Of a stretch of 64,000 bases of DNA, positions 1 through 64,000 are shown piece by piece (positions within the stretch are counted from its first letter, which is position 1; every line of letters begins with the position of its first letter). This DNA comes from Marsupella aquatica. Its lineage: Eukaryota; Plantae; Marchantiophyta. A model generated the notes under the pieces. The model worked only from the letters and a program-made list of their open reading frames with translations, had not been told where the DNA came from and searched no databases. Location: contig OZ316891.1 of NCBI GenBank assembly GCA_973895155.1, forward strand, positions 10,417,875 to 10,481,874, written 5' to 3'. Made by a program: the position numbers and the translations under genes.

Positions 1-1494
1 CACCATTGGGGGAAATAGTGAACCCTTACCAGAAGCCGATAGCTCTAGCAGATTGGTTCATTCAACATTTTAGTGAAGCAGGGGATTGGGTTGCTGATTT
101 ATGTGCGGGGAGTGGTTCCCCTGGGCCCTCACTCTTACTATATTAAGTGAACCCCCCTGAGAACACACACCCCCCGTGTACCCCTTCTTAATATTTTTGT
201 TCACAAAAAAAATCCCATTGTTAATGTAAAAATATTAACTTTTCCTATTAAATTTTATCCTTTTGTAAATTATAATAGAGTTTTTCAAGGAATTGAAAAC
301 ATCCTTGAATTTTTAGAATTACAAATATCATATTGAAATAGATAAAACTTTATCTTTCATAGGGGACTTGTATGTTATGCTCGATCTTCAAGGTACATAT
401 TTTATATATAAATAAACAAAATTAGTACGAGAGAAAATTATAGTTCTTCCTATAGTTTACACACAGCCATGCACTCTTGTCTTAGTGTTCGCAAAAGTGC
501 CTCTGAACTTCTAGTTTCATAAGTACTATATATGTATAATCCAGGAATAATACTCCAAAGTCTGAACCAACTATAACAAACATTGTTGAGCGCCTGAGAC
601 CCCTCCCTCAACACACAAACACATTTGGCCTCATACCTGGTTGTTTGATTCAAGGGAATTCAAAAGTAATCTTGTCCTTCCATGTGGGATTGATCCATGG
701 ATCCCCATCAATCCTAGTTTCCCAACCAAGTTGGGCCCAAAGATTATGGCCCAAAGATTATGGCCCAACATTTACTCAACTCCCCAGTTAACTCCTAAAC
801 ATGCGGGTAAACATGTCTACCCAAACCCATTTGTTTCACCATAAGGGGACCAACGAAACCAAACTTGCCTTAAGACGATAAATAATTAAATGTTTGATTT
901 ACTATATGGACACATGTGCAAATGAAGTGATGACATGTGTGCCAACCATATAGTGACGCTTGTACTTGGCATTTTGGGTACCCTTGCATAAGATTTATGT
1001 GACATGTATTTGATAAGAGTCTTATTACTAATATTATGGCGAATGTATATAGAGGGATGCTGCCTACTTTAAAAACTATTATAAAAATTAGTTTGCATTA
1101 CATTAAAAATACTCTTGTGTTGTTCGCACGTCCTCCCTGTATTCGTAACACTAAGGACCCAGGGAGTGGTTCGACCTCATGCGCTACCTTGTTAGGAAAA
1201 CGTCTGGTGACAGCCGTGGAGCTCAGTTCAAGCCACATGGATTGTATCCGGACCCGACTTATCACGCTGGATGAATCGTGGGACTTGAATGATGAAGCAA
1301 CAGAGGAGGGTACAGGACCCATGAGCTTTGAGGTTCAACCACCTATTGGTGGTACTACGAGCACCCTGACCACTGGAACTTGCATCATTACAACCGCGGA
1401 GGAGAATGACAATTATGAGGATGAAGAGGATGAAGTGGATGAAGTGGAACATGAAGCTCCGGCACTTGATCTTGGCTCATTCCTTGAGGTGTAG
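1..1494 (+). pseudogene. C-terminal part of a beta-class amino (N4-cytosine/N6-adenine) DNA methyltransferase, interrupted by a MITE; 5' part lies outside the window
   Basis: Frame starting at nt 3 reads PLGEIVNPYQKPIALADWFIQHFSEAGDWVADLCAGSGS. Removing the 119-1164 insertion and one TSD copy continues in frame into TSCATLLGKRLVTAVELSSSHMDCIRTRL and an acidic tail. This matches the N6_N4_Mtase C-terminal pattern (HPTQKP..L...I...S..GD.VLD.F.GSGTT..A....R..IG.EL). Confidence 0.85.
119..1164. mobile_element. Non-autonomous TIR DNA transposon (MITE, about 1.05 kb) with 8-bp TSD
   Basis: Termini CCCTGGGCCCTC...AAGGACCCAGGG. Flanked by the direct repeat AGTGGTTC (111-118 and 1165-1172). Removal restores the methyltransferase frame. 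Confidence 0.9.
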
Positions 1495-1517
1495 ACTTTA
1501 GTTTCATTAGTTCTCTC

Positions 1518-2182
1518 CCCTGGGCCCCCAGCATTATTAATAATGGGCTGGACGTGCGAACGGATGAAGGGTGCAAAAAATCTGATTTGAGATTAATTTT
1601 TATAATTGGCTTAGAAATATCAAGGGATGGTTTTATTCAAAGAACCTTTTCTAACTAATATAGGCTTATATAAATGTCACCCAAGTTAATATGCTTCAAG
1701 AGGTGATGTAATATGGATGTGACACGCGTCACAATAGGATTGGTCCTTGTGGTCACCCTTTATTGGAACATGTGTATATGACATATAATTATGCTTGCAA
1801 CATCTATGATTCAGAGTAGTTTAGGACTTTGGAGCTTTTGAACCCTGACTACCCTGCCATGTGGTTCAAAAATGCCCCAAAGTTGAAGTTTGGGGTTAAA
1901 GGGTCACGAACACAAAAATGTATGTACCCAAAACCCTTCTAAAACACTCCCATCAGTTTTAGAACCGTTTGCACATGATAAATTTATAACTTTTCAAGGC
2001 TTTCATAAATGGTGTAAAATGTGAAATTATAATATCTCAAAGGGGCAGATTTATTCTCCAAAATTAAGTTTTTAAGAATAACAAGAGAAATTTTTATAGG
2101 CTTCCAAAAATAATAAGGGGTACTAGGGAGGGGGGTGTACGCACGTATACCTCTTTAGTTTACAAAGGCTGGGGGCCCAGGG
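1518..2182. mobile_element. MITE (665 bp), related to 119-1164, opposite orientation
   Basis: Perfect 15-bp TIR CCCTGGGCCCCCAGC / GCTGGGGGCCCAGGG. 8-bp TSD GTTCTCTC (1510-1517 and 2183-2190). Confidence 0.93.
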
Positions 2183-2279
2183 GTTCTCTCATGTTGTATC
2201 TATTGATCCAAACTTGTGAAATATTGAGGAAGATTATGATTGGACTATGTTCTTATTTCACAAAGTAATGTCTTTGCAG

Positions 2280-3191
2280 GAACCAAAGGAGAATTTTTTA
2301 CTGAAACATGTTCTGCATAGATTCTCACACAATCCTTCTAGTGGGTTTCTTTTGGACAATAAAATATTGAGCCAACTTGAACCCTGTCAATATTTGGAAG
2401 ATGAAATAATGAAATTTTACCTACAATTAATAACCAAGGAACATGGAGATCTGGCTCACTCAGTAAAAACATTATCCTCTTTTTTTTACCCTTGGCTTGT
2501 TTCAAGGATTGAAACAGAACCAGCTGAGACCTTGTTGGAATCAATTCAAAAGATGCGGAATTATTACAAGCCACCATTTTCCCAAATTGAGGTCATTCTC
2601 ATGCCAATTCACATGAACATGCACTGGAGTCTGGTTGTAATATGTTTGGATCAGATTGAATCTTCGATCAAAATGTATCATCTAGACTCTCTTGCCGGTC
2701 TACACTCAACCCATGTAATTGGATCAATACTGAGCAGGTATGTATATATTCTATTACATTTTTTCCATTTTAAATTATTTATGTGGCATATAAATATAAA
2801 CACTTTGGACTAAGAACTTTGAATGATAATTTGCATATATTTTACAATGGAATGGGAATTATTTTTTGGAAAAGTTCCAATGGGAGTTGTGGAGATTTAC
2901 AATCCAATGGTAAGGATTTGAAAAGTTATTTCAACTTTTAATTAGTTGAATTATTAAACACTTTGGACTAACTTTAAGATTCTTTCTCAGGTACCTCAAC
3001 AACCAAACAATTCAGATTGTGGTCTATTTGTTCTTCAAAATATGGACGAAATCAGAATTCAATGGCATATTACACAATGCCTTGATGCACAGTCTTTATT
3101 TACCAAAAAATGGTACAACTCTAAAAGAGCATGTAACCTTAGAAAATTCATTCGAGATCAAATTCTAAAATTGATGCATGTACCTGTTTAA
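2280..3191 (+). CDS. Ulp1/SENP-family (peptidase C48) SUMO protease domain, transposon cargo, intron-containing
   Basis: YLEDEIMKFY...LSSFFY...ILMPIHMNMHWSLVVI...YHLDSL, then after introns (acceptor at 2990) VPQQPNNSDCGLFVL. The His/Asp/Gln/Cys catalytic set is complete. Confidence 0.88.
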
Positions 3192-3229
3192 GGACATCAA
3201 TCTCAATCCTCTGAAGGTGAAGAACCTCA

Positions 3230-6200
3230 CTCTAATTAGCAGACTCTATAATCTTTTTAGTTTTTGCTGCTATCTGATTAGTACTTAAAAGCGCAAAGTT
3301 GTATGCATACACCGCTGTTGATGATAAAACTAGTTCATCTTGGAGAAGTTGATTAGATATATTATCTTTCTCTGGAAAATATTTCCCATCAATAGCAGAC
3401 TCAGCACTTGCCTCAGTTGTGTACTATGTGATTTTGATTCTCTCAAGAATGTCTGCAGTTCTTGTCAAAATCTTTGACACCTTTGCCATCCAAAACAACT
3501 TGCCTTCTGGATCCTTGTGTGCCGCTACACATATCATGGACCACTTATTGTTAACTTACATATCTCTGAAATCTCCAAATTCAGCTTGCTTTCGTCGAGG
3601 TCCGGAGTACATAATTCTCTGTGGTCCAGCAACTTTGTCAACCAAAGTTGGATCAACACCTTTTTTAACAAGTTCATTTCTCACCCTTCGAAGTGTTGCA
3701 CCTTGATTTTGTTGCGGCCAAACCCACTCAAATAACCACTCACCTTCCTCTAGGTGGTTTTTGATAATATCTTTTTGTTTCTCAAAAAAACTCATCCATC
3801 AAAGTTTGTCTTCATTGTCAAAGTAATTGAAACCTTCCTGAATAGCTTTTTCATATTTCACCAGAGTAGTTAACGCACCATCTATATTGGAAGAATCATG
3901 GACATCATCCCTCTCAACACCTTTTGCTGACTTCAGTGACATTTGTGCATCAACCCACATTCTTGAAGTTGGAATGTAATTGACAAACGCCACTGCATCT
4001 CCCCAATCCTGGGTCGTGGAAAGATGTTTCCCGTGAAATGTTGTCTCTTCGTTTCTATCCTCCATGACTCGTTTGAATCTGAATTGCCTTTGAAAAGTTA
4101 TGAGATTGAGATCTCTCAAGACTCTACCTGAGACTCCCTTCTCATTTGGCTGGTCGGTTCCATTGACAAATTTTTGAAAATCGCTACTTCATCCACAAAT
4201 ATGATCAAAGCTTCAGGTGAATATGCTTGTCGAATAATATCCTCAAGAGTCTCCAAGCGAAATGCTTTGTGCTTGTTTAACCTAGATGAAAATTTACTAA
4301 ACATCTGATCTATCTGGTCATGTGTATGACCGACCAACAAGAAACCCACTTTAATCTTGTCAAAAATCTTCAAATCTACTAACATGTGAAGATAAGCCAT
4401 CAAAAATTTATTCTTGTTTTCCCTAGTGGTATTATCTAATTGAAGATATAACACTCTTGGTAATGTCCCATCCCATGTATTCAATACATTTTGAATAACA
4501 TGTATGGTCAAGTTTGCATCATTATGGATATTGGGATATGTCAAATATACTTTTGCTGCAAGGTTCCTGTTGAAGATGAGACAACCTACAACATGAATTG
4601 GAATGAAATATTTTTCATCCATATTCTTCGGACAACGAAGAAAATGTGGTAGCTTTGTTTTCTTTTGATCCATACCATCTATACAAATACCCAAATACTT
4701 GTTGGGTTCATCATAGCATTTTTTACGATGCTTGGCTAACTTCATCCTTTCCAATGATTGTACTTTTTGATGCTCCATAAGGGCATTAATGTACTTTCTT
4801 GAAATGATACAATAACAATGAATCAAAAATCAATAACTAAGGATAACCTTTGACAAATATTGAAGTACATGTCATCAAATTAAAGTTGAAGGTTGTAGTT
4901 AGTGGTGCTTATTTTTATCCTCTTCAGTTGTTGCTTTGTCCCAAAGAACCTTGAATTCAGTACAAGGACCATAAGTAGAAAATCGACTCCTTTTAGGTAT
5001 TCGTACATTTGGAAACTTTTTTTTCCAAACACGCAAAAAATAAGAATATGTAACTTGTTGTTCTTCTCGCAACATTGTTTCAGCTTCAAAGATTCCATGT
5101 ATATATCTCTTGCTTTGTCCAATTGTCTGGCAAGTGATGAATCTCTTTATGGGGAAGACTATCCATATTGTTTTGGAAAAAATCTTTCAACCATTCCACC
5201 AGGTTTAGAAATGAAGGTGAGTCTTCCTTACAAAAGGTATCTCGTTCAATCCTTGTAAACATGTTTGCATGGATTGTTGTCAATCTATTATTACCTAAAG
5301 AATATAGTTTCTTGAATCCTCCTCTACATATAGGTTGTCCATTTACACTATATCCACGAGAAGTACTACTACTGTTCATGATACAACCTCGTAGCAAAAT
5401 ATTTTTCTGCAAGTGTTTAAGACCAAAATAATACTTGCGTTGTTTTGAGCATTCCTCTAGACCCAGAGAGCTCAAGCAAAACTTGTCACAACAGGGATAC
5501 TTAAAAATATCTTTAATTTTGCATTTTTTTAGATTTGCAATGGTAAGTCTATCTTTTCTAATCATCTGATCTCTGATTTTTTTGGTGGGTCTTGTCACCT
5601 CTACTCTATCTTGAATAGTGTCAGGAGAACCTACCCCCTCACTATTTTCTAGTGAATTAAAATTCAAAACAAGAAGATCTTCTGTAGAGTTGTTTCCACT
5701 CTCCACATTTTCTGTAACTGTTTCATGAACAATCTCACATCCCAGGATCTCTTCAACAACATTTGAGGTTATAGCAGTCTCTCTGTCATTTGCAGCCACA
5801 TCTGATCTCTCTTCAGAGTCTTTTGAAAATGTAATAGGTGTTCGGAGATTTCTAGTTTGAAATCTTCTAATGATATTCACATCTTCAGTCGCAGTACCGC
5901 CCACTTGTCTCTGAGACTGTAATCCCAACCTAGGTGATTCTTCTTGACTTGAGGGCTCATCTTGACCATTGAATAATCTTTGGACAAGTTTCAATTTAGC
6001 ATGTACCCTTGAATTTTTGGGCCCTCTCTCCGGCAGCTCACTTCGCAACAATCTCCGAGGAATTTTTTGGACACTAGATCTCTTCCCTCTTTCGTTCTGC
6101 ACTTGCCGTCCAATGGAAGATCCAAAAACCTCACACTGCATCCTCGCCAAAGGGCTTCGAAGCCCCATGTTGTTAGTTTGACCATTCGGTGAAATAACCG

Positions 6201-7075
6201 ATGGGAATACCGATTGGGATCCATGGATCCCAACTTGTATTTGTCCTTCGGGACTTCGAAGTGAAAACTTTCCCACTTGCTGTTCTGCGTCATGACTTGG
6301 CAATTTTCCGTTGCGCAATACGAACTGGGATCCACGTATCCCATTTTGCATTCCACCATCGGAACTCGGGTTGGAAGTCCGCAAGATTGGTGACTCGGGC
6401 ACAGGATTCTGCAAAATACCATGAGGGAATACTAAGGAATCCATGAGGGGATACTAAGGAATCGTATTTGACCCATGGAATTTGGTACTGAAGGAGACGA
6501 AATAGGCAATTTGCATTCACCGTTTCTCAACATTCGAATAGGTAATACCAAGTTGGTATTCGACCCACCAAATTTGGCTCTGAGGCTGTCCCTCCCTGCA
6601 ATTCCGGCACATTCGGACTCCTCATTTGCTCAAACTGTGATTGAACACTGGACACAGCTATCTTCACTCCCGGAGAACAAGACATTGGAAAAACCAACAA
6701 AGATCTTCAGGCGGGCCTACATGGTAACGTTGTTCTTGGCATTAAAAACCGGGGCCTTAGTCTTCGAAGATCTATTGGGGTTCGCGGAGAACCAGGTGTC
6801 TCTGTCGTAGGAACTACATTAGGGTTCTTTACAAGTAGACGTCGTTTAAGAGGTTTACTTGGAGAGACATAGTATGAAATCGGAGCACCCATAACACTCC
6901 TACAAGACTCTGAATCGGACTCTGATTTCTCAGATTCTGAGGAAAATGAAATCTCTGGCACTACTCTCTGTGAGGCTGGTAATTCATTCATCAAACGAGA
7001 TGGAATAAATTTTTGAACAACATCTGGCAAAGATGCATCTGAACTATAAATTGATTCATCACTTGAAGACGCCAT
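3230..7075 (-). pseudogene. DUF7869-type (Sola-like) RNase H-fold DDD/E transposase, frameshifted
   Basis: ORF pieces 6707-7075, 5086-6444, 4116-4826, 3799-4119 and 3556-3795. Cys-rich N-terminal region CCDKFC...ICRGGFKKLYSLG. Core motifs ICIDGMDQ, LQLDNTTRENKN and FLLVGHTHDQIDQMFS. Superfamily assignment is from memory. Confidence 0.75.
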
Positions 7076-7855
7076 AGAGAATCAAACAAGGGTTGTATAG
7101 GAGTACGTATTCCTATCCAACAGAGATACTTCAGATTACAATATTCTATGAAAACAACTACTCAATAGTGAACGAATCTCAAAGTAATCACGAGAAATGA
7201 AGATGAAAAACAAATGCAAGCTCTTCCTTTTATAGTTTTCGGGGGCATTGTACACGTGGCATTCCCTGATTGGTCCGTACGAGGGTTTTTTCAAGTGAGA
7301 GTCTGTCTTTTCCAGGACTGCTGAAATTTAAATTGTAGATTTTCGAGGAAGTCGCCATGGATCCGAGTTGGTCTTCAAACTGGAATATCAAGGTATGCGA
7401 TGCAAAAACTTCAAAATGTAGAAGTTGAATACTAGATGGGATCCATGGATCCCATCTGGTATTCATCCTCCTATTTTCCCGATGAGTTTTTGGACTTGCG
7501 AAAAAAATGGGATCCATGGATCTCAGTTGGTATTCATGTCGAAAGATCTCCTGATGCAAAGTTACAGGTGGAAAACATTGAGGTTGAATACGAGAGTGGA
7601 TACTTGGATCCTGTCTCGTATTCATCATGCGTTATGGGCTAAAAAAATTCCGAACATGTCGTCGGGTTAACTTAACTAACTGTGTGAGTCGACTGTAGTT
7701 CGCGGTTAGTTTTTCGCAGTTTTCCGGTTTACCATAGTTAAAAATTCAAATATTTTTAACCCAAGGTTAAATGGAAGCGTCAAGAGAATGATTTGGTGCG
7801 GTTTTTGTCCATGTTCAATAGTTGAATCCGAAATGGGATACGCCGTATCCCATTT
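6214..7855. repeat. Dispersed palindrome family with core GGGATCCATGGATCCC
   Basis: 6214-6233 (perfect 20 bp), 6326-6343, about 7354-7364 (partial), 7426-7465 (40 bp, 1 mismatch), 7508-7525, 7585-7624, 7831-7855. Confidence 0.9.
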
Positions 7856-8154
7856 TCAGTTTGCCATTTTGAAGGCGAAAATGAAATCTTGTGTTTTCTT
7901 CATTTTGTTTGACTCTTGGATTTAGCTTTTAGAGGATCACGTGAAAAGCATTGTTTTTCTAGGTTTTGGAATTTGCCCTTTTTTTAGATGAAGTGTATCA
8001 GAATTCTGGATTGTAACAATTCTTTGTTTTTGTGTCGATAGTATCTCGATTTGAAATCCGATGTTGGATGCAATTTTGGATTCATCCTCAAAATAACATT
8101 TTTGATCTTAATTTTAGTGATTTTTTGCCATTTTTTGCAAAATTGAAAACACAC

Positions 8155-10938
8155 TTCTCGTTTGGTGGTCATACTTCTCGTTTGGTCCGTCACTGTGTTT
8201 GATGTGTCCATACCAGAGAGATTCACCACTCTTGTCACAGGATCATTAGAATTAGAGAGAATGGAGGCAAAGTCAGTTTTGTTTAGATTTTTCCTTTTCA
8301 AACCACGAGTATTTGGTGTGGTTATGAGAACTGTGTCATGCCGATGGGAGTCTTGTGGAGAGACAGTCCCAGTTGCATGTCCCTTTCTCTTCATTGACTT
8401 GGTCACGATATCTCCGTTAAGGGGAGTACTTCTTTCCAAATCAAAGTCCGCCGCATTGGAAAGAAGCATGTTGGTCGCATCTTCAAATAACCTCGGCGAA
8501 CCTGCTTGATCGGCGGAATGGAACGCCAATTCCCATATAGTCGGTCCCTTTCCTATGTTCAACCCTTTTTTATATGCACTATATCCCGCAACTTGAGACA
8601 GGGCTCGGTTTTGGTCAACTTTGCATGCTTCAAAAAGACCAACTTTTTTCTTTGTAGCCCAGGCTTTCATAGACGCATGCCTTGATTCTGACCCTGTACA
8701 ATTGGGAATCAAGGCACCTTCTGCGCTTTTGCTCTGCCATAGTCCGAATGCAATAATCAGTACTAGCATTGTATTACTAGCGCCCGACGCTGGCACCGAC
8801 AAGTATTTATAACATATGTGAAATACAATTGCAATTATGATTTTGGAACTTTGTGGACATGTTGGACTCAAATACGAGAAAATCATACGGTCAGCGTCTG
8901 GCGCTAATATAAAGTTGATGGAAATGAAAGACAAGAGAGGAGATGGATGTCATACCACTCGAATAAAATTGCCCCACTGGCGCCATTGAATAACCCACCA
9001 GGATATCCAGCTTTGTAGCATCATGAGCTTTCCAGGGACACAGTTTCCTGATTGCCACCAAACCACAATCTCTCAGGACACGCGATACGCTACCACAAAT
9101 GTTGGAGCGTTTCTTAGTTTCTCCCAAAGTCTCCGATGTTCCGATTGACATTCTTCAAGTACTCCTTCCTTGGAATGCCGATGGAAAGATTGATAAAAGT
9201 GAAATGCATCAGAGCGTTCCCTCTCCGGGTCTGGGTGTGCACCAAAAAAAACATTCCGCACAGCATTCCATCCAGCTTGTGCATTGTCCGCCATAAACCC
9301 TTGGATGACAACCTCCTATAATCCATTCTCCTTGCAAACCTCAATCATAACTCTCCAAGCCTTTTCGAAAGACTCAGTGTCTTCACCTTTCAACTCGCAT
9401 GTGAAAATTGTACATAGTGCACGGAAGTTATGGTCGTAGACATGCGCGCTAAAAGTCAACCAATCGGTTGTGATACGGTGCATCACATCAAAACTGACCC
9501 AGGCTCCTTTGAGTCTTCCACCAGGTTGCATTTGTCTCAAAAGATCCACACCGGAACCGTGACCCTTCATGGTCATTTTAAAGATGTGAGGCCTGTCGTC
9601 TTGACATCCCTGACCCCGGAGCAATACCTCTGGAGAAACGATAGGTTAATCCTCTTCTGCATTGGCGAGAGAAAATCTAGTTCACCCCGCCCCTTTTGGT
9701 CTATCCTAACGCTCTGACAAAGAGATGCAAACTTTTGGGGAGTGGAAAGTACCATCAGAGACTTCCATATTTCAGTTTCTTTGATATCAACCATGTCGTC
9801 AACATGTTTGCAGAGAGCTTTCACTATGGACCCTGTAGCAGAATTCAAGATCCCAGCTGGTTTTGCGAGAGGATTGGCTTCATGATTTTTTTAATTAAAT
9901 CCTCAGCCATCTTCTCCGCACTCCTACAGAAGGTTTTTCTACCTGGATGGATATGATCACCTATATGAATCGCCAAGCGGGATATATGACTACATGTTTC
10001 CGCATCAAGTAATACTTGCGGGTACATATAGAACAAACGGGCAGGCAGTCTTTGACACAAAAAGGAATCTGATCACAATAATGACATACAACACCGCCCT
10101 CTTTGATAAAAGATCTGACAGCATACGGACCACTAAGCTTTGGAGTACCGTGCCATGCCTTAGCATTTGCCTTCTTTTTCCTTTGGAAGTACTCGTAGGA
10201 CTTGTTCCGACATTCAATGAATCCCGTATAGGTAACCTTACCGAATTGCCAAAGTTTTTTTGGCTGAACATTCGCGGTAGTTGGAAATATGCATGTCCAA
10301 ATGTAGCAATCTTTGGCACGGTCCATGTCCCTAAGCCTAGAGCCTTTAGAGAGCATCTTGTCAATTGGTGGCAATTCAAACATGACGTTCCCATTATACT
10401 TAGTTGGCAGACAAGAGACTTGCTCATGTTTGAAATCACCCGCTGATATGAACCTTGATAACTCGCTATGACCAGTGGATTTGAGTAACGTATCCATCGC
10501 ACTCCACCGATACATGATCTCCAACTGGTTGGAGCTTCCTGGAGTCTCACCTTTAACGATAGCATATTGCGGGACTTTCATTTTCAACGTAGGACTTGGA
10601 GTGTGATCTCCATCTTCACTAGAAGAAATCTCGACAACATCAAATGGAACTTGGGGGACACTAGACGGTCCTTCATGTTATCTTACTCAAAGTGAGTACA
10701 AAATCCCCGCATATAGATGCCAAAACCGTTCACCATCATCCACATTGAATGTTGCTGCATCTTTGATGTCATCACTGGTTTTGAGCTCTCGAACAATGGC
10801 CTCAATATCATTCATCTTCAAATCAAATCTCCTGCAAAGGTGTCTCTCCCAAACCTGCTTGTAGGTGTCTTCCACAGGGACGGGGATGGTCACAATATCC
10901 CCAGTCTCGAATCGGGATAGAACGATGGACCGAGACAT
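8155..10938 (-). pseudogene. Mutator-like (MULE) transposase with N-terminal WRKY/GCM1-like Zn-binding domain, frameshifted
   Basis: CHYC..CVKDCPARLFY...RLAIHIGDHIHP (GCM/FLYWCH-like). WVSFDVMHR..W.TFSAHVYD. MADNAQAGWNAVRNVF...RSDAFHFYQSFHRH (DxxH in place of CxxH). WISWW. NCTGSESRHASMK. Intron at about 8734-8955. Confidence 0.78.
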
Positions 10939-11900
10939 TGCAATCGAAAACAAATAACAAGGGCTGTAATGTTTCGAGGAAGAAAAGTCTATGGTAATAT
11001 GGATCTTGTATCAGTCAAACCTGGGAACTTCATGTAAACACATCCGTTTGTATAAGACATAAACCATAGTCGACATAGGATCCGTTGGCGCCATAAATGA
11101 ATTTTGTCATTTTTCCCCGATAAGTCCGGATGTCAGACGCATACAGAATGCCAAAAAAGACACCACAAAAATCTTTAACAGACTCTAAGATATTGTATAG
11201 TTGAAACAATTTGAGTAGCGCCTGGCGCTAACTAAAATACCTCAAACATAATAGGCCCCAAATCTCGATATTCCATACTAGCGCTTGGCGCTAGTATACG
11301 AAAAACCCTCCAGATATCCATCAATACTATGAAATAATTGGATTTAAATGATCAATGAAAATGTCAATTCTTTTAGAACTATGGATGAAAAATACTCGTT
11401 ATCACTAGCGTCGGGCGCTAGTATAGGATACAAGTAATGTTTCCCAAAAACCATGAAAACAATACACATTTCTTTAAATATGGGGTTGTTTTGACAAAAT
11501 TTATTTATTGGAGCCACCATTTCAGACCTATTCTATAGCTGATGTTTTTACTAGCGCCGGGCGCTGCCATGACAAACATCCCAATTATCTACTTCAAGGA
11601 AAGGTATTTATAATAGCGCCCGATGCTAGTATTTCGTGTGAGGGAGGAAACGGTCATAACGGGAACATTTAACGGTAACTTCTGAGTTCCGTGTGTGTTA
11701 CCCCTCTTCTACCGCTTGATTTAGCTAATTCAGATCTCCGTATACAGACGTTGGAATCTGCCAAACTTACGAGCTTCTCCCTTTAATCGAAGAGTTCCGC
11801 TGAACTGCATCCTCCTTCTAGAATATATTACACGTTGAGAGTTGATGAGAGTTCCATAATTTCATTGTACGATAGTTTGTACGCTTCTGGAAGGAAGACG

Positions 11901-14900
11901 ATGGAGGTATTCCCCTCTTCATCCAGAGGGTATAGTGTTGTTCTTGACCAAGACCGAGCTTATTCTGAATCCTCACAGTCTTTGTTTACTGGTTCAGTTT
12001 ATACACGTCATGTAACTCGTTCCACAAAGTTGCTGCCTCCTACTTCTATTAGCGTTGTTTTGGTTCCTAAATCTCTGCGTAGAAAGATGGAGACCCTCGA
12101 CACGATTGCGATCCAAGATGTTTTGGACTGTGCACTTACGGAGACTGATCTCATCTCCAAACATGTCATGTGTTTTGGAAAGGATTCTCATGGATTTGAC
12201 AAGGAGCCGCCTCGAATCCCTCTATGCCAATTGGTTCACATGGAGGTGGTTTGTACTTTGCAGAAAGATAGCTCTTCCATCGAGAAGCTGAAAGACTCGT
12301 TTTGCAGTATGGGTTACAATTCATCCATAGGAATGCGTTTCTATGTGCAACCAACGAATGAAAATGGAATTGTTCTGACCTGTACCCAGGAGATTCGTGA
12401 GTCATGGGATCCAATTTGGCAATTGGAGAACGAGAAGTTTGAGGCCTGCTGAATGCGAGGCTGACCCAGATTTTCTCGTGTTGAAGGATAAGATGTTCTC
12501 TGTCTTCGATGGAAATCACAGGCTGTACTCATGGACGCTTGTTATCGAGGAGAACCCTGACAATCCAAAATACCATCCTCGAGTGCTCTGCACAATATTT
12601 AAGGGAGACAAGGGATCTCTTATTGAAATTGAGGCAACTATGCACACCGTGAATCAGTAAGTTCCCGTTCTTTTCTGATACCTTCTTTGAATCTTGCGAG
12701 TGTTCTATTTAAGAGCGCTCGGCGCTGGTTATAGATAAATTGTACTTTGACTCTAACTCGCTGCTTCTCTTTGTGTAGGCTTGGCCAAGCCGTTGTTGAG
12801 CCATCCTGGATCCTCGATGCAGATAGAATTAAACGCATGACCTTGAGTATTACAATAAACTGATTGACCCGACTAATTTCAAGAAGTTTGAGAGCATTCG
12901 GCTAAAGACTCGGAAGGGGTCGTGGTATACGAAGAAGATGCCACAAGAAGCTCTTGTTTACATTCTATGTGAGAATAAGATAAAGTCCTATTCGCACAAA
13001 TTCAAGCTTGACATGGAGGCAGCCAAGGCTCAAGGGAGTTCCTGGTTGGTGGACGAGATTTCCAAACGCCATGCGACCATGATGAAGGATGCAACCAAAG
13101 ACTGGGCAGTGAAATCCTCAAAAATTACACCCTTGTTAAGTCCTGAATTTGAAGATTTTCTTAGTACATGTGCAGAAATGTATGCTGTCACAGAGAGAAA
13201 CAAGAGAGAGAAGAAGCCTGACGCCGTTGTATGTACAATGGACCGCGCCCGATTGTTCACTGCTGTTTCTGCCCTAGACCCAAAGTTGCAAAGCACCCTA
13301 CTTGTGGCACATTGCAATCCTGAGTTGCGGAGACAGTTTTTCCACCCGGCAAGTGTTAACAACGACCCAGTCAAACAATGGTGTCATACTTGGATCACTT
13401 GGAATAGTGTAGAGGGAATTGCTGTCGGCATGTTACATTCATGTCTGCGTGAAGTAGAGCAAACGATGCTCGCGACTAGATTAGAAGAGTGGAATTGTGG
13501 TTTGTTTGATGATCTCGTTCAGTTTGTTACCAATGAATTCAAGAAATATGGTGATTCTATGAAGAGTAAGTTCTTTCACACTATGTGGCCTTCAAAGTAT
13601 CCAGACAAAGAAGACTATACCCAGAAAAACCAGAAGCGGGCTAAAAGGTATCTTTACAGGTTCTACATGCACATGGAGGTAACCAAACCTGATTACTTTT
13701 GGGCATATCCTGCAGCTTTCATGAAGTGGATTACAATAAGTGAGGATGACGCCATAGCTGATTTGTACTCCATGTACCTAGCGGAGGGCATATTTCCTCC
13801 GAGACCTATGACAGAATGGGAGAGAACTCACTGCCCCTGGTATCTAGATACAGATAGATGGGATTCTCCTTTTGATCAAAGGGAGAAAGATGCATTCCAT
13901 AAGCTTTCAAAGTCCCACCTACCAGCAAAAGTTGTGTCCAACATGAAGCAGGACCTGCTCGATGATGTAGACAAGTTTGCCACTGACTTGCAAAGTATCT
14001 ATGAAACGACTATTGTTCATGTGGACCGAAGTCGCAAACCTCATGCGAAAGCAAAAGCGGAGTTAGTAGCACCAAGCGAGTCAACAAAATCTGGGAGGAA
14101 AAGTGAGTATAGTGTTCCATAGTTTGGCCAGCGCCTGGCGCTGGCTTGAACTGTCATGCAAATCCACATTTCTTTCTACATTCTTAGGCCATTGTAGAAA
14201 CCTAAGTGATTTGCATTTGGTTAGCGCCTGGCGCTAGTTTGTTTGAAAACTCGGATTTACTTGTTCTAACTATGACCTATTGATAATTTAGGAGGGAGGA
14301 AGTCTAATACAGCGGGAATAGGAGATGCTAAAATGGATGCTACACCTGAAGTTTCTGAGGCAAACACCGGAGCCCGATCGGACCCCATTACTCCTGTCGA
14401 CAAGGGGAAGGTAATAGTTTCGGTCGACGCCACAAGTACCAGGAAGAAACAAACAAGAGCTATCAAAGGTGGACCTTCTTCAAGGGAGAGTGTTGTAGCA
14501 TCTGGTGTCCAACCTGAAGTTGCAAACTTCAAAACTAGAGTGTCTCGTCATGCCATGAGACAAGCATATCCGAATTTTTTTACTCGACTTTCAACAAGGG
14601 GGAAAAACCTGAATGGGTTAGTAATGTGGAGAAGTGGGGGAAGGATCTCGTTAAGTCGGGATATAAAGAGAAGGGTGTTGTGCGGGGAGGAAAAGAAAGA
14701 TAGTTTGGAATGGATGCGGGTTTCATTTATCTACCGACCGGGTTCAAACCAACGATCATAGATAAGAAGGTTCCTAAATGGAACACTCCAGATCACTCCA
14801 TGGCTAGATCTTTTTTCAAGTCCATGGATCCATTTCTATCAGATGATGGATTCCTTGCAATTCTACACAATGGGGAGTATGATCCCATGTCTCAAGTCAT

Positions 14901-16071
14901 TGCTGCATGTCAGGAGTCGAGAAAATTTCAGTGCATATGCATGCATAATGTTGTAATGTCTGTCCCGATGTACGCGGCAAAGATAGACCGTCAGGTAATT
15001 ATCTACTCTTAACTATATCACGTTTTGAGTTATAACTCATTTAACCTGGAGTTTCCAACTGACACTTGGGATTGCTTTCCGCAGATGTTTACCCTCAGGT
15101 TGGACATATTTGGTCGAATTAATGGGAAATGTAAAATTCCCAAAGACCCTAAATTCCGTCCACTATCCATCAGTGAGGACCCCTCGGTCACCAATTTGAT
15201 CGGACTCCTTTCTCTCAAATCTGATCCATTCCTGGAAATGGAGTTTTCTGGAAATGCTCGCCTATCTATCGGGTTTATGCAATCTGTCATCAAGCTTGTC
15301 ACCCGACCTCGTGATATTTTTATGGATTGGACCGCTGGGGCTGGAAGCTCCTTCACAGCTGGAGACTTCTCCGGGAGGTTTGTGCTCGGGATAGAACATA
15401 TATAGAAAAGAATTTATTGAAACCGCTTCGAAGGTTTTCATGGATTTGTTGTCTCCCAAAGAGATTGCGGTTTTACCTCCACCTGTTCCTATTGCCGACA
15501 GGAAGAAGCAAGATAAGCTTCGGTCAGTACTCAATTTTGATTCTGATGATGAGTCCAGTGAAGGTGGAGGTGGAGAGGAACAAGGTACAGGGGACTCGGA
15601 GGAGGAAAAAGAAGAACCTTGTGGATCTCCAGATGAAACCGATAGTGATGACTCTTTCGAGTAATGTTCATAAACTTGTAAGCTTCTTTCTCCATTCCCG
15701 TCAATTTATAACATTTCTGTGTTGTTTTGGAGAAAGGCACCTAACTTTCTGGATTTCGTTTCATCAGGTCAGAGTGGAATGCAAGGAGACGTTTCAAACT
15801 GTGGAGGAGGGTTGCTAGACACAACATAGAAACTCCAGAAAAACCTTTTGTTCTTCCCTCCTATGCAGAGAAAGCCACAAGGAAAGCCGAGAGTATAAGG
15901 ACGCTTTGCTGGGAAAATAAAGGTCTTCGGTTACAAAGGGGTGTTGAAAGGAAGTTCATTAAACATCCTTACGTGGATGATTTCTCCCGCAACCAGTACG
16001 TAGATGATGAGGCCGTATCCACGGACAAATCTGAGAGTACAGATTCTGGTTCCGAATCAGAATTTGCATAA
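11901..16071 (+). pseudogene. Multi-exon gene: N-terminal ParB/Srx-like domain, helical middle region, degenerate beta-class amino-DNA-methyltransferase domain, acidic tail
   Basis: RIPLCQL..MEVV.TLQ...IEKLKDSF..MGY...FYV and FSVFDGNHRL (DGNHR at 12508-12522). Motif-IV-like DAGFIYLPTG (about 14713-14742). IKLVTRPRDIFMDWTAGAGSSFTAGDFSGRFVLGIE (motif I at about 15325-15345). Introns at about 12657-12778, 14103-14291, 14994-15084 and 15661-15768. Several frameshifts, e.g. about 12450 and 15400. Confidence 0.72.
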
Positions 16072-16474
16072 TCGTGACACGTATTGAGGAATTTAGGGAG
16101 AAATCTTTTACCAGCGCCTAGCGCTAGTACCAACTTGTATTCAAATCCTCTCATTGGATCCTTATAAATTAATGTCTCATGACTTGTGTTTTTTACAAGC
16201 GCGAGGCGCTCGCCAAATGGTGATTCATAAAGCGAATATTTCCAGCTCTTATTTGTGTAACACGGCCGTTTGGTCTTTGTGGTGTCCTACCAACGGTCAT
16301 CATAATGAGACAAATAATAGGCAATAGATAGTGTAATATACGTTTCGGATACCAACGGCCATTTCATTTAGGTCCGTTAGTTTGCCAAAAAAACTCACAT
16401 CGATTGTATTCAGACGACATTTTTGGATCTCTAGGATGACATATTTGGATCTCTTGTTCACGATAGTTTTCAAG

Positions 16475-16560
16475 GACGACACTTTTCGCGGACGACAAGT
16501 TTTCCGACCGACGACTATTTTGGGACCGACGACCATTTTCTTAGACGACACTTTTCCCTC
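16475..16560. repeat. Short tandem array of GACGAC(N)TTTT units (about 16-20 bp, 5 copies)
   Basis: gacgacacttttc, gacgacaagttttc, gacgactattttg, gacgaccattttc, gacgacacttttc. Confidence 0.7.
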
Positions 16561-16688
16561 ACTTTGATTCTCGCGGTCGATAGTTTTTGTGCCCGCGACC
16601 ATTTGAGGACCTTTTGCGGGAGATATAGTTCAAGTGTTTCACGGGAGATATTTATCGCGGATGACATCTATCGTACCCACGACCGTTT

Positions 16689-17231
16689 GTGGACCTTTTT
16701 GGACCTTTTGCGAACAATTTTCACATTTTTTTAGAGGGTAACTTGACACTTGATCTGGCTCTATTCAACATGGACAGAAACGGTGAGCTCATGGATTGGG
16801 AGGCAGCGTTCCTCCCTTCTCGTGTGCGTCCGGAAGAGAGCCATTTCAGTTCTTTTGAGTCCCAGATGGAGACTGAAGCTACTGAAACCTCTACTTTCCA
16901 GAATCGTCATGCTCTACCGTATGATGAGGCTATTAGTCCTGGAGAAAAGAACATCCCGTGGATCGTCAATTCTCCTCCGCTCCCATTTGCAAATAGGTTC
17001 TCGTCTCATCAAGTTGTTCCTGTTGATGGTGTACTGCCAATCGACAGGAGAGTTCAAGAAATGTTTGGGCGAGTTGACTTTAAGGACAGTAATATTCCCA
17101 ATGAAGGTTTTACAAGGGCAGTGCGTCAGAGTCCTTCTGAGAGATACATTCAATTGTGTGGTCTTGGATTCAAGAAAAATTGGAGGAGAGAAGCGGTAGG
17201 AGTGGAGGATGATTGCAACTCTGAAAGCTAG
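16689..17231 (+). CDS. Orphan ORF inside the Mutator-like element, function unknown
   Basis: 180-codon open frame. No motif recognised. Confidence 0.3.
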   Translation: MDLFGPFANNFHIFLEGNLTLDLALFNMDRNGELMDWEAAFLPSRVRPEESHFSSFESQMETEATETSTFQNRHALPYDEAISPGEKNIPWIVNSPPLPFANRFSSHQVVPVDGVLPIDRRVQEMFGRVDFKDSNIPNEGFTRAVRQSPSERYIQLCGLGFKKNWRREAVGVEDDCNSES

Positions 17232-17890
17232 ATACAATCACTTATTGCTTGTTCCTCCGGTTTGTCACGAAGAACGGCATCACATTGTTCAGTTTGGTGA
17301 TCACTTTAAGCTAGCATCGAGCACTGCTTAATCTCTTTCGATGTTTCTGGATGGAGTCGTCTTTGGCTTAGTTTTTAGGGTTTTTCCCGGTTGTTGTCTT
17401 CAGGAATTCCATAGTTTTTCCTGCAGTTGTTGGCTAGCGCCGAGTGCTGCTTTTGTTTTACTGGCAATCCTCAGACGGGGTTGACCATGCCTTCTGCATA
17501 TCGGATTTCCACACCTGCACTTGTTAACTTATAAGTGCATTTTTTGGACCTGCGCCGAACGCGTTTTGTATTTTGCGACTATATATGACAGTTTTATTTT
17601 CCCCCTGCGCATTTTGACATATATTGGTCTCAAATTTTGTTTATCTCAATTGTGAGACGGTTTTATTTGTTGTAAACTACATGATTCCATTTAGTCCGAT
17701 TTCCTTTGACTCAAATTTGACCGTCTTGATTTCTATACCAGTAGTTTGAAATGCATATTTTGTCCCCTTTTTTGGTGATCAATGTTCACTGCTAGCCAAA
17801 CACTGTTCATTGGTAATAGTTTCTTTGGGCTGATAATAGTAACTGTTTGCTGTTACTGTTATCTGTTTGCTGTCGTTTGTAAATTTCCCC

Positions 17891-19375
17891 CATCCGGCCT
17901 CTCTTTGTGAAAAACATCTTCTTGGTTTCACCTTCAATGTCTGCAGGTGAGAAAGTTTAGCCAAATGTTCCATTCAAGTGGAACGGCTTTCCACGCGCAT
18001 CATTCTTTTTTATATTGATGCCTACTGGAATTTATAAGTAATCTTGGTTCATTAGGTTCAATTTCCCATGAAACGATGGGAATATCTTAGGACTTCAAAA
18101 TTTCAAAATTCAAGGCTAATCAAATCTGACCCAGGCATTGAATTGAATCAGACCATAGTTGCACGAATGCTTAACAATTTGCAAGAGAACTAGCATGGCT
18201 GAATTGATGTTGGTCGGCATATCAGTACTCTGTACTAAATCCTAATAAGCAACTGCATCGCTCACATTCTTATTTATGGATGCAAATGGGCTATTTTGGT
18301 ATTGTTGATACCTGCACCCACAGTGTCAAATTGTGTGAAAGTGGGGCCAAATGATTGGCCCGTTTTTGAACCCTGGTAGAGCTTCCCATCCGTATGGTAC
18401 CCATAACTATTGGGCACCCATCCTGTCGCGTTGTAGAAAGTGAACTTCTCATCGGAGAATCCTATGGTGGCACTTCCTAAACGTGTTGCACTCAGTCCTG
18501 CGAGGTAATTCACAGTGACCTCAAAATAGTAAAGCCCTTTTAGGGGGACTGGGTGGTCAGCCTGAACTGCCACTACATCATCGCGCGCCTATGCAATAAG
18601 CAAACCTCTTCATGTTAACATGGCAATATCGATCGCGTCTGATTGCGTCCAAAGAGCTGGGCAACTTAGGTTCCTCTACTTTGACTCCTTTACATCCCTG
18701 AAGACACATAATGATGAAGCCAATCTTTGACTGATGCTACTTTCATATTGCCACCTTGCCCACCAGAACTGGCCTCAACAAGTAAGGTAGAGAAGTCTGG
18801 ACGAAACCCCTTAATGCTATCAAGCTAGAGCCTAGAAGCCTGGTCCCAGATCCGTATTGTGTGAAGTGAGCAATTAAGAGTCGCACTGGCCACCATGGGA
18901 TAAAATATTTGCTACTACTTGAATGGAAGGAGGAATGGATGCTGGTCCAAATTGGGGGAAGAGAACTGGGCTTGACAAAGCCTTTCTTGAAACATGACAA
19001 CCGACTGCATCTTAATTGGTAGTCGTTGTGAAGAAAAAATCCTCATCTTGGACTTGAAATTGCAAGGTAGGCAAGAGAAGCTAATATATTCTCTACTGAG
19101 AAAAGTCCTTTCCAATTTGGGTCAAAAAGAACTGTCAAGGCTGATATGAGAGGTTGCGACTCTAGCTTCCCACCCAATCAAAACACAAGAACATTCTCAG
19201 TCATTTATTGAAAGGGTGGCATGAATGATGCCATTGTAGGTCTTGGACTCTGGAAGTTGATGGTTTGTCGATGCAATTTTTTGGTGAGTAGGTGTGAGTA
19301 AGTTCAGTTCTTGAATTCATGTCCCTTCTAGTCATTTATCCTGGAGGGTTCTCTTATCTGTTTAGTGCATCACCA
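17891..19375 (-). pseudogene. Copy A of the MFL1-carrier/SPRY chimeric segment (RanBP9/10-type SPRY), truncated
   Basis: AVQADHPVPLKGLYYFEVTV...IGFS...GWVPNSYGYHTDGKLY.GS...FGPTFT..DTVGAGIN. Near-identical to the reverse complement of 32853-34340. Confidence 0.8.
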
Positions 19376-20283
19376 GAATATTCTTTAATATATACCTCGA
19401 TATATTGAAAATTTACTTTATTAATATTGAAAATAGAGAATATTCTTGGAATATTTTCTTTATAAAATAGGTCTATTTATATTAGGCTAGGATCGCATGT
19501 GGTACCCCAAAATATACACTTAGTTACCCCCGAGCTTAGGAATTCCATGGTAATAGCTAGGCAGCTAGCACTAGCTATATAGACCTAAACGACCACTTGT
19601 CTCCATGTATGATTTCATCGGCATATATATACCTTATTTACGTACATTGTAATTATAACATTCTTTGTTGTTATTTTACTTATATTGCTTCACTCTCCCC
19701 TCTAGCTAGTGATTTGTGTTAAGTCCTACCACTTAACATCAAATGAAAGCTTCCAATTATATTCCTTTGAAGTTGACCCTTCCCATATTGTGTCCCATGT
19801 CCAGACATTTGGAAACTTATCAGAGATACAATGCCTTGCCTTAGAAGAAAAATGTAAACCCCCTCATGCCACTCCTAAGCCCCCACTCTAACAAAACCCA
19901 ATTAGTCCGATTCCCAAAGAAATGAAAACCATATGCCATACAAACACCATCGGGAACATTTTCCATACCAAAACCATCGGATACCATTTCTGTTCCTATC
20001 CGCTTCGTATAAAGATCGCAAACCATTACCGATACTATTTATATCGGAAACCTTTTCGTTCTTTCTAGTATCACAAACAATATGCGAATATCACGATATC
20101 GGATGCCTCCTGCTCCACGGCGATGACACTGTCCGATTGTCTCTGAATCAGAAAATGTCCGATGCAATTCGAATGGTACGATGCATCCGATAGTTTTAGT
20201 GTCGGTAGTACTGTTACCGATGTAGTTAATATGGCAAATATGCGTTGAAGATAGAATCGGAAATGAACGATGTCATGAGTATT

Positions 20284-21788
20284 AGTCGCGGAACTCGACT
20301 ACCTTAACACTTAGCTCCGGCGTCGCTGACTCCGACGTCGCTGACTCCGACGTCGAGCTCCCTTATGGCCCAGGCCCGGATAGGCCATCCGGGGAGGACT
20401 TAGCATGGGGAGACTTGGGGGCAATGAGACGTGGCACTAGCAAGGCAAGGGGCCAGGCTGGGGACACACACTAAGGACTTGGACTAGCCTATGACTAGTC
20501 GGGTCAAGGGGAAATGGGCCGGGCTCAAGGATGGCCGTCCGGAACGTCGGATGGGCTTTGAGTTCTGAGGGCTTGGGAGTGAGCTCCTCTTGGGCCCAAG
20601 GCCAATGGAATTGACGCCATTGGCAACGGACGCTTGGGGCGCAAGTTGTGGCCCGAGCCGGGTTGGGCCGGTCGGGGGCCCCAGGCAATCAGACCTAAGG
20701 GCCTAGGCATGAGCACTGGGTTGGACCGGTCACAACGGGCTAAGGCACTCCGCTTGCGGATGCCTATCAAGAAAGTTATGGGCGTTGCCAATTGGTGGCG
20801 CGCCCATTATGCGCGATGGGATCCGGGTTGGGGGCCAAATGTTTAGGGACCAAAGCTAGTCTGGGGGTGGCAGGTCTCCAGAAGCATATATGAGGGGAGT
20901 GGTGTCTCCCTGGGGGCTAAGGGCGAGCCGAAATCGTGAACCGCGGTGGTCGCGACACTAAGGGAAACCGCCAAACGGCAATGGCGATATCTTCCCAACG
21001 GGAAGTCCGTTGGAGGACTTCTTAGGTGCGTTGGAAAGCTCTTGAGGAGGGCTACGCCCTCCTGAGCTCAGCTGGGTCTGGGGATGCTATGGGTTCTTGT
21101 GGTTTGCGGGTGTTAGCTCGCCCGTTTGCCAAATCCTGTCGAACAGGAGCCAAACCGCGTTCAGCCTCCCAAGGGAGCTTGTGTTGGGGAGGCAAGGCCA
21201 AGTAGGTATGGAGGATGAGTCCCAAGGGCGCTCGGTCCCTAGGGCATCAGTGGGGCAAACCGGGAGCAGTTGTTAGAGTCGGGGCCATTCTGGTCCCGGC
21301 GTGTTGAGACAAGCTTGGGACAAGCTTTAGGACAAGCTACGCTTATTGGGCCATGAGCATGTCCTAAGGTCAGGGCGGTCAGTTGGTGATGGATAGGTAC
21401 GAGGGGGAACCCGGGCTGCGCCCAAGGAAGGAGCTGTCCTGGACGGACAGTGGGCGTGGGTTCTGGTTCCGGCTTATGGCATCGGGAGGACCTATCGCTG
21501 ACCTATTTACCAACGTCTGTTGAGCTTGAGTTAAGATGCTAGACTGGACGAGTTCTAGATCCGGAGGGGTTACTTACCGAGGCATTGGTTGCTTGTGCAG
21601 ACAGTGAGGACCGTTGAGTAGCGGTCGGGTAGGTGAGCAAGTGCGGCTTCGTATGGGAGTGGCCACAGGTGGTGCTAGAGGCACTTGGATGCTTGCTCAA
21701 GGTATTCCGTGGAGGCGTTCGGGCACCAAGGGCACTTAGGCACAAATGCTAGGATTGGTGAAGGCACTGGGTGATTAGGTCCACCACT
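20284..21788. mobile_element. 1.5-kb GC-rich non-coding repeat with AGT...ACT termini, probable solo LTR
   Basis: Termini AGTCGCGGA...TCCACCACT. Flanks GTATT/GTATC (4 of 5 match, TSD-like). Second diverged copy at 49946-51402. Confidence 0.65.
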
Positions 21789-23117
21789 GTATCGAAAAGC
21801 CACTCCGGCGCAAAAAAGAGTCTTGGTAAAAGCCGAAATATGTACGAGTGAAAGGGCTAAAATAAATGAGCCTCTACTGAACAGTCACACAGGAAATTGA
21901 AACGATTGAGCTTCCAATTCAACTTTGCAACACAGTAGACGGAATAGTTTTTGGACTCGTAACACAGTAGACGAAATAGTTTTTGGACTCGTATGTTTCT
22001 GTAGTAGTAGGGATTTAAGATTTATTTGTAGTGGTTTTTCTTACTCCAACTAGTTAAAACAAGTGTGCTCCAAGTCCCTGGGCTGTTGAACAACGATAAC
22101 GGATGTTCCCAAGCCGTACATCATTTAATACTTTTGAGGAACTTCGAGGTATCTTTCGAGGAAAGACTGATTTGTGCAACTCAAGCATTGATGAACAGCC
22201 GGCCGTGCCCTACACTGGAAAGATTTCACCACATCCTCGGCACTTGGATTTCACGTGGTGGTCGCATCAACTGAGTGAATTGATGAGAACACAACCTGTC
22301 CCGTGTTGAAGTCAGAAATCAGGGACTTCTGTTTTGTCGAGCCACTTGGCGAAGGGTTTTGCAGAGAAGGTGCTCTATTGTGAAGCCCGAGTCGTGTCCT
22401 ATCGGTGCCGCACTGGACCAGTGGAATGTCAGCAACACTCTGAAAGCTGTTAACGTGAATCGTATGGCAGACAAGGTATGATGTTCAAAATAAAACATCT
22501 GAGGCATTATTTTATCAGTCGTGTTATCTATCGGCTGATGCAATAGTCGTTTCTTCTAGAGTGCAAGCATAGATTTGAGATTCTCTCCTAACAATTCGAT
22601 TCCTTTCTATAGATTAATGTCGAGGGTGCTTGGGGTTTAATGCAATCATCAAATTGATCAAATCATAAAGGCAATTAGTTGTGCACTCACATTTTTCTGA
22701 ACCTGTCAGAAACACAACGAAAATAATTTGTCTGGACTGAGATTAGTCTTTCACGGTCGGCTTAGACATCTAGGTGTGTATTCTATGTAATAAAATGATA
22801 AGTACATGCCATGAGTCAGAAGTAAAGCAGGACCCTTACTGTTGTGTCCTCTCTTGTCCATCTTATGTTCTTTAGTCAGTGGCTCCTGTTTTGTTCTACG
22901 CTGCTCTTAGGCGCGTCCCGACTAGGGTTTACCCTGCGCTTTTTACATCTTCTTTACACTTTATCCTCCCACAATGGGGTGCCCATCGTCTCCTCCTTTG
23001 ACTACTCACTCATTGTATTTGACCCTGAATCAATACTGGAATTCCATTGTACTTCTGTACTCCAAGAGAGACAATAATCGACAAGATTCCCTGATAGAAA
23101 TCCTCCGCATGACAGGT

Positions 23118-23360
23118 TGTTGGAACTTGTGTACTCTCACAGGTTCCACTTGGTTACGAGTCAGAGAGTTGTTACCTCACCTGGTGCTGTGTTCCGTTGT
23201 CCCTCTGACGACATGTGCTGTGCTAACGGTTGTCTCCTGGTTGTTAGACCTCGGGCCTGCTTCCGGTGCTGGCTTGCCTTCGCCTCCTTCTTCTGGCCCT
23301 ATTTAGTTCTTTACTGCTTCCTCATTTGCAGAGCAGATCACAGTAATCTAGCTTTCAACA
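23118..23360 (+). repeat. 5' LTR
   Basis: TGTTGGAAC...TTTCAACA. Two substitutions seen relative to the 3' LTR. Confidence 0.97.
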
Positions 23361-23372
23361 TGGTATCAGAGC
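23361..23372 (+). promoter_or_regulatory. Primer-binding site (initiator tRNA-Met)
   Basis: TGGTATCAGAGC immediately after the 5' LTR. Confidence 0.95.
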
Positions 23373-23484
23373 ACAAGTCTCTACGCACTCTCTAGATGAG
23401 AAATTAGTGCAAGCTACAGGCTAGTAACCCAGGTCGAAAGTTCCTCGTGGTTAATACTGTTGCGACATTCTCTGTCATCCGACC

Positions 23485-26400
23485 ATGGATATGATGAAGA
23501 TGTTTACTGAGGTAGATAAGCTGGAAGGAGCCAGCAATCATTTAGCATGGACCATCTTTGTGAAGAATCTCCTGAAGCGTGACGATCTGTTCACGGAACT
23601 GAACTTTGGAGTCAAGCCGGATGCCAATGGTCAAGTTCAGGATGGTGGGGCACACCTGACTGAAAGTGAGATCGCAAAGAAGAAAGTGAGGGCCACCTCT
23701 ATTCTTGCAGCTACAGTGAAAGCTCAGTTCTTGCCCACTGTAGATAAGTACTCTGATGACCCAGCTCAATGCTGGGCACATTTCCAACAACGATTCGGTG
23801 GCGACCTATATCAACGCAGACTGATACTGGAAGAGAAGCTACAAACTGTTCGCATGACCGACGGCACCCCTGTTGAGAAATACATCAACACAATCAACAA
23901 CCTCGCTGGCCAACTGGCCAGCATGGATGCTGCCATCGATGACAACAAGCTCATTCACCTTGTGCTCCGTGGACTACCTGCGAGTTGGGGAACCTTTGTC
24001 TCCATCTTCTCTGCTGACCTTGCCCGTACACCACGACCTTCGTACAACAGCCTGCTGGAGCGTATGCAGGCCGAAGAGCTCTGGAAGCTCAATATTCAGT
24101 CACGTTTTGAGCCTACCGAGGAGGCCCTAATTGTGTCTTGGTTCAATCGATCCTCAGGGCGTGGAAGAGGCCGTTTCACCCCCAGACCTGTTGTCAGCTA
24201 TCCTCCTCGGGTCAACTCTTATCCGCGTGCAACCGGTGGACGCGGCATGCGACGCCCTACCTCCTGTAACTATTGTGGCAAGTCTGGACACTGGGAATCC
24301 GACTGTGACCTCAAAAAGGTCGACGAACAAATCTCGCAACTTCAAGTTTGAGCTGCCAATCTCCGACGTTTTCGTCCTCAGGCCAATCTAGCTGAAATAT
24401 TTCATGAAGTCGAAGCTCCGTATGATGAAGAAGAAGAAGCTGACCCGGCCGATGAGAACGACGACTCCGGTGCAGATTTGGAGGCCAATTTCATTGAGAT
24501 CCTCCCTAGCACTAGCACAAACGATTGGATTTTAGATTCAGGCACTAGTACTCACGTCTCTGGAGACAAATATGTTTTCTCTGGTGGCATGCATCACTCC
24601 AGTGGTGCCGGCTCCGTTGCCACCGCCAGTGGCACTAAACTCCCTGTTGTTGGAAGCGGTTCAGTCCATATTGCTCCCAATAAAACCGTCCGCAATGTTT
24701 TGTACGTCCCGGGTATGACACAAAATCTCATGTCCATTGGCAATCTCACTGACGCTGGCCACAATGTCTTCTTCAATTCTCACTCTTGTCTCGTCTTTGA
24801 CAAGGATAACCCTCAGAAGATCTTCCTACGGGGCACCCGAGATCCCAGGAATCACCTGTATCAGCTTCCATGATCTCTTCCCTCGATTTCTCCTCTCTGC
24901 ACCACCGCTCGTCTTCGACCACACTCTCTCGCTCAGCCGGCACCAATGCTTCTTGCTGAATCGTCTCCCATGGAGGACGACATTGACCTCTGGCACATTG
25001 ACCTCTGGCTCCATCACATGTCACATCATAACTTGGCTCATGGCCTACCTTCCATCCCACGAGTTCAACGCTCTTGTGAGACCTGTATTGTGGCCAAACA
25101 CCACCGCGATCGAGTTCCAAAATCATCTGCGACCCGTGCCTCCCGACCACTGGAGCTGATTCATTCTGACCTCTGTGGTCCCCTTCCTGCCTCCACTTCA
25201 CACCGATATATCCTCACTTTCATTGACGATTTTTCACGTTTCACTTGGGTATACTTTCTCTCTCACAAAAGTGAAACCTTCTCTAAGTTTCAGGAATTCA
25301 AGTTACTCGTTGAAAAGCAGTTGTCCATGAAAATCTCTTGCTTACGTTCTGACCGGGGTGGCGAGTACCTTTCCTCTGAATTCCTCACTTTTTGCCGACA
25401 ACACGGGATCCATCGTCAACTCACCGTTGCTCGCACTCCTCATCAAAATGGTGTGGCTGAGCGCAAAAACCGTACTCTCTTGGAAGGTGCCCGTAGTCTT
25501 CTTCTCAGCTCCAACGTGCCAATCAATCTTTGGACAGAAGCAGTTGCCACAGCCAACTACACCCAGAATCGATGTGGCACTCGGGCTCTCAAATTGATGA
25601 CCCCCTTCGAAGCTCTTTGGGGTCAGAAACCACACTTGGATCACCTTCGGATCTTTGGCAGTCTTACCTACGTTCTTCTTCCTCCGCATCTGCGCTCCAA
25701 GCTGGGCGCTAAAGCAATACGCACTGTTTTACTCAGCTACGACGCACAGTCCAAAGCATATCGGTGCTTTGACCCCATTCGTAAACGTATCCTTATTGCC
25801 TCCAACGTCAACATCATTGAAGGTTCCTTTTACGACTTCTCTTCAAATCAAGAAGCTGTCACCAGTCTCTTCTTTCCGTTGCTTACTGATCCTGAGTTTG
25901 GTCCATCGGCCCAAGAGGGGGCAACTGCAGTCGACAACCCTTCAACTGCTGACGGCAATATTGAATATGTGACACCCCCTGACGAGGACACTGAGACTTC
26001 GGCCTGCCCTACGGCTAACTCTTCTCAAACTAGATCTCCACAGATTCCGGCTCCAATTCATGCTGCTCGACACTCCCAACGTGTGAAGCGTCCCCCACCT
26101 TGGCATCAAGACTATGACATGAGTTGGAGGCCTGACCACATGGACACCTTTCTCATTGAATCAGCCAAACCTGAATCAGACGAAATCTCTGAGATTGAAG
26201 CTCTCCGCCACCTCCTGTGGCGTGAAGCCATGCAAGAAGAGTTTGAGGCTCTCATGGCCATGGGTACCTGGGAGCTTGTTCCTCTTCCTGTCGGCAAACG
26301 AGCCCTGTCTGCTAAATGGATCTTCTGGTCTAAACCGGATCTGAATCCTACCCGATTCCGCTTGAAGGCACGCCTGGTGGCTCGGGGTCTTGAGCAAAAA

Positions 26401-27798
26401 TACGGCATTGACTATTATGAGACATTTGCCCCTGTGGTCAAATGGTCCACTCTTCGCACTATCATTGCTCTGGCCGTGGCTCTTGGATGGGAACTGCATC
26501 ACATGGATGTTATAACAGCTTTTCTCAACGGCACCATCTCTGAAGAATTGTACATGCAACAACCTCGTGGCTTTGAAGTCCCTGGACTTGAACACTTGGT
26601 TTGCCGTCTGAAGCGGTCCCTATACGGGCTCAAGCAATCTCCACGGGCCTGGTATGAAGAGATCGACGCTTACCTTCAGCGCAATGGCTGGACCCGGAGC
26701 ATGGCGGACAACAATCTCTACTTTCTCTGCGAAGGTACCTCTATTGTCATTATCATGATTTATGTTGATGATCTCCTAGTGACAGGAAACGACTCTCACA
26801 AAATTGCCGCCGTCAAAGACCAACTCCACCAACAATACAAAATGAAAGATCTCGGACCAGTGCAGAAGTACTTAGGCATCGAATTTCTTCGCACTGATGA
26901 CGGACTTCTTCTTCATCAACATTCCTATTGCCAGAAGCTGGTCTGCGAATTTGGTTTAGCCAATTCTAAACCTGAGTTCATTCCCCTACCAGAAGGGCAT
27001 GTTCTCACTTCTGAGACCAACACACCTCCTGTGGACATCACCGACTACTGCCATGCTGTTGGGAAACTCATTTTCCTCACTCACACCCGTCCCGACATTG
27101 CCTATGCTGTTGGCATCGTTAGTCGCTACATGACCAGGCCTCAACAACGACATTGGGACTCTGTCAAACACATTCTACGCTACCTCAGCCATACCACCGA
27201 TCATGGCATTTACTACTCACGCTCACCTGGAATTTCTCTTGCTGGCTACACCGACGCTGATTTTCTAGGCTGCCCTGAGACTCGCCACTCTATCGGCGCT
27301 TACTGCTTTCAGCTTGCTTCCGGACCCATTTCTTGGTCCAGCAAACAGCAACCCACCGTGTCCGATAGCACCACTGAAGCAGAATATAAAGCTCTTTCTG
27401 AAGGCGCAAAGGAAGGGGTCTACATCCGCCGCTTACTTAACGAGCTTCACATTACCTCCCCTCTTCAGGTGCCTCTTACCTTTTCTGGTGCTTCTATTCA
27501 CTCGGACCTCTCACTGGCCTCTTCCCCTTCCTCTCTCGATCTCCATTTGCACTGCGATAATCAAGGCTCCATTAAGCTTGCTAAAAATCCGGTCTTTCAT
27601 GCTCGCACCAAGCACATCGAGGGCAAGCACCACTTTATTCGTGAGCGGGTGCTAGAGGGGGAAATATCCCTCGCATATGTTCATTCTTCTGAAAACCCGG
27701 CTGATTTATTCACAAAACCTCTCGGGCGACTCAAGTTTGAAAAACACAAATCCTTTATTGGAGTCAACTCGGTTACACAAATATCTGCCGCCACATAA
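23485..27798 (+). pseudogene. Copia gag-pol polyprotein with two in-frame TGA stops
   Basis: Gag with CNYCGKSGHWESDC knuckle; protease WILDSG; integrase IHSDLCGP..LRSDRGGEY..NGVAERKNR; RT YVDDLL; RNase H YTDAD..DNQG. ORFs 23485, 24478 and 24946 share one frame, separated by stops at 24349 and 24871. Confidence 0.95.
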
Positions 27799-27824
27799 TC
27801 TCTTCTCCATCTCTATCTCGTCTC

Positions 27825-28433
27825 CTACCTCACCACATACAATTGTTCTACCTCTACCTCTCCTGTCCTTGGATGATACACAGACATAAATTGCTCCGCC
27901 TCTGCCAAGGTCCTAAACGACTCGTGACAATTCCCTGAGTACCCTGTCACCTGCTTATCCGCCTCTGCCCACGATCTATATATCCCCGGTACCGGTCCTA
28001 TTGCTACTGCATAATACTTCTTCAACATTATTGCTCCCCTGATCTGCAATCGATGTTCACTACTCCTGCGCCATGACTGCTGCCGATTCACTTCTCCGGG
28101 AATTCGCATTTCATGCTGCGCCAATTGCGTGATGCTCTCCACTTCCCTCACCTCCGCCGTCGCTTGACCTGGTGTGACATATGTCGACACTCCCGGCTGG
28201 ATTCTTGCTTCAGAGGGGGCACTTTCACTGTGGTTCTTCACTGTCTTCACTCTTTGCGGCTCCGGGGAGCTCCGGTTGTCCTTATTCTCTGGTTTCTCCT
28301 CTTGTCGCAACCACTGTGCCACACCGATGCAAATACTATGACACACTTGGAAACATAATCCCAACATTTCCACTACTACAGCTAGTCCCCTGACCATCGT
28401 GTGCTTCAGCTCTCGTCGTCGTCCCGGCTCCAT
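27825..28433 (-). CDS. Antisense accessory ORF of the Copia element: hydrophobic N-terminus plus RNase H1 N-terminal hybrid-binding (caulimovirus viroplasmin/Cauli_VI-like) domain
   Basis: Intact 202-aa ATG-started ORF ending in KKYYAVAIGPVPGIYRSWAEADKQVTGYSGNCHESFRTLAEAEQFM, which matches the YYAV..G..PGIY.SW..C...V.GY.GA.YKSF.T..EAE.F consensus. Confidence 0.85.
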   Translation of the reverse strand: MEPGRRRELKHTMVRGLAVVVEMLGLCFQVCHSICIGVAQWLRQEEKPENKDNRSSPEPQRVKTVKNHSESAPSEARIQPGVSTYVTPGQATAEVREVESITQLAQHEMRIPGEVNRQQSWRRSSEHRLQIRGAIMLKKYYAVAIGPVPGIYRSWAEADKQVTGYSGNCHESFRTLAEAEQFMSVYHPRTGEVEVEQLYVVR

Positions 28434-28494
28434 CGCTTCTGCGTGCGCTTCTGCTGTTCTGGTTCATCTTCCCTCTCTCTTCCTCGAGAGGGGG

Positions 28495-28737
28495 TGTTGG
28501 AACTTGTGTACTCTCACAGGTTCCACTTGGTTACGAGTCAGAGAGTTGTTACCTCACCTGGTGCTGTGTTCCGTTGTCCCTCTGACGACATGTGCTGTGC
28601 TAACGGCTGTCTCCTGGTTGTTAGACCTCGGGCCTGCTTCCGGTGCTGGCTTGCCTTCGCCTCCTTCTTCTGGCCCTATTTAGTTCTTTACTGCTTCCTC
28701 ATTTGCAGAGCAGATCACACTAATCTAGCTTTCAACA
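28495..28737 (+). repeat. 3' LTR, preceded by a polypurine tract (28486-28494)
   Basis: Direct repeat of 23118-23360, followed by TSD CAGGT. Confidence 0.97.
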
Positions 28738-29263
28738 CAGGTTTGATCCGTTCCTCCTAACCCCATACTTACAATCATACTTTTTGTGGAGGATTTAGTA
28801 CAGCTTGCTTACAAGTTACACCTTCTGCGCTCTGATTGCATCCTTCCATTCTTTCCAGTTCCAAGTGTTTCTCAGTTATCCCTTGTTGTGGAACTGTTTC
28901 CTTGTGTGTAGCAATTGGCTGCCCGAAAAATGCCGTTGAAGCCAAGAAGCAGATGTGTCATCATGTATGCATCTAATGAATTCCCCTGAGCTGCGACTCT
29001 GTGGACTGACAGCTCCTTTGTCTTCACCTCCGTCTACTCCATCGCGCAGTCATTTGAGTTGTGTGCCATTTTCCAATGCCCAAGTTGCAGCTGTCGATCA
29101 AGTCATCATCAACCCACGTTGTTGCACCTCCTGTATCAACTCTGCCAATGCTTCGCCTGATGATCTGACTACCCGTTGTTGTGCTGTACACTGAATTAAG
29201 CTAGGAGTACCTTCTCATCGGATCTGCGAGCACCCTAACATCATCCCCGTATCATCTCGCGGG

Positions 29264-30800
29264 CATGGCAGCAACTGAAGATTTAATTCCCGCGAAGGTT
29301 AAATCCCAATGGTACCAGGCACTTTTCGAGGAAGATCGCATTGCTGCCATGAAACTGTTGGATGTTTATCCGAGTCTTTTGTAGCTCGGATGGGGCGGCA
29401 AACCTTCACAACAAGTTGCAGGCGGAAGCGAAGAGAGGCGACTGGATGGAGTCAAAGCTCATGGAAGCGGCGCACTGCGCTTCACGTGGGCGCAAGTAGG
29501 GATGCGTGAAGCTGATCATGCCAGTGCTAAGACTTTGTAATCTGCATTGCTTCTCCATCGTTAATGAAGCATACAAGAGGTGGAGTTTCCTTGATCAAAC
29601 GCCAACAGGTGAACAGGAGGTAGCTGCGAGCGAAGGTTCAAGCAGCAGTGACTTTCCGCACGACAATGCTATCCAAGAAAATGACCACAGAGAGGCGAGG
29701 ATCGCGCACAAGCAGCAGAGACAAGTGGCTCAACGTCCAGAGGTCCACTTGGAGGAAACTCCAGAAGACTCTGACCAATGTCTTCCGTTTGGCAAATGGC
29801 ATCACCAAGGTGACGGCTCAGCAGTTGTTTGCTCGTGTGGGAGGGCAACATGTGAGGAACAAGTATGGCAATCCAAACACAATCTCTCGTAATGATGTCT
29901 CTACAATGGATCGCAGACATCTGTTACTTGCCAAGGATGGGGAAAGTGGGTTGGATGCACTAGCAATTGCAGTTCTCCAAGGCAAGGAGGAAATTATTGA
30001 TCTCCTCCGATACTAAGCAGGAGAACTTGAAGACCACACTCATTATGATAAAATATCTATAGACGCACCGAGTGCGAGCTCAATGTTTGATGCGATAGGA
30101 AACCTGGAGGAAAGGAAGCTGCTAAGACAAGTAACGGTGGAGGCAGTGATGGCTTTCATAGATCAAGAGGATGTCAATCGGTCAGTGGATTCAGAAGATG
30201 CAGTATTTCGGCCGACAACATCTACCATGCACAGAAGGGCATTGGATGAGTACCTGGAACTCCGCAATGCATCCACCACATTTTGCTAGATAAAGTGGGA
30301 GGCCATTCAGTCTTCATGGACTATTTCAAACACAGGGATTTCAGCTTCCTCCCTCCGGAGGAATACCTATTCCACTTCTTGTGCTCTAAGAAATCTGGGT
30401 CCATGGTCTTTGAAAGTGGGATGATAGACACCTTGTGGGCGGCGGTCAGGTCGCGGCAAGGAGACCAAGATCTTGGGCGTTTCCTGTTGACACTCACAGA
30501 TGGACAGGGAAGAGCACCTTTCCATATTGCTATGGAGTACTCCAACGAAACCAATATCATCAGGTTATTGACAGGGAAGACCACGGACACGGAGGCTATT
30601 ATTGTTGCATTGACCGCCAAGACGGAGCTGGACGGAGTCCTCTCCAGAGGGCTGCTATATTGGGTCATTATGATTCACTCTCTAGAATTCTTGACTTTGC
30701 TGCTGATTATCATGAGGTTGCAAGCACATGCCAGATCCTCATAAGTTTCGTATAATAGAAGACTGGGGATCGTCTTGGCAACTGAACTTCCCGCTACAAT
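29264..30800 (+). pseudogene. Ankyrin-repeat protein pseudogene
   Basis: Fragments across frames: RTALHVGA, KDGESGLDALAIAVLQGKEEIIDLL, TDGQGRAPFHIAMEY..IIRLL, QDGAGRSPLQRAAILGH. Confidence 0.65.
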
Positions 30801-32852
30801 TCCCACTCCCTGAGACTGGAATCTTGTTAGGATCACTGGGCGAGAAGATCAGGCTTAATCTGTTTGGATTGAAGTCGGAAGGTTTTGCAGGCATTCCCTG
30901 GTTTAACATTTCAAAGAAAGACAGGCTGATAGTACGTATTCATTGTCTGGTTTTGGCTATGTCCACTATCCGTAGCTTGGCCGAGGAGGATCTTGCGAAA
31001 TTGGTCGCGTTGATTGAGCATTCATGCATAATCACTGAAACAAAATGTAAATGATATGATTAACATGACTTGAACATTTTGAATGTTTTGCTCTGGCAGT
31101 TATTCCACCTACACGCCCAGTCACAGCAGGTAGTGGGTGATTTGTTAACAAGTTGGTTCTGAAAATAATCACTTGGTTTGGAATGTTCACAGCTTAAATT
31201 TAGGGTACAGGAAGTCTGGCACATAGGTAAAGTAACTCGAAAGAATAGACAAGAGAAACACAACTATACATTAAGTGAATTATGACACGATTGCAAGATC
31301 CCAAGATACACAGTGAAATGACGGTCAAGGCCTCTTAACCTACCTTTGCATAGTTTCTACTATGAGAATGGACGGACATCAAGGCATAGCGATGCAGAAC
31401 ATTGATTGTGGTGAAAACTTCCGAGTTTCAGCAAGAAGGAAAGGCTATTTGAACTAGTCATTTGGAATACACGCTGAAGATGTCTACTTCGTCCCTGACA
31501 GGCTCAGTATGTAGATTTTCAGAGCCTGGAGTTTCTTTCAGAAATCTAGAAGCTTCGAGCCTTATTGGACATCTAAAACCTATAAGCGGTTTCTATCAAA
31601 GTAAACACCTCTAGACACCTCTAGAGGGTGTCAATCGTTCTCGTCAAGACTGATGTCCCTAAAGACTCCAAAGTAGGTACCACTAGGGGTTGTCAACCAT
31701 CCTTCCATCATTGAAACGAACAGAATAATAGTGATGATCGCACAGTCCCCATTTACAGGAGGAAGTTAAAAGAGCGCACAAGTTTTGTTTGGCCTGTCGT
31801 CGAGTTGGGACAAAAGAGTTGAACATAGTGAGATTTACGAAAACAGTTTCTACCTAAGTTTCTTGAAAGGTTATGTGAAAGAACAGAATGTGAAGAACTT
31901 CTAGAATGCCGTGGAGAATTAAGGATTGAGGAAGGGGAAGATATCACAAGGCCACAACTGTCCAGAGAAACCCGTGAAGGAACGGATAGGATTTTTAATC
32001 CAGCGGCGAGTGCCAGATCAGGTCTTCTCGTAACTTAATGGCCGCAAGCGTCGACTTCGATCTGAGATTGCCCGGGCCTGAGAAGGAGCCTGATGTCCAA
32101 ACTTATCCCAAATCGCTCACATTTTTGAATGAATGTGATCAATTAGCTATATATTGGGTTTTGAATCTTTAAATACGATGGTATATTCTGATTCGCATCC
32201 GGCCATGACTTGTATTGAAAGAAGTTCCGGAACGCCCAGCTTCGAAATTAAGTAAGGGCTCACATATTGTGCTACTTGAAGCACGTTTGCCAAAACTTTC
32301 AGTAGAGCCAGAGTATAAGCTGGATTATGAGTTTTAAACAGGTTGCACGGCTCTTATTCTCGAAGTGAATTCTCTTGTCGTCTTACAAGCTAGAAACGGG
32401 CTTGTAGTGTAAATTTCCATGTTGTGTCCTTGATACAGTAATGAGTGGACCGGAATTTCAGTTTCTTCGTTCCAAGTCGACTGAGCAATATTTGTTGCAG
32501 CAATCGTGGGCTAGTCAGGTGTCTCAGCTAGAAGACTATGTCAAAAATATCCCTTTTCTGTGTAGGTGTTATCGTGCAAGTCAGTCTGCAACCAACCAGC
32601 GAACTTCTCCCCCTGTCTCTGTCACGATCCGGAGAAGAAAATTGGATACTGTGAAGGCTCTTGATAAAATGAGCTGGTCCTTCCTCCTACATCTTCTAAG
32701 AAGCTGTTGGCTTTGGGCCCGAATTGTGCACAGCCATACGTGCTAGTTTGCCGCACCCGGCCCACTCGGCTATAATAATTAACGCACTTTCACTGAGACC
32801 TCAGTCAGTCAGACAGGGTTACATGCTCTCAGCACTACTCTTTGTTATTGTC

Positions 32853-35186
32853 GGTGATGCACTAAACAGATCAGAGAACCCTCCAGGATAAACTACTAGA
32901 AGGGACATGAATTCAAGAACTGAACTGACACACCTGTTCACCAAAAAATTGCATCGACAAACCATCAACTTGCAGAGTCCAAGACCTATAATGGCATCAT
33001 TCATGCCACCCTTAAAAAAAAACGAGAATTTTCGTGCGTTTTGATTGGGTGGGAATTGAGAGTCGCAACCTCTCATATCAGCCCTTGACAGTTTTGCCTT
33101 TTCTTGCCCTACCTCGCAAAGACAACTTACCCAAACCTTGAATGCACTCGCAATTTCAAGTCCAAGACGATAATTTTTTCTTCACAGCGACTACCAATTA
33201 ATATGCAGTCGGTTGTCGTGTTTCACGAAAGGCTTTCTAGCTCAAGCCCAGTTCTCTTCCCCCAATTTGGACCAGCATGAATTCCTCCTTGGATTAAAGT
33301 AGTAGCAAATATTTTATCCCATGGTGGCCAGTGCGGCTCTTAATTGCTCGCTTCACACAATACGGATCTGGGACTGGGCTTCAAGGCATTCAGGGGTATC
33401 GTCCAGACTTCTCTACCTTACTTGTCGAGGCCAGTTCTAGTGGACAAGGTGGCAATCTGAGAGCAGCATCAGTCAGAGATTGGCTTCATCATTATGTGTC
33501 TTCTGGGATGTAAAGGAGTCGAAGTAGAGGAACCTAAGTTGCCCAGCTCTTTGGACACAATCAGACGCGATGAATATTGCTATGTTTGCTTCAAAAGGTT
33601 CGCTACTTGCCTAGGCGATGACGTAGTGGCAGTTCAGGCTGACCACCCAGTCCCCCTAAAAGGGCTTTACTATTTTGAGGTCACTATGGATTACCTCGCA
33701 GGACTGAGTGCAACATGTTTAGGAAGTGCCGCCATAGGATTCTCTGATGAGAAGTTCACTTTCCACAACGCAGTAGGATGGGTGCCCAATAGTTTTGGGT
33801 ACCATGCGGATGGGAAGCTCTACCGTGGTTCAAAAACGGGCGAACCATTTGGCCCCACTTTCACACAATTTGACACTGTGGGTGCAGGTACGAACGATGC
33901 AAACAGTAGCCCACTCATGTCTTATAATTCCTTTGCATCCATAAAGAAGAGTGTGAGCGATGCAGTTGCTTATTAGGATTTAGTACGGAGTATTGATATG
34001 CCTACCAACATCGATCCAGCCATGCTAGTTCTCTTGCAAATTGTTAAGCATTCGTGAAACTATGGTCTAATTCAATGCCTGGGTCAGATTTGATTAGCCT
34101 TGAATTGTGAAATTCTGAAGTCCTAAGATATTCCCATCGTTTTGTGGGAAATTGAACCTAAATAATGAACCAAGATTACTTATAAATTCCAGTGGGCATC
34201 AATAGCAAAAAGAATGAGGCGTGGAAAGCCGTTCCACTTGGAACATTTGGCTCAACTTTCTCACCTGGAGATATTGAGGGTGCAGGTTTGAATTATGAAA
34301 CCAAGAAGATGTTTTTCACAAAGAGAGGCCGGATGGTGGGCAGATCAGAAATTGACCCCCATACTCAGGGGCGACTGTATCCCACCATCAGCCTGACGGG
34401 CCCCAACTCAAACGTGAGCGTCAATTTTGGGCAGGACCCCAGGAGGCCTTTCAAGTTTGATACTGTAGATTGTTGATATGTTCAGATGATGGTGTTCATC
34501 GATCCGAGCCACCAAACATGAACTTTAATAATGCCCTTGAATTTTCTCTGTGTAGTTCAGTGCATTCATGGGGAATGATAGCACACTCAAGATTTGGAGC
34601 TGCACCTTTTGGCAATAAGGGTTGGTTCCAAATACTTACAATTTTGTGCCATGTTTTCAAGTAGGATTGACAATAGTGTGTGGATTGTGAACATGTGGAT
34701 TGCAAACTTGACTATATTTGAAACCTTAAATGTCTTCCTGTTTGCTTGCAAAAGTTACCGATACACTGATTGATATGGAGTCTCGGGGGGGTCACTATAT
34801 GAAGGGTCATACATCACGTGCGACGGTTTGGGTCATTTATGACCCCCTAAGTCACTTTCTAGAAAGTTGTACGACACCAATCATGTGATGACACGTATGC
34901 ATTTTGCAATTAAACAACCCTATATTTCCATAGAAAACTTAATAAGTCTTCCGCCAAAACCATTTGAATGGCCCTATACTTCGCACATGATATGCCACTT
35001 CCATGGAAGTGACCCCCCCGAGTATGGAGTACATCTTAAGGGGTGTTATGGAGTCTACCCTAGACTCAACAAGAGTGCTGCTGACCATGCAGTAAATTGA
35101 TTGCCATAATATGCAATTGCTTATTCATTCAAGCAACAAATTGAACCTAAGTAAATATTCTCTAGTTTACAGATGATCAAATATTT
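32853..35186 (+). pseudogene. Copy B of the MFL1-carrier/SPRY chimeric segment (SPRY ORFs 33494-33976 and 34192-34476)
   Basis: LYYFEVTM...GWVPNSFGYHADG and FSPGDIEGAGLNYETKKMFFTKRG..LYPTISL..VNFGQ..FKFD. Inverted relative to copies A and C. Confidence 0.8.
34782..35022. mobile_element. MITE (241 bp) with 8-bp TSD
   Basis: 15-bp TIR CTCGGGGGGGTCACT. TSD TATGGAGT (34774-34781 and 35023-35030). The paralogous empty site is present in copy C (about 44840-44850). Confidence 0.95.
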
Positions 35187-35289
35187 CCGTTTTTTCCTCT
35201 GAACCCAATTTAAGGAAAATTGAACTTTGACAATAACATGTCACGCGAATGGTCGCGTCACATATTACAGACAAACAACACATCCTCTA

Positions 35290-35982
35290 CACTCTGGCAA
35301 TTGATAAGTGACGTCTGTTGAAGTGCTTGATAAGAACTTGATCCGCATGTCTCTGCACGTACAGATGCTCCCATATATCCTCGTTTAGAGCCCAATCTCG
35401 ATGTAGATTTCTAATCGACCAGATGGGATAATCGAACGCAAGACAAAGCCCTAAATCCGATAGCTTTCATAAATATGGAATGAGGTTATCCCTCAAAAAG
35501 ACATCATCCAACGATCCTTGAAATGACTTTGCGAACAATAATCCGCATACAGCTGTCTGGCATGTATGGGATGGATAGGCATCAATCTGGATTATATTCT
35601 TTGGTCGATAATCTTGAAACATATCACGCAGTCTGTCCATAGATTTGAAGACAACAGTCTCATAAGATTTCTTCACATAACCAAGATGCCAGCAATGATC
35701 CTACGTGAAAACATATCTCAGCTGCGACAGGTCGGTGGTCGACGACACTTTTGAAAGTATCCGATAAACTAGCTTATCCTCGAGAATAGACCAGACCATC
35801 ACATCAAAATAATCATAACAGAATTTTATAAAATCATGAAGATGCAGCCTCAGAACAACACATAGAGATCCGATACAAATTTCCGTAGTCGACTTGAGCT
35901 GAGGAGTATATTTTGTAACAGAGCATAGAAAGTTTTCCACTCCTAAAACTAGAAGTTGACGTGACTTGCTCCACTTAGACAC
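35290..35982 (-). pseudogene. Degenerate FCP1/NIF-like HAD phosphatase domain
   Basis: RQLLVLGVENFLC...VVLRLHLHDFIKFCYDYFDVMVWS, then YRPKNIIQIDAYP...FQGSLDDVFLRDNLIPYL. The DxDxT motif is lost and there are internal stops. Confidence 0.6.
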
Positions 35983-36113
35983 CTGTAAATGAACAATTTG
36001 ATTCTCATATTATGCAATCGCAAACAACCACGCGACCGGACACGTCACTCCCAAAATACAAAGTTCAAGTTCAATCAATTTATAAATAATAATTATAAAT
36101 AAACAATAAACAT

Positions 36114-36660
36114 TTACTTATCGGACTTATCGCGTGCTTCCATAGTATAGTCTTTTTTGGCAGATAAGTATTCCATATATTTGTCAAACTTTTGTAAATG
36201 GTCTGGATTCCCCTGATTACAAATGATCATATTTCTCCTCCAAAGATTTGCCTTATCAATATAATTTTTCTCAAGATTCTTGCGAGAGAACTTTGGAATA
36301 CCATATCCACTAAGGAGCTGACGGAATGTCAACTTGTCAATTGACATGTCACATAGATATGGATATAGTTTCTTTCTAAAAAATATGTCATCATTGAGCC
36401 CAAAATATGGATCGGGATACAACGATGAGTAGAAGTTATTAAGGCTCGTCTTATATGCTACATCATCGATAATAATGTTGACATTCTTGATGTTGTAATC
36501 CTTAATATCGGCAACAATGTCGGAGAGATATTTGACAAATAAGGGGATGTCATTATTATTCTTACCAATAGGTTGAGTTGATTCTTGTCCCCAGATAAAT
36601 TTAATACGTTTCAACACTATGGGTTGAAGTATCAGCCTTACAGGGTATAGCGACGGAGAT
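36114..36660 (-). pseudogene. Second FCP1/NIF-like HAD phosphatase fragment (C-terminal half)
   Basis: FIWGQEST...PLFVKYLSDI...YNIKNVNIIIDDVAYKTSLNN..SLYPDPYFG..DDIFFRKKLYPYL. Confidence 0.65.
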
Positions 36661-36918
36661 AGGAAACAGGTACACGGGAATTTTATTTCCTGTTTTGAAT
36701 ATGCTGTTACCAGCAAAAATTTACTGTTACCAGGAAAAATGACAATTTAAAAATATCTACTAAAACATGTCATTTTCAAAAAAATGAACAATGCAACATT
36801 TTTGGCTAGCTTTGGGCGCTACTATTCCACCCATTTTCTTGTTACCAGTTTTTTTCCTGTTACCAGTTTCTGTTATAAACTCCTGTTTCCTGTTTCGCTG
36901 TCTTTTGTAAACACCTCA

Positions 36919-37340
36919 TCTCAGAGAGGGTCTCTGAGAGGTTGGGTCTCATCTAGCAACCTTTTTGACCCAAGAGGAGGTCTGGGTGAACTACTCTCTG
37001 GCCACTTGGGTCACACGGCTCCATCTCAGAGATGGTCTCCGAGCAATTGGGTTGCAATCTCGCTTCCCTTTCCACCCAAGACGCGATTGACATTTTTTGT
37101 CGTTTGGCCGTTCGGGCCACACCACTCCATCTCAGAGAGAGTCTCTGACATTGGATGTGGGATAGAACCAATTTGGGTCCTTCCTTTGAAATGGAATACC
37201 CTTAATTTCATCTTGGAGAGGGTCTCTGAGAGACAAAGTGTATGTTGTAGCTAACCCTTTGAAACTATTACGAGGGTCCACAAGTTGTGTCATCTGGCCA
37301 AAGTATGCCCACGACTCCATCTCAGAGAGGCTCTCAGAGA
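36919..37340. repeat. Five copies of the palindrome TCTCAGAGA-N3-TCTCTGAGA at about 80-110 bp spacing
   Basis: 36919-36939 (perfect), 37024-37044, 37130-37150, 37211-37231, 37320-37340. Confidence 0.9.
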
Positions 37341-37439
37341 GGCTAGGTTTCATCTGGCAACCTTTTTGACCCAAGAGGCGTAATTTTCTACCGTGAAGTT
37401 CACTAGAGTGTTGCACTTTTTTCTACTTCTCATATTTTA

Positions 37440-37460
37440 CCCTAAACCCTAAACCCTAAA
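37440..37460 (+). repeat. Interstitial plant telomere-type repeat (CCCTAAA)3 / telo-box
   Basis: ccctaaaccctaaaccctaaa. Confidence 0.7.
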
Positions 37461-38475
37461 CTCTTTACTAAAACAAAACCCTAAGCATAATTGGCCGCCT
37501 TCATTAAGTCTCCTTCAACAAACCCTCCTTGACCTTGTCAACTTGTGCTCTTCCCCCTTCTCTTAACCCCAATTTCCTCTTTTAGTTAAGCCACCCAAAT
37601 GATCATGTGGGCAACCATTTCCTCTTTGAGTTGAGGCACAGAGATGTTGACACGTCTTAGTAGGTCTCGGAATGAAATGATGGCGAGGGTCTCTTAGATT
37701 CGGACTCGTTTGAGCTGTAGGCCGAAGTCCCTAATTGTACCCTAAATGTACCCTAAACTTTCTCGTACTAGTGGTCAGTACTCGCATTAGCATTGTGTAC
37801 TTTCTTGTTTGGGCCGTTAACAACATGTACGTATTGAAGTATAGTTAGGATCTCCCGTATCTATTGCGTACTTAGTGTTGTGCAATACGTGCGGTACGTT
37901 TTTCCTTGAAGAGGATGTTGTTCCTTCCTCGTCACTCTTCCACGGTGTGACATTAGGTTTGGCACTCGTCTTCATCACTAATCCCCGGACCTCCTCACTT
38001 TGCCTCACTCTTTTGCGCAATCCCTCACTCGCCCACGCTCTCATTCGTGCTCTTCCTCAATCTTTGCATATTGGTCTGTGCAATCTCTCACTTCTCTGCG
38101 CTCACATCCGCGTTGTTCCTGCTCTTCTTCAGTTGTCCCACTCACAGTAAACTCTCCTGTGCTGCAACCCTGTTATCGAGTCTATTGGATTGCGTTGGTG
38201 TTTTGAGGTAGTGAGCTAGTGGTAGCTTCTCCGTGAGCGTTTGCGACAAAAAAATTTGTGAGTGTTGGTGATTCTCTCAGGTTTTTCTCTTGGCTCCCCC
38301 TTTTTCTTGATATGTCAAATTCATTTGTACATGAATCAAATGTGTGAAAGGCTGGACCCCGCGTATCCTTGAAAACTGGCTCTCTCGGCGGGGCTCGCTG
38401 AGATCTTGTCAGGTTTATAGGTCAAGCTATTGCTGAGTAATGACTCTTTCATTTCTCATGTAATCTTAGGTCAAA

Positions 38476-38789
38476 ATGCCAAAGAGGAAAGACTCGACTG
38501 GAGCTGGACCTGCCAACAGCCAAACTTCTCATCAGAGTAAGAAACCACGATCCAAGTCTCCTTCGCTAGTCATGTCTCGACTGACGCGCTCACAGGGTGG
38601 TCCACTTATGGAGTCAGTCGACTCCAGAGGAAGTTTGAGCCAAAGCAGATATCATTGGAGCCTATTGGAGCGGCAAAATTGGCTGATATTGCTGAGAAGG
38701 GAGCTTGGGATTCGATTGTCTCCAAGTATGAGACAAAGTTTAGTAAGGATCCGCCCCGGATCCCCTTGTGCCGGCTCATGCCAATGGAG
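38476..38789 (+). pseudogene. 5' fragment of a second ParB-like gene, paralog of 11901-16071, truncated by an LTR-element insertion
   Basis: An alternate frame gives SIVSKYETKFSKDPPRIPLCRLMPME, versus LISKHVMCFGKDSHGFDKEPPRIPLCQLVHME in the 12.2-kb gene. It ends abruptly at TGTCACGCC (38790). Confidence 0.7.
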
Positions 38790-41030
38790 TGTCACGCCGT
38801 AAGCTTCATCCTTACACGGAGTTTGGCTTAGATGGGCATAATCTTCATCAGTTTCGAGGGTTTGGGCAAGGAGGAACGTGCAGACTGAACCTTACTCCCG
38901 TAATCTAGCACTAAGTGCGCCTATTCTTACTTACAGAAATGTCATGGGTATAATTATTTTGTGTTCCGCTGCCGGAACGTACCTTAAGTCGATAGCTAGA
39001 TCGACCCCGGCTTAAGGGCTTCTAAGCCTTTGTACTGGCCGCCTTCAATCCGGATCCGATAATATGGGTATCCAACCCGGGCTTGCAACCACCATCCGCA
39101 GCCTACACCCCATGCACGGCTCAGATGATGCATTTGTCCAAGCATTCTCTACCCATATACAAGATTCATACATGCAACTGAACTTACACACATACATCTC
39201 GGTTTACACGAAGGAAATGGTGGGAAAAGACTTTACTTTAGAATCCGTCATACACATATGCACGGTTGAATTGACATCTTTTGAGTAAACAGGCCCAACG
39301 GCAGAGCGGCATACACTACAATGGAGCTCGGCTCCGCACTCGCCCAGTGAGCTTAGTCGTACCCTCCCTCATTGGAATCTTTTACTCACAAAGGCTGGGA
39401 CTCCTCGCACATCATATGGATACCCGGTTCTGAAACTAAAATCCCCCTACCTCTATTGGGGGGTGCACTAAATACTAAGAGCCGGGGTCCGGACCGACCA
39501 CGTGCTCAAATCTAAGCGATCCAAGATTCTAAACTCTGCTAACTGTTAGGCCGTAAAATGACATGTCTTATTCTAAGATCGATCCTAACTACGAAGGTTG
39601 GCCGGATAGGACAGCACTGCTAACTAGTGTCGGCGCTTGTCCGTATTGCCTGACTATCCTATTTCTAACTCTATTCTAAACGTATTTTGCCACTAATGTC
39701 CGGCACGCTTGCCAGATCCCCCAGAGTTGGACTTGGAGCGGCCATCCCGTTGCCTTCTGAGACAGTCGGCGTCCTATTTAAGCAACTGGACCTGGTCCAG
39801 CAGAGATTTGTTTTCTCATTTTGCCGCGTCCGTCTCCTCTATGACTTCCTGGCACGCCTCCTCCAGTTGTTGGGCGTCGCTCGTCAGCTTGTCCACCACT
39901 GGGCCTGCTCTGTGGCTTCTCCTTGAAGCCGTGCCACTTCCGCCTTCAAAATGTCTATCTCGGCTGTATCCCGTTGGGCCTGAGCGTCGGCCTCCTCCAC
40001 ATCCTTTTGCCAGATGACGGCTTGTCCCTTCAAACCGTCAATCTGGGTTCGGAGCCGTGCGATCTCAACGTCTTTCTCGGCTCTGGCCTACTCTGCCAAA
40101 GCTGCCCGGGCTCTGGCTTCGGCCACTTGATCTTCAGTGGCCGCTACCTGAGGTTGCAACAGTTGGAGTACGTTTGGTCTCTCGGGCTGCCATTTCGTCT
40201 TTCAGGTGGGCAGACTCAACTCGATACCGATCTATTCTCTGCGTAGCCTCAGACTGTGCATGCCCTACTTGCACGGCCGCAACCAACTCCTGGTTGAAGA
40301 AGTAGGCCACCAGGTTGTTAGATATTGCTCTAGTCTTGTGACTCATGAGCTAACCACAGTTAGTCTAACTTGGGTTAGGACTTAGCTAATGTTAGCGGTA
40401 GTGCTGTTGTGTATATAGCCAGGGCTGAAGCCAGACCCTGGCGGAACTTAGGCTCATTGTTACGGAGCTAATTGAGAGATAGGGAGAGCTTGTGCTGTGG
40501 ATGCTTGGTATGGCCGGTCGGCCTAGAGTGCAGTAAAGCTCTTGTGTGTTCCCGTGGACGTAGCCTCATGTGGAGGCGAACCACGTATCTCTCTGTGTTG
40601 ACTATTGTGCATTGATGGTTCATGGGCTTGCCGTTACAAATGTCGTCTATGCTCAACACACCTTCCGTGCCATGTACTCCCCGGTATCCCGTGCAATTAG
40701 TTGAGAGAAGTCTCCTAGCAACCCATTCAGAAATGTGCTCGGTGCAAAGAGTTCCGTGTAGTCCAGACTATGCCCATCCGGGTTCAGGCAAGGACAGACC
40801 TCAGCTTGCACGGGAGTTGGAGTGGAGACATCCAGTCCTTGAAGTATGACAGTAGAGGGGGCTGGGTTCACTGGGGCTGGGCGGTTCTCCTGAACAGCCG
40901 TGGAGGGTGGCGGGATCTCCTCTACCACTGTAGTCTCAGGCTCGGGTCCGGCCTCTGCCAGCCCGGCTTCAATCGCGCTGATCTGGTTGATCGATCCATG
41001 ACATACCTCAACCCCTAGAGCAACTAAAAC
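38790..41030 (-). mobile_element. Remnant of an LTR (probably Ty3/gypsy) retrotransposon end region with a decayed coiled-coil ORF
   Basis: Begins with an LTR-like TGTCACG end. Broken minus-strand ORF at about 39690-41020 rich in E/Q/K/R. No TSD or pol domains seen. Confidence 0.45.
40316..40658. mobile_element. Solo LTR
   Basis: TGTTAG...CTCAACA. Degenerate TSD CAGGT/CACCT. Removal rejoins the interrupted ORF in frame (EYMAR-NLVAYFF). Homologs at about 51403-51730, 51732-52072 and 62592-62970. Confidence 0.75.
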
Positions 41031-42097
41031 ATCTGGGTCATCAGATCCACCCAAAGGTATGATGTCCTCCTCTTCCACTCCAAAGGAGTCTATCATGTCC
41101 TTTGGCCAGATGGAGTCATTGTCATCCTGCATGACATGTTGGTAATTGTTGGAGTCTAAGATAACAATGTGCTTGAGAACTATTTTTCCAGTGACATAAT
41201 CGTTTGGGTACATATAATTAGCATGATACATCTAACAATTTTGTATAAATAGTCATTCATTGGTTGAACCTGAGACATTGTGGTCAGGGAAAACATCCTC
41301 ATGCCCTCCCCCCATTCCTCCCTCGTTATGTGTGGGCTGCTGCTTATGTAAAGAGTCCTGAAAATTCACTGCAATTGTTAGGCTCACAAAGCAGAAGGGA
41401 ATAAATTGTGTGACTTCAATTTCATACAATACAAAAAACAATTGAAATCCATGACTTCAGACCAAAATCCATTTGTTAGACTAGTGTTGCAATTCCATTT
41501 TGGATATATAGGCTTTTATAATGTACAATGTAAGAGAAATACATTGTCTTACACAAACAAAGTTGAACCTGAGACATAGGGACTTGTGTGACTTTCATTG
41601 GACACAACATCATAAATTGTGATAAATCTTTCCAATGAAAATGAGGCAAGAAGGCAAATAACCTAGAGGAGCCTACATTTGGCTCCTCCTCAACCAGGTC
41701 TGAATTGAGATCAAACATGACGGTGTCGGGTGCAGCGAATGGTTCTGGTCTCTCTGCCCCAGATGCCAATGCGTCATGCTGGATTGTTGCTGCCTCATTT
41801 GCTCCCTACATCCTCAACTCATCAATTTCAACTCTACAAGTGTCAAGCAACAAGTGAACAACTGTAGCATGTGTCGTATTTGGGCCATCCCCCAATAAAC
41901 CCCTTAAGACCCTCCCACTCATCCCATTGCTCCAATGGGACTCGGATTGGTGGCTTGGCAACCGGTCTTGTCCTCTTCCTATATTCCATGTCATCACTTG
42001 GATACTTTGGTCGTGAAGGACCAACACCCTGAGGAGGACGTTTACGACATCTACTAGGAAGATCAGGAGGCTCCCAGACAGCATGGTAGACAAAGTA

Positions 42098-42960
42098 AAA
42101 AACTGATGTGCTGCCGAAGTAAAAAATGACACCTAAAAAGATTACTATAGAAAGGTAGAACACTCCATCCCATACACTGTGGTAAACACATTAAAAAACT
42201 GATGTGGGGTAGCGAGGATCATCAGTTATCAGTTTTTCCGCCTTGAAATTTCTGAATGAGCAGTTGAGATAGGGCCTTCGTATTTTCGCGCATCTCGGCT
42301 GGGGCAGCTGAGATTGACTCAATCTCAGCTGACCTCGCCGAGGACAAAACAAAACAAACAAAAATTCCAACAACAAAAATTTGACAAAATTGGTGTCTGT
42401 ACCATACGGACATCGGACTATCTCGGCGGGTCTCGCCGAGATGTGGTATCTGTACGGTACGGACACCCATAGTGGAAAAATTTCTCCATCAAATTTTGAG
42501 AAAAAAATTCAATTTTTTTTCAGCGCCTCAACTTGGCGGCCTCTTTGAGATGATGTGGCGACTGATATCAGGTCGACTGATGGAAAACACTGATAACTGA
42601 TGATGTAGCTTTACTCAACTGATGTGCTCCCTAGGTAAAAAAACACCTAAAAGATTACTATAGAAAGGTAGGACACTCCATCCCATACACTGTGGTAAAC
42701 AAAGTAAAAAACTGATGTGCTGCCTAAGTAAAAAAACACCTAAAAAGATTACTAGAGTAAGGTAGGGCGCTCCATACCAAACACTATGGTAAACAAAGTA
42801 AAAAATTGATGTGCTGCCTCGGTAAAACAAATCACCTAAAAAATTACTAGAGGAAAGGTAGGATGCTCATACACTGCCACTGACATCAGCAAAAACCTGA
42901 TGTGCTCCCTAAGTAAAAAAAACACCTAACAAGATTACTAAAGAAAAGGTAGGACATAGA
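42098..42960. repeat. About 93-bp tandem repeat (about 5 units) interrupted by a 0.4-kb inverted-repeat-bounded insertion (about 42218-42604)
   Basis: Unit AAAACTGATGTGCTGCC..GTAAAAAAACACCTAAAAGATTACTA..GAAAGGTAG. Insertion bounded by CATCAGTTATCAGT...ACTGATAACTGATG. Confidence 0.75.
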
Positions 42961-44686
42961 CAGGGTGCCAAACCCCATCCTCTACATAATAAAGACAATT
43001 TTAGGTACTTTCACAAAACACAAGCGCATAACATAAGATGAGAAGGGGGAATTTGCAACTACCCTACAGAGACTACTTTTTTGAAGCTGCTATATGGTGC
43101 TTTCAGTATTTTGTCTTATTCAAACTTCTTTTGTTATGCATTTTTATTTCATTTTGTCTTACCAAGGTGCATTCCTTGTATAGTTTAGATTTTCAATTTA
43201 TTCTGGCACCCTTCTAATTCTTTGCTATATTTTAAGATCATCCACCCTCTAACAAAGCTCGTTGAATTTCTAGCCCTTATTCTCATGAGTACAGAAAAAA
43301 TGATCTAAATATAATGTGCACACCTTATGTCTTTAAGTACTGCTCATGGTTTTGTGTCATAAATTTATGGTTTTAATTATTTTGAGTATCATTATCTAAA
43401 GTAAATACTTAAGTATCTCTACTCATGTATAATATGTGCACATCCCAATACCATAAACTTAAACTTTCCTGTTCATTATTATTTTCTTTACATGTGTACT
43501 TTTATTTTTGTATCTTTTGTGCACAAGTTTCAATATCACAGACTGTACTTCTCCCTAGTCAATGTCCTGTTTTTATTTTAATTAGAACAGCTATATATCA
43601 TTAAAAAACAAAAAATGAAGCATGTTCCAAGATGAACATGCTATATATAAAGACAACAACTAAGACTGTTCACTAGTTCACCAGCCAGGCTTTTTATACT
43701 TTTTATACTGTATCCTAATCCAGTTCAGAATTTCATACATCCATAGGAGCCCTAGGATACTGCATGTGACGGATGTATTAGTATACATGACTTATACTAG
43801 AATCTCCATATGGGACAGAAATTGCCACAGAACTTCTTACTTTTCAAATATCTTATGAGCCAAGATTCTTCTCGAAAGCTCCCCATCCTTATGGAAATTC
43901 AATTCCCATCCATAAGGATAGCTTTTTGTAATGGTCCTGACAATCTCTTGACATGCTAAATAATGAATGCATAGATCTTACCTACGTCTTTTATGGTCCT
44001 TTATGGCACTTCACTTTGTACTGTGACTGCCCGAATCTGCCCACTGCAGCTGCCCGGATTATTTTGAATTTCAAAAAACATGCGAACCAATGGGATTGCA
44101 GCGTTTGTTTTTGGCTGTTTTCTACCAGAATATTAGGTATTTTGGGACACTGTTTTTTCCCAGTTGTAGATCTCGTCGAGATCTACAATTTGAGTCCAAT
44201 ATCGAATCGAACGGTCCAGTGTAGGCGCGGCTACAAATACATATCCGACGGATATTAGGAGGCGCAGCAGAAATATGCAAGGCAGACGATACGCGATACC
44301 TTTTGGTATGAGCACTCCGCGTAATGCAGAGTGCTAAATACGGCGAGTTGTGGTTTAAAATACATAGGCCTTTAACATGTAACGATTGAGTAACCCTTAT
44401 AAAAAATTTCTGCTGTATTTAACTTGTATCCGCTAGGTGTTCCTCATGATTATTATCGCCTTTGTATCCTATTGCCTTGTTTGCTTTGGTGGACACTGAT
44501 TTCTAAGTGATCAAAGTCTAGAATAAAACATAACATAAATCCAATGGTCAGGCATGAGGCCAAAGCAACTTCAAGTAAATTAAATGTTGTCATTGATAAG
44601 AAGAAATGATTAGTCACATGGAAAGATGCTTAGTACATGTAAACCTGCATCAAACATAAATGCAAGACACTAAGAGGAAAAACCAA

Positions 44687-46762
44687 AAATATTTGATCAT
44701 CTGTAAACTAGAGAATATTTACTTAGGTTCAATTAGTTGTTTGAATGAATCAGCAACTGCACATTATGGCATTTAATCTACTGCATGGTCAGCATTACTC
44801 TGGTAGAGTCTAGGGTAGGTTCCATAACACCCCTCTAGATGTACTCCATATCAATCAGGGTATCAGTAACTTGCGAGCAAACAGGAGGACATTTGGGGTT
44901 TCAGATATAGTCAAGTTTGCAATCCACATGTTCACAATCCACACACCATTTGTCAATCCTCCTTGAAAACATGGCACAAAATTGTAGGTATTTGGAACCA
45001 CCCGTTATTGCCAAAAGGTGAAGCTCCAAATCTTGAGTGTGCTGTCTTTCCCCATAAATGCACTGAACTACGCAGAAAAATTTCAAGGGCATTATTAAGG
45101 ATCGCGGTTTGGTGGCTCGGATCGATGAACTCCATCATCTGAACATATCAACAATCTACCGTATCAAATTCAAAAGGCTTTCTGGGGTCCCGCCCAAAAT
45201 TGACGTGCAATGTTGACCTTAAACCCTTCAGGCTGATGGTGGGATACAGTCGCCCTTGAGTTTGGGGGTCAATTTCTGCTCCGCCCACCATCTGGCCTCC
45301 CTTTGTGAAAAACATCTTCTTGGTTTCATAATTCAAACCTGCACCCTCAGTGTCTCCAGGTGAGAAAAGTTGAGCCAATTGTTCCATGTGGAACGGCTTT
45401 CCAGGCATGATTTTTTTGATCACTGGAAATTTATAAGTAATCTTGGTTCATTAGGTTCAATTTCCCACAAAACGATGGGAATATCTTAGGACTTCAGAAT
45501 TTCACAAGTGAAGGCTAATCAAATCGACCGAGGCATTGAATCAGACGATAGTTTCACGAATGCTTAACAACTTTCAACAGAACTAGTATGGCTGGATCAA
45601 TGTTGGCTGGCATATCAGTACTCCATACTAAATCCTAATAAGCAACTGCATGGCTCACATTCTTCTTTATGGATGCAAAGGAATTATAAGACATGAGTGG
45701 GCTACTGTTTGCATCGTTGATACCTGCACCCACATGGCTCACATTCTTCTTTATGGATGCAAAGGAATTATAAGACATGAGTGGGCTACTGTTTGTATCG
45801 TTGATACCTGCACCCACAGTGTCACCTACGTTGAAGGTTGGGCCAAATGGTTCGCCCGCTTTTGAACCACGGTAGAGCTTCCCATCCGCATGGTACCCAT
45901 AACTATTGGGCACCCATCCTGGTGCGTTGTGGAAAGTGAACGTCTCATCGGAGAACCCTATGGCAGCACTTCCGAAAAAAATTTCAAGGTAATCCATGGT
46001 GGCCTCAAAATAGTAAAGCCCTTTTAGGGGGACTGGCTGGTCAGCCTGAACTGCCACTACCCCACTTTTGCAAGTAGCGATTGTTCTAGACGAAACAGTG
46101 CAAAACGTATGGCGTCTGATTGTGTCCAAAGAGCTGGGCAAAGGTTCCTCTACTTCGACTCCTTTACATCCCAAAAGACACATAATGATGAACCCAATCT
46201 CTGACTGATGCTACTATCAGTGTGCCACCTTGCCCACCAGAACTGACCTCGACAAGTAAGGTAGAGAAGTCTGGATGATACCCCTGAATGCTATCAAGCT
46301 GGAGCTTTGAAGCACCAATGATCCCAGATACCGTATTGTGTGAAGCGAGCAATTAAGAGCCGCACTGGCCACCGTGGGACAAAATATTTGCTACTACTCT
46401 AATGGAAGGAGGAATGCATGCTGGTCCAAATGGGGTAAGAGAACTGGGCTTGAGAAAGCCATTAATTCGTGAAACAAGACAACCGACTGCATCTTAATTG
46501 GTAATCGTTGTGAAGAAAAAATCCTCGTCATGGGCTTGAAATTGCGAGTGCATGCAAGGTTAGGGTAACGTGTCTTTGCGAGGTAGGGCCAAGAGAAGCT
46601 AATATATTCTCTACTAAGAAAAGTCCTTTCCAATTTGGGTCGAAAAGGCAAAACTGTCAAGGCTGATATGAGAGGTTGCGACTCTTCCCACCCAATCAAA
46701 ACGCAAGAACATTCTATTTTTTTTTTAAGGGTGGCATGACAGATGCCATTATTGGTCTTGGA
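44687..46762 (-). pseudogene. Copy C of the MFL1-carrier/SPRY chimeric segment, with an in-frame 84-bp tandem duplication (45649-45816)
   Basis: SPRY ORFs 45635-46183 and 45148-45423. Reverse-complement match to 32980-35186. Confidence 0.8.
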
Positions 46763-47560
46763 CGAGTAGTTAGAGCACCTGAAATTGCACCAACCATGGC
46801 TCCAGAGAAAACACTCTGCCAGGGTTCCAAGGAATTTTTTCCAGTATATTTCAACAACACAGCTTTCACACACTCAAAAGCTGTGAAGCTTAACACACTG
46901 GAGGGAATTTTTCTGACCAACGCTGCAGAATAACCAGCATAAAGTCCACGCACTCCCTCGTTCTGGACTGTCCTTAGAAAGAGATGCCATGATCTTCCAG
47001 ACGCCCCTGCCTGCATGCGGTGTGTGCTTACCTCCTTTGGAACCAGAATTGTCGAAGATACAATGTTCCCAAATGCACCTGAAAGTGGAGGGATCAACAA
47101 AGGAGACACGGAGGTAAACTTTACCAATGCTCACCTTCCCAGTTCAATGCAACCAAAATAGACAGCGGACGAGAGTATAGATCCCGCTAACACAGCCGAT
47201 ATGCCACTGTAAACCCAATAACCCCCTTGGTTTTCAGTAATGAGACTACGACTTCAAATCCATTTTGTAGACTTGTGCAGCAGCTCCTCGTGTTGGAGCT
47301 TCGTCATGACAGTGTCAATTGGACGAAGGCAACAGTATGTGAATCCTCCGGCCAAACCCCCTACCATTGCTCCTATCCTGGCTCGATCCACCACGGATAT
47401 TTGCTTGTAGAAAGACCTTGCTTGTCCAACCTCACTAAACCAACCTCCGTTTGCGTTTTTCCTTGGGGAGACATCAGCACCCCCGCTGATCGCAGAACTC
47501 CGATTAGCATCATGGACATCACCAGCTCCACTCCACAAAAATAATGATTTAGAGAACACA
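46763..47560 (-). pseudogene. MFL1: MITOFERRINLIKE1-like mitochondrial-carrier-family pseudogene
   Basis: GAMVGGLAGGFTYCCLRPIDTVMTKLQ and LIPPLSGAFGNIVSSTILVPKEVSTHRMQAGASGRSW...GLYAGYSAALVR..LEPWQSVFSGAMVGAISGALTT, closely resembling plant MFL1. Frameshifted. Confidence 0.75.
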
Positions 47561-49945
47561 TCGCAGTAGGTTGCGCTGGGTAGCATGACTCCATCTGATA
47601 TTTTCCCCTCCTTTTGTAAGCATTCAACTTATCAACAGAATATAACTTTCACACTCCCTCCACTTCGATTTCTTCCACAAAGAAAATAATTTATTGCCAA
47701 ATCTAATAGAATGAAGCCAGTACAGAAAATTTCTTTACTTCACCACCCAGAAATGTAGGAAAGAGGTAATGGAGACTTCAATGAGTTCCTCATTTTCAAA
47801 TCCGCAACGATTACTAAACGACTAAAGCAGCCAATTCTGCCGATTCCTCGCCGTCCAGAATCCGAAACATGAAGAAAACATCCAACTTACAATTCAATCA
47901 AATTCATTGCTTCGTGTATGAATTGGCTAATTCAAAAGGTCTCCTAAGGAAGGTCGCGACAGAACCACCGAAAATTAAGCCAGAAATTCTGAGTACCACT
48001 GAACCACTTTATCAGAATTCTGCTATGTACAAGTTTCCGTAGATGAATATAATTTTCGTTGGATGATAATAGTTCGATTCCTAACCTGAAATACTTTTCC
48101 GGTAACCATCGAGTGAATACTTCTTCACCCCTCTTTCGATCTGCAGATTGGTATCGACATCAGGTATTCCGCCAGCCCTAAAAATGTTTCCACCTCTGAT
48201 CCATTTTGCTTAAACCTTCAGCGAGTTGGCAGAAACTCCCACATCTTCCATGACCCTAATTTGCTTGTATGAAAACGTCGCCCTCGAAATTGTTCCTCCA
48301 GATTGAATTGGAAACGGTCTACGCAACATATGAGTAGCACTTTGTCCCAGTAAGCATATTAAGCTGGGTCACACGTAAGGTGCAATCCTCGTCTCACACC
48401 CATCCAACTTCTCATTTCCACAGGCAAGGCGGAATTATCTCCGACCTATCCGATTCGAGGTTTTGAGAACAGAGGGAAGAGCGACAGGCAGCTTACCTGG
48501 TCAGTTCCAACAGTCTGGGAAAGGGAGATGGCAGCGACAACTCTACGCCTTCTGTAGCTGCTGCCGTGGGTGGCACCGTCGGATATCATGGTCATCAGCA
48601 TCATGACCATGGAGAGATCGAAGGAGCTGATCACGAGCATTGTTAGTTTGCACGGAGACGTCTGCCCGAATGGAATTCAACGCACATTTGACAGCGTCCC
48701 CCATGTTCGACAGGAGTGCAACGGGGATGGGTCCATTGCCTCTCCTTTCTCCCCTTCGCTCTCCAGATGTGAAAATCTCGGAATGGACTTCAGCACCAAC
48801 ATGGAAAGAATGGTGTCGATGCTCTCCACTGTCGATCTTCTCCCTCCCCGTCCTCCTCTCTGCTCCGCCTCCTCCGATGCAGCTACTGCCGTGGTTGAGC
48901 TGGTCGTCCATCATCATATTGCTCTGATGATTGGCCGCCTTATTCGGATCGGAGAGGAGAGGAGATTGAAGGTACTTTGTGGTCGGAAGTGTTTCCTCGA
49001 CTGAAGAGGTTCTGGCTCTTTGATTTCGTGCGCTTAGTAGACTGCGGATGTGTACCTTCTCTGTGGCAATATGTACATCTATCTCTATCTATCATCAATC
49101 ATCAATCATCAACCATTATAATATGATTACAAAATATGGCAAACATACTCCATGCACATACTCTATGTCTATTTCTGTTGATATAGCTGGCCAGTTTTTT
49201 TTTGTTTTTTTGTGTTTTTTTTGGAAAAGTGGAAGGCCCCAAAACTTTATATAGCTGGCCAGTTTTAAGACCATGCTTTTTTAATTTATTCACAAATTCA
49301 CATTTACTAAACGAGATGTCTGTTTACAAAAAGAGTTGTGGGTGGAAAACAATCCCATCTTTTTCTGCACCGAGCTGGATTGTCGCCAGAAACTTGCATG
49401 CCGCACTTGCCATCCCATGGGCTGCCTTGCCTGCCCCAGCACCTGCCCGGTCTGCACCTTGGTCCATGCGTGATGGTCCACGTCCACGCCCACAATGCCC
49501 ATATGGAGAGGGGGAGGAGTGTAAGGGGAGGTGAGGAGAGGGGGGGAATAGACGGAAAGAAAACACTGCCTCGCTCACCATCACCTCCCTCTGCCAGCAC
49601 CCCTTCTAGCCCTGGCATCCCTCTTCTCCTCACCCTCCTAACTTAAGTTCAGCAGTTCCCCGGGATGTCATGGCCTAACCTAACGTGTGCCCCTTCTAAC
49701 TAGTATTTGTTGCGACACGCTGGGTAACACTTCTGTGTGCCCATATGGTCGCAACGGCCACATGGAAGAGACCACATTTGTGCAATGTAGGGCATTTGGC
49801 TAGTCTTCTATAATTATATATAACAACTTTTAAGTACTTTGCCTCCAAAGATATTCTAGTTGACAATACTATCACAGTTTCTTTGGTATTTACAAATATT
49901 ATATGGTTTTATATATGGATGACAAGTTCACCAACATAACCATGG

Positions 49946-51402
49946 AGTCGCAGAACTCGACTAGTACACTAACATTGAGCTCCGGCGTCATTGACTCCGA
50001 CGCCAAACTCCTCTATGGTCCAGGCCTCCGGAACTGCCAAGTGGGGACTAAATATGGGGAGACTACTTGACAACGAGGCATTGCACTAGCAAGGGCAAGG
50101 TGCTAAGATGTGTGCGTAAGGACTTAGACTAGCTTGGAGTTGGTCAGGTCATGGGAAGGGTCGGGCTTAGGGTGGACCATCTAGACCCCCAGACGGACTT
50201 TAAGTCTCGAGGGCTTGAGTAAGAGCTCATCTTGGGCCCAAAGTTTGGCACATGAGATATGACGCGGCCCAGTTGTGGTCGTCCGGGATCTCCAACTGAT
50301 GATGGGTTTTGAGGACCTAGGCATGAGCACTGGGTCGACCCGATCACAATGGGCTAGGGCATTTCACTTACCCGTTCACTTACGGACGTCTAGCTAAAAA
50401 GTTATGGGTATATTAACAAGTTAGTTACGTGTCCATGCGTGCAGCTTTGGAGTCCAGGTTGAGGGCCAAATATAGTGGACCAAAGCCGGTCCAAGATGGT
50501 ACGTCTCCAAAAGTATATATGAGGGGAGTGGAGTCTTCTTGGGGCCCAAGTTGTGAGGCGCGGCAATCGCGACACTTAGTAAAGAGAAACGCCAAATGGA
50601 AACAATGATGGAAAGCTCTTGAGGACTACATCCATTTGAGCTCAGTTAGTTCTGGGGATGCCTTTGGGTTTTGAGATTTTTGGGGGTATCTCGTCCGCTT
50701 GCGAAATCCTGCCAAAACAACAGCCAAGTCGCGTTCAGTTTCCCACGAGAGCTTGCATTGGGGAGGAAATGTAGAGTAGGCAAGGGTTTTGAGGTGCAAG
50801 TGCATTTGGCCCCTAGACTCTCAGTTGGGTGGAACCTTAGAGATGGTTGCTAGAGTCGGGGCCAAACTGGTCTTGGCATGTAGGACAAGTTTGGGACAAG
50901 CTTCAGGCGGGGCTTCAGGACAAGCTAGTTTATTTGGGCCCTAAGCATGTCTTGGGGGGAGGGCGGTCAACTAGTGACAAATAGGGAATGGGGAAGCATG
51001 TGCAACATCCATAGAGCCCTAAGTTGTTCTGGACACACAGTGGTTGTCGGCTCTAGCTTTGACTTATGGCAAGGCCGTGCGGGCTCGGGAGGATTGTTCT
51101 ATTCACTGACCTACTTACCAATGTATGTTGAGCTCAGTCGAGACAGTAGTCTTGGAGTTCATAGATCCTATGGGGTTACTTATCAAGGTGTTTGGTTGCT
51201 TGTGCAGACAATGAGGACCATTGAGCAACCGTTGTGTTATGGAGCAAGTGCGGCTTTGTATGGGAGTTGTGACTGGAGGTGTTAGGGGTATCAAGTTGCT
51301 TGCTCAGAGAGTTCTATGTAGGCGTTTGGGCACCAAGGGCACTTAGGCAAGGGTGTTGGGATTGGTGAGAGCGTTGGGCTTTAGGGTTTAGGATCTACTA
51401 TT
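49946..51402. mobile_element. Second, diverged copy of the AGT-terminated 1.5-kb repeat
   Basis: Colinear similarity with 20284-21788, from AGTCGCAGAACTCGACTA to GGATCTACTATT. Confidence 0.7.
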
Positions 51403-52072
51403 AGGTCTAGAGTTATGACTGTATTGCAATTAGGGCTAACCTTAGTCGCAGACTTGGTTAGGTTAGTCATGTTCTGCACACACTATACCCGGCCAAGTGG
51501 TGTTTTCTTGGATAGTAGGAACTCAAGCTCATTGTTAAGGAGCCAGTTGAGAGATAAGGAGAGCTTGTGCTATGGATGGTATGGCCGGTTGGCCTAGAGT
51601 GCAATAAAGCTCTTGTGTGGTCTCGTGGACGTAGCCTCATGTGGAGGTGAACCACATATCTTTGTGTGTCGATACTAGTGCGTTGGACAGTTCATGGGCT
51701 TGCCGTTTTAATTGTCGTCTATGTTGAACACTGTTAAGGATTGCTCTAAGTCTTGTGACTCATAGGTTACGGCAATTAGGCTAACCACAATTAGGGACTT
51801 AGCTGAGGTTAGGTTAGTCGTGTGTGACCTTGCATATACCAAGGCTAGTGTAAGCCGTTGGTACGTAGTGCTCGGGGTAGTGCTTTCTCATTATAACAAA
51901 GCGACTTTGAGAGAGAGATTTAAATATATATATCCATAGATACCTCTCTTGCATTAAAACAGGTCTTATTCTTACTTATCTGCCGTTCATTGATTCACCA
52001 TTCAATCAAAAACAGAGTATATTGATCATATATTCACACATCCGAGTCTTGATAGTGCAGACGTTTGTTAAC
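51403..52072. mobile_element. Two adjacent LTR remnants related to 40316-40658
   Basis: Shared blocks GGACGTAGCCTCATGTGGAGG..AACCAC, GTCGTCTATG..AACA and TGCTCTA.GTCTTGTGACTCAT. Confidence 0.65.
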
Positions 52073-53085
52073 ATGGCAGTGATACATGCTTATTCTATGT
52101 ACCGCTCTTATGTGGGGTGAAGACTTCCCATTTTCAAGCTAACTAGATCGACATTAGCCCAGTTTCCTAGCCTTCAAATAATACTGAGCGCTGCTTGGTG
52201 ACAATGTTACTCAAACGATGTGTCCACAACATTGAGCATAGACTGTATTCTTGTATCGGGAATGGATGGACTGTTTCCATTCACGAAACAACGAATTGAG
52301 CGTCTTCGTTCAGCCCCTGCCACTGGATCAAAATTGTGCTGTAATAGACACAGTTTCTAGTCCCATGTTTCTACAACAATGCTAGACGGTTGGGGGGAGA
52401 CATGAGCCGGTAAAAGATGAGTCCACCAAGCCTAGCTTATTGTGTTCCTTTTTTACTATGAACTGCAACATGCCATTTATTCATACCAGTACATCATTCA
52501 TGTAGCTTCTGTGAGCAGAACAGAAAAGAATTGACATTTGTTGTAAAAGTATAATCTGGCATCTGATTTGGTGGGGTTCCCATTGAGCCACAATTGGCTG
52601 ATTGATGTTGTGTCAATTCAGCAGTCCTCGATCCTTGGCCTGTGCTGCGATGTCCACCGATTGCTGGTCCCACGATCTTCTTGCCAGTGCAGTATGGTCC
52701 CGTTACACTGCCATGCATGTTAGTGGCTGTTTCTCACAGGATGTTCCCTCCTCACTATCGAGTATCCCCATAGAGAAGTGCAAGCTTTGGATGTCTTTGG
52801 CTGGATGGCTGGACTTTAGCAACGCAGCACCTTGGCCTGCTTTTTAGGTTATGTGCTTTACCATCTATTTGCGTTGGGTGGCCCAGATATGTTGTGATTG
52901 AATCCATGGCTCTGGTGGCCAGATGATTATACTGGATTTAATTATATCCCTGTATTAGGTGATAGGGTGTATGTGTATGTATTGCATGCCATGGGGCCTA
53001 CCCTTATGTGATGATGTCATAGTATTGTCTCGGTTTTCCTGCATATTCAACCATGGGAATTGTTAGTAGCTTATCTTAAGCTTTT

Positions 53086-53088
<3 letters not shown>

Positions 53089-53132
<44 letters not shown>
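53089..53132 (+). repeat. (GA)22 microsatellite within an LTR-like remnant
   Basis: Direct reading. Followed by GGACGTAGCC..GGTGAACCA, the LTR-family block. Confidence 0.9.
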
Positions 53133-53135
<3 letters not shown>

Positions 53136-55185
53136 ACTACTCTTGAAGTAAAGCTTGCATGTTCATGTGGACGTAGCCTTGGAGAAGAGGTGAACCATGT
53201 ATGGATTGTGTCAACTACGTGAGTATGGAATGAGTCATGATTGTATCGTCAAGGAAGACGTCATAGTTCAACAAACACACCACTCTCGGGAACTATAGGG
53301 GAAAACCGCGGCATATGTGTAAATACAAAAAAAATAGTGACAATATCATAAATTCAAACATCTTTAGTGGCTGTGTACTCAAAAGCAGTACTCAAAAGCT
53401 GAATTATGTAATTTGCCATTGAAGTCTACTGTTCATGACCATAGAGTGAAGCTACAAGCCTTATTTTTTCTGGTAACAGTAAAATTCATTATCTAGACTA
53501 TGTTTGTGAATAGAGATTGATGGCCATGGGAGTCTATGTACCAGGAGCCCTTTGTGTGCGCACGCAAGAATATTTGGATTAGTCAAGTGACCCCTAGGGT
53601 AGGCAGTTTGAGCCAAAGTCTGCTTAGCCAGGTGTCCACTTGGGTACAGAAAGAAGCTATTGTAATAGGACCATAAATCCAGTCAAGATTTTTCTTTGTA
53701 TTGTTGTGTACTGTATGGAAGAGAATTCTCATCATGCTAGGGCATTTTGAGATTTGTACTCTATTTGTCTCTTGGTAAATTAATCCATAGACCCCCATGT
53801 TATTTTAGAGTCAGTTATCTAGAAACTGAAGCCTAGATGGACCTCCAAATCTAAAGAAAACAAATTCAAAAATTGTCAAACTTACCAAAGTAACCATTAT
53901 TAACACCAATCACAAAACCAGATGCAATGTGAACTACTGTTTAATGTGTGGATAGCTTAATTGCCCACTTCAGCAAAATGGTGCTCGACGGTTTCCTCCA
54001 CGATACCAAAGGGATGCTGGATGCACTCAAGTTGCATCGAAAGTAATCAATTTTCAATTCCTACACACAGATTGACAAAGAGATAGAAGTCATCGGTGTC
54101 ATCAAATCACTAACTTCACATAATTGTTTAAGACAAAAGTTTCATGGAACAAATATCCAATTGTGGAATTCAGAATCGATCGAAAGCTAGAGAAATTTAG
54201 AAACTCATGACCACTTTAGTACTTGATAAAATCCCCCAATGTCACACTCATTGGAAAGCTAGAGAACATTGCAAACTTATAATCTCCTTAGAACTCAACT
54301 CAATCTATCAATGCTAAGTTCATTAAAAAGTTTTTAAAATTCTAAAATTCATAATCTCCTTGGTACTCGATAAAATCTATCAATTTCAGGTTCATTCTCA
54401 TGGAAGGGGTCAACATTTCAGGGCTTGTACAACAAAGATTTCTATTCACATTAGAGATTATGAATCATGGGTAAAATCTATTTTTCAAACTACTTACTCA
54501 ATTCTTATCGGATGGTGACAATGTTGAGCTCATCAGGGCCGTCTCTTCAAGATCTTTTCAACGTCATATTATACGTGAATTTTCATTATGATATGACTCA
54601 ACAATGTCAAATCTAAAATTGTTGTCGGGAAAATGTTTATGTTTTGAATAAAATCAAAATGTAAATAAAACTGTTACTGGGAGCAGTTTTACCTCAATCT
54701 TTTTGTCTCTTGATTTACATTTCAAATTTTTTACATTCTTTTTTACGACATGGCGTCCCAATTTTTACAGCAAAGTTGTCACAAACACGAATGCAAAAGT
54801 CAATTTTATCCAAAAACAAGTCCCTTCCTGTTTGTGGCGTGCCATGATGATGTGGCACACTGTGGAGCCAGGAATTTTGGAAAGGACCTCTAATGGGGGT
54901 CCGTAAATATATAAAATCCAAACTTGTAGGAATTTTAGTTTTGTATTCAAGAGTGAAGAAAGGAGAGAAAGAACCCAATATCAGAGAAATGAAAAAATCT
55001 TTCAGGGACTTGAGGGATGTATCCAAGCCCAGTGTGGGATATAATGTCCCACAAAATGAGGGCTTTAACCCCTGGGCTTTATTATATACTTAATGCCCCT
55101 CATGGTCTTTCTCTTTGTACTTTTCTGTGCTTTACAGCAAAAATGGACCCACCAGATTTGGATCCCGGCATCCTGAAACTTTTTT

Positions 55186-55380
55186 TTCAACGACCTCTTG
55201 ACCAACACGACATCTTTTTTTCTTAATGACTTCTTTTCTCTCAACAACCTCTTGGCCGACCCCGACATCTTTTCTTTTCACGACCTCTTGGCCGACAAGA
55301 CATCTTTTCTCTCAACGACATCTTGGCCGAGACAACATCTTTTTTTTCTCAACGACATCTTGGCCGACACGACTTCTTTT
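55186..55380. repeat. Tandem subterminal-type repeats (ACGACCTCTTGGCCGAC / ACGACATCTTTTT)
   Basis: About 5 alternating units, typical of DNA-transposon ends. Confidence 0.6.
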
Positions 55381-56548
55381 GTGCAACGCACAGGTATTGA
55401 GTTAGAATACGATGAAGGAATCTCTCAAGTCTCTTTGTGATTCAGAAGGAATATCTCAAGTCTCTTTGTGATTCAAACACATGCGCTTTTCTATTGACAT
55501 TGCTGGTTGTAGCTCTCAGCTAGTGTGCACATGTTGTTGCGGATGACTGAGAAGTTCAGGTTTTTGTTGTTACTCCTTGTCTGCAGCCTTTGAATGAATT
55601 ATCTTTACATTTTGTCAAGACCAATTGTAATTCAGTCTTTCAACTATGGTGCCGTCTTGTGTTGAATTACCAGATAGCAGTTACATGATCTGGTGTGAAT
55701 GAGCGAAGGTATGGGATACCCCGGGTTTTATACTCACTCTGGGGCATCATAGCCTTGCAACTGGAAGTTACAGCAGACTCATCCGCCTGGAGCTGATCAT
55801 TGAAGAAAATTGAGAACTGCTGCAACTTGACTTAGTGCAGGACACTTGTCAGATCGCAGAACTGCAGTCATGGAAGAAAAATTTTCACATCTGTCATTGT
55901 TGCAAAATTACAGATCACTAAGTCTGCGCGAAGACTTGGCAGTTACGGTCGTTAGAGATGAAACAGCTTCAGGCATAATTATGGGCGACTCTGTATGAGT
56001 GATTTGTCTCCTGTTTCTTTTCCCCATTTGATCGCTTCTTCTCATAATTATACTAAACGGAGGACCCAACAACAAATACTCATCACGAAGGCAGCAGTAG
56101 TCTGCATCTCCAAACGAGTCCTGCTCATACAACCAAACACAGTCCCAAAGATTCTTTCTTCGCAGTTTTCTACTGCAAGCGCCATAATCTGTGACGTCTT
56201 ATGATTACATGAAAACGGACAAACTTCGCATGAACCCAACGATGAAAAACAATTAATCCTCCGATGCATGGTGACACTATCGGAGACGACACTCTGAATT
56301 CCAAGTTCTTACTTGTTTGGAGTCGGCAGATGTAGAGGGACCAATCGTGCATCAGTTCACTCTCCCTAAGAAAGAGATCTGTATATCACAAGGATATCTC
56401 AAAATGATGTGTCTGAGGGCTTCAACAGTACTTCCGACTTTTGCAATCCCATCAATCTACCCTGAGTAGGTCAATTAAGTTGAACTCCTTAAAAATCTGT
56501 GCACCGTACATACAGTAAGTCCAAATACGAAGGAAGCAATTGTTGGAC

Positions 56549-59500
56549 CTACAATTCTCCGCTAGCAAGTTCGGGTGGAAAGGCCACATCGCGATGTTTG
56601 CCTAACCCCCAGTTCAGTGCATCTTGTAAGAGAATGCCCAGTACTTCCACAGAACGTATCACACATGTTTGAAGACTCGGATTGGTGTACTTTCCCAATC
56701 TCCAGTCCTTGTCAGCAATAAGTCGAGGAGCAGGTTCGTCCAGTCCCTCTGCAGCCGAAAAAGAAACGAATCAGAACTCACAAAGAACTTGACGTACCTC
56801 GTTCATTTGCAAAAAGGCGTTCGCTCTGAGCTTCATGCTGTAGCTAAAGTCGTTCCAGAATCACAGCTTTTTTCTTTCAATCCATTTCTTTTACAAGTAG
56901 GGTGAATCCCGTGAATGAAGTATACCAGCCCACATTCGACCGTGACCATCAGCCGCTCTACAGAAAGGGCGAACTCCATCTTTGCTCACAGCAGCTAGTA
57001 CAGAGGCCCACTGCTCTTCCCTTTGAGAAGCTGTGATAACTCCGGTCGAGCACACCTGGGAAAAATGAAATGCACTCTTTCAGGCTGGATTTGACTAAAA
57101 CAGAGAAAGTTAATCCAGGTGGTGCCAAAACAACGCGTAATTATGAACTGAAGAACAGACCTGTTGGTAAAGGTAATACGAAGGACGAGGAATACGAGTA
57201 AGGTTGTCTGCTCGATCAACATCGACCAAGCCAAACTTTGGACAATACCCATCGGCCCACTCCCAATTGTCAGAAATGGTCCACTCCACGTAGCCATCGA
57301 CCGGAACGCCCTGATCACAAAAATCAACAATTTCAAACTGACCATCACAAAGACGACGGTTTGCTGGAAAGACGACCGGATAACTTTAGTGCAGAAAAGG
57401 AAGGGCAAAAACTCTAGTATATTCCTTGCCAACCTTTTTGCGAGCTGCGTTCACCGCCAGAAGGTGCTCCAGAAGGTAGGGTCTGCGCAACAAGTCTGCC
57501 TCGTCCGCAAAACCGTTCTCTGTGACGATGTACCGAAGATTTGGTTGGGTTTTCAGGTAGCGCTGGTGGAACGTCATTAGAACGTTGAAAAGTCCATCTG
57601 GATACACCCCCCGGCCAGCCTCACTATACTCTTCGTCCGGCACCAGCATCAAGCCAGCCGTCGATAAAATCTCCTGTCCAACGAGAAACATTAGTTAATG
57701 TTCATCCTGCATCACAGTTGCCCAGGTTCTTGCTGCCTATATTTGGAACCACAGAGCCCAAACTTTCGAAAGAGGGCAGCAATTAGATGTCCATGTTGTA
57801 CTACCTGTCCGTAATAGTTGATACCACAGAAATCCAGATGGGATTGAATGTCATCAATCCACTGAAACTCTGTCAACCATCTTGAGACGAGTACTACAGG
57901 AATGTCCAGGAGCCCATAAGGATTGATCACTCCAACATGGTGAGCAACTCCTACTACTGCATTGGAATCCCTGCAATTGCGAGGACGTCTCATGACATTA
58001 ACGAGAGCGATCGCATGAAAGTTCTTATATGTTCATGAGAAGTGCGCGAACAGCACGCAAAAGCAAAATCCCAAGAGTAGAACGGCTACCAGTTCAAACG
58101 GGGAATCTTGAACTAGGAAGTATAACATACCCCTTATGGAGAGCTTCATAGGTATTTTTGTGAGCCTCACTGATTGCAGCCATTGCTTTGCCATATGCCC
58201 CAAACGGAGTGAAGCAAACGAGAGAGTCGAGAAGGGAAGGCTTTCCCCCGGGAGGCCATGTCATCGAGCATTCAGTAAGAATCACAAAGATGTGGGGTTC
58301 GTTGAAAGTGATCCAATAGTCAACATACTCTCCGAACTCATTCTGAGCAAACCTGAATCATCCAATAATCATTTAGAAGATACTCCTCATTGTGCGGCAA
58401 TCTCTGAACAGCTCAGACGCTCACTCATGTGCACATTGGAAAAGCCACTCGTGGCTCAAAGTACGAAAGAGTGACATACCAACTGAAGCGAGGTTGCAAT
58501 TCCACAGACCTCTATTCTTGTCTTCAAGTGCGTAATTTCAGGGATACAACAAAAACGTGAAGTGCCTTCACAAATACATATTCCCAGTCCAAGTAAGGCG
58601 GGTCCTAAATGCAGATAAAATGCATGCAAATAAAATTCTTATTTTGTCAAAAGTTATAGCATAAGACTCATATACTCTTCCCACCCACTTTGCAAAATCT
58701 GTGAAGTAGGCGACAGTCCGAGGCTCGGTCCATCCGCCATACAAAAGTGCCCATTTTGGAATTGAATGGTGAAATAGAGTCAGCATAACTTTCATCCCCC
58801 GATCTCGAATGGCTTGAAGAATGCCCTTGTAGTGATCCACTGCGCTTCGATCAGCCTGCAGGAGCAATCAAAGTCACATATATAATCGACACCCCGAGCT
58901 GAAGATTTACCGTCCAGTAGCCAGGTTTACCATCGAGCAGTCACAGCTGTAAATGCCCAATTATAAGCTTCTGGATTACCTCTTCCAACTAGAATCAGGA
59001 TGAATAAATACTCTGCTAATTGCAACCCGTAACGTTAGCATTAATACTAATCCGAACTCTTCAACTATTGTTTTTCGTAGGTCATTCCCAATTGAAACAT
59101 ATCAGCAGAGGGTTCTGCGGATCTCATCGTCATGTTTCAGAACTCAAGGCCCAACTTCGTTTGCACATAGCAGCTTAGATGGGAGGTATTGTACCGCTTG
59201 TTCGGTGCCTTTTGTGGGTTCCTCGGGTACAAGGCGGCCCCAATCTATGCCCAAGCGAAAAACTGTAACGCCTGCCTCCTTGGCTAAGTCGAGCTCGATC
59301 TCTGACTCTGTCCAGAACCGCAAACGCTGATCGGGAATGGGTACATTCTGCCACGCTCGTACCTGTCCTGCATACAGCACGACCCATGAAAGCTGGTCAA
59401 CTTCGAACCTTCCGAGGCATTCGGCAAGATCACACAGACGGAACATGATGCCGTCGGGAAATTCCCACAAAAAGTACTTCGTCTGAAACATCAACTTCTT

Positions 59501-60763
59501 AACCTTTTTGAAAGCTATATCCTAGAATTTGAGACATGGGCCCTTATACACAGGTCAATCAGTTCACTGCATTACCGGGTAGTTACCATCATGGCCCCTG
59601 GCAAATTCTAGCCATGTATCGTTCAAATCGTCTTCCACATGTGCGGGTGCTGTTGCCAGACCGAAGAAAAAATTATTCGAACAACTACCTGTTCATCACA
59701 ATGCGCTTGAAGGTTATACAACAGACGAAAGAAAGTTGTGATTTGAGTTCTCCAAAGCTTTCTTCTACGAGAATTCTACAAGGACACGAACGAGAGACAG
59801 ATTTCACTGACCCCCATGACAAGACTCCTAGAAGACCGTCTAGGATCGGTTTACAAGTCAGGAAAGTCACTGCAGAGTGGATTTGACTTAATCATTCTCA
59901 AGTTTTACTAGCCATTACTTGATTCAAAACCAGCTTTAAAGGCAAAAGAAATGAGACCGACGTCTGCTAATTTCACGACAATTTCTACAGGAAATGTCCA
60001 AGCAAATCTTGATTTCAATCGATACAGGTTCCAGTTCAGGAGCGTTCCCGCAAAGACCATTAATCTACTCATCTGAAGTCAGGTCCATTTGAGTAGCAAA
60101 GACGTTTCAACCACTCTAGAAGCACACGAAATGGAAGGACATCGTACACCTTAACTTGAATCCTCGACGGGAACTGATGGTTTTGCTAAGAACAGATTTC
60201 CAATACGGCGAACTAAATGGGGCGGAAACTAGTTCACCCAACCGAAGGTCCGTTCCGGTTTAAACAGAGATTGGTTAAAGAAACATTTGAGAAGCACGAG
60301 ATGGACACTTTAATAATCGCTCCTAATCTCCCCTAAAATTTTAAAAACGGGGCTGAGGATACAACGATTCGACTGAGACCGAGTTTCCAATTCAGTTGAG
60401 TTCTCAAGGAGATGAATCGCTGAACTCAATGTATAGGCCAAAGGGCCTAACGGAAGCAATGAAATGTGGGCCATAGAGCAAGCAAGATTCTGGCAAAAGT
60501 ACACTCCATTCAAAGGAAAAGACGGGACAACTAAATCAAGAAAACAAATTATCCCGACCTGGCTCGGCGTCAGCTGGACACGGTGGAGAGAGACTAAAAT
60601 CCGCCAAAACGTCATCGTCCGTTGAGCTCAAACCGCCCAGGGCATGATGCCAGTGCAAGACAGGCAGCAGCGCAATACAAATTCCAATGTAAGCGACCAC
60701 TACCGCTCCTCCTACCGCGGCCACTTTCGGTACGCTTATCGCCATGACTTCTCGGTCACTCAA
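56549..60763 (-). CDS. SFR2: SENSITIVE TO FREEZING 2-like galactolipid:galactolipid galactosyltransferase (GH1), about 10 exons, apparently intact
   Basis: N-terminal TM exon, FFFGLATAPAHVEDD (about 59600-59680), VRAWQNVP.P.QRLRFW, VMLTLFHHS, YWITFNEPHIF, DFCGINYYGQE, YIVTENG, WTISDNWEWADGY.PKFGLV, RPFCR, GLDEP...DWR. Both catalytic Glu residues present and GT-AG borders found. Confidence 0.9.
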
Positions 60764-62591
60764 TAAAGCAGCCGTGCCTCGTCCTCAGCGCCAGAATCAT
60801 CCGCCTTTCACGAAAGAATCGATTCGAAAATCGAGCTTTGGAGGTCTCAAGAAAAGCTTCCGATCAGCAAAAGGAGCAATACACACAAGCCATGCGTCCG
60901 AGTCCGGATTTATTCGGCAGAGAGCTCCACCTTGACCCAGAAAACGTTTTGGGGACTGATCATCATCACCGTCACCGTCATCGTGGCCGAGAGGCTTTCT
61001 TTCTTTCCCGGACCCAGCTGCACATCCACTCTCGAGGCTCGAACGAAAACTCTATCCAAACTTCTGCCGACATTTTCCATGACGGTACGTGTCCCGTCGC
61101 GAGCAAAGCAACCGTCACCGAGAGCCTTAGCCGAAGCGCTAGCTCGACCAAGAGATGTCGGGCAGCGCAGAATTCGACAGAGTGATCACCGATATCAAGC
61201 ATTCCGTTCATTCTGCTACACGCGGCGAAGGCATGCGCCATGCGCCATGGGCCGTGCTTGCACGTCAGGGATTTGTGAGCTCACTGCCATTTGTGAGCTC
61301 ACGCTGAACGAACAAGGAACAGAGGGGGGGGGCTGATTGCGTTCTTCCTCAACAAGTGGAGTTGGAGAGTTAAATGCCGGTGCCTTCAATAATAAGACTG
61401 TGAGGGAGTCTTAAAGCTTCAAATTTGATAGAATTATTGTGGTTAAGGTTGTGGACTACCAAATTTCTAATCCATAAATTTTAACATATGACTGAGTTTT
61501 TTGCCTTAAACCATAATTTTGACATGTGACTAGTGTTTTTTGCCTTAAATTAAATATTTCCTTAAAGATCAAAGATGGGGCATATGTCATGACCATAAGT
61601 CACTCTAGAGGCTAACATGACCATGAGTTTAGAGGAGTCCTATGTCATGACCATAAGTCACTGTAGAGGCTAACATGACCATAAATCAGTGTAGAGGCTA
61701 GTGAAAAACATACCTAACACTGTGAAAAAGCCTAAACCTTACCTAACACTTTGAATAAGTTATGGCCAAAAGTCATCATCTGAAACTTTGAAACTTTGAG
61801 GGCCATATTGTAATTGATGGTGAGCATCAGTGTTATCAGTGGCAAGGCAGTTAGGGCCAATTCAGGAGGACTTGTTTACCCATTGATATAATTTATTGTG
61901 GCCAAATCCTGATTGTAGATCCAGCCATGGTAAACTTAGGTTGACCTTGGTTCAAAGTATTCACGAGCTAAGTGAGTTTCTAGATAGAACAAATTAAAGG
62001 CCATCCTTCTGCCATGCCCATACAGGACGCAACTACCAGGAACTCAGGGATGCACATCATCTTAGTCCTTATAGGTAACAATTTAAACTCATCAAATGGT
62101 CACTTTCCAACCTTTTCTAGCAAATTGGTCCATGTGACCATTTTCATGAGTCATAATTCTTATAATTGATTAGTGAAAGGAGACACGCGTCATAGAATGT
62201 TTTGGCTTCAAAGGTTAGGCTTAGAGAGCAAATCACTAATTTGCTGAATTCTGGCTCTATTTCCCCACCCCTCAATCCTATTTCATCAATGAAGTGGTCG
62301 TTGCTGCACATCTTAATTGGTCAATGAAGAAGTGATATTAGGCTTATATATGAAAGAACACTGTCAGATGAAGAACAATCAAGGTTTGTTAAGCCCACAA
62401 AATGAGTCACCATAAATTCTTGCACCGATATAGATTGACATGGCTAAGGTCGTGACTAAGGCAATGTTGTAAACTTGATGTTGTCTCAATTTGCTCCAAC
62501 AAAATTGTGGGTGACTTAGAGCAAAACACGTCCCAAAGCCCTTTTGATAGTCTCAACCCCTATTTGAATCCTGAGTACTTCAACTGAGAAA

Positions 62592-62970
62592 TGTTACATA
62601 TGCATTTACTCTTAGGTCTAGAATTACATAGCCATAGTGAGGCTAATTGTAGTCGCAGCCTTGGTCAGGTTAGTCGTGTTATACCTATTTACCCAAACAA
62701 TTTTTACTTGTATAGGAGACTCAGGCTCATTGGTACAGAGCCACTTGAGATATAGGGAGAGCTTATGGTACAAAGACTTGGTAAGGCTGATGGGGCTAGT
62801 GGTCTTGCAGGAAAGCTTTTGTATTTTCCTGTGGACATCCCTGTGGACAAAGCCTCATCAAAGGCAAACCATGTATTGTTGCGTTGACTACTTGTTCGTT
62901 GGATGGTCATGTGCTGGTGATAGCCTTGTGGAGCAAAAGACAAAACTCATGTGCCTGCAGTTCTTTCAGT
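62592..62970. mobile_element. Degenerate solo-LTR remnant
   Basis: Similar to the 40316-40658 and 51403-51730 family (GGCTCATTG..GAGATATAGGGAGAGCTT). Confidence 0.5.
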
Positions 62971-64000
62971 AAGATTTGGTTTAGCGCCCCTATAGCGCTA
63001 GAGATGCTTTGACATCATGACATTCTAGTCAGGAAATAAAAAGGCATTTTAGTAATTAGAGAAAAAGATGTGACAATAAGGTCTTTCAAAGCTTCAGTTG
63101 CGGATGATGGCTTTAGCCATGGCCTTTTCACATGTTTATGTACAAGGGTTTTCTTTTGCTAACCTCTACAGTAGCTTCTGGTCACGACATATGACCAGTC
63201 TTTATGGCAAAAAACTATAAATCATGAATTTGGTAGTCTACAATGCTTTTTGTCCATACACGTAACTACTAATTGGAGGTCATGCATTCACTTATTATAG
63301 TCCTTGTCCATATATTCCTGTGCATGTGTACGTTTTAATTTCCCATTACAAGCCATACTGTCTCTGTGCAAAGTTGAGCACGACAAGCACAACAGAAATG
63401 TCAGCTGGTCCAATCATAATTGCACGCAGGACCTGAAAGTATGATCAAAAGCATACGGTTTCTTTCATGACTATACAGTCTCCCATATTTCTCCCCGCGT
63501 TGCAATCAACAAACGGTCGCCCATATCCCTCGGTCGCCCCATATCCCTTCTTATGCCCTTAGTCCTATATGGTAAAAGGTCCATCTAATTTTGAGGTTTG
63601 AGATCCCCTAATAATGTAACTCAGATTTGAACATGAGACCTGGGCTTTAGGGACATGAATATCGATAAGGGGTGAGGTACTCTTTGGTTGACAACAAGGG
63701 ACCCACTACTGTACTTGGAACACTAGCGCTGAGCTGTCCGCAGCCCCCAAAAGGAAATTCCATTAGGATAGAGAACTGGCTATGGTAGTGCTGCATCGGT
63801 TAAGACTGCCTGAAGTCGCTTCGGTTGCTGAGGTGAACCCTCGATCGAGTTGGCTATCGGTTGTCGCATTGGTGGGCTGCTGCATTGCGCATCGTTTGAC
63901 ACGTTTTTCGCTGCGTCTCGTGAAGCAGGGAAGCTGTGGGGGTGGGCGGAAGCTCCTGATTTGAAGGACTCCTCTGAATGCGAGGAGTTTTTTTTTTGGT

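Follow-up and report, generated by a model that had tools for sequence, protein, structure and literature searches.

A beta-class amino-methyltransferase gene and an adjoining Ulp1 gene on a dead DNA transposon copy from Marsupella aquatica

Methyltransferase and SUMO-protease genes of DNA transposons

ParB-like methyltransferase accessory genes of DNA transposons have been described from algae, where their function is untested. In Ectocarpus, the element Sola1-1_Ec32 carries a 1104-aa ParB-like and N4/N6 methyltransferase gene opposite its transposase (PMC12477816), and red-algal Plavaka elements carry the PAG2/PAG3 genes (PF01555-SET and ParB-2OG oxygenase) beside inverted-repeat arrays (bioRxiv 10.1101/2025.02.11.637652). 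Ulp1 is likewise familiar as transposon cargo: Ginger1 and Mutator transposases often carry it (PMC2836005), and the KAONASHI (KIU) genes are VANC anti-silencing genes of VANDAL Mutator elements that have captured Ulp1 (PMC13317346). Other methyltransferase clades are treated elsewhere (PMC4738411; bioRxiv 10.64898/2026.05.21.726589).

Here we describe a locus at the left end of a 64,000-nucleotide stretch (the window) of contig OZ316891.1 from the liverwort Marsupella aquatica. The locus is one dead member of a multi-copy DNA transposon family, in which an accessory amino-methyltransferase gene is followed by a Ulp1 gene and faces a convergent DUF7869 transposase. Like Sola1-1_Ec32, it sets an amino-methyltransferase gene, likely with a ParB-like part, against a DNA transposase on the opposite strand; unlike it, when the two are compared by description, it carries Ulp1, since the Ectocarpus paper has 0 mentions of Ulp1 or SUMO. 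The likeness to Plavaka PAG2/PAG3 extends to a PF01555 methyltransferase on a DNA transposon, a second chromatin enzyme, a putative ParB-like protein and repeat arrays, but in the red-algal elements SET is the partner of the methyltransferase and a 2OG oxygenase that of ParB, the transposase belongs to EnSpm/Plavaka, and no protease is described. The closest functional analogue is KIU/VANC, a motif-binding transposon accessory protein that gained Ulp1, although the KIU/VANC genes as described are without a methyltransferase, belong to the Mutator superfamily and, in the case of VANC, cause loss of 5mC. ParB-like methyltransferase accessory genes are thus already known, and it is the Ulp1 module that sets the family of the window apart. 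A literature search for an amino-methyltransferase with Ulp1, which covered papers but not their supplements, found none.

The interrupted methyltransferase gene and its element

The left part of the locus comprises the following features.

3..118, + strand: 5' piece of the C-terminal part of a beta-class amino-methyltransferase, with motif X (QKP) and motif I (DLCAGSG)
119..1164, no strand assigned: insertion 1, a 1046-bp non-autonomous element with CCCTGGG..CCCAGGG ends
1173..1494, + strand: remainder of the methyltransferase, with the EVQPP segment, acidic tail, terminal DLGSFLEV and a TAG stop placed as in relatives
1518..2182, no strand assigned: insertion 2, a 665-bp MITE-like element with the same CCCTGGG..CCCAGGG ends as insertion 1
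3232..6453, − strand: putative DUF7869 transposase, convergent (E 1.8e-46), with stops and frameshifts in the window copy
6205..7636, no strand assigned: clustered GGGATCCATGGATCCC palindromes, with variants, close to the 5' end of the transposase

A preliminary description of this DNA had claimed a hidden bacterial-type amino-methyltransferase, interrupted by a MITE within its SAM-binding motif DLCAGSGS, and our results agree on both points. The last Ser codon of this motif is the site of insertion 1, and once the insertion and one copy of its target duplication are removed, the frame is open from base 3 to the TAG at 1492-1494. The restored frame reads as an amino-methyltransferase C-terminus, in the order QKP, DLCAGSGS, last strand and helix, conserved EVQPP segment and acidic tail, and the gene continues past the left edge of the window. 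The protein carries motif X and motif I (D-x-x-x-G-S/T-G) close to its C-terminal end, as expected of the beta class. The 38-aa 5' piece alone matched PHROG DNA methyltransferases (E 3e-9) and Pfam N6_N4_Mtase (PF01555; E 2.3e-4, below the curated cut-off), as well as M.RsrI and, at a loose E-value limit of 1, 756 phage records. Two scFv matches to the methyltransferase query were discarded as chance GSGS similarity. Judged by its motifs and matches, the hidden beta-class amino-methyltransferase is real.

Both insertions have terminal inverted repeats, target duplications and empty sites and are without coding capacity, as expected of MITE-like elements. Insertion 1 is flanked by the 8-bp duplication AGTGGTTC (111-118 and 1165-1172) and insertion 2 by the 8-bp duplication GTTCTCTC (1510-1517 and 2183-2190); neither has a second copy within the window. 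At 1046 bp, insertion 1 is long for a MITE. The window was compared with contigs of seven public runs from five studies, two of which supplied X1-X4 and three X5-X7. None of the seven runs is recorded as RNA, and several have contigs that cross the introns. Among the joints listed, the empty site of insertion 1 was found in five of the seven runs and that of insertion 2 in three. One diverged empty-site copy in X5 showed, by eye, 6 silent and 2 replacement changes over about ten codons spanning the junction.

A profile of both methyltransferase halves retrieved 958 proteins at E<=0.001, 19 of them at E<=1e-10. The top row (P0001) is a repetitive artefact and was dropped, leaving P0002-P0010 as the closest real matches, with 51-59% identity over the profiled stretch and a continuing EVQPP segment. 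For the FastTree tree, 109 of 155 sequences were retained, the 46 others covering fewer than 58 of 73 columns; P0003 was too short for the alignment and was left out. The window fell beside P0002, grouped with P0004-P0010 and the metagenome loci L001, L002, L005 and L006 (see below) at local support of 0.78-0.81, in a tree whose sequences are too short for it to date or root the methyltransferase of the window. A pattern scan of viral contigs gave 49 matches, none of them related to the methyltransferase.

The preliminary description had also taken the gene for transposon cargo, and this is borne out by the opposite-strand DUF7869 transposase found both in the window and in L001, L004 and L006. 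Over 3238-5196, the transposase of the window and the open frame of L006 share 48-66% identity. At the full depth of runs X1-X4, two of the stops in the window transposase are replaced by Trp, so that the window copy is dead but the family not necessarily so. In addition, all 30 bins of 1-7700 were covered in each of X1-X4 by hundreds of contigs at 85-100% likeness, which marks the surrounding element as multi-copy. The transposase may be Sola-like; a literature search for papers mentioning DUF7869 found none. The ends of the transposon were searched for and not found. The GGGATCCATGGATCCC-like palindromes may be binding sites of the accessory protein, and different palindromes, specific to each family, abound in L002, L004, L005 and L006.

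Architecture and predicted chemistry of the relatives

A scan of metagenome contigs yielded 26 loci, of which the six close ones (L001-L006), all from one data set, are 50-52% identical to the window over 105-106 aa. Motif IV and the upstream exon of the window copy lie left of base 1, and motif IV was therefore read in the relatives. Of the 16 aligned rows that extend to it, 13 show D-x-P-Y/F and three DIPH, DIPS or DLPR, and in none does Ser take the place of the Asp. Close relatives have DIPY or DVPY, and in the closest this motif precedes motif I by 160-163 residues. HindIII-type N6-adenine beta-class enzymes have DIPY as their catalytic motif IV (PMC12294265), and m6A is the better guess for the product because relatives share this motif, whereas Marchantia MpDN4MT1 has TSPPY, with Ser in place of the Asp of the relatives (bioRxiv 10.1101/2021.02.12.428880). 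Of the N4C/N6A assignment in the preliminary description, the N6A side is therefore favoured as likely and 4mC is unlikely, as predicted from motif IV of the relatives. The check it had proposed for an upstream DPPY or SPPY motif, carried out in the relatives, found the catalytic-type Asp in DIPY/DVPY and no SPPY. Given the occurrence of DIPY in HindIII-type enzymes, there is no need to regard the family as catalytically dead.

The exon of L001, modelled in place of the window copy (pLDDT 84), adopts a predicted beta-class, circularly permuted fold and matched the structures of CcrM (E 1.5e-13), M.BceJIV, M.RsrI and N4CMT (E 6.5e-11). In fold and in motif order (IV..X-I), the methyltransferase resembles the prokaryotic enzymes CcrM, M.BceJIV, M.RsrI and M1.HpyAVI, but unlike prokaryotic beta-class enzymes, to which it is 15-20% identical, it has introns, is transposon-borne and is without a partner nuclease. 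MpDN4MT1 and bdelloid N4CMT, both of them 4mC enzymes, are, like it, eukaryotic beta-class amino-methyltransferases.

Upstream of the methyltransferase exon, L002, L004 and L005 carry an exon with a GGNH motif, and L001 and L003 its 3' part. This exon ends at a phase-0 donor AG/GTA in all five, the acceptor before the methyltransferase exon is in phase 0 in all four relatives in which it was located, and the predicted protein P0029 has the upstream part and the methyltransferase in one frame. The likeness of the exon to ParB, in five of the six close relatives, is weak: one of four pieces scored 19.9 bits against HTH_ParB, under the 22.6 cut-off, and in the Atlas comparison the exon was a DUF3723 look-alike (0.96, low recognition). 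The model of this exon was unusable (pLDDT 44) and without a significant match in the PDB.

In each of the six close relatives a TAG stop lies 3-7 residues past a terminal D/E-x-x-x-x-L motif; in the window the distance is 2 residues, as it is in P0002, P0006, P0008 and P0009. In L001, L004 and L006, the convergent DUF7869 transposase ends 316, 341 and 469 bp past the methyltransferase stop with no Ulp1 in between, and the contigs of L002, L003 and L005 end 302-460 bp past the stop. Across the 26 loci, no Ulp1 match was obtained at E<=1. As the relatives share the architecture without Ulp1, the methyltransferase falls within a class of transposon accessory genes already described, and Ulp1 is a family-specific addition.

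The Ulp1 exons and their possible junction to the methyltransferase

Between the methyltransferase and the transposase, the window contains the following.

1489..2279, + strand: candidate intron A, with donor GTGTAG and acceptor TTTGCAG, 118 nt without insertion 2
2268..2270, + strand: in-frame ATG four codons before acceptor 2279, a possible stand-alone Ulp1 start (ORF 2220-2813)
2280..2737, + strand: Ulp1 (Peptidase_C48) exon 1, with HWSL and HLDS (E 5.5e-14)
2837..2909, + strand: Ulp1 middle exon of 73 nt, which restores the frame; strong donor TG/GTAAGG
2991..3191, + strand: last Ulp1 exon, with PQQ and DCG (E 1.3e-5)

Ulp1 does lie behind the methyltransferase, as the preliminary description had stated, but not as two frames joined directly (2280-2737 and 2991-3191); a middle exon between them had been missed. 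This exon is required because the strong donor of exon 1 (AG/GTATGT, with its GT at 2738) is in phase 2 and the last acceptor in phase 0. In the window copy its acceptor is broken (TTGCAT, with AT instead of AG at 2835-36), and Ulp1 cannot be spliced there. The His-Asp-Cys triad and the oxyanion Gln of the Ulp1 family are all in frame within HWSL, HLDS, DCG and PQQ, and SENP2 was matched at E 2e-7. The gene fills the spacer between methyltransferase and transposase (about 1.06 kb without insertion 2), its stop lying 40 bp from that of the transposase. A 945-nt contig of X4, at a depth of 242, runs from 1270 across the empty site of insertion 2 to 2896; since this one contig spans both genes, their linkage is not private to the window copy. 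In one diverged contig the last Ulp1 acceptor is kept, with 3 silent changes and 1 replacement in 7 codons (by eye). Each of the four further coding differences listed for Ulp1 is a replacement.

As had been claimed, the GT at 1489 and the AG at 2278-79 are both in phase 0, and the intron of about 120 bp comes to 118 nt. Without insertion 2, this candidate intron is 69% A+T and 42% T, its T-richness equal to that of the two Ulp1 introns. The acceptor, TTTGCAG/G, lies at the start of the Ulp1 domain, and TTGCAGG occurs 7 times in 128 kb. The box TTGGACTA is found 4 times in the window, with one at 2240, and three copies lie 19-32 nt before the three acceptors (that of the candidate intron and those of the two Ulp1 introns), a spacing seen in 141 of 20000 shuffles and at 35 of 3405 YAG sites, in a test made after the motif had been noticed. 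On this evidence acceptor 2279 is likely to be real. The donor, GAG/GTGTAG, is weak: it alone among eight lacks A at +3, the 7 others in the element family reading GTA, and the ancestral TAG stop (1492-1494) follows one codon later. Moreover, GAGTAG ends four of the six close relatives, so that donor 1489 might simply reflect the last codons of the gene. If acceptor 2279 is used, Ulp1 needs an upstream coding exon ending in phase 0, and skipping of the methyltransferase exon would also fit, because the strong upstream donor of the relatives is in phase 0.

The statement that the methyltransferase is probably spliced to Ulp1 in frame is not supported by the comparative data: besides the weakness of the donor, six relatives stop at TAG, three of them then reach the transposase without Ulp1, and Peptidase_C48 was found in 0 of 34 homologs scanned (of 150 listed), with no fusion among these or the 26 loci. 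Word-index protein searches for longer methyltransferase-Ulp1 homologs, which are weak tests, were empty. That a single methyltransferase-linker-Ulp1 protein is made constitutively through GT 1489 is accordingly very improbable in our view, although both sites share phase 0, the intron is of a plausible 118 nt and the donor falls just past the conserved terminal motif; the ancestral stop has been kept, and the donor is the weakest of the eight. This stop, placed where the relatives stop, suits an arrangement of two separate genes, in which the methyltransferase is complete at 1494 and a small Ulp1 gene of its own starts from the ATG at 2268, as do the weak donor and the position of that ATG just ahead of the catalytic domain. 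Such an arrangement is nevertheless unlikely, since the frames are only about 100 bp apart without insertion 2, which leaves little room for a 3' end and a promoter, and the sequence between them is intron-like in composition, contains the common TTGGACTA box and has a strong acceptor that coincides with the start of the domain.

Ulp1 might instead be a functionless, passively captured piece of a host SUMO-protease gene, with acceptor 2279 left over from that source gene. Decay is the usual fate of captured gene pieces (PMC13317346), and the absence of Ulp1 in relatives, its beginning at the acceptor and the broken middle acceptor of the window copy all agree with such an origin. However, the three Ulp1 exons are open and retain their His, Asp, Gln and Cys motifs beside a transposase with several stops, Ulp1 is joined to the methyltransferase end in the deeply covered X4 contig, and silent changes prevail over the 7 codons of the diverged copy, all of which makes passive capture rather improbable.

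The reading that we prefer, to which we give a probability of about 0.5, is that of a dead transposon copy whose accessory amino-methyltransferase gene is accompanied by a three-exon Ulp1 that is likely spliced on as an alternative tail. The accessory gene would encode a beta-class, likely m6A, methyltransferase, likely behind a ParB-like DNA-binding part, and its main product would stop at the ancestral TAG at 1494. An alternative isoform would be spliced at acceptor 2279, in the likeliest case from the weak donor 1489 to give a methyltransferase-Ulp1 protein, or else from the strong upstream phase-0 donor to give a ParB-like-Ulp1 protein; passage through 1489 seems more likely than skipping of the methyltransferase exon. 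We propose that the ParB-like part may bind the palindromes of its own family, by which the accessory protein would find its own element, and that adenines would be marked there, with the Ulp1 isoform stripping SUMO from nearby chromatin proteins. DNA marking and SUMO removal would then be aimed at the element itself, much as in the Ulp1-bearing anti-silencing of VANC/KIU at VANDAL elements. More tentatively, the whole may be a self-targeting anti-silencing gene with switchable tails, in which one ParB-like front end, recognising the palindromes of the element, would be followed by an m6A methyltransferase, by methyltransferase and SUMO protease together, or by the protease only.

If Ulp1 proves to be separate or dead, the locus adds another example to an already known class of cargo. 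If the switchable-tail reading is true, it would be, as far as our searches went, the first joint of a DNA amino-methyltransferase and a deSUMOylase, and an independent parallel of VANC/KIU. Because the family has recently multiplied and empty-site copies exist, self-marking of transposon DNA, as m6A at the palindromes, becomes testable. Splicing of the Ulp1 tail, if true, would mean that motif-binding accessory proteins have acquired a SUMO protease in two unrelated transposon superfamilies, and would suggest that silencing generally involves a SUMO step that it pays an element to remove.

Transposable elements and other frames of the window

Several further features accompany the methyltransferase and Ulp1 genes in the window:

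9073-11010, minus strand: broken frames
12833-14122: open frame of 429 aa
17887-19374, 32853-35200 and 44673-46763: one segment in three diverged copies (80-89%)
23115-28737: Copia LTR retrotransposon

The broken frames resemble a Mutator-type transposase in their motifs, and no fitting Pfam family was found for them; they are a possible mobiliser of the insertions with 8-bp duplications. The Copia element has 246-bp LTRs that are 98.8% identical, with a single stop in gag and another at the start of pol, and carries an antisense frame (27825-28463) that matches Cauli_VI, the N-terminal domain of RNase H1, at E 5e-18. The frames of the three-copy segment, which look SPRY-like, had no Pfam match, and the 429-aa frame had no significant one.

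Sequence shared by the Ulp1 introns

An identical 17-mer (2797-2813 and 2955-2971), ending in the branch-point-like GGACTAA, is common to both Ulp1 introns, and an 8-nt part of it recurs upstream of the candidate splice acceptor at 2279; the introns may have a common origin.

Palindromes and C-terminal modules in related elements

Palindromes were observed at two kinds of position:

6205-6362 and 7348-7636: clustered GGGATCCATGGATCCC and variants
692-705: one copy of GGGATCCATGGATCCC or a variant, within insertion 1 (a non-autonomous element)

Related elements on metagenome contigs are studded with two distinct palindrome types, L002, L004 and L006 differing from L005 (GAGCGAGAC..GTCTCGCTC and CCGATCCAAACATCGG), which suggests that the palindromes are candidate family-specific binding sites, changing along with the accessory protein.

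Among more distant methyltransferase homologs, P0020, P0033, P0045, P0057, P0074 and P0094 end in cysteine-rich, PHD-like fingers (for P0045, Pfam PHD, E 5e-4), indicative of the acquisition of other chromatin modules at the C-terminus of this methyltransferase family.

Follow-up and report, generated by a model that had tools for sequence, protein, structure and literature searches.

A decayed Mutator-like transposon of the liverwort Marsupella aquatica pairs a ParB- and methyltransferase-like accessory gene with a family of non-coding palindromes

Introduction

Can a plant transposon recognize its own family through a protein and a DNA site that it carries itself? To our knowledge, VANC and Spm TnpA-type factors are the only demonstrated means by which plant transposons influence their own chromatin. 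The question is raised anew by a locus in the liverwort Marsupella aquatica, which we analyzed within a 64,000-nucleotide stretch of contig OZ316891.1 (hereafter the window, to which all coordinates refer). A preliminary description of this DNA had placed there a Mutator-like transposase, a ParB-methyltransferase fusion gene and a set of palindromes, and had proposed that the fusion protein marks or protects the chromatin of the element.

Results

A defunct member of an abundant Mutator-like family

The locus holds a defunct copy of a Mutator-like plant transposon whose family is abundant and has many relatives in liverworts (Table 1). As first described, the transposase on the minus strand diverges from a spliced accessory gene on the plus strand, which has five exons and four introns, all with GT-AG ends; that both genes are broken by stops and frameshifts in the window copy is new. 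The several frame breaks and stops exclude an intact active copy, and the GT-AG introns, liverwort homologues and plant repeats around the element exclude a bacterial contaminant. Neither exon 5 nor the third open reading frame (ORF) had been mentioned before.

The left coordinate first given for the element, 8155, probably extends ~45 bp into a neighboring element, and the 3' end of the transposase was probably cut off by a neighboring element; the right end probably lies near 17886. A search for terminal inverted repeats with an 8–11 bp target duplication found none: the left end seems to have been lost to another element, and at the right end (17870..17888) there is no matching inverted repeat. 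MULEs without terminal inverted repeats are on record (PMC6446971). Two metagenome scans for DNA next to homologues returned no locus.

Table 1. Coordinates of the element's features in the window.
Feature	Position	Strand	Remarks
Mutator-like DDE transposase, broken by stops and frameshifts	8198..10938	-	intron ~8734-8955
Palindromes 1-2, cores 8779 and 8893	8776..8908		in transposase intron
Palindromes 3-7, cores 11217, 11280, 11407, 11553, 11615	11214..11630		between the divergent genes
Exon 1: ParB/Srx-like domain (PRIPLC, DGNHR, HTVN)	11901..12656	+	frameshift near 12444; matched by Riccia proteins in tblastn, E 1e-22 to 5e-24
Palindrome 8	12711..12729		in accessory intron 1
Exon 2: helical central region	12779..14102	+	frame break near 12835; no assigned fold; 96 relatives at E<=0.001; alignment
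Palindromes 9-10, cores 14130 and 14223	14127..14238		within accessory intron 2; no core variation between related copies
Exon 3: low-complexity linker and first half of MTase-like domain	14292..14994	+	frame break near 14555, stop at 14701; BLASTP to relative P0149 E 7e-8
Exon 4: second half of MTase-like domain, motif I DWTAGAG, then acidic tail	15085..15660	+	frameshift near 15402; BLASTP to P0149 E 9e-8
Exon 5 (probable), C-terminal tail	15768..16071	+	GT-AG intron 15661-15767 before exon; P0116 tail similarity weak, E 0.077
Palindromes 11-12	16110..16213		directly past accessory-gene stop
Third ORF, 153 aa from ATG	16770..17231	+	no known family; inside repeated unit, high coverage depth
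Palindrome 13	17433..17451		non-coding
Right end of element (probable), junction with truncated multi-copy gene	17870..17888		similarity to paralogues at 33-34 kb and 45-46 kb begins 17887

The transposase translation displays, when read by eye, D...D and DAFH/DxxH motifs. Its Atlas features lie at 0.93 to MULE/ZSWIM RNase H clusters containing PF10551 (MULE, 37% of members) and PF21056, and the 10 best named Atlas matches all fall in one family or clan, pointing to a MULE-type DDE RNase H core. Comparison of 24 ORF pieces from the window with Pfam disclosed no ParB, methyltransferase (MTase) or MULE family; since Pfam itself gave no MULE match for the transposase, the MULE assignment is moderately supported.

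The accessory gene has Riccia homologues that are 21–43% identical to the window pieces, and the evidence for its folds rests on these homologues. The borders of intron 3 agree with contigs that lack exactly this intron, and exon 1 of the window copy holds 4 extra bases missing from other copies. A diverged second fragment of the ParB gene lies at 38.5–38.9 kb (E 7e-6). Other searches were less productive: an initial search for homologues among longer proteins gave no match, whole-protein profiles against the PDB yielded low-complexity matches or nothing, and tblastn of P0116 against phage genomes gave no match. Among the named homologue matches, which took in 20 of the 96 at E<=0.001, there was no algal sequence. 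Green-algal relatives are reportedly covered by Iyer et al. 2011.

Thirteen palindromes in the element's non-coding DNA

The preliminary description had counted 13 copies of AGCGC-N3-GCGCT in the element and none elsewhere in the window. The element does hold 13 members of the family, but no more than 8 of them match that pattern exactly (all within 11217–16210; 0.01 expected). Confinement of the family to the element holds for exact matches and for a 19-bp symmetric profile covering all 64 kb; with one mismatch there are 13 matches, 12 in the element and one outside at 29469 (0.34 expected), and with two there are 13 in the element and 8 outside. The profile scores the 13 element sites at 20.5–29.0 bits and the next site at 16.1; in leave-one-out scoring, 12 of the 13 exceed the best outside site. 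The core is refined to AGCGCC-N-GGCGCT with flanks (A/G)C(T/C), ~19 bp in all. In our gene model every one of the 13 palindromes is non-coding (non-coding share 0.31), including copies in introns of both genes, a placing that agrees with the VANC-like distribution previously proposed.

A ParB/Srx-like N-terminal part

The ParB/Srx and beta-class MTase folds that the preliminary description had read from the sequence were both confirmed on Riccia homologues. For the N-terminal fold (model pLDDT 79.6), the best Foldseek rows were Srx and ParB (prob 0.94 and 0.95), with no ParB match at E<=0.001. VIA against Caulobacter ParB gave Z 7.6 (rmsd 2.8, 99 aligned), the first 14 rows all being ParB-family, and a Foldseek-independent search added KorB, PadC and pNOB8 ParB at Z 6.1–6.8; Z values below 8 can reflect a common arrangement. 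The exon 1 piece of the window itself weakly matches a PHROG ParB-like family (E 0.033). The ParB/Srx fold is found in non-CTPases too.

Three motifs recur in this part. The window carries the arginine-patch (GxxR) motif DGNHR, as do 26 of 39 regex-matched proteins; HNLN occurs in 35/36 matched proteins and RVR[KNQ] in 24/31. The window copy has C at the start of the RVR box, a position occupied by R in 28 of 31 relatives. The central region is all-helical in the 1104-aa model, inside which no helix-turn-helix could be assigned, and no ParA-type family occurs among the 24 scanned ORF pieces.

A methyltransferase-like part with a degenerate motif IV

Assignment of the C-terminal part to the beta-class MTase fold is based on a profile search with a Riccia homologue (M1.HpyAVI, E 1.7e-6), on Foldseek (CcrM, E 9e-4) and on the order of motif IV before motif I, which is that of the beta-class N4C/N6A type. 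The best PF01555 score, 25.9 bits, falls just below the cut-off of 26.7, the second half of the model has pLDDT <50, and exon 4 of the window weakly matches M1.HpyAVI (E 1.1). For the SAM-binding motif I, 14 of 16 matched relatives show a DFxGGxG-like sequence (DLAGGWG counted).

Motif IV, whose state had not been remarked upon before, is degenerate in all 27 aligned relatives and reads D-x-P-T/S-G: D is kept in 25 of the 27, the first proline is replaced, and the aromatic position holds T or S throughout, the aromatic residue being kept in 0/27. The canonical form (D/N/S)PP(Y/F/W) is found nowhere in 35 proteins, and the window copy has YLPTG (14728–14742), its Y aligning with the D of the family. 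The corresponding tyrosine of N4CMT is modelled as stacking on the target base (PMC10406627). Membership among canonical active beta-class MTases is rejected, and the MTase part is best read, from its motifs, as a putative pseudo-methyltransferase. Because motif IV is degenerate in 27/27 relatives, marking of DNA by the accessory protein is doubtful, which weakens the earlier idea that it marks chromatin.

The D, P and G of motif IV are nevertheless kept, together with motif I, across subfamilies ~37% identical, as would suit an active, atypical amino-methyltransferase that binds the palindromes and writes 4mC or 6mA at or around them, blocking host 5mC or marking self. The palindrome core holds CC-N-GG, bacterial-type 4mC writers work in Marchantia (10.1101/2021.02.12.428880), and such a reading has already been proposed for an Ectocarpus protein (PMC12477816). 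Against this stand the absent base-stacking aromatic and the replaced first proline, as well as the precedent of transposon N6-MTase domains judged inactive in DIRS1 (PMC4738411), and we regard an active enzyme as unlikely.

Constraint, decay and candidate binders of the palindromes

In accessory intron 2, none of 25 variant places among related copies (4 runs) falls in the two palindrome cores. The core-invariance test gave P 0.019 and a stricter circular-shift control 16/189 = 0.085, in one intron with 2 of the 13 sites and with palindromes that can cross-map; this is weak evidence that the motif is under constraint among copies. In this copy, 10 of 11 core deviations are C>T or G>A changes of the kind that 5mC decay leaves behind; it was thus not protected.

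Palindromes of other kinds occur nearby. Five copies of a different palindrome (0.03 expected) lie 1.1–1.6 kb upstream of the 38.5–38.9 kb ParB-gene fragment and may belong with it to one element. The neighboring DUF7869 element has a palindrome family of its own and no detected ParB gene, and other repeats in the window also carry their own palindromes.

That DUF7869 element makes it conceivable that the 13 palindromes are sites of the transposase or of the third ORF, the ParB-MTase gene being cargo with another job; transposases can activate cognate copies sequence-specifically (10.64898/2026.08.24.746577). The sites, however, are spread over introns and the divergent promoter instead of clustering at an end, a different palindrome lies close to the second ParB-gene fragment, and beyond the element no homologue of the transposase was detected; we hold this account to be improbable. 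Host-factor sites, or RNA or DNA hairpins, unlinked to the element's proteins are a still slimmer prospect: the non-coding position and conservation would suit any cis element, and other window repeats have palindromes too, whereas the motif is confined to the element within 64 kb and symmetric sites are well suited to dimeric proteins such as ParB. A neutral origin of the repeats by local duplication, which the weak constraint test (0.085) would allow, is very improbable, the flanks of the 13 copies sharing little beyond ~19 bp over a span of 8.7 kb and the CpG-rich cores staying invariant while the intron varies.

Discussion

We give about even chances to the explanation that the accessory protein binds the 13 non-coding palindromes to recognize its own family and would keep an abundant Mutator-like element transcribable or mobile, with an MTase-like fold that lacks the usual catalytic motif. 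In our best reading, it would be a VANC-like self-recognition factor carrying a pseudo-methyltransferase. A dimer would bind the two half-sites of a palindrome; conserved residues of RVR, DGNHR and HNLN may bind a nucleotide, for instance CTP; and the protein could, like bacterial ParB, load onto the 10-kb element and slide along it. The C-terminal domain might be a pseudo-enzyme that binds SAM or DNA and, instead of methylating cytosines, shields or flips them. The protein would serve its element as VANC serves VANDAL elements, with unrelated parts. More tentative, and on the doubtful side, is the wider proposition that liverwort MULEs use a CTP-gated ParB clamp that loads at the parS-like palindrome of its own family, spreads and carries a pseudo- or atypical methyltransferase against silencing, protein and palindrome co-diverging.

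The accessory gene has published counterparts, and the earlier statement that no such system had been described does not stand: an accessory gene with ParB and methyltransferase parts and the idea of self-binding are already in print (PMC12477816; bioRxiv 10.1101/2025.02.11.637652). In Ectocarpus, the gene carried by Sola1-1_Ec32 (1104 aa) combines a ParB-like part with an N4C/N6A methyltransferase and runs on the other strand from the transposase; its protein has been proposed to bind and modify its own element (PMC12477816). Compared by description, the two share the two-domain design, a similar length, the opposite strand and the proposed self-binding role, whereas the carrier is Sola-1 there and Mutator-like here, in a land plant. 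As far as that source's description of Sola1-1_Ec32 extends, it gives neither a binding site nor the status of motif IV.

In red algae, a Plavaka ParB protein is proposed to bind adjacent inverted repeats, and PAG2/PAG3 genes are carried by Mutator elements of Chondrus as well (bioRxiv 10.1101/2025.02.11.637652). Plavaka PAG2/PAG3 resemble our system in the transposon-borne ParB domain, in inverted repeats as proposed sites and in a PF01555 methylase on the element; as described there, however, the fusion partner of ParB is a 2OG oxygenase, a gene of its own encodes the methylase together with a SET domain, and tandem repeat arrays lie beside PAG3, whereas our element joins ParB to the MTase and has dispersed sites.

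Arabidopsis VANDAL elements, whose VANC proteins counter silencing, are likewise Mutator-like, with an accessory gene and a family-specific motif in non-coding DNA including introns; VANC motifs occupy introns, intergenic and terminal non-coding DNA (PMC5735166). They are 8–9-bp non-palindromic words in same-orientation tandem arrays, with proven function (PMC5735166), in contrast to the dispersed palindromes here. No Pfam family joins the accessory protein to VANC, and membership of VANC is rejected. With bacterial ParB CTPases and parS (ParABS, Noc, KorB), the accessory protein shares the ParB/Srx fold, a GxxR-type motif and a palindromic candidate site of similar length; it differs in its domain insertions, its introns and its MTase-like C-terminus, and in having no assigned helix-turn-helix and no ParA in the scanned ORFs. 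Beta-class amino-MTases (CcrM, M1.HpyAVI, rotifer N4CMT, Marchantia DN4MT1) are similar in fold, IV-before-I order and motif I, but have DPPY or SPPY in place of D-x-P-T/S-G, and the form described here is ParB-fused and transposon-borne.

New here are the carrier, a Mutator-like element of a land plant, the definition of a candidate binding site, and a diverged second fragment of the gene that lies near another palindrome. The proposal made for algal ParB accessory proteins thereby gains a precise candidate site, natural full-length proteins from Riccia, a sequenced liverwort, and the prediction of a pseudo-enzyme. If true, our reading would place a ParB sliding clamp on eukaryotic chromatin and would mean that sequence-specific anti-silencing has been reached a second time independently.

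Palindromes of the element

The preliminary description of a transposon-borne fusion gene accompanied by palindromes corresponds to a real feature. Exact AGCGC-N3-GCGCT occurs eight times in the 64 kb, always within the element (0.01 expected by pattern search), with further copies at one mismatch (12 within, 1 outside) and two mismatches (13 within, 8 outside). A symmetric 19-bp profile scored the 13 element sites at 20.5–29.0 bits, the next best site in the window, at 36808, reaching 16.1 bits; 12 of the 13 held up on leave-one-out. The claim of 13 copies with none elsewhere is thus right for family members in the element, not for exact copies or for exclusivity at one mismatch. Their core is AGCGCC-N-GGCGCT, and C>T or G>A accounts for 10/11 deviations from it among the 13 sites, an excess that would fit methylated-cytosine decay in a silenced copy.

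All 13 palindromes lie outside coding sequence, which occupies ~69% of the element in the gene model (exon borders used for this placing were 1–2 bases off the final model): two sit in the intron of the transposase, five in the stretch separating the two genes, three in introns of the accessory gene and three downstream. The motifs bound by VANC, the accessory protein of Arabidopsis VANDAL elements, are placed similarly, in introns and elsewhere in non-coding sequence (PMC5735166). Across four public runs, accessory intron 2 carried 25 variant places, none inside its two 13-bp cores (hypergeometric P 0.019; equally good circular shifts 16/189 = 0.085), which is suggestive only of constraint.

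The second ParB-like fragment (38.5–38.9 kb) has five TCTCAGAGA-N3-TCTCTGAGA palindromes 1.1–1.6 kb upstream, unlike the main motif, a second hint of specificity. Counting against specificity, the DUF7869 neighbour has its own palindromes without a detected ParB gene. These read TGGGATCC-AT-GGATCCCA. The site at 36808, near the second ParB-like fragment, is the main motif in degenerate form.

Gene structure, boundaries and neighbours

All accessory introns are GT-AG (coordinates in the table), and exon 5 is weakly assigned from sequence. Contigs in two public runs lack exactly intron 3 (14995–15084), confirming its borders; such contigs may be cDNA or may stem from a subfamily that has no such intron. 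Other copies do not carry the indels at about 12444, 14555 and 15402, so these breaks are not common to the whole family. The transposase core scored 0.93 to Atlas clusters with MULE or ZSWIM RNase H families; a Pfam scan gave no MULE match.

Similarity to a multi-copy gene begins at 17887, the probable right end. At 8199–8200, 32 contigs of one run depart from the window sequence into diverse flanks, which we read as the end of a left neighbour that appears to cut the transposase; the DUF7869 element probably terminates in CACAGTG at 8197. Neither an inverted repeat nor a target duplication turned up at the element ends. Ulp1 proteases are common DNA-transposon cargo, the NIF/FCP1-like gene is possibly cargo, and the ~94-bp repeats are probably another non-autonomous element.

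Features of the element and its surroundings in the window
Feature	Position	Strand	Remarks
Ulp1 protease gene	2220–3190	+	PF02902, E 5.5e-14
DUF7869 transposase-like gene element	about 3700–8197	−	E 2e-46
Transposase	10938 to about 8198	−	stops and frameshifts
Accessory exon 1	11901–12656	+	gene model
Accessory exon 2	12779–14102	+	gene model
Accessory exon 3	14292–14994	+	gene model
Accessory exon 4	15085–15660	+	gene model
Accessory exon 5	15768–16071	+	gene model
Third ORF, 153 aa	16770–17231	+	in repeated unit; no Pfam match
Three paralogous gene copies	17887–19374, 32853–35200, 44673–46763		SPRY-like by eye; no Pfam match; first cut at element's right end
Copia-like LTR retrotransposon	23101–28737		260-bp LTRs, 97% alike
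Broken gene, NIF/FCP1-like phosphatase domain	35200–36746	−	PF03031, E 1.2e-8; divergent from ParB fragment
Second diverged ParB-like accessory gene, 5' fragment	38477–38950	+	tblastn E 7e-6; palindromes at 36919–37340
~94-bp tandem repeats	42074–42954, 44164–44188		around ATCTC...GAGAT palindromes

Family and relatives

The element clearly belongs to a repeat family: 352 to 5406 contigs per run (four public runs, three organisms) were placed on 7000–19500, most at <99% identity, contig depth being no copy number. An exon 2 search matched 96 proteins; of the 20 looked up, 6 came from Riccia sorocarpa and 2 from Calypogeia fissa, the other 12 being unnamed or hypothetical. Riccia-seeded searches returned Riccia in 54/54 and 16/16 rows. 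Several of these Riccia proteins (P0101, P0116, P0129, P0134) contain all three regions, with P0101 matching the window in the same order. A tree (51/64 rows) resolved many short-branched Riccia subfamilies and grouped the protein of the window with P0006 from Calypogeia and some other rows (support 97/90, long branches). These affinities point to a liverwort, or another bryophyte, as the probable host. The gene model of Riccia P0096 joins a piece 38% identical to the transposase (E 1e-16) to an accessory-protein piece, a weak hint that the two genes may adjoin in Riccia too.

ParB-like and methyltransferase-like domains

Both proposed folds were borne out on Riccia homologues. The ParB-like domain of the Riccia homologue P0075 was predicted at pLDDT 79.6; Foldseek ranked sulfiredoxin and ParB on top, none at E<=0.001, and VIA matched Caulobacter ParB (Z 7.6, rmsd 2.8 over 99 residues), the top 14 rows being ParB-family. 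A Foldseek-independent search with the whole model also recovered KorB, PadC and pNOB8 ParB, amid unrelated rows of similar Z. RVR, DGNHR and HNLN, which we take to be the ParB CTP-binding boxes, are conserved among relatives. For the C-terminal region, the profile matched M1.HpyAVI (E 1.7e-6; DNA amino-methyltransferases in 8/11 hits), Foldseek found CcrM (E 9e-4), and Atlas comparison gave bacterial and phage PF01555 clusters; pieces from the window itself matched P0149 of Riccia (E 7e-8 and E 9e-8).

The catalytic site bears on the first proposal, that the protein marks or protects the element's chromatin. Motif I is retained, and motif IV is degenerate: its aromatic position is T or S in 27/27 relatives in an unbiased alignment drawn nearly all from one species, the window reads YLPTG, and no canonical motif IV occurs in any of 35 proteins. 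The tyrosine of this motif in N4CMT is modelled stacking the target cytosine (PMC10406627). Because the aromatic is replaced, a pseudo-enzyme appears more likely than a normal methyltransferase writer. Conservation of D (first position of motif IV, 25/27 relatives), P and G would still allow an atypical methyltransferase activity.

Relation to known systems

The preliminary description regarded such a system as undescribed, which does not stand: the transposon ParB accessory architecture is already a known kind in algal elements, where its role is a proposal, and the ParB-methyltransferase arrangement here is of that kind. A Bostrychia preprint describes accessory genes that join ParB to an oxygenase, or a methylase to a SET domain, together with arrays of inverted repeats. 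In the literature covered, largely outside subscription papers, we found no such gene in land-plant transposons, no defined site and no experimental test. New here are a Mutator-like carrier from a land plant, a defined candidate palindrome dispersed in the element, and the degenerate catalytic motif. The best mechanism, in our judgment evenly poised between right and wrong, is self-recognition, in which the ParB-like protein would recognise its own element and the methyltransferase part would be a pseudo-enzyme.

Follow-up and report, generated by a model that had tools for sequence, protein, structure and literature searches.

Dispersed palindromes as candidate protein-binding sites in a Mutator-like transposon of the liverwort Marsupella aquatica

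The element and its two genes

The window analyzed here is a 64-kb stretch of contig OZ316891.1 of Marsupella aquatica, and it contains a dead copy of a multicopy, Mutator-like DNA transposon. Its named relatives belong to liverworts, among them Riccia sorocarpa and Calypogeia fissa. A broken DDE transposase gene occupies positions 8198 to 10938 on the minus strand, with a zinc finger and a D..D..E arrangement interrupted by stops and frameshifts; its 3' part was removed by a neighboring element. It conserves D(VMH), D(NA), E(SRH), and Cys/His clusters, has relatives at loci L001 to L024, one of which (L005) carries a SWIM-like CxC..CxH tail, and gave no match in Pfam, NCBIfam, or PDB; from its motifs we take it to be Mutator-like. 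A phase 0 GT..AG intron at 8734 to 8955 on the same strand lies at the same position in homologs and at loci L001, L005, L008, and L012. Neither long terminal inverted repeats nor an 8- to 11-bp target site duplication was found at the element, the left end of which is cut by another element and the right end of which lies at or before 17887. The best inverted match (21 bp, 7801 to 7821 and 16760 to 16780) was rejected as the pair of ends because the palindromes described below and the coverage run past it.

Divergent from the transposase, on the plus strand, is an accessory gene with a DGNHR domain and a beta-class amino-methyltransferase domain. Exon 1 (11901 to 12656, frameshifted near 12444) encodes the DGNHR domain, which is weakly ParB-like; exon 2 (12779 to 14102) encodes 440 residues that are predicted to be mostly helical and for which no family was found; and positions 14292 to 16071 encode a linker, the methyltransferase-like domain, and an acidic tail. 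Spliced together, the modeled exons would give a single protein of about 1,200 residues with a ParB-like part, a helical middle, and a methyltransferase-like part. The introns are modeled from sequence, and they are not equally secure. The transposase intron and the donor at 12657, which coincides with the end of four of five homologous open reading frames, are backed by homologs, and intron 14995 to 15084 agrees with spliced homologs although it is absent in some contigs. The weakest stretch is 14103 to 14291, where introns at 14103 to 14187 (placed from GT..AG and frame) and 14206 to 14291 (homology resumes at 14292) are overlapped by an alternative frame that is open over 14070 to 14234.

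A reading of the window from sequence only had labeled this a ParB-methyltransferase gene, and the two halves of that label fared differently. For the first half, DGNHR, a GxxR (Box II) motif of the nucleotide-binding type following a beta strand, is invariant in all six aligned relatives and present in the window. Profile matches are weak: to phrog_1033 (PHROG ParB-like; E = 0.054) in two of five members and to TIGR03187 (DGQHR family; E = 0.06) in one of five. The domain had no Pfam or PDB sequence match, and tblastn searches with it returned nothing from plasmids and only matches at E = 4 to 6 from phages; no relative of the transposase or the accessory gene was detected in viral and prokaryote contigs. 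The ParB assignment is therefore weak. Predicted structures of the DGNHR domain (pLDDT 43) and of the middle region (pLDDT 46) were too poor for fold comparison and gave no meaningful fold match. A search for longer proteins containing the middle region was empty, and Atlas gave only sub-0.9 matches; no DNA-binding motif was recognized there, nor was a helix-turn-helix or C-terminal dimerization domain recognized. The exon 2 region is a candidate for the DNA-reading part.

For the second half of the label, the methyltransferase-like domain shows the fold of the beta class, with motif IV preceding motif I, and keeps a motif I-like DWTAGAG. Profile matches include DpnA (E = 5.6e-7) and CcrM (E = 4.7e-5), and PF01555 was matched at E values of 3e-5 to 2e-3, under the curated cutoff, in all four methyltransferase-domain homologs scanned. 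The catalytic motif of beta-class amino-methyltransferases is (D/N/S)PP(Y/F/W). Motif IV of the window copy is degenerate, and the canonical form occurs in none of the 37 homologs that cover it (a count that leaves out P0083, a spurious 4,783-aa hit), which typically have xLPT and in one case DPPT. Judging from these motifs, the domain probably does not methylate, and self-methylation of the restriction-modification type was rejected because motif IV is lost.

Form and placement of the palindromes

Exact matches to AGCGCNNNGCGCT number eight in the 64-kb scan, all within 11217 to 16210, against 0.01 expected. With up to one mismatch there are 13 matches against 0.34 expected, 12 of them within 8779 to 17448 and the remaining one, at 29469, set aside as chance; a further copy at 11615 has two mismatches. 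The sequence-only reading had described 13 palindromes with an invariant 3-nt spacer. The 13 are where it had placed them, and the spacer is really one free base. The center reads C-N-G in 8 of the 13 copies and is one transition away in 4 more, and the symmetry continues outward, so that the site is RCYAGCGCC-N-GGCGCTRGY. Searching with the 15-mer core at up to two mismatches recovered 12 copies in 7850 to 17800 and none in the remaining 54 kb of the window. With one heavily deaminated copy that had been missed, at 17312, the total is 14.

Two sites lie in the transposase intron, at 8778 to 8792 (one G>A) and 8892 to 8906 (one C>T). Five lie between the divergent genes, at 11216 to 11230 (perfect), 11279 to 11293 (C>T at 11285, a change seen in this copy only), 11406 to 11420 (T at 11411), 11552 to 11566 (perfect here), and 11614 to 11628 (two transitions). 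Three are in introns of the accessory gene: 12713 to 12727, inside intron 12657 to 12778, and the perfect copies 14129 to 14143 and 14222 to 14236, in the modeled introns 14103 to 14187 and 14206 to 14291, respectively. The other two of the five accessory-gene introns, 14995 to 15084 and 15661 to 15767, carry no palindrome. Downstream of the accessory gene are 16112 to 16126 (one G>A), the atypical 16197 to 16211 (C>G in the core), 17312 to 17326 (four C>T/G>A changes), and 17435 to 17449 (two transitions).

Under this gene model none of the 14 sites overlaps an exon, as had been claimed, while non-coding DNA makes up 31% of positions (P ~1e-7; P = 3e-7 for the 13 sites alone). Tandem duplication as the origin of the window sites was rejected on the low identity of their flanks, the best pair of which agrees at 24 of 50 positions and which on average agree at 16. 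The eight spacings shorter than 200 bp come close to integral numbers of helical turns (P ~0.004, post hoc); such phasing was not seen in L001 or in the neighboring element, whose own palindrome is unrelated to RCYAGCGCC-N-GGCGCTRGY.

Variation among family copies and relatives

Imperfect sites had been attributed to methylation-driven decay of once-perfect sites, by C>T/G>A changes only. The five imperfect copies do differ from the 13-mer in this way alone, but against the wider consensus the copy at 16197 has a core C>G transversion and two further transversions at its edges. The consensus C is present at 11285 and 17445 in other family copies (in most of them at 17445), which agrees with decay. 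At the same time, 11411 varies in the family with T as the commoner letter in three of four runs, 11557 is T in 32 to 58% of other copies, and the two changes of the 11614 site are absent from the list of family-variable positions, so that some deviations appear to be inherited or tolerated. Nor is the excess of transitions at the sites clearly above the background of the element: transitions are 64 to 68% of changes across the whole element and, leaving out the copy picked for its deamination, 10 of 11 changes in the sites by hand count (P ~0.09).

Comparison among family copies gave a sharper signal for transversions, of which there are none in the 105 nt of five sites against 16 in 356 nt (P = 0.015). 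Variant places of all kinds are also fewer in the sites (4 in 105 nt, compared with 30 in 356 nt), but this depletion does not reach significance (P = 0.078). That would suit palindromes that are neutral by-products of hairpins, very small insertions, or local gene conversion and are tolerated only in non-coding DNA. Such an origin could also be seen in a near-perfect hairpin of about 60 bp that encloses one site in L001 and in the tandem repeats of about 135 bp that hold the sites of L008 and L018. We consider it improbable, however, given the absence of transversions in the sites, the unrelated flanks in the window, arms that neither extend nor co-vary, and a core that is kept in L001 although the surrounding intron cannot be aligned. 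Co-variation between arms within copies (25 of 56 against 24.0 expected; P = 0.44) is lacking, which also argues against hairpins of RNA or single-stranded DNA that act on splicing or transcript fate. Every palindrome can fold and five are intronic, yet another five lie between divergent genes, the degenerate outer positions show no compensatory pairing, G>A and C>T are seen on either transcribed strand, and Rfam gives no match; this explanation is very improbable.

The relative at L001, a 2-kb locus that is too short to reveal an accessory gene and has a transposase 53 to 65% identical to that of the window element, is the only one of 24 loci with clear copies of the core. Its copy of the same transposase intron, which blastn did not align to the window intron, holds three copies of ATTGCTAGYGCYGGCGCTAGCAAT, in which the half-site is the same and the center base is absent. 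More distantly, L008 and L018 (about 32% identical) also have the DGNHR gene, placed divergently as in the window element (A4 profile matches at E = 2e-21 and 3e-16), and 8 to 10 palindromes between the divergent genes, in tandem repeats rather than dispersed. If C>T/G>A changes are allowed for, which account for 38 of 43 and 30 of 35 deviations, their columns fit GCGCC-GGCGC, in a setting of CpG observed/expected ratios of 0.23 to 0.25; this core is a reconstruction, every copy being more than two deaminations away from it. In L004 and L023, the 10 kb upstream lacks the core and any detectable DGNHR gene. The correlation of gene and sites draws on about two families with and one without.

The recurrence of a GCGCC-based core in distant relatives is what a conserved host motif would produce, and five sites lie in the promoter region; the palindromes might then recruit a dimeric factor of the host, acting in transcription or on chromatin, to the advantage of the element. 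This is quite improbable, since the core is missing from the other 54 kb of the window, relatives differ by one base at its center, and the neighboring element has an unrelated palindrome. That the related core follows related transposases would suit binding by the N-terminal zinc finger of the transposase, for self-activation or transpososome assembly, and the AtMu1 transposase alone is reported to bind and hypomethylate cognate copies (10.64898/2026.08.24.746577). The AtMu1 peaks in that report are at terminal repeats, however, whereas the window sites are internal; several transposase relatives (L005 and L004) are without the core, and published algal arrays go with ParB-like genes while their transposases are unrelated. 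We regard binding by the transposase as unlikely.

A candidate self-binding accessory protein

The palindromes are enriched, lie in non-coding DNA under the gene model, are constrained within the family, and share their half-site with a relative. Their confinement to non-coding DNA, the lack of co-variation between arms, the absence of transversions in the family, and the half-site kept in L001 point to a binding site for a dimeric protein as the best-supported reading. We put the probability at about 0.5 that the 14 palindromes are bound, as double-stranded DNA, by a dimer of the ParB-like accessory protein that the element itself encodes, with one YAGCGCC half-site contacted by each subunit. 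The methyltransferase-like domain would then serve to bind DNA or methylated bases. Protein bound at many places in the element would exert control in cis, most plausibly by protecting promoter and introns from silencing through host cytosine methylation, as VANC does for VANDAL. In the dead window copy, the CG/CHG-rich sites have started to deaminate.

According to one source, no transposon other than VANDAL is known to bind its own sequence and modify it (10.1101/2025.02.11.637652). As described for VANDAL21/VANC21 of Arabidopsis (PMC5735166), the similarities to the window element are a Mutator-like transposon, an accessory protein, and short family-specific motifs in introns and intergenic DNA. 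The motifs of VANC lack palindromic symmetry, share one orientation, and have spread through tandem repeats, whereas the window sites are palindromic with unrelated flanks, and among the relatives of the window element only L008 and L018 have a tandem arrangement. Anti-silencing has been demonstrated for VANDAL21/VANC21 and is predicted by analogy for the window element.

Accounts of bacterial ParB/parS and VirB/virS (PMC10770331; PMC12704722) likewise describe a GxxR-type motif and palindromic sites; in them, VirB is a ParB-type clamp serving anti-silencing, and phages commonly have ParB fused to an N6_N4 methyltransferase. The window element differs in having no ParA and no recognized helix-turn-helix or dimerization domain, and its ParB fold is a prediction. 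Many ParB-fold proteins are not DNA clamps. It is conceivable, though doubtful, that a land-plant transposon anti-silencer works as a ParB-type nucleotide-driven sliding clamp that loads at parS-like palindromes in introns and promoter and spreads along the element, with a catalytically dead amino-methyltransferase domain gripping or shielding cytosines from host methylation and with families made orthogonal by a one-base shift in half-site spacing.

The architecture of a ParB-like domain with a methyltransferase is already published for algae. Sola1-1_Ec32 of Ectocarpus has an accessory protein with ParB and N4C/N6A methyltransferase domains, for which binding to the element that encodes it, and modification of that element, have been proposed (PMC12477816). 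As in the window, both domains are in one gene (1,104 aa, against about 1,200 modeled here) on the strand opposite the transposase. The likeness is one of domain layout: the window element is Mutator-like and from a land plant, its family has lost the catalytic motif in all 37 homologs covering motif IV, and its dispersed palindromes could be located and set against those of relatives. Red-algal Plavaka elements combine a ParB-like accessory gene, PAG3, with inverted-repeat arrays inside the element that are proposed self-binding sites, and self-binding by such ParB-type proteins is a proposal in that source (10.1101/2025.02.11.637652). There, PAG3 carries a fused 2OG oxygenase and a gene of its own, PAG2, encodes the methylase, unlike in the window, and the arrays are tandem and adjoin the gene, whereas the window sites are single and spread over introns and spacers.

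In the literature covered, which left out most subscription papers, there was no report of this element or of such sites in bryophytes. The window element offers a candidate site that is sharply delimited and comes from a land plant, and a relative supplies a natural variant in which the spacing is changed by one base. Since its relatives are in liverworts, which include a transformable model, the idea is directly testable. If true, plant transposons would have a second, bacteria-derived way of protecting themselves, and the pairs of protein and site would make up a family that looks programmable. A beta-class amino-methyltransferase fold is also found in MpDN4MT1 of the liverwort Marchantia, described as a host gene with an intact TSPPY that writes 4mC (10.1101/2021.02.12.428880), whereas the domain in the window has YLPT and is transposon borne.

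Palindromic sites in the predicted non-coding DNA of a Mutator-like element

The broken Mutator-like transposon (from ~8198 to at most 17887) carries 14 copies of a palindrome with the consensus RCYAGCGCC-N-GGCGCTRGY. By symmetrised column counts the centre base alone is free, which replaces the 3-nt spacer proposed in the sequence-only reading. In a pattern scan of the 64-kb window, AGCGCNNNGCGCT occurred exactly 8 times (0.01 expected) and 13 times with at most one mismatch (0.34 expected), 12 of the 13 lying within 8779-17448. These 12, together with a copy at 11615 that has two mismatches, account for the thirteen copies originally counted; the fourteenth lies at 17312 and departs from the pattern by C>T/G>A at four positions. 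With up to two mismatches, the 15-base core was found 12 times inside 7850-17800 and not once in the other 54 kb. The palindrome is a real, non-random feature that within the window is confined to the element, and its flanks are, as claimed, unrelated among copies (mean identity, 16/50; best pair, 24/50).

The claim that no copy lies in a predicted exon also held: no site overlaps a modelled exon, non-coding sequence making up 31% of positions (P ~1e-7). The transposase intron occupies the same place in relatives, 4 of 5 homologous open reading frames end at the accessory-gene donor 12657, and intron 14995-15084 agrees with spliced homologues. The introns modelled at 14103-14187 and 14206-14291 are based on splice signals, frame, and homology resuming at 14292, and an alternative frame is open across both. 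Two accessory-gene introns have no site. Some contigs of public runs X1 and X3 lack exactly the 90 bases of intron 14995-15084 and are either intron-less DNA copies or transcripts.

The DDE transposase gene, on the minus strand, is broken, its left part cut at ~8197 by a neighbouring multi-copy element (1-8197). The transposase has 11 homologues, the single named one coming from Riccia sorocarpa, and was recognised by none of the family libraries searched; its motifs have what we take to be a Mutator-like look. A search for terminal inverted repeats or a target site duplication of the element found none, and a separate repeat begins at 17887 (17887-19000, recurring near 33200-34300 and 45300-46500). 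The family is multi-copy, since thousands of divergent public-run contigs, 7,151 of them in X1, align to 1-18400. Judged by the named relatives, the host is probably a bryophyte. Binding of the sites by the transposase itself has a precedent in AtMu1; there, however, the sites lie at the termini (10.64898/2026.08.24.746577), and we regard this explanation as unlikely. A 153-codon open reading frame downstream of the accessory gene (16770-17228), followed by two sites, had no Pfam match and is a possible third gene belonging to the element.

Constraint, decay and the form of the site

Transitions make up all but one of the deviations from the core, 14 as opposed to a single transversion (P 0.011-0.025 given a background transition share of 64-68% across the element), a tally that includes a copy picked for being deaminated; without that copy, 10 of 11 are transitions (P ~0.09, calculated by hand). 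Across 11190-11650, other family copies have 34 variable places, 4 in the 105 nt of the sites versus 30 in the 356 nt outside (P 0.078); transversions number 0 in the sites and 16 outside (P 0.015). The sites are partially constrained, and it is improbable that they are neutral relics. Decay by transitions only, as first suggested, survives in part. At 11285 and 17445 the aligned copies show private decay, whereas one core change is a transversion, the 11411 change and the matching 11557 change are family polymorphisms, and 11623-11624 is absent from the listed variable positions of the family; the fifth core position therefore tolerates T.

Outer arm positions pair within a copy in 25/56 cases versus 24.0 across copies (P 0.44), the eight spacings below 200 bp fall near whole helical turns (P ~0.004, post hoc), and the sites had no Rfam match. 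Because of these three results a site acting as a DNA duplex is favoured, and RNA hairpins seem highly improbable. The helical-turn spacing was not seen in the neighbouring element or in L001, one of the related loci discussed below.

The half-site in related loci

Relatives of the transposase were found at 24 loci, many of them short coding fragments, with the DGNHR gene (exon 1 of the accessory gene, with its putative ParB-like domain) detected in 2. L001 (transposase 53-65% identical) has three ATTGCTAGYGCYGGCGCTAGCAAT palindromes in the same intron as in the window; these are the window's half-site with the centre base absent, in an intron that blastn did not align to the window's. The half-site is conserved with family-specific spacing, and recognition by a host factor is quite improbable. 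One L001 palindrome forms part of a longer, near-perfect hairpin whose arms measure ~30 bp (L001:1165-1240), a hint that sites may arise by local inversion.

In the distant L008 and L018 (~32% identical), the DGNHR gene is divergent from the transposase, and repeats of ~135 bp between them hold 10 and 8 palindromes, respectively; L007, L009 and L019 contain the end of the same array. A GCGCC-GGCGC core fits the array columns under C>T/G>A (38/43 and 30/35 deviations), a reconstruction from heavily deaminated DNA in which no copy lies within two changes of the core. The DGNHR gene and the core were both absent from L003/L004/L023, which represent a single element and cover as much as 10 kb of upstream sequence, and the core was absent from the 4.5 kb of L005. 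L024 has a tandem array with an ATACCC-N6-GGGTAT palindrome (L024:1900-2620); a related transposase lies ~8 kb downstream of this array, and the DGNHR gene was not detected at the locus.

The accessory protein as candidate reader, and a second element

The accessory gene (11901-16071, plus strand) is divergent from the transposase, broken and, as modelled, spliced. DGNHR is invariant in the five homologues of exon 1, of which two match a PHROG ParB-like profile (E 0.054) and one the DGQHR family (E 0.06); these concordant matches weakly suggest a ParB-like domain. Searches assigned the 440-residue middle region to no family. The C-terminal domain (73 matches; of 10 looked up, 5 are named and come without exception from two liverworts, Calypogeia fissa and Riccia sorocarpa) has profile matches to the beta-class methyltransferases DpnA and CcrM, but none of the 37 sequences covering the catalytic motif has it in canonical form. 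The methyltransferase is probably dead. We propose, with a probability of roughly 0.5, that the two half-sites are read by an accessory-protein dimer, which would regulate the element in cis, probably to counter methylation by the host.

Published accounts describe a ParB plus N4C/N6A methyltransferase protein encoded by Ectocarpus Sola1-1_Ec32 (PMC12477816), red-algal PAG3 adjoining inverted-repeat arrays (10.1101/2025.02.11.637652), non-coding VANDAL motifs bound by VANC (PMC5735166), VirB as an anti-silencing clamp of ParB type (PMC10770331) and common ParB-methyltransferase fusions in phages (PMC12704722). A literature search found no report on this element or on such sites in bryophytes. 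The feature is a land-plant, Mutator-borne version, with a natural spacing variant and the probably dead methyltransferase domain, of a proposed kind of self-recognition module.

The neighbouring element, which terminates in CACTGTG near 8197 (X5 contigs have loose ends at 8199), encodes a DUF7869 transposase (4116-4829, minus strand), a Ulp1 protease (2220-3190) and a methyltransferase tail (3-143; PF01555, E 1.4e-4). Its palindrome, approximately GAATAC-N4-TGGGATMC-AY-GKATCCCA-N4-GTATTC, is unrelated to that of the Mutator-like element, with copies upstream of the gene and within what is probably its first intron (6215, 6326, 7437, 7508, 7596 and 7834, and also 692). By these predicted features the neighbour, too, combines a methyltransferase with sites of its own. 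Its methyltransferase gene appears to be interrupted by the insertion, at 118-2183, of a further element bounded by terminal inverted repeats (CCCCTGGGCCC...). At 23455-27798 there is an LTR retrotransposon of copia type, in which long reading frames are open.

Follow-up and report, generated by a model that had tools for sequence, protein, structure and literature searches.

ParB, Noc and KorB are site-specific CTPases with an HTH-containing DNA-binding domain that bind a cognate palindrome as dimers and form a CTP-dependent clamp. Algal transposons that carry a ParB gene next to arrays of inverted repeats have been described before. In the red alga Bostrychia, main-text passages on PAG3 of Plavaka transposons describe tandem arrays of inverted repeats beside a ParB-like gene, and self-binding was proposed (bioRxiv 10.1101/2025.02.11.637652). 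In Ectocarpus, the element Sola1-1_Ec32 carries, opposite its transposase, a gene that joins a ParB-like part to an N4C/N6A methyltransferase, and similar proteins are mentioned in passages of the same paper for green and red algae (PMC12477816). The relevant part of a 2015 review by Iyer and colleagues covers ParB-HTH-fused methylases in chlorophytes and chytrids. The VANC/VANDAL system of Arabidopsis, which is Mutator-like, is described in passages on its motifs as having family-specific short sequences in introns and in intergenic and terminal non-coding DNA (PMC5735166), and family-specific motifs as in VANC/VANDAL are described, in the part consulted, for TnpA/Spm.

The locus described here lies in the liverwort Marsupella aquatica, in a window of 64,000 nucleotides (the whole stretch of DNA that was analysed). 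It is a dead, frameshifted and truncated remnant of a multi-copy plant repeat, and the family of its gene fits the transposon-borne ParB-like accessory type, with a multi-copy mobile element and adjoining inverted-repeat sites, the algal proteins being compared by architecture. A bacterial origin of the window was ruled out by a copia element, by spliced genes and by named relatives in Riccia and Calypogeia. The copia element (23115-28737) is nearly intact, with LTRs of 246 bp that are 98.8% identical, and contains in antisense a frame with an RNase H1 N-terminal domain (27825-28463).

The relic and its junctions

A fragment of 1,872 bp (36918..38789, plus strand) survives from a multi-copy element and comprises a palindrome array, a 5' non-coding region and the start of a ParB-like gene, its end junctions being visible in contigs of other runs. 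The fragment is covered by many diverged contigs and is multi-copy in all five runs examined; no single contig of the other runs spans both the array and the gene. On the left it is bounded by the right end of a different element (36800..36917, plus strand): behind 36917, 16 contigs of run X1 and 7 of run X5 depart from the window sequence with unlike flanks, in the manner of a transposon end, and over 75 nt this end is 69% like another at about 17890 (E=1e-5). On the right, a high-copy repeat starting with TGTCAC (38790..41000, the right end approximate) truncates the ParB-like gene and was delimited by contig joints and by a step in summed contig depth, a measure that served for junction placement only and that rises about 9- to 14-fold at 38786 in three of four runs; three contigs have different flanks before 38790. 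We infer that this repeat is LTR-retroelement-like, and a solo-LTR-like insert lies inside it at about 40316-40658, where contig joints skip 40308-40658. Given the two junctions and the truncation of the gene, the interval singled out in the preliminary description thus coincides almost exactly with a 1,872-bp relic between two other elements.

The gene piece is the 5' part of a ParB-like coding exon (38476..38789, plus strand) with its ATG at 38476; it is a pseudogene that lacks one base near 38626 and breaks off after 38789. Compared with P0001, an uninterrupted database exon that was taken as reference, residues 1-51 are 73% and residues 51-106 are 88% identical, in two frames. The frame damage is particular to the window copy, the extra base near 38626 being present in contigs of X1 and X5. 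The frame continues past 38789 in two X2 contigs and three X5 contigs (with the next residues of P0001, as judged by eye); an intron at 38800 as the cause of the break was ruled out, since other copies run on in frame. The DGNHR motif and all downstream coding sequence are missing from this copy, and a profile search did not find the remainder in the 64-kb window.

The peptide at 38739-38789 had been called homologous to that at 12195-12245, which agrees with a match of 12 of 17 residues, and the family profile recognises the region with E=3e-17. The locus had also been counted as the third of its kind; it has the third palindrome array but the second ParB-like gene, as six-frame profile searches of the window gave ParB-like matches only at 11.8-14.1 kb and 38.5-38.8 kb, and by the same searches a third ParB gene was rejected.

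Several other features were seen around the relic. Three CCCTAAA units of the plant-telomere type (37440-37460) lie within the fragment, just downstream of the array. Broken frames at 35290-36746 (minus strand) have a weak match to NIF/FCP1-like phosphatases (E=4e-4, below the curated cut-off) and are multi-copy in the runs; they are apparently cargo of the element ending at 36917, and we rejected the idea that these frames (35.3-36.7 kb) belong to the relic element, as they would lie beyond that junction. A repeat with a frame that we take to be SPRY-like (no Pfam match), next to a mitochondrial-carrier fragment, occurs in three copies that are 80-89% identical (17887-19374, 32853-35200 and 44673-46763).

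Palindromic sites of two subfamilies

The array (36919..37340) consists of five palindromic sites, each at the head of a tandem unit of about 105 bp that has decayed. The five palindromes reported earlier are indeed in place, at 36919, 37024, 37130, 37211 and 37320, with 0, 2, 1, 2 and 1 mismatches to the 21-mer then given, so that a single site is perfect and four deviate in one or two positions; 0.02 sites were expected by chance, and five were reached in none of 100 shuffles. Their distance of 1.1-1.6 kb upstream holds for the ATG at 38476 (1.14-1.56 kb), but from the peptide it is 1.4-1.8 kb. The spacings are 105, 106, 81 and 109, and the DNA between the sites is homologous in many unit pairs (z of 3.9-8.4 in five of ten unit pairs and at most 2.0 in the remaining pairs); because the sites head one tandem unit, they are not independent. 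The arms are 87% identical between units, a figure that is partly ascertainment, against 47% for the rest of the unit. Contig joints that skip or repeat units indicate that the number of units varies among other copies.

Two sites of the same type had escaped the first reading. One, at 37678..37698, is degenerate and scores 13.8 with a matrix whose background maximum is 7.3, and the other, at 38383..38403, has a GCG/CGC core, scores 19.6, lies 73 bp before the ATG and is linked to the start of the coding sequence by contigs of X1, X5 and X6. An AG just before the ATG suggests that the 38383 site probably lies within a 5'-UTR intron. The outer TCTCRG...CYGAGA is constant and the inner bases are variable, even inside one element, where the inner three arm bases give a GAG core in the upstream array and a GCG core at 38383; this variation is loose for a strict recognition code.

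Same-type sites are also present in a miniature transposon of 410 bp without a ParB gene (42207..42616), which has imperfect terminal inverted repeats and a target duplication of 9-10 bp. Its three sites (42293, 42323 and 42421) score 3.8, 2.7 and 16.8, only the last exceeding the background maximum, and their retention in a gene-less element is as expected of cis-acting elements. A target duplication of 9-10 bp is typical of Mutator-like elements, which are marked by duplications of 9-11 bp, terminal inverted repeats and a MULE transposase. The target duplication and the terminal inverted repeats are seen in the site-bearing miniature element, and the 38-kb fragment has lost both of its ends; the 38-kb repeat is likely a Mutator-like DNA transposon. 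The miniature transposon interrupts a tandem array of 94-bp units (42074-42956), and a separate, perfect palindrome of 25 bp lies at 44164-44188.

The other ParB-like gene of the window belongs to an element (8777..17452, plus strand) with a broken gene at about 11.9-16.1 kb, in which ParB-like, helical and methyltransferase-like parts follow each other, and with 14 sites of another palindrome type located upstream of the gene, in both of its inferred introns and downstream. This motif closes to TAGCGCC-N-GGCGCTA, from which sites deviate near the centre mostly by C>T or G>A. The two types had been said to share an N3 geometry, which is right in that both are odd-centred dyads and loose in that the 12-kb motif closes to a single-N centre; a GCG-N5-CGC core is common to many sites of both. 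Opposite to the 12-kb gene there are divergent transposase-like frames (9076-11010, minus strand) without a Pfam family match, which by motif presumably resemble a MULE transposase; of the two ParB-like genes, only that at 12 kb has such a neighbour. The database protein P0097 fuses a homolog of the 9076-11010 region to the helical exon of the ParB-like family, which hints that transposase-like and ParB-like genes may be neighbours elsewhere, too.

The surroundings of the 12-kb element contain further repeats. A 21-bp inverted match (19/21) at 7801-7821 and 16761-16781 flanks it, and the region 2220-7900 has an Ulp1 protease frame and, on the minus strand, a transposase-like DUF7869 gene. Five ATGGGAT[CA]C palindromes of mixed N2/N3 spacing lie at 6214-7853, in or beside reading frames upstream of the DUF7869 ORF, and no ParB-like gene was detected with them.

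The link between gene and palindrome was examined in relatives from outside the window. Scanning of metagenomes yielded two loci with DNA, L001 and L002, out of 226 pattern matches; both contigs are 1.2 kb long, and the upstream-array region is beyond their reach. The identity of L001 and of L002 to P0001 over the exon is 54-55%, and that between the two loci is 51%. Before their sequences were displayed, we had composed a degenerate pattern from the window sites; it has two matches in intron 1 of L001 and one in that of L002, against 0.01 expected in each. The motif is therefore carried, in the introns, by both outside relatives, about 54% identical to P0001, as the preliminary description expected of paralogs. 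When their introns are compared, no stretch aligns better locally than the 18-nt site itself, which lies 46 nt from the intron start in each, and the 12-kb gene carries its own site type in the same intron (centre 12720, score 19.7).

We built one matrix from the five array sites alone and one from only those five sites that lie upstream of the 12-kb gene, with the window outside 8-18 kb and 36.8-43 kb as background. The array-site matrix placed six of eight held-out sites (37688, 38393, 42431 and the three intron sites) above its background maximum of 7.3, the other two being sites of the miniature transposon; the three intron sites score 13.1-16.6 with it and about -15 with the 12-kb matrix. 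The latter found ten further sites above background, nine at 8.7-17.5 kb including both introns and one, with a score of 20.1, centred at 36814; this site is about 115 bp left of the array but on the far side of the junction, within 36800..36917. No site exceeds background with both matrices, in line with the earlier view that the palindrome differs in sequence from that of the 12-kb subfamily. It had also been termed private, which does not fit a motif that is common to relatives about 54% identical and to a gene-less miniature transposon and whose inner bases vary in one element.

A tree of 21 rows, in which the second 12-kb piece was left out, groups the 38-kb piece with L001 and L002 (93/95) and places the 12-kb gene in another group (98/95). 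Together with the matrix hits in the introns of distant relatives, this grouping indicates that the motif is subfamily-specific and conserved in non-coding DNA. The two motif types amount to one contrast on the tree, so co-evolution cannot be shown from it, and kin share non-coding motifs by descent, which counts against a link between site and protein.

The ParB-like family and its predicted fold

Named relatives of the protein come from the liverworts Riccia sorocarpa and Calypogeia fissa. A full HMMER search with the helical exon of the 12-kb gene for longer proteins found 96, and a word-index search found none. Relatives were absent from the pattern matches in viral (0/211) and prokaryotic (0/136) collections; three viral contigs in which a single exact palindrome occurs lack any gene for a relative, and we treated them as unrelated. 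The DGNHR motif, which the preliminary description expected in intact paralogs, is invariant in all 14 uninterrupted exon sequences found with P0001, the window copy ending before it, and presumably stands in place of the GxxRxxA box of ParB. Pfam scans returned no ParB or methyltransferase family, and no ParA family among the ORFs of the window; the exon profile gave no informative sequence match in the PDB, and a structure-atlas search with the 12-kb exon piece gave scores below 0.8 throughout.

Structure prediction supports the ParB-like character of the gene, with matches both for the exon model and for a longer Riccia model. The best of five P0001 models has a pLDDT of 71 (the other four 43-46) and retrieves sulfiredoxin, SbnI, KorB, ParB, Noc and SerK, with weak Foldseek E-values of at least 0.09; against 48,161 chains, the best eight all belong to the ParB/Srx superfamily (Z 4.7-6.7). 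These fold matches and the DGNHR motif, as tested on P0001, place the family by prediction in the ParB/Sulfiredoxin superfamily, whose N-terminal fold carries a G-x-x-R nucleotide-binding motif. The longer relative from Riccia, which stands outside the 38-kb subfamily, joins the ParB-like exon to the following helical region, and its model, derived from a 60-row alignment (pLDDT 77), aligns with almost all of the N-domain plus DNA-binding domain of ParB or Noc, over 179-199 residues (Z 8.5-8.9, rmsd 5.5-6.2). In an unbiased wide search KorB came first (Z 7.7, 196/201 residues). Taken singly, the DNA-binding domains of ParB (Z 5.3) and of KorB (Z 4.5) fall on residues 328-570 among unrelated helical proteins; the region is helical, and the family models reached no Foldseek E below 0.06 and no Z of 9 or more. 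Support for a predicted ParB-type DNA-binding domain after the N-domain is thus consistent but middling.

The sites as candidate docking points, and known systems

We consider it likely that the palindromes of each subfamily are docking sites of the ParB-like accessory protein on the DNA of its own element, which would thereby be marked. The intact protein, according to its predicted fold, would combine two ParB-type domains, one for nucleotide binding and after it one for DNA binding, and a dimer of the protein may bind the two-fold sites upstream, in the introns and downstream of its own gene. Bound protein might then form a coat on elements of its subfamily, together with non-autonomous copies in which the sites are retained. 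By analogy with the role of VANC for VANDAL, where an element-encoded protein brings about sequence-specific loss of silencing marks, such coating would most plausibly keep the elements free of host silencing. As subfamilies diverge, site and protein would change jointly.

The transposase could equally be the binder of the palindromes. If it or another element protein reads them, the ParB-like gene would be cargo that does not, and the sites would be subfamily-specific because the whole element is; we regard this as a rather unlikely reading, though the sites near the ends of the miniature transposon agree with it, as does their occurrence throughout the 12-kb element, even on its transposase side (8777, 8899), and transposases and TnpA-type proteins bind clustered family-specific motifs according to parts of the literature on them. 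However, introns of the ParB-like gene contain sites that are kilobases away from any end and whose intron position is conserved between relatives about 51% identical to each other, and the two-fold symmetry of the sites fits the predicted ParB-type DNA-binding domain.

It is improbable that the protein is an active N4C/N6A methyltransferase, or another modifier, that is loaded at the palindromes and marks its own element. Such self-modification is the proposal published, in the passages concerned, for the algal proteins, and a beta-class methyltransferase-like tail is known from two members of the plant family: in the 12-kb gene, where the motif-I-like segment comes last, the domain order (motif IV region first, then the target-recognition region, then the SAM-binding motif I) fits with a weak match to DpnA (E=0.83), and P0054 has methyltransferase-like neighbours in the structure atlas. 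However, no such tail is seen in the sequence available for the 38-kb subfamily, and the catalytic [DNS]PP[YFW] motif is absent at the expected place in all three sequences that reach it, which read YLPT, DLPT and SVGT there (the last placed by eye), and occurs in none of the 121 proteins fetched; the tail is probably non-catalytic. Identity with Marchantia DN4MT1 was rejected, as that protein has TSPPY in the passage describing it. The idea that the motif is a chance palindrome without function, which tandem duplication spread and which was passed on with the repeat, is even more improbable and largely already refuted, since for all that the five sites form one tandem array and that the high arm identity is partly ascertainment, the motif recurs outside the array, in the miniature transposon and in introns, where the site is the best-aligning block.

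Docking of the ParB-like protein is thus the reading that we prefer. A more elaborate form of it, which we put forward tentatively and hold to be doubtful, is a self-recognition code of liverwort-type transposons derived from a bacterial ParB/parS module, in which each subfamily would evolve a palindrome of its own with a DNA-binding domain to match, and a nucleotide-gated ParB clamp might load at intronic and upstream sites, spread from there and shield the element from silencing. If true, this code would be a second, independent invention of anti-silencing of the VANC kind, and plants would possess a natural collection of orthogonal pairs of protein and site. If docking itself holds, transposons would tell self from relatives by a bacterial partition protein, which would bear on how transposons escape silencing outside flowering plants.

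Among the matches listed in a search of the main texts of mostly open-access literature, we found no paper on a land-plant transposon-borne ParB or on sites that differ between subfamilies. What is new here is the out-of-sample evidence, drawn from sequence comparison, for candidate subfamily-specific palindromic sites.

Compared with bacterial ParB/parS, Noc/NBS and KorB/OB, the plant family is alike in a predicted N-domain followed by a helical domain that is putatively of the DNA-binding type and in two-fold sites of 15-21 bp, but it is eukaryotic, intron-containing and transposon-borne and has long insertions; a ParA partner was neither found nor expected, unlike in bacterial ParABS. VANC motifs, in the passages on them, are likewise amplified as tandem repeats and differ between related families, but they are 8-9 bp long and non-palindromic, and these passages draw no link between VANC and ParB (PMC5735166). 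Binding and anti-silencing are demonstrated there for VANC (PMC5735166), whereas for the plant ParB-like family they are inferred. Sola1-1_Ec32, as characterised in parts of its description, resembles the 12-kb element in its two-domain architecture, on which the comparison rests, and in transcription opposite the transposase; it differs in belonging to the Sola1 superfamily and to a brown alga (PMC12477816), and the plant sequences checked lack the catalytic motif. The term 'palindrom' occurs 0 times in the main text of that paper (PMC12477816). PAG3, in the main-text passages on it, similarly is an accessory gene of a transposon, encodes a ParB-like domain at the N-terminus and adjoins inverted-repeat arrays, but it has a C-terminal 2OG-oxygenase domain and belongs to EnSpm/Plavaka elements of red algae (bioRxiv 10.1101/2025.02.11.637652). 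The same passages give no family-specific site sequences for PAG3, and the supplements may hold the repeats (bioRxiv 10.1101/2025.02.11.637652). The plant family, set against PAG3 as portrayed there, has a methyltransferase-like tail and land-plant hosts, and its sites are found in introns as well as in a non-autonomous element. The two algal papers of 2025 proposed binding of the own element in passages that define no sites, and the plant family supplies candidate sites, two subfamilies in which these differ, intact proteins and a non-autonomous element that keeps its sites; with explicit candidate sites, two subfamilies and intact proteins at hand, a crossed binding assay is now possible.
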